A DNA stretch of 39,192 nucleotides from an uncultured Anaerolinea sp. (GCA_964580175.1 CAZOJS010000046.1:1-39192); one strand, 5' to 3'; shown: positions 1-39,192, numbered from the stretch's first letter. Translations and numbers: made by a program. The notes: a model not told the origin generated them from the letters alone.

Positions 1-432
1 CTCCTGGAGCTTGCCGAAGGCGGCCCCGTCCACGGCCGGGTCGGTGCCGGCAGTGATCACGGTGAGCCGTGGGCGCCGCCCGGCCAGGACGTCCCCCGGC
101 AGCGTCGAGGGCAGGATCAGCGCGAGGTCGGCGGTCTCGTCCCGCAGAGCCGCCCTGGCATCGGACTCCGCCGCGGCCGTTGACACGACCTCGATCCCAT
201 CGGGGGCACCGATCGTCGCTGTCGTGAGGGCATCGACGATCCGCTGTCCGGCCGGACCTGCCTCATTGACGATCACGACCCCGACCGTGACGTCCTTCTG
301 GTCGCGGATGACCCAGCCAAGCAGGGCCGTGATGACGATCGGCACGACGAAGATGAGTCCGAGCGTGCGCTCGTCTCGCCGGAAGCCCTGGGCAATCCTT
401 CGCGCGACCGCGAGGATCCGCGCTGCACTCAC
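1..432 (-). CDS. ABC-2 type transporter permease, N-terminal part (3' end runs off the window)
   Basis: Manual translation of the minus strand from GTG at 432 stays open to position 1 (144 codons): VSAARILAVARRIAQGFRRDERTLGLIFVVPIVITALLGWVIRDQK... This is a basic N-terminus, then a first TM helix and a large loop, as in ABC-2 permeases. GTGA overlap with the stop of the upstream ABC ATPase. Not in the supplied ORF track because it is truncated. Confidence 0.6.
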   Translation of the reverse strand, partial: MSAARILAVARRIAQGFRRDERTLGLIFVVPIVITALLGWVIRDQKDVTVGVVIVNEAGPAGQRIVDALTTATIGAPDGIEVVSTAAAESDARAALRDETADLALILPSTLPGDVLAGRRPRLTVITAGTDPAVDGAAFGKLQE

Positions 433-1181
433 GAGACCGGGGCCCCGAGCGGACGGCCCTCGGTATCGAGGCCCGAGAAGTGCAGGAACGCGGTCTCGAG
501 GTCGGTGGTTCCGGCTCGCGCACGAACCTCCGCCGATGTCCCGCGGACGAGCACACGGCCGGCGCGGATGAAGATCAGCTCGTCGCAGCGGTCGGCCTCG
601 TCCATCACATGGCTCGCCACGAGGATGGTCGTGCCGGCTGCCGCGAGGCGGCGGAAGTGGGCCCAGAACTGCACCCGCAGCGCCGGGTCCACGCCGACCG
701 TTGGTTCATCCAGAAAGAGCACGGGCGGCGCATGGACCAGGGTGCAGGCGAGCGACAGCCGACGACGCATGCCGCCGGAAAGGTACATGGCCGGGGTCGT
801 CCGCCGATCGGACAACCCGACGAGCTCGAGGACCCGGTCCACCGACTCGCGATCCGATCGACCCTCGAGACGTGCGAAGAAGGCCAGGTTCTCCCCGACC
901 GACAGCTCCGGGTAGACCGCCTCCGACTGGGGCATGTAGCCGATCTGCCCGAGCAAGTCCCGGTTCGGCATCAGCGTGCCCAGGACCCGGGCCGTGCCGG
1001 CGGTTGGCCGAGCGAGGCCGGCCAGCATCCGGATCAGGGTCGTCTTGCCCGATCCGTTGGGCCCGAGCAGGCCAACGATCCGCCCTCGCTCCAGGACGAG
1101 GTCGATCCCGTCCACTGCCTGGACGTTGCCGAACGTCTTGCGCAGCCCGGCGATCTCGACCGCCGGCGCAGAACCGGTCAT
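429..1181 (-). CDS. ABC transporter ATP-binding protein (ABC-2/DrrA-like)
   Basis: 250 aa. Walker A GPNGSGKTT, signature LSGGMRRRL, Walker B VLFLDEPT, H-loop SHVMDEA. ATGA overlap with the rluB stop. Confidence 0.9.
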   Translation of the reverse strand: MTGSAPAVEIAGLRKTFGNVQAVDGIDLVLERGRIVGLLGPNGSGKTTLIRMLAGLARPTAGTARVLGTLMPNRDLLGQIGYMPQSEAVYPELSVGENLAFFARLEGRSDRESVDRVLELVGLSDRRTTPAMYLSGGMRRRLSLACTLVHAPPVLFLDEPTVGVDPALRVQFWAHFRRLAAAGTTILVASHVMDEADRCDELIFIRAGRVLVRGTSAEVRARAGTTDLETAFLHFSGLDTEGRPLGAPVS

Positions 1182-2257
1182 CGCCCCGGAGGATAATCCT
1201 CTTGCTTGCGGCTCGCGCGGCCTTTGGGACGCGGCCCGCTCGCGATCCGACCCTGGCCCTTGCCGCGCGGCCGTGGGGGCCCAGGGCGGGCACGATCAGG
1301 ACCCGGTCCAGCCTGGGGGTCCGCCTTCGGTGCCGGACGACGCGCGCCGGTGGATCCGGGGGCACCCTTCTGCTGCGTCTTCTTCGGCTTCCCCTTCGGC
1401 GGCAATGACGGGGTCGCAGGCAGTGATCGGGTCACAGGGGCCAGCCGGTCCCGCGGTGGCACTGTCCGGGGCGGCCGCGGTCCGGCCGGGACCGTCCCGA
1501 GCTGGCGAATCTCTGGTGCCCGCAGGAGCCGAGCGCGGCCGGTCGGCAGGCGGTCCATCCGAACCGTCCCGATCCGGACCCTGACGAGTCGCTGGACCGG
1601 GCTGCCCACCGCGGCGAACATTCTCCGCAGCTGGCGCTTCCAGCCCTGCGCCAGAACCGCCCGATACCAGACCAGATCAGGCGCTGGCGGTGGATGGAGC
1701 AGCTCGGTCAACGTCCGCGTTTCGATGGCCGTGGCCTGGCGGAGCGGGGCTTCGAGCAGCGCGAGGCCCTCGTCGAGCGGGATCCCCGCCCGAATCGTCG
1801 CCGCCTGCGCGTGATCGAGCGGTCGCTCGAGGGCGACGGCGTACTCACGCTGCACACCGAAACGGGGGTGCAGGACGTGATCTGCCCAGGCGCCGTCGTT
1901 GGTCAACAGCAGCAGTCCCTCAGAATCGAGATCCAGTCGCCCGACCGGATAGAGACGGGTGCCATCCGGCATGAGGGCCGTGGGAATGAGATCGATGACG
2001 GTCGTCTCGGCGTGCCGGTCGCGCGTGGTCGAGGTCACGCCGGCCGGCTTGTGCAGGGCAACGTAGGTCCGCGCCGCGCCGACGCCGACCGGCATCCCAT
2101 CCACCTCGATCTGTGCGGTCGCGGCATCGACCTGGTCGCCGATCGTGGCGATCCGGCCGTTCACGCGAACACGGCCGCTGGCGATCAGCGCCTCGCTGGC
2201 GCGGCGCGAGGCTATGCCGGCCGCGGCGAGGATCTTCTGGAGTCGCTCGTCAGGCAT
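1178..2257 (-). CDS. rluB: 23S rRNA pseudouridine synthase, RluB/RsuA family, with long basic C-terminal tail
   Basis: N-terminal S4 domain (RLQKILAAAGIASRRASEALIASGRVRVNG). Catalytic motif VGRLDLDSEGLLLLTNDG. About 110-aa Pro/Arg/Lys/Gly-rich tail. Sits after scpA-scpB, as in Actinobacteria and Firmicutes. Confidence 0.85.
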   Translation of the reverse strand: MPDERLQKILAAAGIASRRASEALIASGRVRVNGRIATIGDQVDAATAQIEVDGMPVGVGAARTYVALHKPAGVTSTTRDRHAETTVIDLIPTALMPDGTRLYPVGRLDLDSEGLLLLTNDGAWADHVLHPRFGVQREYAVALERPLDHAQAATIRAGIPLDEGLALLEAPLRQATAIETRTLTELLHPPPAPDLVWYRAVLAQGWKRQLRRMFAAVGSPVQRLVRVRIGTVRMDRLPTGRARLLRAPEIRQLGTVPAGPRPPRTVPPRDRLAPVTRSLPATPSLPPKGKPKKTQQKGAPGSTGARRPAPKADPQAGPGPDRARPGPPRPRGKGQGRIASGPRPKGRASRKQEDYPPGR

Positions 2258-2981
2258 CGCCTGCCACCGCCGCGTCGGCGAAGGCTCCGACGTCCATCAC
2301 GGGCTGGGCCCCGTCCGCCCCGTCCAGGTCATCGATGACCTCGTCGATGTTGGCGAACCGCGCCTCCGCGAGGCGCCCGGCAACTTCGGCGTCAAGGGGC
2401 GGGAGATCGTCCAGGGAGGTCAGCCCGAACCGCTCGAGGAACTCGAAGCTCGTGCCGTACAGGATCGGACGACCAGGGGCCTCGGACCGACCGAGCTCAA
2501 CGACCAGTCGCCGATGGAGCAGGCTGCGCACCGTGTAATCCGAGTCCACGCCGCGGATCCGCTCGATGACCGACTTGGTGACCGGTTGCCGGTAGGCGAC
2601 GATCGCCAGTGTTTCCAGCGAGGCGGGCGAAAGGCGCACTGCATCGACGCCGACGTAGCGGGCAATCAACGCTCCGGCCTCCGGTGCGGTTGCCAGCTCT
2701 ACTCGATCACCCGACACCAACAGACGCAGGCCTCGCGTCCGGAGGCTCACCTCGAGATCCCCGAGCCGCGCATCGACGGCCTGGCGATCGACCCCGGCAA
2801 TCTGGCCGATCTCCCGGCGTGAGAGGGGTCGCTCGGCGACGAAGAGCAGGGCCTCGAGCGCCGCTTCGGACAGGTCCGGGGGTGGCGGCGGATCAATCGG
2901 GCCCACGCGGTCCTCCTCCGCTCCGCCAGGATCGGCATCCGAGGCGCCGGGTCCGTCGGCGAGACCTCGCAGATCGCTCAT
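2250..2981 (-). CDS. scpB: Segregation and condensation protein B (SMC-ScpAB complex)
   Basis: 243 aa. LEALLFVAERPLSRREIGQIAG ... LETLAIVAYRQPVTKSVIERIRGVDSDYTVRSLLHRRLV ... GRPILYGTSFEFLERFGL are typical ScpB winged-helix repeats. ATGA overlap with scpA. Confidence 0.9.
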   Translation of the reverse strand: MSDLRGLADGPGASDADPGGAEEDRVGPIDPPPPPDLSEAALEALLFVAERPLSRREIGQIAGVDRQAVDARLGDLEVSLRTRGLRLLVSGDRVELATAPEAGALIARYVGVDAVRLSPASLETLAIVAYRQPVTKSVIERIRGVDSDYTVRSLLHRRLVVELGRSEAPGRPILYGTSFEFLERFGLTSLDDLPPLDAEVAGRLAEARFANIDEVIDDLDGADGAQPVMDVGAFADAAVAGDA

Positions 2982-3883
2982 CGAAAGCCGTCCAGGGATT
3001 CGTCGAAGGCGGCTTCGGTCCAGGAGCTGTTCAACCCTGAGGCGGCGCGCTCTTCGGCCGTGGTCCGCCGGGCCGTGATCGGCCCGAACGGCGTCTCCTG
3101 TTCGACCATGATCTCGCGCCGCTTCATGAGCTCGAGCAAGGCCAGGAACGTGACTGCCACGACTACCCGATCGCGGACATCGCGGAGCAGGTCCTGGAGC
3201 ACGAACGACGGCGCGCGTCGGAGCGCTCCACGGATGATCGCCGCTCGGTCGGCCAACGTCACGCCTCTCCGGATGACCTCCGCTGGGGGCTCCGGCCGTG
3301 CGATCACCGTGACCAGGCGTCGCAGTGCCGAGCCGAGGATCGACGGGTCCAGCGGCGGTCCGTCCGGGACGCGGGCCCCGGCGACCGCCACCGCCAGGGA
3401 GGCGGCGGGTTCACGTCGGAACAGGCCGATCCGGGACGCCGCCGTCGCCTGGAGTGCCGACCCGGCATCACGGTAGGCGCGATACAGGATCAGACGTTCC
3501 CGGAGCTCGGCTTCGGGATCGGCGCCTTCGTCGGCCATCAACCCGGGCTCGCCCGGTTCCGGGCGCCTCGGGAGCATCGCCCGGCTCTTGATCAGGATCA
3601 GCTGGCCGGCGACCGCGACGAAGGCACTGACGTTGGTGATCCGATCCCCCTCGAGCCGGGCAAGCGCCTCGAGATACGCCCCCGCAAGCGCCCCGAGTGG
3701 GACCGTCAGGATGTCGAATCGGCGGGCCTCGATCAGGGTCAGCAGCAGGCCCAGCGGCCCGGCCCAGTCCGCCAGGACCACCTCGGTCGCATCCTCGGGA
3801 CGACGAGCGTCACCAAACCGGACCGCCGGTCCCGACGGTGCGGGGATCAGGGTCTCCGGTTCGACCTGGCCCACGACGGTCAC
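2978..3883 (-). CDS. scpA: Segregation and condensation protein A (kleisin)
   Basis: Conserved core FDGPLDLLL-like (WAGPLGLLLTLIEARRFDILTVPLGALAGAYLEAL). C-terminal winged helix (VAVTFLALLELMKRREI). Start set at GTG 3883, 1 nt after the stop of the HD gene. The longer track ORF to 4096 overlaps that gene in another frame. Confidence 0.85.
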   Translation of the reverse strand: MTVVGQVEPETLIPAPSGPAVRFGDARRPEDATEVVLADWAGPLGLLLTLIEARRFDILTVPLGALAGAYLEALARLEGDRITNVSAFVAVAGQLILIKSRAMLPRRPEPGEPGLMADEGADPEAELRERLILYRAYRDAGSALQATAASRIGLFRREPAASLAVAVAGARVPDGPPLDPSILGSALRRLVTVIARPEPPAEVIRRGVTLADRAAIIRGALRRAPSFVLQDLLRDVRDRVVVAVTFLALLELMKRREIMVEQETPFGPITARRTTAEERAASGLNSSWTEAAFDESLDGFR

Positions 3884-3884
3884 C

Positions 3885-4388
3885 TCAGTTGGCCTCGTCT
3901 GCCAGGCGCAGCCGATCGCCGAACTCCGGATCGCGGGGCGCCTCCTGCCAGCGAATGAGCTCCACCGTGCGGGTCGAGCAGCCGGCCGCCGCCGCCAGCT
4001 GCGCCGAGGTCTCCGGGTGCCGGGCAAGCCGATCCAGGGCCACGGCCATCCCGGGCAGCCAGCGAACCGAAGTAGGAAGCCAACTCCCGTAAGCATGCCC
4101 GAGGGCGTGCACCGCCCGAGGGATCACCCCGGTTGCCCCCTTGCCGGCGTCATGCAGGAGGCCCGCAGTCAGGACTTCGATCGCGACAACCCCGTCCGCA
4201 CGCAATGAGCCGACCACATCGAGTCCGTGGCGTTGATCCGCCACGGCCATGGCGTCGAACATGGCGCACTGGCCCGGCGACAGCCAGCTCGTCAAACCGG
4301 CCCGCTCGGAGGCGTCGACCCCGGCTCGGACGTGGGCCCGAAGCTGGCGCAACTTCCCGACCCACCAGCGCGGGCCCCCCGATCTCAT
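3885..4388 (-). CDS. HD-domain metal-dependent phosphohydrolase family protein
   Basis: 167 aa. H...HD...D pattern (DQRHGLDV ... AGLLHDAGKG). ATGA overlap with the upstream M50 protease gene. Confidence 0.7.
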   Translation of the reverse strand: MRSGGPRWWVGKLRQLRAHVRAGVDASERAGLTSWLSPGQCAMFDAMAVADQRHGLDVVGSLRADGVVAIEVLTAGLLHDAGKGATGVIPRAVHALGHAYGSWLPTSVRWLPGMAVALDRLARHPETSAQLAAAAGCSTRTVELIRWQEAPRDPEFGDRLRLADEAN

Positions 4389-5047
4389 TGACCGGTCAGG
4401 AGGCTGATGATCGGATGAGCGACGACCTCGAAGATGATGCCCAGCGGCGACGGCAGGTTGGTCAATGACGGAATGAGGATCAGCCCGAGCAGGATGATCG
4501 ACCCATACCGCTCGAGGAACGATCGGAGGCGCCAGCTGGTGCGCGGATCGACGAGCGCGAGGAGCACGTGCGAGCCGTCCAGGGGCGGCAGCGGGATCAG
4601 GTTGAAGATCATCAGCGAAACGTTGATCTGGATGAACAGGAAAAGGATGCCGAGGATCAGGTCCGGAACCTCAACCCCGGTTTCCATCATCACCCGAAAC
4701 GGGATCGCCGCCGCCGCGGCCAGCACCAGGTTGGTGGCCGGTCCGGCCAGCGCCACGAGGGCATCGCTGTTCCGACCCCCGCGCAGGTTTGCCGGGTTGA
4801 CCGGCGTCGGCTTGGCCCAGCCGAACACGAACAGACCACCAGGCGCGAGCAGGGTGAGGACGAGCAGCGTCCCCCCGACCGGGTCGAAATGCACCAGCGG
4901 GTTCAGCGTCAGGCGTCCGAGGAGTTTGGCCGTGCTATCCCCCAGGCGGTAGGCGACCAGGGCGTGGGCAAACTCGTGGAACGGCAGGGCCACGAGCAGA
5001 ATGATCAGGATGAGCGCCAGCTTGATCAGAAGAATCGTGTCGATCAC
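4385..5047 (-). CDS. Site-2 protease family (peptidase M50) integral membrane metalloprotease
   Basis: 220 aa, polytopic. HExxH zinc motif HEFAHALVAYRLGD. Second motif NLIPLPPLDGSHVL. GTG start. Confidence 0.85.
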   Translation of the reverse strand: MIDTILLIKLALILIILLVALPFHEFAHALVAYRLGDSTAKLLGRLTLNPLVHFDPVGGTLLVLTLLAPGGLFVFGWAKPTPVNPANLRGGRNSDALVALAGPATNLVLAAAAAIPFRVMMETGVEVPDLILGILFLFIQINVSLMIFNLIPLPPLDGSHVLLALVDPRTSWRLRSFLERYGSIILLGLILIPSLTNLPSPLGIIFEVVAHPIISLLTGQ

Positions 5048-5198
5048 AGGGGTGACTTGCCTCGGGATGGTTGCGGTATCGGTTTCGCGGAATCCTAGCC
5101 CCTCACGCCCTCACGGGCGGATCGGCCCAACAGCTCGCTGAACGGCGGGCGCAGCTGCTGCCATCGGATGCTGTCGGGCGGCCACCCGGCCGCACGAT

Positions 5199-5873
5199 TC
5201 ACAGGCGACCGAGGAGGTCCTGCTTCTTGGACTCGTACTCGTCGGCCGTGATCGCTCCGCGATCACGGAGCGAGGCCAGGTCGCCGATCGCTCGCGTGAC
5301 ATCGTCCGTCGACATGGTCCGGGCCGGCTGGCCGGCAGAGCGCATCGGCGGACTGGGCAGGCGGACCAGCTCCGTTTCAAGCCGGTGCTTCTGGTCCAGC
5401 ATGACCTTCTTGAACCGCGGGGCCTGGTCGAGCATTCGGAAGCGATCGACGGAGGTCTCGGCCGCGGTCAGGATGTCCAGATCCCCGTACCCGAAGATCC
5501 GCCCGAACAGGTTCTGCTCGAGGATGGCGTCGTTGATCTTCTCCAGCGAGCTGTCCGCGGAGCGCTTGTTGAGGATCCCCTCCACCTTGAGCACACGCCG
5601 GTTCGTGACGATGTAGTCCTCCGCATACCAGCTCCAATAGAGCCTGGCGAGCATCCCGATCGCCACCACGAGGACCGCCAGGATCACGTACCCGAGGACC
5701 TGCTCGCCGATACCGTCACCCGTCATCTGGAGGCGCAGCACGATCAACGCCCCGGCGGCGATCAGCGTCGCCCAGGCGAGTCGACCATCGATCACGGTTG
5801 CCAGCCAGTGCTGACGCGATCGGAGCGCAATGTGCTCCCCGTCAGACAACAGCGAGTCGGCATATCGAGACAC
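5199..5873 (-). CDS. Membrane protein with bacterial PH (bPH_2/YdbS-YdbT-like) domain and C-terminal SHOCT domain
   Basis: 224 aa from GTG 5873, preceded by AGGAGGA (rc of 5881-5887) at 7-nt spacing. Two TM helices, then YIVTNRRVLKVEGILNKRSADSSLEKINDA...FGYGDLDILT (bPH_2-like). C-terminus DLASLRDRGAITADEYESKKQDLL (SHOCT-like). The 419-aa track ORF is an upstream extension overlapping xerD. Confidence 0.75.
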   Translation of the reverse strand: MSRYADSLLSDGEHIALRSRQHWLATVIDGRLAWATLIAAGALIVLRLQMTGDGIGEQVLGYVILAVLVVAIGMLARLYWSWYAEDYIVTNRRVLKVEGILNKRSADSSLEKINDAILEQNLFGRIFGYGDLDILTAAETSVDRFRMLDQAPRFKKVMLDQKHRLETELVRLPSPPMRSAGQPARTMSTDDVTRAIGDLASLRDRGAITADEYESKKQDLLGRL

Positions 5874-5887
5874 GGGAGAGTCCTCCT

Positions 5888-6847
5888 TCAGGCGCGTGGG
5901 TGGGCGCGAGCGTACACCTCGCGGATGCGCTCGCCGGTCAGATGGGTGTACAGCTGGGTCGTGCTGATGCTTGCATGGCCCAGCAACTCCTGGACGATCC
6001 GGAGGTCGGCTCCGCCCTCCAGGAGGTGCGTCGCAAACGAGTGACGGAGCGTGTGCGGGCTGACCCGAGCCGCCAGCCCGGCCGCCGCGGCCGCGTGTTT
6101 CACGGCGGCCCAGGCCTGTTGCCGCGCCCAGCGCCTTCCGCGGTCGCCGAGGAAGAGCGGCCCGCCCCTGTCGGGTGCGACATGCCCGAGCGCGAGCAGT
6201 GACGTTCGCGGGCCTTCGATCCAGACCTTGAGCACAGCCAGCGCGAGGTCCCCTACCGGGACCAGCCGCTCCTTGTCCCCCTTGCCGATCACTCGGACAA
6301 AGCCGCCGTCCGGGGAGAGATCCTCGAGATCGAGCCCGAGCGCCTCCGAGATCCGGAGGCCCGCCGCGTACAGGAGTTCCACGAGCGCACGATCTCGGAG
6401 CGGGCCCGGTTCGACGAGGCCGTCCGGGCCAGGCTCGACGACGGCGGGGCCGGCGCACTCGATCAATCGTTCCACCTGGGACACGGTCAGCGTCTCCGGC
6501 AGCAACCGCGACATGCGCGGCAGGTCGAGATGGGCCGCGACGTCCACGCGGATCAGCCCCTCGCCGAAGGCGAAGCGGTAGAAGCCCCGGATCGCGGCAG
6601 CGCGGCGGCGCAGGCTCGTGGGCGCGAGGCCCGGATCGTTTCGGTGGCCGCGCCGGGTTCGCGCGGCGAGGTAGCGTGTCGCGGCGTCCGGCCCGTGGGC
6701 CCAGTCGCGCGTGGAGTCCCGCGCCGCGGCGAAATCACCGAGGTCGCTTCGATAGGCCCGGATGGTCGCGGGCGAAACGCCCCGCTCGACGCGAAGATGG
6801 GTCAGGAAGTCGTCTACCGCGCGATCGAGCGCCGAGGGAGTGCCCAC
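5888..6847 (-). CDS. xerD: Site-specific tyrosine recombinase XerD/XerC
   Basis: 319 aa. N-terminal SAM-like core-binding domain (FLTHLRVERGVSPATIRAYRSDL). Catalytic signature SPHTLRHSFATHLLEGGADLRIVQELLGHASISTTQLYTH. I cannot separate XerC from XerD by eye. xerD is chosen from the synteny with scpAB. Confidence 0.8.
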   Translation of the reverse strand: MGTPSALDRAVDDFLTHLRVERGVSPATIRAYRSDLGDFAAARDSTRDWAHGPDAATRYLAARTRRGHRNDPGLAPTSLRRRAAAIRGFYRFAFGEGLIRVDVAAHLDLPRMSRLLPETLTVSQVERLIECAGPAVVEPGPDGLVEPGPLRDRALVELLYAAGLRISEALGLDLEDLSPDGGFVRVIGKGDKERLVPVGDLALAVLKVWIEGPRTSLLALGHVAPDRGGPLFLGDRGRRWARQQAWAAVKHAAAAAGLAARVSPHTLRHSFATHLLEGGADLRIVQELLGHASISTTQLYTHLTGERIREVYARAHPRA

Positions 6848-6863
6848 GGGTCGTGCCTGCCGC

Positions 6864-7046
6864 TCAGCCGTCGGGCGCGCGGTGTTCCCGCCACGTCGCC
6901 GCCGCGTGCAGCAGGACGCTCGCCTGTGCCAGCGCCGCCGTGCCGGGCCCGGCCTCGCCCGATCCCTCGAGCATCGAGGCGTGTCGCGACCGACCGGGCG
7001 ACCCTCGAGAGCTCCCCGCAGCGGCCGCCTCGGAAATCGTGGTCAT
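6864..7046 (-). CDS. Hypothetical small protein (60 aa), weakly supported
   Basis: ATG at 7046 lies 5 nt after the nadK stop and fills most of the 206-nt nadK-xerD gap. Third-position GC is high, like the neighbouring genes. No recognisable motif. Confidence 0.25.
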   Translation of the reverse strand: MTTISEAAAAGSSRGSPGRSRHASMLEGSGEAGPGTAALAQASVLLHAAATWREHRAPDG

Positions 7047-7053
7047 CCTGCAT

Positions 7054-7908
7054 TCACGACGGGAGCAGCTCGACCTTCTTTCGGAGCAGGTCCCAGAACG
7101 GCAGCGCACCGTCCGGCTGGACGAACCGAATCGGGCGATCGAGTGCGCGGACCTCCACGATGTCGCCAATCGCGATCAGGACGTCCTCCCGACCGTCGAT
7201 CGAGACCAGCGCCTCGTGCGCGTCCTTGACCTGGCAGCGGACGACGACAGAGGCGCCGACGACCACGGACCGGATGGTCGTCAAGTAGCCGGCGATCGGC
7301 GTCACGATCAGGTTGCGTGCCGTGGGATCCAGGATCGGGCCGCCTGCCGAGAAGGAATATCCGGTTGAGCCCGTCGGGCTGGCAACCACCAGTCCGTCGG
7401 CCACGTACGTGGCGAGATGGCTGCCGTCGATCGACACGTCGAGGCGGACCACCCGGGCCAGTGAGCCTCGCGCCACCACGACATCGTTGAGCGCGACGTG
7501 CCGCTCAACCGAACCCGGGCTCGCGGCCCGCAGGATCCTGCCCTCCAGGACCATCCGATGCTCCAGGGTGAACCCGCCAGTCTGGAGCCGATCCAGGACC
7601 CTGATCATGTCCCCCGCCTCGACCTTGGACAGGAACCCGATCTTGCCGACGTTGATCCCCAGAACCGGGACGTCGATCTCGGCGACAATCCGGGCTGCTC
7701 GCAGGAACGTGCCGTCGCCCCCGAGGACCACGAGCACGTCGGTTCGCGGCAGCTCGCGTTGCATGGTTTCGGAGTCGGCTGCGGTGGCGATCCAGTGGTC
7801 CAGGCCGCGGACTGCGGCCCAGCCCGTCGCCCGCTCGCGAAGCTCCATGGCCGCGTCGCTGGTCGGGTTGTACGCGAAGCCGATCCGCTCGATCGGCCGG
7901 TCGGTCAT
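7054..7908 (-). CDS. nadK: NAD(+) kinase
   Basis: 284 aa. GGDGT motif (VLVVLGGDGTFLRAARI), NDVVV, PTGSTGYSFSAGGPI. ATGA overlap with tlyA. Confidence 0.9.
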   Translation of the reverse strand: MTDRPIERIGFAYNPTSDAAMELRERATGWAAVRGLDHWIATAADSETMQRELPRTDVLVVLGGDGTFLRAARIVAEIDVPVLGINVGKIGFLSKVEAGDMIRVLDRLQTGGFTLEHRMVLEGRILRAASPGSVERHVALNDVVVARGSLARVVRLDVSIDGSHLATYVADGLVVASPTGSTGYSFSAGGPILDPTARNLIVTPIAGYLTTIRSVVVGASVVVRCQVKDAHEALVSIDGREDVLIAIGDIVEVRALDRPIRFVQPDGALPFWDLLRKKVELLPS

Positions 7909-8759
7909 GACGGCATCGCGAGCGTGGCGGCCACGATCCGCGCCTGGAGGTCACCGTACGCCGGACGCCCACCCGCGACGCCGGCCGCGCCCGGGTCGTT
8001 GACCCGAAGATGCAGCAGGAACTCGCGATTGCCCTCCGGCCCGAGAATCGGCGAGGCAATGCAATGGACGGCGACGAGGCCGACCTCCGTCGCCGCGGTA
8101 ACGACGCGTTCGACGGTCGCGCGGTGGACCACCGGGTCTCGGACGACGCCGCCGGGCACCTGGCCGCGACCGGCTTCGAATTGCGGCTTCACGAGCGCAA
8201 TGATCGAGCCTCGCGCATCGCCGAACGTCGAGGCAACGGGACCGAGGATGAGCCGCAGGGAGATGAAAGACACGTCGATCGTGGCCAGGGCCACCAGGTC
8301 CGGGAGCGTCGACGAGGTGAGCGCACGGGCATTCGTGCGTTCCATCGAGACCACCCGGGGATCCTGGCGGAGCGCCTCCGACAGCTGGCCACGCCCGACA
8401 TCGAGGGCATACACGCGGCGAGCGCCGCGCTGCAGCAGTACGTCGGTAAACCCGCCGGTCGAGGCCCCGACATCGAGGCAGGTCGCGCCGACGGGAACCA
8501 CGCCGAACGCATCCAGGGCGGCCGCGAGCTTGTGGCCACCTCGACTCACGTACGGATCCCGCTCCACGAGGGCGATGACGAGATCCGGCGCCACGAGATC
8601 GCCGGCCTTGCGATCGACCCGGCTCGTGTCTCCCGCGCCGGTCCGCACCTTGCCGCCCAGGATCAGCGCCTGGGCACGGGCGCGGGATGGGGCCAACCCG
8701 CGCTCAACGACCAGCTGGTCGAGTCGCTGGCGACGTCGCCTGATGGTGGCGGTGTTCAC
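7905..8759 (-). CDS. tlyA: TlyA-family 16S/23S rRNA (cytidine-2'-O)-methyltransferase
   Basis: 284 aa, GTG start. S4 domain (RLDQLVVERGLAPSRARAQALILGGKV). SAM motif LDVGASTGGFTDVLLQRGARRVYALDVG. tlyA-nadK adjacency as in Actinobacteria. Confidence 0.9.
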   Translation of the reverse strand: MNTATIRRRRQRLDQLVVERGLAPSRARAQALILGGKVRTGAGDTSRVDRKAGDLVAPDLVIALVERDPYVSRGGHKLAAALDAFGVVPVGATCLDVGASTGGFTDVLLQRGARRVYALDVGRGQLSEALRQDPRVVSMERTNARALTSSTLPDLVALATIDVSFISLRLILGPVASTFGDARGSIIALVKPQFEAGRGQVPGGVVRDPVVHRATVERVVTAATEVGLVAVHCIASPILGPEGNREFLLHLRVNDPGAAGVAGGRPAYGDLQARIVAATLAMPS

Positions 8760-8860
8760 CCGACTATCGTGGCACAGCCGACTTGATCACGGCTCACCGC
8801 GGGGGGTCCTTGCACCCGACGGCCCGCCGGCCTTCGCGGTCTGCCGCGCCTGCTGGCCGG

Positions 8861-10894
8861 CTACCCCGCAGGCGTGGCCGGTGACGGGTCCGGCCGGAGG
8901 CCGAGCGTCGCCAGCGTCTCGCGGACCTGTGCCGCGAGACCCTCGGCATCGAGGCGGAGCATGCGGCGCAGATCCGAGACCGCACCGTGATCGACGAAGC
9001 GGTCCCCCGGGATGCCGACGATGCGAATGGGAATCGCCCGGTACACCGGATCGGTCAGGCGAGCCTCCTCGATCGCCTCGAGGACGGCGCTGCCGAAGCC
9101 GCCGGTCACCACGCTCTCCTCGAACGTCACCACCAGTCGCTTGCCTCGGGCGCGGTCGAGGATCAGCTGCCGGTCCAGCGGCTTGGCGAAGCGCGCGTTG
9201 ATGACCTCGACCGACCAGCCGTCCGACGCCAGCTCCGAAGCCGCGCCCAGCGCCCGCGTCACGATCGGACCGAATCCCACAAACAGAATGTCACGACCAT
9301 CCCGGAGCACCTCGGCCTGTCCGACGTGGATGAGGGGTGGTTCGGTCGCCGGCAAGCCGGCACCGGCGTCGCGGGGGTAATGCAGCGCGAATGGGTGATC
9401 CTGTGCCAGCGCGGTGCGCAGGAGCGCACGCAGCTCCTGCTCGTCCTTCGGGCTCGCCACGATCAGATACGGCAACTGCCGCTGGGCCGGGATCATGAAC
9501 ATGCCCTGGTGCGAAGTCCCGTCCTCCCCTACCAGACCGGCACGATCTACCGCGAGCACGACCGGCAGATCGTTCTGACAGACGTCGTGGACCGTCTGGT
9601 CGAACGCTCGCTGGAGGAACGTCGAGTAGAGCGCGACCACGGGCCGCATCCCGCCGAGCGCCAAACCCGCCGCCATCGTCACCGCATGCTGTTCGGCGAT
9701 ACCGACGTCGATTGACCGCTCTGGATGGGCGGCGCGGAATTTGGCCATTCCCGTACCGGTGGGCATGCCCGCCGTGATTCCCACGATCCGCCGATCATTC
9801 GTCGCCAGGCTGACCAGCTCGTCCGCGAACACGGACGTGTAATTCGGGTTCTTTTGCCGGGTCTCGGGGCCGGTCCGCGGGGGCACCGCGTCCCCGTTCG
9901 AGCCCGACCCATGGGGCGTCGAGGATCGGGCGGGGCGCCCGCTCGTCGCCGGATCGTGTGCGTCGGCGTTCGGAGCAAGGTCCATCGGCGGGAGGGCCGC
10001 GCCGTGGAACGACACCTGATCCGCCTCGGCCGGCCGATACCCGCGGCCCTTCTGCGTCCGGACGTGGACGATGACCGGACCTTTGAGTTCCAGCACCCGG
10101 CCAAACGTCTCGAGCAGGGCGTGAAGGTCGTGCCCGGGCACCACCCCGATGTAGGTGAGCCCGAGATCCTCGAACAGCTGTCCCGGCGAGGCGAGGTTCA
10201 CGACGGACCGGCGGAGCCGCTGGCTCCACTCGAGCGCGGTCGGGCCGACGACCGGGAGCTTCTCGACGAGCCCGTCATAGGCCGACTTGCTCTGCTGCCA
10301 GGCCTGGCTCAGCTTGATCTTCGAGAGGTACGTGGACACCGCGCCGACCGTCGGGCTGATCGACATCTCGTTGTCGTTGAGCACGATCAAGAGCTGCGTG
10401 CCCTTGTGGCCGATGTCGTTGAGGGCCTCGAGCGAGAGCCCGGTCATCAGCGCGGCGTCGCCCACCACCACCGCGATGCGCTCCATCCCGTGTCGCAGGT
10501 CCCGCGCCGTCGCCAGACCCTGGGCGATGGACAGTCCGGTCCCGGCGTGTCCGCCGTCGAAGACGTCGTGCTCGCTCTCGATCCGCCGGGGGAAGCCGCC
10601 CAGGCCGTTCAGCTGACGGAGTGAGGGAAATGTTGCCAGGCGCCCGGTCAGCAGCTTGTGGGCATACGCCTGGTGACCCGTGTCCCAGACGATTCGGTCG
10701 CGGGGCGACTCGAGGAGCCTGTGGAGGGCGAGGGTCAATTCCACGACGCCAAGCGATGAGCCAAGGTGACCACCGGTCCCCGCGACGGTCGCGATGATCG
10801 TCTCGCGCACCTCGGCGGCGAGGGCGGCGAGCGTGCCCTCGTCCATGCCGCGCAGGTCGGCGGGTCCCTGGAGTCCCTTGAGAATGGAGCTCAC
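8861..10894 (-). CDS. dxs: 1-deoxy-D-xylulose-5-phosphate synthase
   Basis: 677 aa. GGHLGSSLGVVELT, WDTGHQAYAHK, TPP motif GDAALMTG...LNDNEMSIS, transketolase-like PYR and C-terminal domains. Carries an expanded low-complexity linker at residues ~301-350. Confidence 0.95.
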   Translation of the reverse strand: MSSILKGLQGPADLRGMDEGTLAALAAEVRETIIATVAGTGGHLGSSLGVVELTLALHRLLESPRDRIVWDTGHQAYAHKLLTGRLATFPSLRQLNGLGGFPRRIESEHDVFDGGHAGTGLSIAQGLATARDLRHGMERIAVVVGDAALMTGLSLEALNDIGHKGTQLLIVLNDNEMSISPTVGAVSTYLSKIKLSQAWQQSKSAYDGLVEKLPVVGPTALEWSQRLRRSVVNLASPGQLFEDLGLTYIGVVPGHDLHALLETFGRVLELKGPVIVHVRTQKGRGYRPAEADQVSFHGAALPPMDLAPNADAHDPATSGRPARSSTPHGSGSNGDAVPPRTGPETRQKNPNYTSVFADELVSLATNDRRIVGITAGMPTGTGMAKFRAAHPERSIDVGIAEQHAVTMAAGLALGGMRPVVALYSTFLQRAFDQTVHDVCQNDLPVVLAVDRAGLVGEDGTSHQGMFMIPAQRQLPYLIVASPKDEQELRALLRTALAQDHPFALHYPRDAGAGLPATEPPLIHVGQAEVLRDGRDILFVGFGPIVTRALGAASELASDGWSVEVINARFAKPLDRQLILDRARGKRLVVTFEESVVTGGFGSAVLEAIEEARLTDPVYRAIPIRIVGIPGDRFVDHGAVSDLRRMLRLDAEGLAAQVRETLATLGLRPDPSPATPAG

Positions 10895-10993
10895 GGTGCC
10901 TTCTCACTCCGTCTTTGATCGTGATCGAGGGGCAGCCGGGCCGGATGCCGATTATGTGATACCACGGCCGCGCATGTTTTGCTGCGAACTCGG

Positions 10994-11275
10994 TTACTCG
11001 GCGTCGCGAGCCTCCTCGGGGCGGACGTCGATGGCGGACAGCGCTCCGCCGGCGCGGGTCACCAGTTGCTGGACCTTGAGTTCCGCCGCCGCGAGCAGAC
11101 CGGCACAGCGCTCGTGAAGGGCCACCCCGCGTTCGTAGAGGGCGATCGAGCGCTCCAGCGGTTGTCCGCCGGCCTCGAGCTCCGCGACTGCTTTCTGGAG
11201 CTCCGCGAGGGCATCGTCGAATGCCAGGCGATCGATGGGGGTCTCAGTCGTCTCCGGCACCAGCATCCTCGTCAT
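10994..11275 (-). CDS. xseB: Exodeoxyribonuclease VII small subunit
   Basis: FDDALAELQKAVAELEAGGQPLERSIALYERGVALHERCAGLL is the classic XseB helical hairpin. The start is uncertain (ATG 11275, ATG 11266 or GTG 11260). All three overlap the end of the upstream mini-ORF. Confidence 0.85.
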   Translation of the reverse strand: MTRMLVPETTETPIDRLAFDDALAELQKAVAELEAGGQPLERSIALYERGVALHERCAGLLAAAELKVQQLVTRAGGALSAIDVRPEEARDAE

Positions 11276-11396
11276 TGCGATCGATCAGCCGCGACAGGCG
11301 CGGCGCCAGGAAGAAGATACCCAACCCGAACGCTGCCGTACCGATTACGGCGGCGAGCGTCACGAGGATCACGACTTGTTCGAGTACCCAAGTCAC
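11244..11396 (-). CDS. Hypothetical 50-aa single-TM mini-protein between xseA and xseB
   Basis: Manual translation: VTWVLEQVVILVTLAAVIGTAAFGLGIFFLAPRLSRLIDRNDEDAGAGDD*. GTG 11396 overlaps the xseA stop (GTGA). Clear hydrophobic helix followed by an acidic tail. Absent from the ORF track (short). Confidence 0.4.
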   Translation of the reverse strand: MTWVLEQVVILVTLAAVIGTAAFGLGIFFLAPRLSRLIDRNDEDAGAGDD

Positions 11397-12721
11397 GGCT
11401 CGACCCGATCGGCGGTGGCCGGGAACTCGCCGAGCGCGACACGGACCCTCAGCCCGGTGCCGCCCGGGACATGTGCTGGATCTCGGACGATCGCGCCATC
11501 GACGGCCCGGCGGACGATGGCATATCCGCGCCGCAGGGTTGCCGCCGGGCCGAGGGCGCTGAGTGACGCTCCGGCTGTCGCGAGTTGCCCGCCGCTCGAG
11601 GCGAGGCGCCCGCTGACCAGACCAGGGAGACGTTCCGAAAGCCGCTCGTCGCTACGCCGAGCGTCGACCAAACTCGCCCAGATCGCACGGGTGCCGCGCT
11701 CCAGCAGGTCGCCGGCACGTTGGCGGGACGCAGCCAGACGCGTGGCGGGATGGAGTCGGCTCAGCAGCCGCCGCTCCCCGGCGACATCGCGGGCGGCCCC
11801 GGCCACGACCCGCGCGGCAGCACTGCGCATCCGTTCCGCGCCACGAGCCAGGGATGCGGCGAAGTCCGCCCGGTCGGGTACGACGAGTTCGGCCGCCGCG
11901 GACGGCGTCGGAGCGCGCACGTCGGCCGCAAAGTCCGCCAGCGTCACGTCGACCTCGTGACCCACCCCACACACGACGGGTAATCGGTGCGCGACGATCG
12001 CCCGGACCACCCGTTCATCGTTGAACGACCAGAGATCCTCCATCGAGCCTCCGCCGCGGGCGAGAATCGTGACCGTCGGTGCCATCTCGGCGTTGCCCGC
12101 ATGGCGGAGTTCCTCCACGTGCGACTCGAGGCGACGAAACGCTCCCACGATGCTCTGCGCGCTCCCCTCGCCCTGGACTTTGCAGGCCACAAGAAGAACG
12201 CGCGCCAGCGGCCAGCGGCGCGCCAGGACCTGGCAAATGTCCTTCCATACCGCACCGGTCGGCGACGTGATCACGGCGATGACCGTCGGCCGCGCCGGCA
12301 GCGGACGCTTCCGCGTCGCATCGAACAGGCCCTCGTCGGACAGGCGCGCCTTGAGCTGCTCAAACCGGATGGCCAGATCGCCGACCCCGGACGGCTGCAT
12401 CGACTCGACGTACACCTGCAGCGCGCCCTGCGGCTCATACAGGTCAACACGACCATGGATCACGACGCGCAGCCCGGTCTGCGGCTGGAACACCGATCGG
12501 ATGCGCTCATCGCGGAACCACACGCACTGGAGCTGGGACTTCTCGTCCTTGAGCACGAAATATGCGTGGCCGGCCGTCGAGATCGTGACCCGGCCGACCT
12601 CGCCCTCGATCCACAAGTCCCGCAGCTGATCGTCCGCCCGGATGAGCGCAGCGACCATGCGGGCCGCCTCGCTGACCGCGAGAATGCGCAGTCCCGGCGC
12701 CCCTGGCGGTGTGGAACGCAC
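11393..12721 (-). CDS. xseA: Exodeoxyribonuclease VII large subunit
   Basis: 442 aa. N-terminal OB fold (LWIEGEVGRVTISTAGHAYFVLKD), catalytic core (ITSPTGAVWKD...RGGGSMEDLWSFNDE...GVGHEVDVTLADFAAD). GTG start 5 nt after the efp stop. Confidence 0.9.
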   Translation of the reverse strand: MRSTPPGAPGLRILAVSEAARMVAALIRADDQLRDLWIEGEVGRVTISTAGHAYFVLKDEKSQLQCVWFRDERIRSVFQPQTGLRVVIHGRVDLYEPQGALQVYVESMQPSGVGDLAIRFEQLKARLSDEGLFDATRKRPLPARPTVIAVITSPTGAVWKDICQVLARRWPLARVLLVACKVQGEGSAQSIVGAFRRLESHVEELRHAGNAEMAPTVTILARGGGSMEDLWSFNDERVVRAIVAHRLPVVCGVGHEVDVTLADFAADVRAPTPSAAAELVVPDRADFAASLARGAERMRSAAARVVAGAARDVAGERRLLSRLHPATRLAASRQRAGDLLERGTRAIWASLVDARRSDERLSERLPGLVSGRLASSGGQLATAGASLSALGPAATLRRGYAIVRRAVDGAIVRDPAHVPGGTGLRVRVALGEFPATADRVEP

Positions 12722-12726
12722 CGTCG

Positions 12727-13284
12727 TCAGACCCGGGTCTGGTACTCGCCGGTCCGCGTATCGATCCGGACGGTGTCACCTTCGTTCACGAACAGGGGTA
12801 CGGAGACGACGAGGCCGGTCTCGAGCGTTGCCGGTTTCCTGGCTCCCTGGGCGGTGTCGCCCGCAAAACCTGGCTCGCTGGTGACGACGGCGAGCTCCAC
12901 CGTGACCGGCAGCTCGACACCGAGCGTCTCGCCCTGGTAGGTCGTCCGATCGAGGATCATCCCGTCCTTCAGGTACTGCGCCGTTTCGGCCAGCTGATCC
13001 GTTCGCAGGACGAACTGGTCGTACGTGTCGGTGTCCATGAAGTGGTACTCGTCTGCGTCGCGGTAGAGGAACTGCACGGGACGCCGCTCCATCGAGGCGC
13101 GCGGCCACTTCGTGCCGGCCTGGAAGGACCGCTCGACTGTCCCGCCGCGGCGGATGTTGCGGAGGGAGATCCGGACCTGGGCGGAGCCACGACCCATCTT
13201 GATGTGGTGGTAGTCGAGGATCTGCCAGAGTTCGCCGTCAAGTTCGATGGCCACGCCCTTGCGCAGCTCGCCGGTGCTGATCAT
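12727..13284 (-). CDS. efp: Translation elongation factor P
   Basis: 185 aa, full-length three-domain EF-P. Loop KMGRGSAQV at residues 29-37. AGGAG 11 nt upstream of the ATG. Confidence 0.95.
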   Translation of the reverse strand: MISTGELRKGVAIELDGELWQILDYHHIKMGRGSAQVRISLRNIRRGGTVERSFQAGTKWPRASMERRPVQFLYRDADEYHFMDTDTYDQFVLRTDQLAETAQYLKDGMILDRTTYQGETLGVELPVTVELAVVTSEPGFAGDTAQGARKPATLETGLVVSVPLFVNEGDTVRIDTRTGEYQTRV

Positions 13285-13364
13285 GCGCTGGAATGCTCCT
13301 GGCTGGCGCTGCTCCGCGCACGGGGGACATGCGGACCGCGGACGTGCTTGGGTGCTCTGGCTGG

Positions 13365-13370
13365 ATTGTA
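13365..13370 (-). promoter_or_regulatory. Putative -10 hexamer TACAAT for efp (leadered; about 80 nt upstream of the ATG, with AGGAG SD)
   Basis: Minus strand reads ctcgggTACAATccagcc. It shares the TACAATCC core with the cysteine desulfurase element. Confidence 0.3.
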
Positions 13371-13411
13371 CCCGAGGGCTTCGGACCGACCGCCCGGACG
13401 CTTCGGCCGGC

Positions 13412-14656
13412 CTAACTCCCGACCACGATGACGTCTCGGGGAAACAGGGTCATCCGGTCGAGACGGCCCGCCTGCGCGTCGAACAGCACGAGATCCTCGA
13501 TGCGCACGCCGGTCTCGCCTTCGAGGTAGATCCCCGGCTCCACGGAGAAGACCGTCGGCGACGGGAGGGGCGTCGTTGCGGCGCTTCGGCCGAGGGACGG
13601 CAGCTCGTGGGTCGCCAGGCCGATGCCGTGCCCGAGGCCGTGCTGGAACGAAGGCCAGCGACCATCCGCCTCGATGGTCTCCCGGGCGATCCCGTCTATC
13701 GATCGTCCATCCGGAAGCGGCACCCCCTGACGCGCTGCGGCCAGCCCTGCCCGGAGCGCATCGAGGGCCGCGGACTGGGACGCGGCGACTGTCTGATAGA
13801 CGCCGAGATCCCGTGCTCCGGGCTCGCCGACGAACAACGTCCGGGTCATGTCGCTCCGATACCCTGCGACCTGCGCCCCGAAATCGAACAGCAGGACGGC
13901 ACCTGACGGGACGGGCCGGTCGCCCGGCGATCCGTGCGGCAACGCCGCCTCCGCACCCGCGAGACAGGTGACGTCGAAGGCGAGGGCCTCGGCGCCGCCG
14001 GTCCGCATGCGCCACTCGAGGTCCAGCGCAAATTCCGTCTCGGTCACGCCGACCCGGATCGACGGGAGCAGTGAAGCCAGCGCGCGGTCGGCGACCGCGC
14101 ACGCGGCGCCGATCCGTTCGATCTCCGTGGCCTCCTTGACCTGCCGGTCGGCCTCGACCCATCCCTCGACCGGGATGAGCTCCACGCCCGGGTTGGCCCT
14201 GGCGAGTCGCTCCCACGTCGCGTGCGAGACGAAACCGGCCTCGACCGCCACCCGACGCACCCCTGCCGTAGCCACCAGGACGGGCCATCGCTCAACCAGC
14301 GCGTGATAGCACTCGAAGATCGTCGCGTCGGGGGCTTCGCGACTCGCCTGGATCGCGTAGCGACTGTCGGCCAGGACGTGGACCTCGTCGGCCGTGACCA
14401 GGAAGCGGCCCGAATCGCCGGCCGATGCCGTCTCCGTTTCGGCCAGCGTGAAGCCGGTCAGGTACCGCATGTGCTCCCGGCGCACGCCGAAGTAGCCGTC
14501 GACCCCGGCGGCTTCCATGCGTGCGCGAAGCCGGCCGAGCCGAGCGGGCCGCGCCGAACGGTCCGACTCCGCCCAGCCAACCAGATCGGCCCGGGAAGGC
14601 GGCGGCGCAAAGTCGGCCGGGTGCGGCCATCCCGCACTGGATTGTTCCGGTTTCAC
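13412..14656 (-). CDS. Xaa-Pro aminopeptidase / M24-family metallopeptidase
   Basis: 414 aa. Creatinase-like N-domain plus pita-bread fold with metal ligands (FDFGAQVAGYRSDMTRT, HGLGHGIGLATHE, VFSVEPGIY, VRIEDLV). GTGA overlap with the mltG stop. pepP-efp neighbourhood as in Bacillus. Confidence 0.85.
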   Translation of the reverse strand: MKPEQSSAGWPHPADFAPPPSRADLVGWAESDRSARPARLGRLRARMEAAGVDGYFGVRREHMRYLTGFTLAETETASAGDSGRFLVTADEVHVLADSRYAIQASREAPDATIFECYHALVERWPVLVATAGVRRVAVEAGFVSHATWERLARANPGVELIPVEGWVEADRQVKEATEIERIGAACAVADRALASLLPSIRVGVTETEFALDLEWRMRTGGAEALAFDVTCLAGAEAALPHGSPGDRPVPSGAVLLFDFGAQVAGYRSDMTRTLFVGEPGARDLGVYQTVAASQSAALDALRAGLAAARQGVPLPDGRSIDGIARETIEADGRWPSFQHGLGHGIGLATHELPSLGRSAATTPLPSPTVFSVEPGIYLEGETGVRIEDLVLFDAQAGRLDRMTLFPRDVIVVGS

Positions 14657-16041
14657 TGATAGCCGTACTTCGTGCGGTTGGCATTGTGCTCGGCGAGGGT
14701 TTTCGCAAAGACGTGGAGCCCGGACCCGTCCGGGATCGCCAGGAAGTAGATGTAGTCGCCGGCGGTATCAGGCTCGAGGGCAGCGTCGATGGACACAACC
14801 GATGGGCTGCAGATGGGACCCGGGATCAGCCCGCGGTTCTGATAGGTCTGGTAGCCCTGCAAATCGTCCGCAACCTGGACGTTGGCGAGGCCGCCCTCGG
14901 GGATGCTCCAGAAGAAGTAGTTGATCCACTCCTCGAACGCCAACGTGCGCAGGGCCATGGAGTCCGCGGCGAACAGCACGGTCGGGTCGGCGTTCAGGAT
15001 CGTCTTCGAACCACCCTTGCCGTCCAGTCGATTCTGATACGCACCGGCGATCAGCGGGCGCTCCTCATCCACGATTGCTTCACGTTCGACGATCGAGGCC
15101 AGGCTGAGCACCTGGTAGAAGGTCAGGCCCCGGCTCTCGGCGACTTGGAGTCGGACGTCGCCGATCGCATCGTGGAACTTGGTCAGCATCATCCGGACCA
15201 GATCCTCGGCCGTCGTCACCTTGAACGGTCCGCCGTTGGCCGAGGTGACCAGGGTGTAGGTCGCCGGGTACAGGAATCCCTCGAGGCTCGCGCCCTCAGG
15301 AAGCTGCAGCCACGGGTAGTCGGCCAGCAGGGTCGCGTTCGGCGCCGCGGCGAGATCGTAGAACGCCCGTGGATCGACACCGGAATCGACTGTCTGAAGC
15401 TTGGCGACCACCTGTTCCAGGCGAATCCCCTCCCGGAAGGTCACGTCCACCGTCGTCACGGAGATGCGCGCTTCAACCAGGGCGCCGACCAGCTCCAGAG
15501 GCGTCATGTCGCGCCTGAGCAGGAACAACCCGGCCTGCAGGTTTGGCGCGAGGTCCGTCTCGGTCGCCGTGAACATGAACGCGCGCTCGGACGTCACAAA
15601 TGCTTCGTCCTGCAGGCGGGCGGCCAACGTCGGCACGGTTTCGCCGAGCTGGACCTCGAAGACGACCTCCTCGTCCGACCCGGGTGCCGGATCTGTCAGC
15701 GCTGGTCCGAGATCCTCGCGGATCATGTCTGCCACGAACGGGAGCCGAAGCGACCCCGGGTTGTCCCACGCCCAGCCAACCACTGCGGCGCGGACCAGTG
15801 GACGGAGGGCGGTCAACCCGGCGACCACGACCAGCGCCGCCAGCAGGCCCGTGAAGAGGAGGAAGCGGACCAGGCCCGGCAGGCCCGTGGGATGGCCGCC
15901 CCGTCGCTCCGGGCGCCTGCCGCCCGGTGGCCCCCCCCTGCCGTCCGACGCCCGCCACGATGGCATGTCTGCGCCCTCGTACGCGCCCGGCTCCATGCGC
16001 TTCGCCTGATCGCGCGGTCCGCCGCCGCCGCGAATGCTCAC
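14653..16041 (-). CDS. mltG: Endolytic murein transglycosylase MltG (YceG-like)
   Basis: TM anchor FLLFTGLLAALVVVAGLTAL. YceG core (AYQNRLDG...LNADPTVLF...YQTYQNRGLIPGPICSPS...YIYFLA). Start placed at GTG 16041 (GTGA overlap with the ruvX stop). ATG 15996 is an alternative. The 618-aa track ORF overlaps ruvX. Confidence 0.85.
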   Translation of the reverse strand: MSIRGGGGPRDQAKRMEPGAYEGADMPSWRASDGRGGPPGGRRPERRGGHPTGLPGLVRFLLFTGLLAALVVVAGLTALRPLVRAAVVGWAWDNPGSLRLPFVADMIREDLGPALTDPAPGSDEEVVFEVQLGETVPTLAARLQDEAFVTSERAFMFTATETDLAPNLQAGLFLLRRDMTPLELVGALVEARISVTTVDVTFREGIRLEQVVAKLQTVDSGVDPRAFYDLAAAPNATLLADYPWLQLPEGASLEGFLYPATYTLVTSANGGPFKVTTAEDLVRMMLTKFHDAIGDVRLQVAESRGLTFYQVLSLASIVEREAIVDEERPLIAGAYQNRLDGKGGSKTILNADPTVLFAADSMALRTLAFEEWINYFFWSIPEGGLANVQVADDLQGYQTYQNRGLIPGPICSPSVVSIDAALEPDTAGDYIYFLAIPDGSGLHVFAKTLAEHNANRTKYGYQ

Positions 16042-16490
16042 GCGCGCTCCCCGGCGTCGATCTCGTCCTGCAGGATGATGGCGGCAGCCTCGCGATCCAC
16101 CCGCGCACGATAGCGGTCCCGCTGGGTCGGCGAGGGCGGCCCTCCGGAACGCCCGCGCGGCATCTTGCCCATTCGCAATTCGGCTCGATGGCTGCTCAAG
16201 CGCTCGTCGCGGAGGCGAACCGGAAGTCCAAGTGCCTCGCCCAGCCGGGTTGCCCACGCCCGGGCATCCTGGGCCATGGCGCCCTCGTCGCCACCGGCGT
16301 GCAGCGGCAGGCCGACGACAAGCTCGGTGATCTGCTGTTCCGTCACGATCGCCCCGATCGTAAGGACGTCGCCGGCGAGGTCGGCTGAGCGCTGGACGGT
16401 CGTCAACGGGCGGGCCGGCTCCCGTTCCGGATCCGCAATCGCCAGCCCGATCCGCCGCTCGCCGAGATCGATCCCGAGGAGCCGACTCAC
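16038..16490 (-). CDS. ruvX: Holliday-junction-resolvase-like nuclease / pre-16S rRNA nuclease RuvX (YqgF)
   Basis: 150 aa. LLGIDLGERRIGLAIADP N-terminus and the DERLSS motif typical of YqgF. GTGA overlap with the upstream gene. Confidence 0.9.
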   Translation of the reverse strand: MSRLLGIDLGERRIGLAIADPEREPARPLTTVQRSADLAGDVLTIGAIVTEQQITELVVGLPLHAGGDEGAMAQDARAWATRLGEALGLPVRLRDERLSSHRAELRMGKMPRGRSGGPPSPTQRDRYRARVDREAAAIILQDEIDAGERA

Positions 16491-18118
16491 GGTGCCGCAC
16501 CCTGTTCAAGTGTGAGCGTGACCCGCGCCGGGTTGGTCGGAATCGTGGTCACCCAATCGGGCCAGACGGTGATCGTCACGTCGCCATACTCGGCCAGGAC
16601 CGTGCGGGCCTGCGGCAGGCCAAGACCACCGATCTGACTGAGCAGCCCGGCCACGTCAACCTCTCGCGCCTGCAGTGCGCGGACGGTGACGGGAAAGGTG
16701 ATCGTCGTCCCGGCCACGATCGGGCTCCCGACCTCGATCTTGATGGACCCTTCGTCGAGGCTGAAGCCACGGTCCACCGCGGATCGGAGGCGAGCATCGG
16801 CCAACGTTGACACGGGACCGGGGTCGACGCCGAGTACGGTGCCGCGTGCCGACAGGCCCAGCTGGAACGACGTCGCGTCGGTACCCAGCAGCGTCGCGGG
16901 ATCAACGCTCCAGATCGTCGGTCCAAGCGCCTTCGTCTCGGGGAACAGGGTCGTCCCGACCGGCACCCCTGCCTGGCGACCAATCTCCTCCTCGAACTTG
17001 AGCGCGAGTGCCTCGTCCAGCGCAAGGAGCGCCCTGTCCAGATCGACCTGCTGGATCTGCGCGGACTCGGTGTGGCTGCCCCCGCTCGTCGGGGCGTCGT
17101 TCGTGACGATGGTCCGCTTGGCATTCTCCCGTTCCGGAACCACCACGATGGATTCGGCCGGGACATTCCCCGAGACGCCCGGATCTACCGCGTCGACGCC
17201 GGTCTGGCGGGTCGAGGGGACAACCACGAAGTTGCCGCCAACGATCCCGATCTGGGCCGCTGGCAGGGTGATCCCCTCGCGTGTCCGGAATTCGATCCCC
17301 GATTCAGTCTTGACGATGGACCCGGCTGCGATCGTGTTGGATGCGCCGGTGTTCAGACTGGAAAAGGTGACTTCACCCGCGGCCGCCGTGTCGACAACCT
17401 TGACCCCGGTCGCGGGGAAGGTATTGCCGACCGCGAGCTCGAACGTGAACGTCGCTGCCGGCACGAGGAGTGCGATGGGATCCGGCTGCGTGATTCCCGG
17501 CTGGGCGGTGATGCTCAGCTCGATCGGACCAACAGAATCCACGCTCGGACGAAGGACGATCGCCGCGCTCGGCAGCACCTGCAGCCCGGCCACGCCCCCT
17601 GCGGCCAGGAGGACGACGACGCCCAGGAACGCCGCGAGGCCCCGGCCTCGGGTCCTGGAGGCCGGTTTCCGGCCGACCTGGGGTGGCGGCGTGCCCGGCT
17701 TGGGGCTCGGGAGGGACCTGGCCGCCGGCACGACTACGGTCGGGCTGTCCAGCTCACCGTCGGGGCCAACCGGTGCGGCACCGCCCGTCGACGTAGCCCC
17801 CGTGCTCTCCCCACTCGACGGCGGCGTCCGCTTCACGACGGGATCCGAAGTACCGGATTCGAAGGCGGAGACCGAGATGTGGGTCGGCAATCCTGCCGAC
17901 GCAGCCAGCGCCCGAGCCGAGGCGTCTCCGGTCACGATCTCGAGGGTCTTGGTGCGCGTCGTCGCCTCGCGGGCCAGCAGGCGGAAGTTGATCCGCGACG
18001 TCGCCAGCCGCGACCCGTGGGGTAGGACCAGCGCAATGCGGGCCGCCTCGAGGGACCGCATGCGGGCCACCGCCGAGGTGATCTCGTCATCGATGTCGAG
18101 GTAGACGATCGCGGTCAT
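16487..18118 (-). CDS. Bitopic membrane protein of unknown function: soluble N-domain, disordered linker, one TM helix, large beta-rich ectodomain (possibly Baseplate_J-like)
   Basis: 543 aa from ATG 18118, 2 nt after the stop of the actin-fold gene. N-domain IVYLDIDDEITSAVARMR...LEIVTGDASARALAASAGLP. Pro/Ser/Gly linker. TM GLAAFLGVVVLLAAGGVAGLQVL. ~350-aa ectodomain with no catalytic motif recognised. The 823-aa track ORF is a spurious upstream extension. Confidence 0.7.
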   Translation of the reverse strand: MTAIVYLDIDDEITSAVARMRSLEAARIALVLPHGSRLATSRINFRLLAREATTRTKTLEIVTGDASARALAASAGLPTHISVSAFESGTSDPVVKRTPPSSGESTGATSTGGAAPVGPDGELDSPTVVVPAARSLPSPKPGTPPPQVGRKPASRTRGRGLAAFLGVVVLLAAGGVAGLQVLPSAAIVLRPSVDSVGPIELSITAQPGITQPDPIALLVPAATFTFELAVGNTFPATGVKVVDTAAAGEVTFSSLNTGASNTIAAGSIVKTESGIEFRTREGITLPAAQIGIVGGNFVVVPSTRQTGVDAVDPGVSGNVPAESIVVVPERENAKRTIVTNDAPTSGGSHTESAQIQQVDLDRALLALDEALALKFEEEIGRQAGVPVGTTLFPETKALGPTIWSVDPATLLGTDATSFQLGLSARGTVLGVDPGPVSTLADARLRSAVDRGFSLDEGSIKIEVGSPIVAGTTITFPVTVRALQAREVDVAGLLSQIGGLGLPQARTVLAEYGDVTITVWPDWVTTIPTNPARVTLTLEQGAAP

Positions 18119-18120
18119 CG

Positions 18121-19386
18121 TCAGATCCGAAGCTGCCGGACGACCCGTCGAAGCGCGCCGTCGAGACTGCCCGCAGCCTGCCCGAGCTCGATCGCCTGGT
18201 AGGCAAGGCCCATCGGGGTTACGTCCTGCTGATCCACGAGCAGCTGTGTTTCGTCGCGGATCGTCTCGACCTGGTCGGGCGACACGATCGCCACCTCGGG
18301 CGGTCGCGAGAACGGCAGGGCCCTGGAAAAGGCGGGGGCAGCAAGGGCAGCCCGGATTTCCGGGAGGCGGGTGCCGCCTCCGCACAGGTAGATCCGCCCC
18401 GGCAGCAGGTCGCCCGCGGCCAGTTCCTCGAGAACGAGCTCCACACCCGCGGCCCACACGGCGACGTCGTCGGCCACGATCGCCCGGACCTCCTCGGTCG
18501 CGTCGCCCGCGATTCCCCGCGCATAGTCCACTTTCAGCGCCTCGGCTCGGGGAAACGGCAACTCGAGCCGATCGGCGATGGACTTGCTGAAGGCACGTCC
18601 GCCGAGCGCAAACATGCGCGTTCCCTCGATCCCGCCCTGCCGAACCAGGGCGACGTCGGTGGTGCCGCCGCCCACATCGACGAAGAGTGCCCCGCCCTGT
18701 CGAACCTGCTCGCTGTTGAGCGCCCGCGCCACGGCGTACGGCTCTGCGACGACCTCGATCAGGTCGAGTTCCAGTTGCTGTGCGACGCTCTGGAGTGCCC
18801 CGAGGTGCACGAGCGGTGCGAAGGCGTTGAAGATCGAAATCTTGACGTGCCGACCCTTGAAGCCGACCGGATTGGACACGACGTACCCGTCGATCCAGGC
18901 CCCGACAACGGCCGCATGCACCAGACGAACGTCCACGTTGGCAAGGCCGGTCTCCCACGTCACCGAGCGTTCGGCCTCGCGGAGTGCCTCGCGCTGGACA
19001 CCTTCGATGAGCCTCTGGAGCTCGGATTCGGTGATCGGCGCTTCTGGACGAACTCGCTCCTGCGAATGGGCGGTCGTGAAGCCCTTGACGAGTTCCCCGG
19101 CGATCCCGATGACCACCTGGGTGGGACGGAATCCGGCCATCTCCTCGGCTTCCTGGAGGGCAACCGAGCAGTTGTCCACGACGGCGGCGATGTCGGCCAC
19201 CGTTCCGGACTGCATGTGTGACAGCCCCTGGCGCTTGCGCCCGACGCCACGAACGACCCCGCGTCCGTCATCGCCGATCTCGAACACCAGCGCCTTGGCG
19301 AACTCCGTCCCGACGTCCAGTGCGGTGCACGCCGTCAGACGTTCCGACGCGCCCTCCCGCTGCCACAGCCGCCGCAGGAATGTCAT
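18121..19386 (-). CDS. Actin-fold (ASKHA) ATPase, FtsA/PilM-like
   Basis: 421 aa from ATG 19386, 19 nt after the alaS stop. Phosphate-1 ALDVGTEFAKA, phosphate-2 FVDVGGGTTDVALV, adenosine IYLCGGGTRLPEI. Basic-hydrophobic C-terminus GALRRVVRQLRI. Not in a dcw/ftsZ context. Confidence 0.75.
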   Translation of the reverse strand: MTFLRRLWQREGASERLTACTALDVGTEFAKALVFEIGDDGRGVVRGVGRKRQGLSHMQSGTVADIAAVVDNCSVALQEAEEMAGFRPTQVVIGIAGELVKGFTTAHSQERVRPEAPITESELQRLIEGVQREALREAERSVTWETGLANVDVRLVHAAVVGAWIDGYVVSNPVGFKGRHVKISIFNAFAPLVHLGALQSVAQQLELDLIEVVAEPYAVARALNSEQVRQGGALFVDVGGGTTDVALVRQGGIEGTRMFALGGRAFSKSIADRLELPFPRAEALKVDYARGIAGDATEEVRAIVADDVAVWAAGVELVLEELAAGDLLPGRIYLCGGGTRLPEIRAALAAPAFSRALPFSRPPEVAIVSPDQVETIRDETQLLVDQQDVTPMGLAYQAIELGQAAGSLDGALRRVVRQLRI

Positions 19387-19405
19387 CGGGCAGCGCCCAG
19401 CGCGA

Positions 19406-22207
19406 TCATTCGCTCCGGCCGGCTGCTTCGCGGGCGGCCGCCTCGAGGGCAGCCAGGCCGTCCGCGAGCCCGGATCTGCGCGACCCCTTGCCCTGGGCCA
19501 TTTCCGGTTTGCCACCGCCTTTGCCGTCGATTGGCATCATGGCGGCACGAACGAGATCTCCAGCACCGATGCCGCGCGCCACGAGGTCATCTGACACGCT
19601 CACGAACAATTGCGGTTCATCGGCCTCCAGACCGAGGGCGATGACGCCGCTCGGCAGGAGGCCACGCAATTCCTTGGCAACGGCCTTCAGCGCCTCCATG
19701 GACTCCCACTCGGCAGCGGCGATCACACCGGAGACACCCGGCCCGAGCTCCATCGTCGCCGCGACGAGATCGGCAGCCCGCGGCGCCCGACTCGTGGGAG
19801 CCGTGCCTTGCTTCATCCGCCGCTTGCTATCTCTGAGTTCCTCCTGGAGCGCGGCAAGTCGGCCCGCGACACCCGCCGGCGTCTGGGCCCCCAGCGCCTC
19901 CATGGTCGCCTCAACGGTCTCGGAGCGCTCGCGCAGGTAGGCATCCGCGCCCACGCCAGTCAGCGCCTCGATCCGGCGCATCCCGGAACCGATGCTTCGA
20001 TCGGAGGTGATGACGAAGCCGCCGATCTGGCCGGACGCGCGACAGTGCGTGCCACCGCACAACTCGAAGCTGTAGTCCTGAACCCGGATCGTGCGAACGG
20101 TTTCTCCGTACTTCTCGTCGAAGAAAGCATCCGCGCCGGCATCGATCGCGTCCTGCATGCCCATGAAGGCGATCGAAACGGGCCGATCCTCGCGGATGAT
20201 GCGGCGGACCTCGTCCTCGATCGCTCGCCGTTCGTCATCCGTGAGTGCCCGGTCCGCGGGGTAGTCGAAGCGCAGGTACTCCGGAGTGACGAGCGAGCCC
20301 GCCTGCCGGGCGCGATCACCGACGACATTGCGCAGAGCTCGGTGGAGCAGGTGCGTGCCGGTGTGATTGCGCATCGTGTGCGCCCGCCGGTCCGCGTCGA
20401 CCTCGGCAACGACCGACTGCCCGACGGCCAGCTCCCCGCGCAGGATGCCGCGATGGACGAACAGGCCACCGACCGGTTTGTGGGTGTCCTCGACCTCGAA
20501 GAGGACGCTACCGTCCACGGCTCGGATCGCGCCGCGATCGCCGATCTGACCGCCGCCCTCGGCGTAGAACGGAGTCCGATCGAGCACGATCTCCGCGCTC
20601 GCGCCGGCCTCGGTCCGGAGCTCCTCGTCCCCCTTCGCCCTGAGGTTCTCGTATTCAATCCCGTCCCGCAGGATGGCGATTACCTTCGCGTCTGCGACCT
20701 GTGTCGTCTCGTACCCCTCGAACGCGGTATCGCCATTGCGGGCGTTGATGGCCGCGTACATGGCGCTCAGTTCCGCGTGCCGCGCGAGTTCGGCCTTCTT
20801 GCCTGACCGGGAACGATCGCGCTGCTCGGCGAGCGCAACTTCGAAGCCGGTCCGGTCCACCCCGACACCGTACTCGGCGGCTAGCTCGATGGTCAGGTCG
20901 ATCGGGAATCCGAACGTGTCGTGGAGCTTGAACGCGACGTCGCCGGGGATCTTCGGGACGTCATCGGCCAGATCCTCGGGTCGAACGCCCACCGTCCGTT
21001 CGTTCGAGGTCAGCCCGATGAGCGCCTCCTCGAGGATGTCCGTGCCCGCCCTGAGCGTTCGACTGAATTGGGCTTCCTCGCGGGCGATCGCGGCGAGGAT
21101 CTCGTCACGCCGCTCGGCAAGGTGCGGGTAGGCTTCGGCCATCGTGTAGATGACCACATTGGCGGTCTCGACCATGAACGGTTCAAGGCGGCCGAGCAGA
21201 CGGCCGTGGCGGACCGCCCGGCGAAGGATCCGGCGGAGGACGTAGCCGCGGCCCTCGTTGGATGGCAGGACGCCGTCGCCGATCAGGAACGTGACCGCCC
21301 GCGAGTGATCCGCGATGACCTGGTAGCTGAACCGCTCGAGCTCGAACGCACCGGGATCATGGCCGAGCAGTTCGCGCATCCGATCGTGGATCGGCGCGAA
21401 GAGATCCGTGTCGTAGTTCGTCGGAACGCCCTGCAGGACGCTTGCCAGGCGCTCGAGACCGAGGCCCGTGTCGACGCCCGGCGCGGCAAGCGGCGTCAGC
21501 GATCGATCAAGAGCAAGCTCAAACTCCATGAACACGAGGTTCCAGATTTCGAGCCAGCGTGGGCAGTGCTCGGAGTGATCCGGCGTACAGAAGTCGCCCT
21601 CGCTGAACTGGGCTCCTCGATCGAAGTGAATCTCCGAGCAGGGGCCGGCCGGTCCGGTGTCCGCCATCCGCCAGAAATTCTTCTCGTCCCCGTGCTCCCA
21701 GTCGCCCCACCGAGCAACCCGATCGGCCGGCAAGCCGATCTCCGAGCGCCACACGTCGTAGGCCAGGTCATCGGTGGTGTAGACGGTCGCGGCCAGGCGA
21801 TCGGCGGGAATGCCGAGATCGCGGGTCAGGAACTCCCAGGCCCAGTGGATGGCCTCGCGCTTGAAGTAGTCGCCGAAGCTCCAGTTGCCGAGCATCTCGA
21901 AGAGGGTGTGGTGACGGGGTGTCCGCCCGACCTCCTCGAAGTCGTTGTGCTTGCCGGCAACCCGCAGGCAGCGCTGGTAGTCCACCGCCCGGTTGTAGGT
22001 CCGCTGCTCGGCCCCCGTCAGGGCGTCCTTGAATTGGACCATGCCGGAGTTGGTGAACAGCAGGGTCTGATCGCCGCCCGGCACCAGGCTGGCGCTGGGC
22101 ACGATCGTGTGACCGCGCTCGGCGAAGAACTCGACGAACCGGCGGCGGATCTCGGCAGCAGACAGCGGCACGATCCGGGGATCGGCCTGAAACGTCGGGG
22201 TCGCCAT
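19406..22207 (-). CDS. alaS: Alanine--tRNA ligase
   Basis: FTNSGMVQFKD, HHTLFEMLGNWSFGDYFK, editing domain HTGTHLLH and ELCGGTHC, C-terminal DHHA1-like domain. Start taken at ATG 22207 (MATPTFQ...), supported by a TACCAT hexamer 8 nt upstream. The track ORF extends to GTG 22267. Confidence 0.95.
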   Translation of the reverse strand: MATPTFQADPRIVPLSAAEIRRRFVEFFAERGHTIVPSASLVPGGDQTLLFTNSGMVQFKDALTGAEQRTYNRAVDYQRCLRVAGKHNDFEEVGRTPRHHTLFEMLGNWSFGDYFKREAIHWAWEFLTRDLGIPADRLAATVYTTDDLAYDVWRSEIGLPADRVARWGDWEHGDEKNFWRMADTGPAGPCSEIHFDRGAQFSEGDFCTPDHSEHCPRWLEIWNLVFMEFELALDRSLTPLAAPGVDTGLGLERLASVLQGVPTNYDTDLFAPIHDRMRELLGHDPGAFELERFSYQVIADHSRAVTFLIGDGVLPSNEGRGYVLRRILRRAVRHGRLLGRLEPFMVETANVVIYTMAEAYPHLAERRDEILAAIAREEAQFSRTLRAGTDILEEALIGLTSNERTVGVRPEDLADDVPKIPGDVAFKLHDTFGFPIDLTIELAAEYGVGVDRTGFEVALAEQRDRSRSGKKAELARHAELSAMYAAINARNGDTAFEGYETTQVADAKVIAILRDGIEYENLRAKGDEELRTEAGASAEIVLDRTPFYAEGGGQIGDRGAIRAVDGSVLFEVEDTHKPVGGLFVHRGILRGELAVGQSVVAEVDADRRAHTMRNHTGTHLLHRALRNVVGDRARQAGSLVTPEYLRFDYPADRALTDDERRAIEDEVRRIIREDRPVSIAFMGMQDAIDAGADAFFDEKYGETVRTIRVQDYSFELCGGTHCRASGQIGGFVITSDRSIGSGMRRIEALTGVGADAYLRERSETVEATMEALGAQTPAGVAGRLAALQEELRDSKRRMKQGTAPTSRAPRAADLVAATMELGPGVSGVIAAAEWESMEALKAVAKELRGLLPSGVIALGLEADEPQLFVSVSDDLVARGIGAGDLVRAAMMPIDGKGGGKPEMAQGKGSRRSGLADGLAALEAAAREAAGRSE

Positions 22208-22215
22208 CGGCGGCA

Positions 22216-22221
22216 ATGGTA
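22216..22221 (-). promoter_or_regulatory. Putative -10 hexamer TACCAT, 8 nt upstream of the alaS ATG 22207 (leaderless-type)
   Basis: Minus strand reads ccgcTACCATtgccgccgATG. No SD. Confidence 0.35.
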
Positions 22222-22283
22222 GCGGAGCGGAACCCGTGGCCGGCCCGGGTGGCCATGACCGCGCCACGCGGCCACTGAGCGCC

Positions 22284-22499
22284 TCAGCCGGGGCGGTTTT
22301 CCCGATCGATCAGAGGGTCCGTTGGCTGGCCCCGCTGGCGCAGGCGCTCCCAGATCGCGGATCCGGCGATGGCCGCACCCACCAGCGCACCGAGGTACAG
22401 ACCGCGCAGAAATCGAGCCGACACGGCCGGTCCGGTGGTGGCGTCATCCGCCGCCGCTAGCGGGCTGTTCGGGGCGCCCCGACGTCGGCGCCGGCTCAT
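22284..22499 (-). CDS. Hypothetical small membrane protein (71 aa)
   Basis: Arg-rich N-terminus, one hydrophobic helix LYLGALVGAAIAGSAIW. ATGA overlap with the upstream membrane-protein gene. Confidence 0.4.
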   Translation of the reverse strand: MSRRRRRGAPNSPLAAADDATTGPAVSARFLRGLYLGALVGAAIAGSAIWERLRQRGQPTDPLIDRENRPG

Positions 22500-22921
22500 G
22501 CGGAATCCCTTGGTTTGACGTTGGTCACAGCGGACCGGTCGATGGTCGTCGTGTCGGGTTCCATCGGGTCTGGATCGACCAAGGCACGAGCTGCGCGCGA
22601 CCTGGAGAGGGGCATCGACGAGGTCGCCCGGGGGCCCGGCAGCGGATCACGCTTCGGGCGCGAGCCGAGTATCGCAACGATCGCGACACCGGCGATACCA
22701 ACCCAGGCCAGCATCGAGGCCACGATCACGTGGAAGTCGCCGACCATGATCAGGGCAATGTCGAGCCGGGCCGCAAGCGCGTCGCCGGCCCACGCGCCGA
22801 GGAAGGCTGCCAGCACGAGCCACGGCAGCCGCCGGCCGGCCGAACCGCGGATCAGGACGTAGATGGACACGTGGAGGATCCCGAGGAGTAGCGCCAGGAC
22901 GGGCGCCGGTCCAAGACTCAT
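22496..22921 (-). CDS. Hypothetical polytopic membrane protein (141 aa)
   Basis: ATG 22921 overlaps the mnmA stop (ATGA). 3-4 hydrophobic segments (PAPVLALLLGILHVSIYVLI, WLVLAAFLGAWAGDAL, VIVASMLAWVGIAGVAIVAIL), then a hydrophilic tail. The longer track ORF to 23014 overlaps mnmA. Confidence 0.55.
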   Translation of the reverse strand: MSLGPAPVLALLLGILHVSIYVLIRGSAGRRLPWLVLAAFLGAWAGDALAARLDIALIMVGDFHVIVASMLAWVGIAGVAIVAILGSRPKRDPLPGPRATSSMPLSRSRAARALVDPDPMEPDTTTIDRSAVTNVKPRDSA

Positions 22922-24075
22922 GACGCGACGGTTGCCACCAGCCGAGAGGCCGAGTTCCCCGGCGGCTCCTGTCGTGCGCCGGCCGCGCGCACGATCCGCC
23001 CACCACCGAGACACACGTCACCGTCGTAGAGCACGGCTGCCTGGCGCGGCGCGATCGCCCAGACGGGCGTCTCGGTCCGAACGGTCCAGCGATCCCGAAC
23101 GCCCGGCTCCGTGGCCCCTGTCGGGCTGATCGTCGCCTGGATCGGCTCCGCGCGGTGACGAATCCGGACCGCGGCCCGGAACGGCTCGTGGGTCGCGGTT
23201 TCGTCCACGAATCGGACGTCCTCGATCTCGAACGATGTCGTCTCGAGGTCCTCCCGGCGGCCGAGCGTGATGGTGTTCGAGATCGTGTCCACCCGGGACA
23301 CGTAGCGCGGGCTGCCGAGAGAGATGCCCAGGCCCTGGCGCTGGCCCGGCGTGTACCCGGCGGCGCCAGCGTGCTCCCCGACCTGCCTTCCGTCCGTGTC
23401 CAGCACGGAGCCTCTCGCGGGCTCCCAGCCGGCGCGCGTCTTGAGGGCGCCACGGACGTCACCGTTCGGAATAAAGCAGATGCCCTGGCTCTCAGGCTTG
23501 TCAGCAGTCGCCAGGCCAAGACGTCGCGCCGCCTCGCGGACCTCGGGCTTGGTCAGTTCCCCGAGCGGGAACCGCGCTTCGCGGAGCTGGTCCTGGCGCA
23601 GGCCGTACAGGAAGTACGTCTGGTCCTTGTCCTCGTCACGGGCACGCAGCATCCGGGTCTGGCCATCCGCAGCGACCTCGCGGCGGGCGTAGTGGCCGGT
23701 CGCGACGGCCTCGCAGTCGTAGAGGTGGCGCGCCTGCCCCAGCAACGCCCCGAATTTGACGGTCGTGTTGCAGTCCACGCAGGGGCTGGGCGTCGTGCCA
23801 TCCAGATAGGCCGCGAGAAACGGCGAAAGAACGCCCTCGTCGAACTCGCGTTCCAGATTGAGCACGTAGAACGGGATGTCCAGCTGACCGGCAACACGGC
23901 GCGCATCCTCGGCGGCATCGAGCGAACAGCAGCTCTTCTTGAACTCGGAGATCGAATCGGCGACGTCGTGCAGGCGCATCCAGACGCCGATGACCTCGTG
24001 GCCTTCGTCCTTGAGCAGGGCCGCAGCGACGGATGAATCAACGCCGCCGGACATGGCCACCAGGATGCGGCTCAT
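22918..24075 (-). CDS. mnmA: tRNA 2-thiouridine(34) synthase MnmA
   Basis: 385 aa. PP-loop VAMSGGVDSSVAA, catalytic Cys regions (CCSLD, PSPCVDCN), TGHYAR, DQTYFL. ATGA overlap with the cysteine desulfurase gene. Confidence 0.95.
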   Translation of the reverse strand: MSRILVAMSGGVDSSVAAALLKDEGHEVIGVWMRLHDVADSISEFKKSCCSLDAAEDARRVAGQLDIPFYVLNLEREFDEGVLSPFLAAYLDGTTPSPCVDCNTTVKFGALLGQARHLYDCEAVATGHYARREVAADGQTRMLRARDEDKDQTYFLYGLRQDQLREARFPLGELTKPEVREAARRLGLATADKPESQGICFIPNGDVRGALKTRAGWEPARGSVLDTDGRQVGEHAGAAGYTPGQRQGLGISLGSPRYVSRVDTISNTITLGRREDLETTSFEIEDVRFVDETATHEPFRAAVRIRHRAEPIQATISPTGATEPGVRDRWTVRTETPVWAIAPRQAAVLYDGDVCLGGGRIVRAAGARQEPPGNSASRLVATVAS

Positions 24076-25268
24076 CCGGCCGCGCCGGTCTCGATGGGTG
24101 TCCGGGCGGCCTCGATGCGCCGGGCACCCTCGCGGGCTGCGAGCACGACCCGCGGCACGATCTCGAGCGCCGACGCAACGTCCGCCTCGGAGGTGTCTCG
24201 ACCCAGCGAAACCCGGAGCGATCCACGCGCCTCCTCGTCCGGATAGCCCATCGCACGCAGGACATGGGACGGTTCCGCGGAGCCCGTCGTGCAGGCCGAG
24301 CCGACGGATGCAGCGACCTCCTCCAGGTCCAGCATCAGAACGACGGTCGCGCCCTCGACCTCGCGGGCCACAACCGAGACGAGACCAGGCAGGCGATCGA
24401 GCGGGTGGCCCGTCAACTCGACACCGTCGATCGATGTCAGTGCGGCGACCAGCCGATCCCGCGCCGATGCCAGACGCTTGCTGCTGGCCGTCCGCTCAGC
24501 AACGGCCAGACTCAGCGCGACGCCCATCCCCACGGTCGCGGCCACATCTTCCGTGCCGGCGCGCCGGAATCGTTCCTGAGATCCACCCTGCTGCTGACTG
24601 AGGATGTGGGTGCCGGCCCGGAGGTACAGCGCGCCGGCACCTTTCGGGCCGTTGAACTTGTGCGCCGCAATCGCGAGGAGGTCGCAGTCGAGGGCGGCGA
24701 CATCGATCGGGAGATACGCTGCCGACGCCACGGCGTCCACCGCTACCAGGCATCCCCGCGGGCCATCGGTGCGGATGCGGGCAATCAGCTCCCTGAGCGC
24801 CTGGATCGTGCCCACCTCGTTATTGGCGTGGCCGATCGCCACGAGGATGGTTCGATCCGTCAGCGCAGCACCGAGCGTGTCCGGATCCAGTCGACCGTAG
24901 CGATCCACCGGGAGCTCAACGACCTCGAACCCGAATTTCTCGAGTTGCTGCAACGGATGGAGCACCGCGTGGTGCTCAACGGCGGTGGTGATGATCCGAT
25001 GACCGCCGGCCTTGCCGGCCCAGGCCGCGCCCTTGAGCCCCAGGTTCAGCGCCTCGGTGCCGCCGCTGGTGACGACGATCTCGCGCGGCCCGGCGCCGAG
25101 CGCCGCGGCGATCCGCTCATGCGCCTCATCGAGTGCCGCCCGGGCGCGCCGACCCCAGGCGTGGGGCGAACTCGGATTGCCGAACTGCTCACCGAGGTAC
25201 GGCAGCATTGCGTCCAGCGCTTCCGCCCTGAGCGGCGTCGTGGCGGCATGATCGAGGTAGATGGGCAT
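24072..25268 (-). CDS. Cysteine desulfurase (NifS/IscS class I; YrvO-like partner of MnmA)
   Basis: 398 aa. IYLDHAATTP, TSGGTEALN, PLP-lysine AHKFNGPKGAGALY, active-site loop GSACTTGS. Adjacent to and overlapping mnmA, as in the Bacillus yrvO-mnmA pair. Confidence 0.9.
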   Translation of the reverse strand: MPIYLDHAATTPLRAEALDAMLPYLGEQFGNPSSPHAWGRRARAALDEAHERIAAALGAGPREIVVTSGGTEALNLGLKGAAWAGKAGGHRIITTAVEHHAVLHPLQQLEKFGFEVVELPVDRYGRLDPDTLGAALTDRTILVAIGHANNEVGTIQALRELIARIRTDGPRGCLVAVDAVASAAYLPIDVAALDCDLLAIAAHKFNGPKGAGALYLRAGTHILSQQQGGSQERFRRAGTEDVAATVGMGVALSLAVAERTASSKRLASARDRLVAALTSIDGVELTGHPLDRLPGLVSVVAREVEGATVVLMLDLEEVAASVGSACTTGSAEPSHVLRAMGYPDEEARGSLRVSLGRDTSEADVASALEIVPRVVLAAREGARRIEAARTPIETGAAG

Positions 25269-25275
25269 TGCGGGG

Positions 25276-25281
25276 ATTGTA
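25276..25281 (-). promoter_or_regulatory. Putative -10 hexamer TACAAT, 7 nt upstream of the cysteine desulfurase ATG (leaderless-type)
   Basis: Minus strand reads ggccTACAATccccgcaATG. No SD. Confidence 0.45.
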
Positions 25282-25380
25282 GGCCGGACGCGCTCGGGCG
25301 CCGCCGAGCCCTCCTCCCTGGCCGATGCCCGCGGGGAGCGCCGCGCCGCCGCTGAACGGTGACGCCGTCCAGGCCGCGGG

Positions 25381-27330
25381 TCAGCTCTCGACCAGGCTCC
25401 GGTCGTACTCGCGGCCGCGCTCGCGCTCCCGCTGATGCTTGGCCAGGAGGCGCTTGCGCAGCCGGATCGACTGCGGCGTGACCTCCACCAGCTCGTCCGT
25501 GGCGATGAATTCGAGCGCAGACTCGAGCGTCAGCGGGCGCGGTGGCGTGAGGCGAAGCGACTCATCGTGGGAGTGGGTCCGGATGTTGGTGAGCTTCTTC
25601 TCCTTCGTGGCATTGACATCGAGGTCGCCCGACCGGGCGTTCTCGCCGACGATCATGCCTTCGTACACTTCGACCCCGGAACCGATCAACAGCGCCGAGC
25701 GCTCCTGCAGGTTGAACAGGCCGTAGGCGTTGGAGGTTCCGCTTCGATCGCTCACCAGAACGCCGGCGGTTCGATGCGTCACCTCGCCTGCCCACGGGCC
25801 GTAGCCCTCGCCGAGCTGGTGCAGGAGGGCCGTGCCGCGGGTGTCCGTAAGGAGCTGTCCGCGGTAGCCGATGAGCCCGCGTGTCGGCAGCACGTATTCG
25901 AGACGGACGCGATTGTCCGTGTCGGTGGTCATCTGCTCGAGTCGTCCCTTGCGCGCCGCCAGGGCCGTCTGGACCTCGCCGATGTATTCGGGCGGGATGT
26001 CGATGGTGACCCGCTCGTACGGCTCGTGAACCTCGCCGTCGATCTCGCGCAGGATGACTTCGGGTCTTGATGCCGTCAGCTCGTAGCCCTCGCGGCGCAT
26101 CTGCTCGATCAGCACGGCCAGCTGCAGCTCGCCGCGCCCGCGGACTTCGAACGTGTCGCCCGATTCGGTGGCGTAGACCTCGATGGACACGTTGCCGAGC
26201 GTTTCCCGGTCCAGGCGCGCCTTGATCTGCCGGGACGTGACGAACTTGCCCTCCCGACCCGCGAGCGGCGAGGTGTTGACCCCGAAGGTCATCCGCAGCG
26301 TCGGCGCGTCAACATCGAGGCGCGGCAACGGCCGTGGGTCGCCGGGTTCCGTGATCGTGTCGCCGATCGTCACATCCGGCAGGCCGGCCACCGACACGAT
26401 CTCGCCCGGGCCGGCCTCGGGAATGTCCACCCGATCGATGCCATGGGCGGTCTGGAGGCTGGTGACGGTCCCGGAAATCGTCACGGTTCGCCCGGGCTCA
26501 ACCGTGCCGGCGGTATCGCCGGCCTCCTCGCGCACCACGGTGATCCGCTGACCGACCTTGATCGTGCCGTTGCGGATCCGTCCGACGGCCATGCGACCCA
26601 CGTATTCGTTGGCACTGAGGTTGGTCACGAGGAGCTGGAGCGGGTGCCCCGGAACATGCCGCGGCGGCGGCGTCACCCGGACGAGCAGGTCGAGGAGCGG
26701 ACGGAGGTCCGTGCCAGGGACGGCGAGATCGAGCGTCGCGGTGCCCAGCTTGGCGTTGGTGTAGACGACCTTGAAGTCGATCTGATCGTCGTCGGCACCG
26801 AGATCGATGAACAGCTGGTAGACCGCGTCGAGCACCTCGGACGCGCGTGCGTCGGAGCGGTCGATCTTGTTGATCGCGACGACTACCGGAAGGCGCCGCG
26901 CCATGGCCTTCTGGAGGACATAGCGGGTCTGCGGGAGCGGCCCCTCCGCCGCGTCCACCAGGAGCAGGACGCTGTCCACCATCAGGAGCGAGCGCTCAAC
27001 CTCACCGCCGAAGTCGGCGTGACCCGGGGTATCCACGATGTTCAGGCGCACGCCGTCGTGATCGACAGTCGTCTGCTTGGCGAGGATCGTGATCCCCTTC
27101 TCGCGCTCAAGGTCGCCGGAGTCCAGGACCCGGTCCACGACCGCCTCGTTGGCCCGAAAGGTGCCCGTCTGTCGAAGCATCGCGTCGACGAGTGTCGTCT
27201 TGCCGTGGTCTACGTGGGCCACGATCGCGACATCGCGAAGGTCGTCGCGCGAGACCGCGTGATCGTCGCCCGCCGCAGACACAACGTCGTCGACGGCCCG
27301 GGGCAGCGTGGAGCGGATCGGATCGGTCAT
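25381..27330 (-). CDS. typA: Translational GTPase TypA/BipA
   Basis: 649 aa. G1 [13 protein letters not shown]3 [13 protein letters not shown]4 NKIDR, then EF-G-like domains II, III and V and the BipA-specific C-terminal domain. Confidence 0.95.
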
Positions 27331-27340
27331 GGGCGGGCGG

Positions 27341-27349
27341 ATTGTCGCA
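27341..27349 (-). promoter_or_regulatory. Putative extended -10 (TGcGACAAT), 10 nt upstream of the typA ATG
   Basis: Minus strand reads gTGcGACAATccgcccgcccATG. No SD. Confidence 0.35.
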
Positions 27350-27398
27350 CACCCTCACCGATCGGCAGCCCTGCGGGGTCGGCCACCGGCCGTTGGAC

Positions 27399-27407
27399 TG
27401 CTAGGAT
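27399..27407 (+). promoter_or_regulatory. Putative extended -10 (TGcTAGGAT), 9 nt upstream of the GTG of the MobA-like gene
   Basis: Plus strand reads gacTGcTAGGATcaccgtcccGTG. No SD. Back-to-back with the typA element in the 86-nt divergent spacer. Confidence 0.3.
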
Positions 27408-27416
27408 CACCGTCCC

Positions 27417-28115
27417 GTGACCGTTGCCGCCGTCATCCTCGCCGTCTCAGCTGAAACCGCCCTCGCGGACGCGGGCGGCGTCCCGCGCGTCCGTCGGATC
27501 GCCGATGCCGCCTGGTCCGGTGGCGCGATGCCGATCGTGGTGATCGCACCCGATCAAGATGGGAGGATGGCGACCGCGCTGGCCGGTGCCCCTGTCACGC
27601 TGGGCGCTCCAGCGGCCCTGGAGGGCGGCCCGGCCGCGCACATCGCTCGCGGCGTCGACATTGCGGCCGGCGAGGTCGGCGGGACGAGCGCCGCCCTGAT
27701 CTGGCCTGCCCGGCTGTGCTGGGTAGGTCCGGAGACCATCACCTCGCTCGTGGAGGCGCACGGCTCCGATCCCGGCGCCATCCTGCGGCCGGCGTATCGT
27801 GCTGAACCCGGTTGGCCCGCGCTCGTTCCACTGAACGCACTGGCGGAGCTGCGGACGTTTTCCTCGGGCGCGATGCCGGAAGAGTTGCTGGCCCTGCTGG
27901 TGGCCGGGGGCCGGCACGCTCTGAAAGCCATCGATCTTGGTGATCCGGGATCGGTCATCGACGGTACGACCGCGCGCGAAGACCTGCCTCCCTACGAAGG
28001 GCCGGCGGAATCGGGCGGGGCGCGTGAGTGGGGCGCGCCGCTCGCCGCCATGCCCGATGACACGCCGCTCGAGGGTCCCGCTCGGGCCCCGGCCGGGGCG
28101 GCCACCGCGGAGTAG
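27417..28115 (+). CDS. MobA/MocA-like (NTP_transf_3-like) protein with degenerate active-site motifs
   Basis: 232 aa, GTG start. Overall layout resembles molybdenum-cofactor nucleotidyltransferase-like proteins (AAVILA..., PIVVIAP, ...VGPETITSLVEAH...ILRPAYRAEPGWPALVP). The LAAGxSxRxG and DxP motifs are replaced (LAVSAETALADAGG; WPARLCWV). Confidence 0.5.
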   Translation: MTVAAVILAVSAETALADAGGVPRVRRIADAAWSGGAMPIVVIAPDQDGRMATALAGAPVTLGAPAALEGGPAAHIARGVDIAAGEVGGTSAALIWPARLCWVGPETITSLVEAHGSDPGAILRPAYRAEPGWPALVPLNALAELRTFSSGAMPEELLALLVAGGRHALKAIDLGDPGSVIDGTTAREDLPPYEGPAESGGAREWGAPLAAMPDDTPLEGPARAPAGAATAE

Positions 28116-28116
28116 G

Positions 28117-29046
28117 TCAGGTCGGGGAACCTCGCGCGCTCCTCGCCCGGTCTCGCAACCGTCCGACCGGGATCGTTGCCAGGGCAATGCCACCGATGAT
28201 CAGGAACACGCCGGCGAACTGGAATGCCGAGGGCACCTCGGCGAGCAGGACCCGCGCCAGGGTCACGGTCGCAACCGGTTGGACGAGCAGGATGATGGAA
28301 ACGAGCGCGGCCGGGAGACGCGGCAGCGACATCGAGATCAACAGATAGCCGACCGATTGTGAGGTCACTCCGACCAATGCCAGCCAGCCGTGGCTCGGCC
28401 ACGACGGGAGCGGATCCAGATCGCCGATGATGAGGCCGGCGATGATCGCGACCACCATGGTAGAAGCCGTCGCGATCGCAACCGGGCCGGCCGGTCGACG
28501 AATGTCGTTGGTTCCGCGCCGGATCAGGAGCAGGTAGCCGGCGTAGAACAGGGCCGTGGCCGTCCCGAGCCCGACACCGAGCGGCGGATTGGCGCCGTAC
28601 GCGCCCGCCCCGACCACCCCCGAGATCAGCACGGCGCCGACCAGCACGACTGGTGTCGCCAGGAGGACCGGCCGCGGGGGCCGCTCGCCGAGCACGAGCC
28701 AGGCCACGAGCCCGACGACCAGCACCTGCATGTTGCCGAGGACCGTGGCGAGGCCCGCCCCCACCGCGTCGACCGCATGGTGCCAGGTGAGCAGATCTCC
28801 CGCGAAGAACGCCCCCGCGATGATCGCCAGGTAGACCGTTCGTCGCGGCAACGGGCCATAGCGGCGCCGCTCGAGCATGGCCACGAGGATCAGGATCGGC
28901 AGCCCGTACAGGCTTCGGAACACCGTCACCGTGGACGGCGACACCTCGGCGTAGCGGTAGAAGATCCCTGAGAACGCGATGGACAGCGCCCCGAGCAGCG
29001 CCGCCAGTCGTGGCCGTGCCGCGATAGCGTCGTACAGGGCGCTCAC
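28117..29046 (-). CDS. EamA/DMT-superfamily transporter
   Basis: 309 aa from GTG 29046, 16 nt after the aspS stop. About ten hydrophobic helices in two EamA-like halves (LGALSIAFSGIFYRYA..., ...GVTSQSVGYLLISMSLPRLPAALVSIILLVQPV). The track ORF to 29283 overlaps aspS. Confidence 0.8.
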   Translation of the reverse strand: MSALYDAIAARPRLAALLGALSIAFSGIFYRYAEVSPSTVTVFRSLYGLPILILVAMLERRRYGPLPRRTVYLAIIAGAFFAGDLLTWHHAVDAVGAGLATVLGNMQVLVVGLVAWLVLGERPPRPVLLATPVVLVGAVLISGVVGAGAYGANPPLGVGLGTATALFYAGYLLLIRRGTNDIRRPAGPVAIATASTMVVAIIAGLIIGDLDPLPSWPSHGWLALVGVTSQSVGYLLISMSLPRLPAALVSIILLVQPVATVTLARVLLAEVPSAFQFAGVFLIIGGIALATIPVGRLRDRARSARGSPT

Positions 29047-29062
29047 CCGGGGACCCGGGCGC

Positions 29063-30934
29063 TCACGCGGACTTCCCGGGAGTCCCCACGAACTTGAGGC
29101 CGAGATCGGCGTACTGCGAGGCGTCCGGTTCGGATGGTGCCTCGAGCATCGGATCGTTGCCGGATTGTGTCTTGGGGAACGCCATGACCTCACGGATGTT
29201 CGTCTGGTACGCCAGCAGGGCGGCCCATCGATCGATGCCGAGGGCGATTCCGCCGTGCGGCGGAGCGCCGTATTCGAAGGCATCGAGGATGGCCCCGAAC
29301 ATGTTCCGCATGCGTTCTTCGCTGTAGCCCTGCAGGGCGAAGCTGCGCTCGAGCAGGTCGCGGCGCCAGATTCGGACTGATCCGCCGCCGAGTTCCCAGC
29401 CGTTGAGCGCGATGTCGTACTGCATGGCCCGGGCCCGGCCGGCCGGATCCTCGAGGGACGGACGCGAGGCGTCTCCCGACACCGTGGTCAGGAGTGCCTC
29501 ATCTTCGGGCACGACTCCGGAGAACGGGTTGTGTGTCGCGTCCCAGCGGGCGCCGTCCGCGTCCCACTTGTACATCGGGAACCGGTGGACCCAGCAATAC
29601 GCGAGGACATCCGGATCGGCCAGCCCGAGCCGCACGCCCAGGTCCGCGCGGAGTCTCCCGAGCACGTCGTTGGTGACCTCGGTGGTGTCGGCGACGATGA
29701 GGACGAGATCGCCGGGGTTCGCTCCAGCCCTGGCCGCCAGCCGATCCGCGAGGTCATCGCCCAGGAACTTGAGAATTGGGCTCTTGATGGTGCCTTCGGT
29801 CTCGACCGCAAGGTGCGCGAGGCCCTTGGCCCCGAACCGCCGCGCGGTCTCGGTCAGCTCGTCGATCCGGCTGCGCGGCGCATCGGCCAGCCCCGGGACG
29901 GCAATCGCCTTCACGCGGTGGCCCGCCGCCAGGACGTCATCAAAGACCCGGAACCCGGACGATCCAGTCCCGTCGGCGGCGGACAGATCCGGGCCGAGAT
30001 CTGCCAACTCCATACCGAAGCGCAGGTCCGGCTTGTCGGATCCAAACCGCTCCATCGCCTCCGCATGGGTGAAGCGCGGGAAGGGCGTGGCCTGCAGCGG
30101 CCGGTCGGGCACGACGGACCTGGTGACCGCGATCGCCATCGCTTCAACGAAATTCATGACTGCCGCCTCGTCGACGAAGCTCATCTCCAGGTCCAGCTGG
30201 GTGAACTCAGGCTGGCGGTCCCCGCGGAGGTCCTCGTCACGGAAGCAGCGGGCGATCTGGAAGTAGCGATCAACGCCGGCCACCATCAACAGTTGTTTGA
30301 GCTGCTGCGGGCTCTGCGGCAGCGCGTAGACCGTGCCCGGCTGGAGCCGTGACGGAACGATGAAGTCGCGCGCGCCTTCGGGCGTGGACTTGATCAGGTT
30401 GGGGGTCTCGACTTCGACGAACCCGTTGGCGTGATGCACTTCACGGATGGCCTGGACGAGGCGGCTGCGCAGAAGCAGGCGCTGCTGCATCGGATCCCGG
30501 CGGATGTCGAGATAGCGGTACTTCAAGCGCAGCGCCTCGTCGACCGGCGCGTCCGGATCGTTGATGTAGAAGGGCGGGGTCTTCGCCTCGTTCAGGATCG
30601 TGAACGCGGTGGCCTGGACTTCGATGGCCCCGGTCGCCAACTTTGCGTTCTCGGTGCCGGGGAGGCGCAGCGCGACGCTGCCCGCGACGCTCACGACGAA
30701 CTCGGATCTGGCGGCCGACGCGACAGCGTGGGCGTCCGGGGAGTCGGCCGCGTCGATCACGACCTGGGTGATTCCGTAGCGATCTCGCAGATCCAGGAAG
30801 ATCAACTGGCCATGGTCACGACGTCGATGGACCCAGCCGGCCAGCCGGACGGCAGATCCGGCATCCGAGGCCCGCAGCGCCCCACAGGTGTGGCTGCGAT
30901 ACGGCGTGGCCAGGGATGCCATCGGGTCAGTCAT
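29063..30934 (-). CDS. aspS: Aspartate--tRNA ligase (bacterial type)
   Basis: 623 aa. OB anticodon domain (VRLAGWVHRRRDHGQLIFLDLRDRYG), motif 2 FRDEDLRGDRQPEFTQLDLEMSF, GAD insertion, motif 3 PPHGGIALGIDR. Confidence 0.95.
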   Translation of the reverse strand: MTDPMASLATPYRSHTCGALRASDAGSAVRLAGWVHRRRDHGQLIFLDLRDRYGITQVVIDAADSPDAHAVASAARSEFVVSVAGSVALRLPGTENAKLATGAIEVQATAFTILNEAKTPPFYINDPDAPVDEALRLKYRYLDIRRDPMQQRLLLRSRLVQAIREVHHANGFVEVETPNLIKSTPEGARDFIVPSRLQPGTVYALPQSPQQLKQLLMVAGVDRYFQIARCFRDEDLRGDRQPEFTQLDLEMSFVDEAAVMNFVEAMAIAVTRSVVPDRPLQATPFPRFTHAEAMERFGSDKPDLRFGMELADLGPDLSAADGTGSSGFRVFDDVLAAGHRVKAIAVPGLADAPRSRIDELTETARRFGAKGLAHLAVETEGTIKSPILKFLGDDLADRLAARAGANPGDLVLIVADTTEVTNDVLGRLRADLGVRLGLADPDVLAYCWVHRFPMYKWDADGARWDATHNPFSGVVPEDEALLTTVSGDASRPSLEDPAGRARAMQYDIALNGWELGGGSVRIWRRDLLERSFALQGYSEERMRNMFGAILDAFEYGAPPHGGIALGIDRWAALLAYQTNIREVMAFPKTQSGNDPMLEAPSEPDASQYADLGLKFVGTPGKSA

Positions 30935-30943
30935 TGCCCGCGT

Positions 30944-30949
30944 ATCGTA
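30944..30949 (-). promoter_or_regulatory. Putative -10 hexamer TACGAT, 9 nt upstream of the aspS ATG
   Basis: Minus strand reads cccgaTACGATacgcgggcaATG. No SD. A plus-strand TATCGT (30943-30948) overlaps it and could serve the divergent DsrE-like gene. Confidence 0.3.
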
Positions 30950-31016
30950 TCGGGCACCGGCCGGATTGGAGGGCCGACCCCGGATTCGCCAATTCAGACA
31001 AGACGGAGGGCGTGGA

Positions 31017-31379
31017 ATGTCGCGACTGCTGGTTCACATTGCCACGGGTCCTGAGAATCCGACACGAGCGGCGCTCGGGCTGCTTGTTGCCCGGACCGCG
31101 CTTGAAGCGGGACACGCGGTCGACATCTTCCTCGCCGGCGATGCGGTCGGGATCCTTCGACCGGCCACACTCGATGCGGGAACTGGCATCGGGACCGGCT
31201 CGCTGCGCCAGCACGTCGATGCCCTGGTCGCAGGAGGCGCCGCGATCTACGCGTCCGGCCAGTCAAGCAAGGCGCGCGGGCTCGGGCCCGACCAGGTGGG
31301 TGACGTCGCAGTCCAGTTCGCGCCGCCCGACGTCCTCGTCCGGCTCACCTTCGAGGCCGATCGCGCGCTGACCTACTGA
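31017..31379 (+). CDS. DsrE/DsrF-like family protein (cysteine-free)
   Basis: 120 aa from ATG 31017, preceded by GGAGGG. LLVHIATGPENPTRAALGLLVARTALEAGHAVDIFLAGDAV ... AIYASGQSSKARGL matches the DsrE/YchN-like fold pattern. The protein contains no Cys at all. Confidence 0.6.
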   Translation: MSRLLVHIATGPENPTRAALGLLVARTALEAGHAVDIFLAGDAVGILRPATLDAGTGIGTGSLRQHVDALVAGGAAIYASGQSSKARGLGPDQVGDVAVQFAPPDVLVRLTFEADRALTY

Positions 31380-31383
31380 GGAA

Positions 31384-31409
31384 GGCGCCGCGAGCCGCTC
31401 GCGGTCGCC
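31384..31409. terminator. GC-rich hairpin between the convergent DsrE-like gene and hisS (candidate bidirectional intrinsic terminator, no U-tract)
   Basis: GGCG-c-CGCGAG-ccg-CTCGCG-gt-CGCC: 10 bp of stem with one small internal loop. It fills the 31-nt convergent spacer. Confidence 0.35.
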
Positions 31410-31410
31410 C

Positions 31411-32712
31411 TCACTCCGCGCCGCCATGACGGTGCTGCTTGACCGACCTGGCGAGCTCGCGAGCCAGGTCGCCCAGCGCGACGAGTCGCTGCGTGCCGGC
31501 CTTCAGATCCCGCAGCTGGACCTGGCCGGCAGCAAACTCGTCCCCGAGGATCACGGCGAAGTGCGCGCCGTCGCGGCCCGCGGCCTCCATCTGGCGACCA
31601 AGCTTGCGAACCCCGAGATCGGCGCGAGCCGACAAGCCGGCTCCCCGGAGGTCCGTCGCAACGCGGAGCCGGTTCAGGGTGTCGGCCGGATCGGCAGAGA
31701 CGACGACGGCATCCGGTGCACGGCCCGTGGCCCCGGCGGCCGCCGCGCCCTGCTCGTCGAGCACCAGCGCCACGCGATCAAGCCCTAGCCCGAAGCCGAT
31801 CCCCGGCGTCGAACGACCGCCGAGCAGTTCAACGAGCCCGTCGTATCGACCGCCGCCACCGAGGGCCTGCTGCTGTCCTGACCGACCCAGTACGTGGAAC
31901 TCAAAAGCCGTCCGCGTGTAGTAATCCAACCCTCGCACGAGGCCCGTGTCCACGCGGTACGGGACGCGGAGCGCTTCGAGATGCTCCCGCACTGCCGCGA
32001 AGTGGCCAGCGCAGGCAGCGCACAGGTGATCCGTGATCCGGGGTGCCCCGCTATTGATCGACGCCATCGCCGGATCCTTCGAGTCGAGGAGGCGCAGGGC
32101 ATTCCGGCCCAGGCGATCTCGCTCGGTGGCTGGAAGATCGCCGGCCACGCCCTCGTAGTAGCCGGCCAGCGCCTCGAGGTAGGCCGGACGGCATATCGGA
32201 TCGCCGATCGAATTGACCACGACCTCGACGTTCGTGACACCGACATCGGCGTAGAACCGCGTGCCGAGCTCGATGATCTCGGCGTCGATGGCCGGGCCCG
32301 GATCCCCGATCGCCTCGACATCGAACTGCCAGAACTGGCGGAAACGACCGGCCTGGGGCCGGTCGTAGCGGAACATCGGTCCGATCATGGCGAGCCGCAC
32401 CGGCTGGGGCAGGGTCTGCATCCCATGCTGGACGTAGGCCCGGGCAATCCCGGCGGTAGGCTCGGGGCGGAGAGCCCACGCCTCGGCCTCTTCGTTCCGC
32501 GGCGCGAGGCGGAACAGCTCCTTCTCGACAACGTCGGTGGCCTCGCCGATTCCGCGCTCGAAGACGGCCACTTGCTCGAACAGCGGTGTTTCGATGGGTC
32601 GGTAGCCGTAGCGGTCCGTGAGGCCCCGCGCGACGCCTTTCAGCCGGAGAAACCTGGCAGCCTCGTCGGGCAGGAGATCGCGGGTGCCACGAGGCGCTCT
32701 GAAACTGGGCAT
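31411..32712 (-). CDS. hisS: Histidine--tRNA ligase
   Basis: 433 aa. PRGTRDLLP, motif 2 MFRYDRPQAGRFRQFWQFDVE, GGGRYDGL, motif 3 GFGLGLDR, C-terminal anticodon-binding domain. Confidence 0.95.
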   Translation of the reverse strand: MPSFRAPRGTRDLLPDEAARFLRLKGVARGLTDRYGYRPIETPLFEQVAVFERGIGEATDVVEKELFRLAPRNEEAEAWALRPEPTAGIARAYVQHGMQTLPQPVRLAMIGPMFRYDRPQAGRFRQFWQFDVEAIGDPGPAIDAEIIELGTRFYADVGVTNVEVVVNSIGDPICRPAYLEALAGYYEGVAGDLPATERDRLGRNALRLLDSKDPAMASINSGAPRITDHLCAACAGHFAAVREHLEALRVPYRVDTGLVRGLDYYTRTAFEFHVLGRSGQQQALGGGGRYDGLVELLGGRSTPGIGFGLGLDRVALVLDEQGAAAAGATGRAPDAVVVSADPADTLNRLRVATDLRGAGLSARADLGVRKLGRQMEAAGRDGAHFAVILGDEFAAGQVQLRDLKAGTQRLVALGDLARELARSVKQHRHGGAE

Positions 32713-32719
32713 GGAACGC

Positions 32720-32725
32720 AGTCTA
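32720..32725 (-). promoter_or_regulatory. Putative -10 hexamer TAGACT, 7 nt upstream of the hisS ATG (leaderless-type)
   Basis: Minus strand reads gccgcTAGACTgcgttccATG. No SD. Confidence 0.4.
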
Positions 32726-32791
32726 GCGGCGGCTCACGGGCCCGTTCCATCCAGCCGACCCATCCCGGATCGATCTGCGCGGATCGGGCGC

Positions 32792-35044
32792 TCAGCCGAG
32801 GTCGCGTGAAGCGCTCAGGACATCCTTGAGTCCCTCGACCCGGCTCAGGACGCGGGCCAGCTGACTGACGGACGCGACCTGGAGGGTCGCCCGAACGGTG
32901 GCCACATGGTCCGGCCCGACCGACACGCTGGCAGCCAGGATGTTGACCTTCGCTTCGGCTACCACCTGGGTGATGTCGTTGAGCAATCCCGTTCGATCGT
33001 AAGCCTCCACCCGGACGGCGATCGGGTAGGTCTGGGCTGGGGCGGCCTCCCATTCGACCTCGATCAACCGCGTCACCTCGCGCTCGTTGATCACCGTCGG
33101 GCATGAACGCAGATGCACGGTCACGCCCTTGCCTCGCGTGATGAAGCCTTGAATTGGGTCTCCCGGGATTGGATGACAGCACCGAGCGAACCGGACGAGC
33201 AGGTCGCCCACGCCCTTCACCCGGACACCACCGGCCTTGGCCGGCGCCAGCGGCGGCGCGACCGCCGGCAGCTGGAGCTGCGTGTCGTCCACGACGCCGA
33301 GGCGCCCGACCACGGATTGGGCGCTCACGGCGCCATAGCCGACGGCAGCGAGGAAGTCGTCGGTGGTCTCGTGGTTCAGCTGCCGGGCCACCTCCAGGAG
33401 CCGATCCGGGCCGATCGCGGAGAGCGTCGTCCGAGCGAGGCGCCGGAGCTCACGCTCCAATGACTCTCGCCCATGCACGATGTTCTCGTCCCGTTCCTGG
33501 CGCTTGAACCATTGCCGGATCTTCTCTCGGGCATGCCCGGTCCGGACCAGGTTCAGCCAGTCTCTGGATGGACCGTGCTCCGATTTCGTGGTCACGATCT
33601 CGACGATGTCGCCGTTCTTGAGCCGGTAGTCGAGGGGAACCAGGCGGTTGTTCACCTTGGCCCCGATCGTCCGATGGCCAACATCGGTATGGATCCGGTA
33701 GGCGAAGTCGAGGGGTGTCGCGCCAGCCGGCAGGTCCTTGATCTCGCCCTTCGGCGTGAAGACGAAGACCTGGTCCTGGAAGATGTCGAGCTTGATGCCT
33801 TCCACGAACTCGGTCGCGTCGGCGACGTCGCGCTGCCAGTCCATGAGCTGGCGCAGCCAGGCCAGCTTGGCGTCGTAGTCGCGGTCCGACTTGGAGCCTT
33901 CCTTGTACCGCCAGTGAGCGGCGATCCCGACCTCCGATACCTGGTGCATCGCCTGGGTCCGGATCTGGATCTCCAGGGGCTTCCCGTCGATCGCAATCAC
34001 GGCCGTGTGGAGCGACTGGTAGAGGTTGTTCTTGGGGACCGCGATGTAATCGTCGAACTGACCAGGTATGGGACGCCACAGGGCATGGACGATGCCGAGC
34101 GCCGCGTAACAGCCGCGCACGTCATCGACCAGGATCCGGATCGCGTAGACGTCGTAGATCTCGCCAAATTCGGCGCCCTTGCGCTGCATCTTTTTCCAGA
34201 TGCTGTAGATGTGCTTGGGACGGCCCTGCAGGTCCGCGCTGACCCCGGCTTCCTGCAGCTTCGGCTCGAGCTCGGCGATCGCCCGCTCGATGTACCCTTC
34301 GCGGCCCTTCCGGCGAGTGTCGAGCAGCTTGGCCAGCTCACGAAAGCGCTCCGGCTCGAGAATCTTGAAGGACAGGTCTTCGAGCTCCCACTTGAGCTGC
34401 CAGATCCCGAGTCGTTCGGCCAGCGGCGCGTAGATCTCGAGGGTCTGGCGGGCAATCCGGGCCTGCTTCTCAACCGGCAGCGCCGCCAGCGTCCGCATGT
34501 TGTGAAGGCGGTCCGCGAGCTTGATCAGGACGACCCGAATGTCGTCGGCCATCGCCAGGAACATCTTGCGGATGTTCTCGGCCTGCTGCTGTTCATGACT
34601 GAGCGTGCTGAACTTGCCGAGTTTGGTGACCCCATCGACGAGATGGGCGACCTCCTGCCCGAAGCGCTCCTCAATGTCGGCGAGCTCAAACCCGGTGTCC
34701 TCGGGGACATCGTGGAGAACCGCCGCCTGGATCGCCACCGGATCGACGCCGAGCTCAGCGAGGATCTCGGCCGCCGCGATCGGGTGGGTCACGAACGGCT
34801 CACCGGAAGCCCGCAGCTGGCCCGCGTGCGCCTGGGCGGCCATCTCGATGGCGCGCTCGATCCCGGACAGGTCGGCCTGCGGGTTGTGGACCCGCGTCGC
34901 AGCCAGGAGCCGCGCCGTCAGCGTCTCCACCGATGGAGTGGCGGAGCCGCTGCCGCGCGAGAGCGCTCTTCCTCCCGCGCGACGCGGACGCACCGCGCCG
35001 CGTTCGGGGGTCGGCGCGTCCGTTGGTATGCGAGGAGCTGCCAT
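32792..35044 (-). CDS. relA: Bifunctional (p)ppGpp synthetase/hydrolase, RelA/SpoT (Rel) family
   Basis: 750 aa. HD hydrolase domain (HPIAAAEILAEL...LHDVPEDT), synthetase domain (YQSLHTAV, RPKHIYSIWKKM), TGS (VFVFTPKGEIKDLPAGATPLDFAY), C-terminal ACT domain. Confidence 0.95.
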   Translation of the reverse strand: MAAPRIPTDAPTPERGAVRPRRAGGRALSRGSGSATPSVETLTARLLAATRVHNPQADLSGIERAIEMAAQAHAGQLRASGEPFVTHPIAAAEILAELGVDPVAIQAAVLHDVPEDTGFELADIEERFGQEVAHLVDGVTKLGKFSTLSHEQQQAENIRKMFLAMADDIRVVLIKLADRLHNMRTLAALPVEKQARIARQTLEIYAPLAERLGIWQLKWELEDLSFKILEPERFRELAKLLDTRRKGREGYIERAIAELEPKLQEAGVSADLQGRPKHIYSIWKKMQRKGAEFGEIYDVYAIRILVDDVRGCYAALGIVHALWRPIPGQFDDYIAVPKNNLYQSLHTAVIAIDGKPLEIQIRTQAMHQVSEVGIAAHWRYKEGSKSDRDYDAKLAWLRQLMDWQRDVADATEFVEGIKLDIFQDQVFVFTPKGEIKDLPAGATPLDFAYRIHTDVGHRTIGAKVNNRLVPLDYRLKNGDIVEIVTTKSEHGPSRDWLNLVRTGHAREKIRQWFKRQERDENIVHGRESLERELRRLARTTLSAIGPDRLLEVARQLNHETTDDFLAAVGYGAVSAQSVVGRLGVVDDTQLQLPAVAPPLAPAKAGGVRVKGVGDLLVRFARCCHPIPGDPIQGFITRGKGVTVHLRSCPTVINEREVTRLIEVEWEAAPAQTYPIAVRVEAYDRTGLLNDITQVVAEAKVNILAASVSVGPDHVATVRATLQVASVSQLARVLSRVEGLKDVLSASRDLG

Positions 35045-35050
35045 GGGTGC

Positions 35051-35056
35051 AGTCTA
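35051..35056 (-). promoter_or_regulatory. Putative -10 hexamer TAGACT, 6 nt upstream of the relA ATG (leaderless-type promoter inside the 20-nt murE-relA spacer)
   Basis: Minus strand reads TGAcctcgcggTAGACTgcacccATG. No Shine-Dalgarno sequence. Same TAGACTgc as upstream of hisS. Confidence 0.4.
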
Positions 35057-35064
35057 CCGCGAGG

Positions 35065-36741
35065 TCAGACGCCCCAACCGAGGTCGGCCAGGCCGGCTTC
35101 CGCCGCTGCCCGCTCGTTCCACGGTTGGGCAGACGTTGCTTGCAGGATCGTCGTCTCGTGGCCCTTGCCGGCCAGCACGACCACGTCTGCCGGATGGGCA
35201 CGGCGCAACGCCTCGTGTATTGCCGTCCGCCGATCGGCGATCTCGAGGATGAGTTCGGCCCGCCCGACGGCTCGGGCACCGGCCGCGATCTCCGCGAGGA
35301 TGACGTTCGGGTCCTCGCCGCGTGGGTCTTCATCGGCGATCACGACGACGCGGCAGCGCTCCGCTGCGACGCGCCCGAGCATCGGCCGCTTGTCGCGATC
35401 CCGTTCGCCGGCCGAGCCGATGACGACGATCAGGCTCCCGCCGCGACCAGCCGCCCTCGCGCCGAGCTCATCGAGAACGGTGGCCAGCGACGCTGGACTG
35501 TGGGCGTAGTCGATGACCACATCGAACGGCTGTCCCCGATCCACCCGCTCCATGCGCCCCGGCACGGCGCCCATCCGCTCAAGCCCGCGCTGGACAGCTG
35601 CCGGGTCGAGCCCGATGGCCCGGCCGAGCGCCACGACCGCCAGCGCGTTATGGGCGTTGAAGTGGCCGGCGAGCTGGAGCCGCAGGTCCGCCCGTCCATC
35701 GACAGTCTGGTAGGCGATCCGGAGGCCGTTCCCGTGGTCCACGGCGTCGATCAGCCGGACGTCGGCACCGGCCGCACGGCCGTAGGTGAGCAACCGGGCA
35801 CCGGCGTCAAGGGCGGCCCGCTGGAATACCGCGGTCGCCGGATCGTCGGCGTTGACGATCCCGGTCCGCGGCCAGTCGAGGTCGGGCGCGCTCCGCCTGG
35901 ACGGTATCTCCGCCAATCGATCGAACAGGGAGCGCTTGGCGTCCCGGTATGCCTCGAAGGTCCCATGCAGGTCAAGATGTTCGTGGGTCAGGTTCGTGAA
36001 CACCGCGACGTCGAACGAGACGGCGGCAACGCGGTCGAGCGCCAGCCCGTGCGATGTCGTCTCGAGAACGACCGCGCGATCGCCGGCCGATACCATCGCC
36101 CGGAGGGCCCGTTGGAGCGCCGGCGCCTCGGGGGTCGTGCTGTGCGCGGCATTCGGCTCCCGGGTGCCCCCGATCTGGGTCGCCACCGTACCGAGAAGAC
36201 CAACCTGGATCCCGGCGGCCTGGAGCGCCTCGGCGGCCAGCAGGCACGTCGTCGTCTTCCCGTCTGTGCCGGTGATCCCGATCACCCCGAGTTCGCGAGA
36301 TGGATCTCCGTACCACCAGGCCGCGGCCTCGGCCAGCGCGCGCTGGGCCGAGGGCACCACCAGCTGCGGGATGGCCACGTCTTGGATCGGACGCTCCACC
36401 ACCGCGGCCGCCGCACCGTTCGCGAGCGCCGACGAGAGGTGGTCGTGGCCATCCGCATGCGCACCGGGGATTGCCACGAAGACGGATCCGCTGCGCACCT
36501 CCCTCGAATCGGCGACCAGACCGCTGACCAGCACCGAGCGGCCTGCCGCGCCCGGTTCACCCTCCCCTCCGGACGGATCCAGGGCGACCAACGAGGCGCC
36601 GCCGAGACGAAGACGAGCGACGAGGTCGGCAAGCGGTCGAGGCGCCGATGGTTCGGCCGCAGCGAGAAGGGCGGCGATGCCGCCTGCCGATCCGGCCGAT
36701 CCCACCGATCCGGCCGATCCCGTCTTGTGCCGCTCGCTCAT
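35065..36741 (-). CDS. murE: UDP-N-acetylmuramoyl-L-alanyl-D-glutamate--diamino acid ligase (MurE)
   Basis: 558 aa from ATG 36741 (ATGA overlap with the upstream fem gene). P-loop GITGTDGKTTT, Mur ligase middle and C-terminal domains, specificity motif DEDPR (35320-35334). N-terminal Gly/Ser/Ala repeat. Confidence 0.85.
   Translation of the reverse strand: MSERHKTGSAGSVGSAGSAGGIAALLAAAEPSAPRPLADLVARLRLGGASLVALDPSGGEGEPGAAGRSVLVSGLVADSREVRSGSVFVAIPGAHADGHDHLSSALANGAAAAVVERPIQDVAIPQLVVPSAQRALAEAAAWWYGDPSRELGVIGITGTDGKTTTCLLAAEALQAAGIQVGLLGTVATQIGGTREPNAAHSTTPEAPALQRALRAMVSAGDRAVVLETTSHGLALDRVAAVSFDVAVFTNLTHEHLDLHGTFEAYRDAKRSLFDRLAEIPSRRSAPDLDWPRTGIVNADDPATAVFQRAALDAGARLLTYGRAAGADVRLIDAVDHGNGLRIAYQTVDGRADLRLQLAGHFNAHNALAVVALGRAIGLDPAAVQRGLERMGAVPGRMERVDRGQPFDVVIDYAHSPASLATVLDELGARAAGRGGSLIVVIGSAGERDRDKRPMLGRVAAERCRVVVIADEDPRGEDPNVILAEIAAGARAVGRAELILEIADRRTAIHEALRRAHPADVVVLAGKGHETTILQATSAQPWNERAAAEAGLADLGWGV
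36687..36722 (-). repeat. Four tandem 9-nt units (ccgatccgg / ccgatccca / ccgatccgg / ccgatcccg) inside the murE 5' region
   Basis: Read directly from the plus strand. On the coding strand it encodes the GSAGSVGSAGSA repeat of the MurE N-terminal extension. In frame (multiples of 9). Confidence 0.6.
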
Positions 36742-37880
36742 CGGGCGATGACCCGCGACAGACGCGCGAGGGCTCGCCCCATGGCATACCGACGCGGCCG
36801 AAGGATGATTTCGTGCGCTCCGCTCATCGCGACCCACTTCGCCCCGAAGGCTCGCTTGTGTTCCGCGAGGCCGTACATGGGTTCACCGGCGACCGGCTCG
36901 CGGCGAGCGCCCGGCAGGTCGACCCCGCCGAGGTCCATCTCCGCGCGACCCTCGCGAATGGCCAGCTGAATGGCCCGCCAGCGGAGCAGGTGGAGCGCCC
37001 CCGGGTGGCCTGTCCGGGCGGTCGCATCATCTGCGGAGTGCGCGGTGCTGAGCCGACCGCCGTGCCGGTACAGCAGCAGGCCGCCGATCGGATCGCCATC
37101 GACCGTGCGGGCCTCGAGGAGCACGAGCAGTCGGGCCGCGAAGGCCGCCCGCCACCAGCCGACGAACGCGGCCCGCGGCCCAAATCCGAAGTGACGCCGT
37201 TCGCCCGTGGCCAGAAGCAGGTCGTAGAAGCGATCGAGCGCGGCATCGATCCCCTCGGCGGGCGCCACGAAACCCTCGTCGAGGTCGGCCGTCGCGGCCG
37301 ATGTCGGGACTCCCCGGCCGCTCGAGTCCGGCCCGTGCGCACCGAGCGCGTCGTGGCACACGATCTGGATGCCGTCCCGCTCCGCGCCCCGGATGCGCTG
37401 GCGGGTTGATCTGGCGACCTGGCTGAAGACCGAGGCCTCGTCGGCCCCGTGGCCGAGGGGCAGGCTGTACCGATGCCGCGACGGCTGGATCTCCTCGATC
37501 TGGTGAAACCCGGCCGACTGGAGGAGCGCGGCATATCCGGTATCAGCGGGAACCTCGGCATCCGAGGCGACGACGTCCACACCGTGATCCCGCAGCCACG
37601 CTGCAACAGCGGAGGTTCGCGCAGCCATGGCGACCGCCTCGCCGGCCGGGATCGGTCCGCGCGGCAGGTAGGCACTGCCGCCACCGATGAGCGGCCAGGT
37701 TCGCTCGAGCGCGAGCACGGCGGATCCGTCGCCGAGGACCAGGTGATGCGGCCGCCACCCGGAAGCGGTCCGATGGCGAGCCCAGGCCATCGATTGGAGC
37801 ACATGGCCGCCGCCCGGATGGACGGTCAGGTCGTCCCACGCCTCGAGCTCGCGGGGCCCGGCCGGCCGAACGTCGATCAT
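36738..37880 (-). CDS. FemAB/FemX-family peptidoglycan aminoacyl-tRNA transferase (paralogue 2, more divergent)
   Basis: 380 aa from ATG 37880. HVLQSMAWARHRTASGW, ...LLLYRHGGRLSTAHSADD...HPGALHLLRWRAIQLAIREGRAEMDLGGV...YGLAEHKRAFGAKW match the tandem GNAT-like FemX layout. ATGA overlaps on both sides. Confidence 0.75.
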   Translation of the reverse strand: MIDVRPAGPRELEAWDDLTVHPGGGHVLQSMAWARHRTASGWRPHHLVLGDGSAVLALERTWPLIGGGSAYLPRGPIPAGEAVAMAARTSAVAAWLRDHGVDVVASDAEVPADTGYAALLQSAGFHQIEEIQPSRHRYSLPLGHGADEASVFSQVARSTRQRIRGAERDGIQIVCHDALGAHGPDSSGRGVPTSAATADLDEGFVAPAEGIDAALDRFYDLLLATGERRHFGFGPRAAFVGWWRAAFAARLLVLLEARTVDGDPIGGLLLYRHGGRLSTAHSADDATARTGHPGALHLLRWRAIQLAIREGRAEMDLGGVDLPGARREPVAGEPMYGLAEHKRAFGAKWVAMSGAHEIILRPRRYAMGRALARLSRVIAR

Positions 37881-38959
37881 CCGTCCGCGCCGGCGTCGCC
37901 GCCGGTCTCGGGCGCCGCAGATGCGCCAGGCCCAAGCCCGCGGCCCCGCCGGGCGATCCACACGCGGCTGCGCTGGGCCAGTCCGTAGACACCACGCCCG
38001 ACACCGTCGAGGATCAGGTCCCAGGCCCCGATGTAGTTGATCTCGCGTCCCCCGAAGCCCGCCTTGAAGTGGGCGATCCCCGGATGCGCGAGACCCCACA
38101 AATCGTAGGACCTCGCTCCCGCCTCTCGCGAGGATCGGATCGCCTCCCATTTGAGGAGGTAATTGGCGCGCGATTCCGCAGCGGCCTCGGTCATCCCGCC
38201 ATAGGGCTCCACCACGCGGCCGCCGCTCCTGACCAGAAAGAGCGCCGCGACCGGGGTGCCGTCCGCGAGGCGCGCGATGAGCAACCTCGCCAGGCCCTGG
38301 GGTCGGTAGGCGTTCCAGACATCCCGGTAGGCAGCCTCGGTTCGAATCAGGAAGCCGGCCCGGGCAGCCGTTTCGCGATAGATCGAATAGAAGATCCCCA
38401 GCGCGTCCCCATCCGCCTCCTCGATCACCACGCCCAGCGTTCGGGCCCGGTTCACGTATTGGCGCCACTTCTTCCGGAGGTCGCCCCACAGCGCGGCCTC
38501 GTCGGAGCGCAGGTCGATGACTCGGGTCGATGCCGGCTGGATCGCCGGAGCCGGCCACCAGCCCGCAGCGCGCAACGCCCGGCGGACCGCGCCGTCGGAA
38601 TCCAGGGGACCGTCCAGCTCGATCTCGGGGTCGATCCGCAGGTGCGAGACGCGGCCGGACCGGGACAGCTGCTCGCGAGCCGCGACCGTGAACGGCTCGA
38701 CGGACGCCGCGCCCCATGCGGCGCAGACCGGCCCGCGCGGCGCATAGGCGAATGCCCACGGGAGCGGCCTCGGCCGTCGCAGGAGCACCTGGGCAGCGAT
38801 ACGGCCGGCCGATGTCTCAGCCACGACGTCCGTGCTCGCCCAGCCATTGACCCGCTTGACCCGGGCCCAGGCCCGAAGCTGCAGATACGACCCGGGTTCG
38901 CTGCCCTGAACGAAGTCGTCCCACTCGTCGGTCTCGGCGGGTAGCTGGTCGAGCCTCAT
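37877..38959 (-). CDS. FemAB/FemX-family peptidoglycan aminoacyl-tRNA transferase (paralogue 1)
   Basis: 360 aa. SYLQLRAWARVKRVNGW, LRKKWRQYVNRARTLGV, ...ALFLVRSGGRVVEPYGGMTEAAAESRANYLLKWEAIRSSREAGARSYDLWGL...GIAHFKAGFGG are typical FemX/MurM motifs. Confidence 0.8.
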   Translation of the reverse strand: MRLDQLPAETDEWDDFVQGSEPGSYLQLRAWARVKRVNGWASTDVVAETSAGRIAAQVLLRRPRPLPWAFAYAPRGPVCAAWGAASVEPFTVAAREQLSRSGRVSHLRIDPEIELDGPLDSDGAVRRALRAAGWWPAPAIQPASTRVIDLRSDEAALWGDLRKKWRQYVNRARTLGVVIEEADGDALGIFYSIYRETAARAGFLIRTEAAYRDVWNAYRPQGLARLLIARLADGTPVAALFLVRSGGRVVEPYGGMTEAAAESRANYLLKWEAIRSSREAGARSYDLWGLAHPGIAHFKAGFGGREINYIGAWDLILDGVGRGVYGLAQRSRVWIARRGRGLGPGASAAPETGGDAGADG

Positions 38960-39192
38960 GCCCGACGCCGACGCCGGATCTGGTCGGTCACGATTCTGAC
39001 GATAGAGGGCAGTTCCGGGATACGCAACGCGACCGCCAACGAGCCGTACGCCGTCAGACCGGCCAAGGTGGCCGCGACCGTCCCCGCGAGCAAGGCCAAC
39101 TTGTCGGAGCCGGGAGCCAGAAGCCCGGCCAGGGCATCGGCCGCGAGCGTGGCAGCGATGGCGGCGAGGAGGGCCCCGGCGCCCGAACCGGC
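38956..39192 (-). CDS. C-terminal end of a polytopic MOP-superfamily flippase, probably lipid II flippase MurJ (5' part outside the window)
   Basis: Manual translation is in frame to the window edge: ...ALLAAIAATLAADALAGLL...LAGTVAATLAGLTAYGSLAVALRIPELPSIVRIVTDQIRRRRRA*. Terminal TM helices plus a basic tail, as in MurJ. ATGA overlap with the first fem gene. The family call is tentative. Confidence 0.4.
   Translation of the reverse strand, partial: AGSGAGALLAAIAATLAADALAGLLAPGSDKLALLAGTVAATLAGLTAYGSLAVALRIPELPSIVRIVTDQIRRRRRA

Follow-up and report, generated by a model that had tools for sequence, protein, structure and literature searches.

Within the window, the 39,192-nucleotide stretch of DNA analyzed here, the minus strand carries a tightly packed pair of genes between alaS and ruvX-mltG. 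The block begins with alaS (19406..22267), an ORF for alanyl-tRNA synthetase which is matched at the same place in the relatives' loci by the tRNA-synt_2c and tRNA_SAD domains. The first gene of the pair (18121..19386) specifies protein A, 421 amino acids in length and an FtsA-type actin-fold ATPase by its family matches, and the second (16487..18118) the 543 amino acid protein B, a bitopic, N-in membrane protein according to its AlphaFold model and hydropathy; both have ATG starts. Downstream on the same strand are ruvX (YqgF; 16038..16490), mltG (YceG; 14653..16041) and the ORF of an M24 Xaa-Pro aminopeptidase (13412..14656), with Pfam RuvX, YceG and Creatinase_N/Peptidase_M24 domains, respectively, at the equivalent places in relatives. 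The alaS stop is separated by 19 nt from the ATG of the A gene, the TGA of which is followed after 2 nt by the ATG of the B gene. GTGA overlaps join the stop of B to the start of ruvX and the stop of ruvX to the start of mltG, and the GTG that starts the aminopeptidase gene at 14656 overlaps the stop of mltG (14653–14655). The original prediction had proposed both the two coding sequences and this spacing with its chain of stop/start overlaps, and each is borne out. The GC content of the pair (0.685–0.696) matches that of its flanks.

The gene order alaS-A-B-ruvX-mltG was retained in 83 of 83 related loci from Limnocylindria MAGs and a divergent clade, comprising 80 GTDB-species loci and three further distinct ones (four were fetched, one of which duplicated a genome locus). 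In all of them the two genes occur together, in keeping with the predicted co-occurrence, and adjoin ruvX/mltG. Gene A lies directly upstream of B wherever the flank exists, including the clade in which B is only 34–37% identical, and the spacer is nearly always a few bases. Homologs of B number 1665 at E<=1e-3, and relatives are encoded in at least 524 species genomes. The pair occurs across the Limnocylindria, a class of soil and freshwater Chloroflexota. Mean pairwise identity, computed across 36 genomes, was 80.7% for A as compared with 83.0% for EF-P, 72.3% for AlaRS, 66.6% for PepP and 61.3% for RuvX; protein A is unusually conserved and under strong constraint. Protein B averaged 46% overall, with 68% in its N-domain, 45% in its ectodomain and 27% in its linker. 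Since the whole ~20-kb alaS...efp-xseAB-dxs block is syntenic across the class, the adjacency of A and B could simply reflect frozen synteny, and the synteny with mltG, the only basis for the proposed functional tie of the pair to MltG, is uninformative. A mirror-tree comparison of A with B gave a partial r of 0.47, which is not discriminating as A against PepP reaches 0.58. The best explanation is that the two genes constitute a vertically inherited, class-wide module of Limnocylindria.

Protein A was compared with the known actin-fold families in several ways. Its Pfam matches are FtsA (5.5e-13) and MreB_Mbl (2e-9). Among NCBIfam models the FtsA equivalog, TIGR01174, ranked far ahead of pilM (26 bits) and mreB (26–28), but its score of 103.9 bits missed the cutoff of 175.85 and the match spans only model positions 3–258 of 371. 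FtsA was also the top match in a phmmer search of PDB sequences (3e-14) and in Foldseek, where PilM, EutJ and MreB followed in that order. Alignment to E. coli FtsA using hhalign gave a probability of 97.8% with 29% identity over A residues 20–289, a match of 242 columns. The C-terminal third (aa 290–421) aligned to FtsA with neither TIGR01174 nor hhalign. This third corresponds to the FtsZ-binding part of FtsA, in which subdomain 2B is what contacts the C-terminal peptide of FtsZ. An FtsA-type 1C insert, SHS2-like but extended in its helix, is suggested at residues ~97–175 (18862..19098) by hhalign, which aligned A 100–173 to E. coli FtsA 87–146; Pfam SHS2_FTSA was unmatched and confidence in this region of the AF2 model is low. 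As this model is poor (pLDDT 51), statements on the fold of protein A rest mostly on sequence. Its database names are "cell division protein FtsA" (JGI), "FtsA domain-containing" (NCBI) and, in some NCBI records, "rod shape-determining protein". Protein A was rejected as an MreB (TIGR00904, 26 bits against a cutoff of 365.75; only 71 columns aligned by hhalign, around phosphate-2) and as a PilM (PilM_2, 16.5 against 27 bits; TIGR01175, 26 against 133; pilN-O-P-Q neighbors absent). The NCBIfam, PDB, Foldseek and hhalign results agree in placing A in the FtsA/PilM class and not with MreB, as had been supposed, and A falls short of the cutoff for canonical FtsA equivalogs.

All three ASKHA motifs that had been read from the sequence of A are present, and they are invariant in 22 homologs. 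Phosphate-1 (ALDVGTEFAKA, residues 22–32; 19291..19323) occupies invariant columns and aligns to phosphate-1 of E. coli FtsA. Phosphate-2 (FVDVGGGTTDVALV, residues 235–248; 18643..18684) is likewise invariant and aligns to both FtsA and MreB. In the adenosine motif (IYLCGGGTRLPEI, residues 332–344; 18355..18393), which falls in conserved columns, C335, G336, G337, G338, L341 and E343 are invariant and P342 is conserved in at least 90%. On sequence grounds, protein A is identified as an actin-fold ATPase of the FtsA type whose nucleotide motifs are intact.

Protein A also possesses an amphipathic helix at each end. Alignment and hydrophobic moment (0.57) define a conserved basic-hydrophobic N-terminal helix (FLRRLWxRE, residues 2–12; 19351..19383) in which M1, R5, R6, W8 and R10 are invariant. 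The C-terminal basic helix (LDGALRRVVRQLRI, residues 408–421; 18124..18165) has a moment of 0.71–0.72 and a net charge of +3/+4. For the C-terminal GALRRVVRQLRI the values are 0.72 and +4, in the 98th percentile of the 12-mers of A, and the averages across the family are 0.66 and +4. Both helices keep their character even in the divergent clade, with only 64% identity. The original suggestion that the basic-hydrophobic C-terminus may be a membrane-targeting helix gains from these figures, which exceed those of the E. coli FtsA membrane-targeting helix (0.57, +3).

AlphaFold (pLDDT 86) and hydropathy agree on the layout that had been proposed for protein B, namely a soluble N-domain, a linker, one TM helix and a beta-rich ectodomain. 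Residues 1–88 (17855..18118) are predicted to form a cytoplasmic alpha/beta domain with a beta-alpha-beta-alpha-beta-alpha pattern (pLDDT >90); its family is unassigned, neither Pfam nor PDB sequence searches giving a significant match. A cytoplasmic linker rich in Pro, Gly, Ser and Thr follows (residues 89–157; 17648..17854), modeled as disordered (pLDDT <50 over 91–156) and varying from 6 to 197 aa across the family. The single TM helix (residues 158–181; 17576..17647) lies after a basic juxtamembrane stretch; the only hydrophobic segment is at aa 160–181, with the Kyte-Doolittle maximum at 161–179 and the model helix at 159–180. Since six K/R residues precede this segment and one follows it, B is predicted to be inserted N-in. 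No NCBIfam family matched B at all. Identification as FtsQ/DivIB was rejected because neither Pfam nor NCBIfam gave a POTRA or FtsQ family (E<=1 to 10), and identification as RodZ was rejected because Pfam searches gave no HTH or RodZ family.

The extracytoplasmic part of B (residues 182–543; 16490..17575) looks like a phage baseplate-wedge (J/gp47) fold in its predicted structure. A resemblance to Baseplate J proteins had been suggested in the original prediction and proves to be real, since a Baseplate_J barrel (PF04865) at residues 244–353 (17060..17389) passes the Pfam gathering cutoff (25.9–26.9 against 21.1 bits). The same domain is precomputed for nearly all B homologs, and PHROG 6, "baseplate wedge subunit", matches B at 6e-8. 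Foldseek aligned the ectodomain to phage and AFP baseplate wedge proteins, among them the AFP baseplate 6rao, with a probability of 1.0 over 335–450 columns and E-values down to 3e-8 (PDB) and 1e-9 (BFVD), but with TM-scores of 0.15–0.25 and an rmsd above 30 Å except in the barrel, which matched 9gb2_A at 27% identity over 111 columns (rmsd 5.1). Because the global TM-scores are low, the packing of the domains may differ from that of wedge proteins. The claim that the ectodomain lacks a recognizable catalytic motif agrees with the family alignment, in which no catalytic-looking invariant residues were seen, and any activity ascribed to it is for that reason a guess.

The pair is real and, the literature searched having yielded no paper that describes it or links the two families, undescribed; it looks like a cytoskeleton-to-envelope module. 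We put at roughly one half the probability that it is a class-wide module through which an actin-like protein, itself bound to the membrane, connects with a structure on the membrane's outer face, in which case A would be a filament or scaffold tied through B to a surface module. The process served is most likely cell division or wall growth, and A would be either an additional paralog or the FtsA of the class in a diverged and relocated form. Protein A would bind the membrane via its terminal amphipathic helices and might oligomerize in an ATP-dependent manner, as do FtsA, PilM and MreB. It would also dock the conserved N-domain of B. The wedge fold self-assembles into rings in baseplates, and the wedge-like ectodomain of B may similarly oligomerize, or else engage the wall. 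Through B, information on where the cytoplasmic filament lies or what state it is in could thereby pass outward. Against this reading, no gp7/I/TssG-like wedge partner is encoded nearby, and no ftsZ, mreB or PG synthase gene adjoins the pair.

The strongest competitor, somewhat short of even odds, is that A is the only FtsA of the class, diverged and relocated, and serves as the membrane tether of the Z-ring, with B a divisome protein particular to the lineage, which FtsA would recruit for the role of FtsN or FtsQ/DivIB. It is favored by the rank of FtsA as best match for A at every level (NCBIfam, PDB, Foldseek and hhalign), by the FtsA-style C-terminal helix and by the JGI label; with genomes of only about 2.4 Mb (PMC10608941), a lone FtsA-like gene is also plausible. 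Against it stand the equivalog score, well under its cutoff, the unaligned FtsZ-binding region and the guarded NCBI name. The usual neighbor of ftsA is ftsZ, where the dcw cluster ends; no ftsZ was found in the window or among 84 loci, and A adjoined ftsZ in none of 83 loci. Other Chloroflexota, the Dehalococcoidales and SAR202, keep ftsA and ftsZ adjacent (PMC10608941).

A bolder form of the module reading, which we advance only tentatively, is that the Limnocylindria, early in their history, domesticated a phage baseplate-wedge protein, which became the outer half of a cytoskeletal machine spanning the membrane. Its driver would be a distinct actin-like FtsA paralog, coexisting with or replacing canonical FtsA, and wedge rings or arrays on the surface would organize division or wall growth. 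If true, this would be a divisome or elongasome component of a kind not seen in model bacteria.

It is unlikely that A and B form an elongation-type pair like MreB-RodZ, which would position lateral wall synthesis with the co-transcribed glycan-strand terminase MltG. The RodZ-like build of B, its translational coupling to ruvX-mltG, the EF-P-like conservation of A and the "rod shape-determining protein" label are consistent with such a role, but the MreB alignment and TIGR00904 score of A, the FtsA-type 1C rather than MreB-type 1B insert that hhalign suggests, the lack of an HTH or RodZ family match in B and the non-specific linkage to mltG in a wholly syntenic block argue against it.

Less probable again is that A and B serve, in the manner of PilM-PilN/GspL, as the inner-membrane base on which a surface appendage or secretion device is built, with a baseplate-like ring of J-like ectodomains to anchor an extracellular structure. 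Proteins of the J/gp6/TssF type build rings that anchor tubes in contractile systems, PilM is the second-best structural match of A, PilM_2 and pilM match it weakly, and B matched the AFP baseplate. The window and all related loci held housekeeping genes only, with none for pilN/O/P/Q, pilB/C, sheath, tube, gp25/W or gp7/I/TssG-like partners or for other contractile tail, CIS or T6SS components; moreover, PilM_2 fell below its cutoff and the N-domain of B is folded, not the short peptide of PilN.

The evidence points away from a phage remnant or a defense system. That the pair, or B alone, is a domesticated relic of a prophage or a phage-related decoy, adjacent to A by historical accident and playing no part in a cytoskeleton, is very improbable: Baseplate_J domains otherwise belong to phages, tailocins or T6SS, and A weakly matches a PHROG "partition protein" (E 0.0035), but the same housekeeping locus recurs throughout the relatives under strong purifying selection and with native composition, no phage genes adjoin the pair, no relatives of B were found on IMG/VR viral contigs, PADLOC gave no match for B and only a marginal, non-significant one for A (E 6.6e-4, 16.5 bits), and phage J proteins do not feature a TM helix or the conserved cytoplasmic domain that B has.

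Set against known systems, the module shares with FtsA the actin fold, the three nucleotide motifs, the C-terminal amphipathic membrane helix and the top rank in every sequence and structure search, and, like FtsA with FtsN or FtsQ, A is paired with an N-in bitopic protein; a 1C-type insert is suggested by hhalign. Protein A differs in its equivalog score, its unaligned C-terminal third, its additional conserved N-terminal amphipathic helix and a gene located outside the dcw cluster, away from ftsZ; B carries a folded domain of 88 aa in the cytoplasm and a baseplate-like ectodomain outside, where FtsN and FtsQ have a short peptide and a SPOR or POTRA domain. With PilM-PilN and GspL it has in common an FtsA-like ATPase gene directly followed by one for a bitopic N-in protein, as well as the structural similarity of A to PilM, but the PilM family scores are far under their cutoffs, pilO/P/Q and ATPase genes are not nearby and B is unrelated to PilN. 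With MreB-RodZ it shares an actin-like protein, very highly conserved, a bitopic partner with a folded cytoplasmic domain, TM helix and beta-rich outer domain, and a wall enzyme gene (mltG) in the neighborhood; A, however, is not of the MreB type and B has neither HTH nor RodZ domains. Among Baseplate J/gp47/T4 gp6/TssF proteins (PF04865), the barrel of B passes the gathering score and its predicted ectodomain aligns along nearly full phage wedge proteins, but B resides in a chromosomal housekeeping context without tail or CIS genes, and its wedge-like part, predicted to lie outside the cell, is joined via a TM anchor and a disordered tether to a cytoplasmic domain of novel type. Of the PilM-PilN or FtsA-FtsN style pair originally proposed, the union of an FtsA/PilM-class protein with a bitopic N-in partner stands, and the likeness of B to PilN or FtsN in detail does not, given its folded N-domain and wedge-fold ectodomain. 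The pair echoes the theme of FtsA-FtsN, PilM-PilN and MreB-RodZ.

Protein A, an FtsA-type actin-fold ATPase of 421 amino acids, and protein B, a 543-residue bitopic membrane protein, are specified by nucleotides 18121–19386 and 16487–18118 of the window, within a series of minus-strand genes which opens with alaS (19406–22267) and continues beyond B with ruvX (16038–16490), mltG (14653–16041), an M24 aminopeptidase gene (13412–14656), efp (12727–13284) and xseA (11393–12721). The alaS stop lies 19 nt from the ATG of A, the A/B junction reads TGA-cg-ATG, GTGA overlaps join B to ruvX and ruvX to mltG, and mltG overlaps the aminopeptidase gene by 4 nt; every junction from alaS to the aminopeptidase in the original prediction matches to the nucleotide. 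B, ruvX, mltG and the aminopeptidase gene are linked in a chain through these 4-nt start/stop overlaps. The MltG product (14653–16041) carries an Arg/Gly/Pro-rich cytoplasmic N-terminal extension of about 50 residues ahead of its TM helix. An ORF of 172 codons (22496–23014) between mnmA and alaS has no Pfam match, and the hydrophobic stretches of its translation suggest a membrane protein; in relatives this position is occupied by one or two small genes that lack annotation.

The GC content (0.685–0.696) is no different from that of the flanks, and the remaining genes of the window are of the housekeeping type (relA, hisS, aspS, typA, iscS-like, mnmA, dxs, tlyA, nadK, xerC-like, scpA, and genes for a MurE-type ligase and FemAB proteins). 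The ligase, which has a long N-terminal extension, and the two FemAB-family genes preceding it (35065–36837, ~36738–37800 and 37877–38959) adjoin relA outside any dcw cluster, an arrangement suggesting that in this lineage the peptidoglycan cross-bridge is branched and the cell-wall genes are dispersed. The window is free of ftsZ, mreB and phage genes, and when ftsZ, mreB and canonical ftsA were sought by TBLASTN in the window and 84 related loci the sole match was A. Other Chloroflexota possess a canonical ftsA-ftsZ pair (PMC10608941).

Protein A was compared with Pfam, NCBIfam and structural databases. It matches Pfam FtsA (5.5e-13) and, in part, MreB_Mbl, with PilM_2 under the cutoff. Its score against the FtsA equivalog TIGR01174, 103.9 bits, is far above that of all other NCBIfam models and well below the cutoff of 175.85 bits, only model positions 3–258 of 371 being matched. 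The closest solved structures by sequence are FtsA proteins (3e-14, over residues 21–292 of A). Using hhalign, a profile of A homologs aligned with E. coli FtsA over residues 20–289 of A (97.8% probability, 29% identity), the alignment taking in the 1C-insert segment, where the helix is longer in A; with E. coli MreB it covered only 71 columns around phosphate-2. The E. coli FtsA and MreB sequences used here were validated by their behavior in TBLASTN and hhalign. With 22 homologs that are 80–91% identical to A, the alignment is shallow and the resulting AF2 model poor (pLDDT 51), so that the Foldseek order obtained with this model (FtsA, PilM, EutJ, MreB) lends weak support. The nucleotide motifs are invariant in the 22-homolog alignment. 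A contains no TM segment; its C-terminus forms a conserved amphipathic basic helix (moment 0.72, charge +4) comparable to the membrane helix of E. coli FtsA (0.57, +3), and a second conserved helix, FLRRLWxR, is found at the N-terminus. Both retain their character in a clade in which A is only 64–70% identical.

Protein B gave a confident AF2 model (pLDDT 86, with domains above 90). Residues 1–88 are predicted to form a beta-alpha-beta-alpha-beta-alpha domain, followed by disorder (91–156), a helix (159–180) and a beta-rich multi-domain region reaching the C-terminus. Hydropathy and charge (six K/R before the TM helix, one after) place the N-terminus inside. The N-domain (17855–18118) had no significant match in Pfam or PDB sequence searches, and is the most conserved part of B, with the motif YLDxDDEITSA...LVLPxGSRxATSRINF[RK]LLAREA...D..RALAxSAG; from its sequence it appears to be an undescribed alpha/beta cytoplasmic domain family. 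The low-complexity linker ranges from 6 to 197 residues among family members.

The likeness of B to Baseplate J/gp47 proteins, which the original prediction had raised on the strength of a few segments, is borne out: the barrel at residues 244–353 is above the Pfam Baseplate_J threshold and also matches PHROG 6 (baseplate wedge subunit). Foldseek aligned the model with the baseplate wedge proteins of many contractile-tail phages and of the AFP particle (8kea, 9gb2, 9euf, Mu 9ki1, 9ndy and 6rao, among others) with a probability of 1.0 over 335–450 columns, essentially entire J/gp47-type proteins, and many BFVD models named Baseplate J-like were also matched. TM-scores are only 0.15–0.25 and, the barrel excepted, rmsd is large; as modeled, B and the J/gp47 proteins agree in domain order and types, but their packing may differ. 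The invariant ectodomain residues are mainly glycine, proline and aromatic, with no obvious catalytic set. At the C-terminus (16490–16570) VWPDWVTTIPxxxxR is nearly invariant within a region otherwise averaging 43% identity, and may mark a site of function or assembly.

Homologs of B number 1665 after clustering at 90%, and a 50%-identity library yielded 1077 clusters at E≤1e-30, 5431 at E≤1e-10 and 8506 at E≤1e-3. The representative-library search carries no organism names; relatives that do bear names belong to Chloroflexota or Candidatus Limnocylindrales. When each GTDB species was represented by a single genome, at least 524 species proved to have a relative. Eighty loci from this genome scan and four obtained by exact look-up, one of the latter duplicating a genome locus, were compared. 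The order alaS-A-B-ruvX-(mltG)-pepP-efp was found in all fetched loci wherever the flank exists, as was the co-occurrence of A and B beside ruvX and mltG on which the original prediction depended. Many loci have a spacer of 2 nt between A and B, and in most it is shorter than 25 nt. A divergent clade, its B of about 505 residues having a short linker, shows the same arrangement, with B 34–37% and A 64–70% identical to the window proteins. The pair is real and its association robust.

In 18 of the 84 loci alaS is separated from A by an additional gene, for a polytopic membrane protein of about 190 residues without a Pfam match (3409–3993 in locus L003, 8176–8745 in locus L002). The nearest relative of the window has it and the window is cleanly without it (19387–19405); the copies are 44–100% identical to that of L003 and are spread across subclades. 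The protein encoded by this extra gene may belong to the module as an accessory third component.

Soils and lakes commonly harbor Limnocylindria (formerly Ellin6529). The 69% GC of the window agrees with the published value for the class (68.9%, with a genome size of 2.39 Mb; PMC10608941). Among the matches listed for a search seeded with a 34%-identical B member and for the genome scan, labels, where given, are almost all Chloroflexota/Limnocylindria. A few oddly labeled MAGs also appeared in the scan. The Limnocylindria-type locus is present in related loci L022, L028, L029, L039 and L020, and the MAG labels include Eisenbacteria, Dormiibacterota, Patescibacteria, Thermomicrobiales and Sulfomarinibacteraceae. 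A of these MAGs is 79–85% identical to that of the window, and they are probably mis-binned or mislabeled contigs. As far as seen, A-B is restricted to one largely uncultured class.

A baseplate-like protein might be thought to mark a prophage remnant. This reading was rejected in view of the housekeeping context, the native GC content, the conservation and a scan of viral contigs, which found no relatives. Tail, sheath, gp25 or gp7-like genes were found neither in the window nor in the related loci. No family test supports B as FtsQ/DivIB, PilN or RodZ. Nor is a defense system indicated, PADLOC giving no match for B and only a marginal, non-significant one for A.

Constraint was expressed as mean pairwise identity across 36 genomes. 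At 80.7%, A is close to EF-P (83.0%) in its slow evolution and changes more slowly than AlaRS (72.3%); PepP (66.6%) and RuvX (61.3%) are lower. Within B (45.7% overall) the N-domain (67.9%) is far more constrained than the exposed ectodomain (45.1%), the TM helix and linker standing at 30.3% and 26.8%. This pattern fits a cytoplasmic protein-protein interface joined to an outward-facing, faster-evolving module. Mirror-tree/partial-correlation analysis did not single out A and the B N-domain (0.47; A-PepP, 0.58), so that their interface is one that we infer.

The alaS-ruvX-mltG trio is of long standing in Terrabacteria, as alaS-yrrK-yrrL of B. subtilis and Rv2555c-Rv2553c of M. tuberculosis show, and A-B must therefore have been inserted into it. 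Because the order of the entire block is frozen in the class, the closeness of mltG is no evidence of a functional tie. Division or wall growth is the process most likely served. A would lie on the inner leaflet, held by its terminal helices, oligomerize with ATP like its relatives FtsA and PilM, and hold the N-domain of B, which a flexible tether and the TM helix would join to the wedge-fold ectodomain. Ring assembly being the natural behavior of this fold in baseplates, the ectodomain could form surface oligomers or engage peptidoglycan.

As conserved as EF-P, yet failing the FtsA definition, A stands out as a strong candidate for an unstudied core component of division or growth in Limnocylindria cells, and it is firmly tied to a partner that combines an apparently undescribed cytoplasmic domain with a predicted surface-exposed phage-baseplate fold. 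The database auto-names (FtsA or 'rod shape-determining protein' for A, 'baseplate J/gp47 family protein' for B) could lead divisome censuses and prophage predictions astray. A search of the accessible literature revealed no paper joining FtsA/actin-like proteins with Baseplate J, and none that mentions this kind of pairing for Chloroflexota or CPR. The pair would plainly exemplify the recruitment of a viral structural fold to host cell-envelope function, and would be a fourth actin-to-envelope coupling after FtsA-FtsN, PilM-PilN and MreB-RodZ. To the known theme of an actin-like ATPase plus a bitopic partner, B would add an unexpected phage-fold ectodomain and an apparently undescribed cytoplasmic domain.
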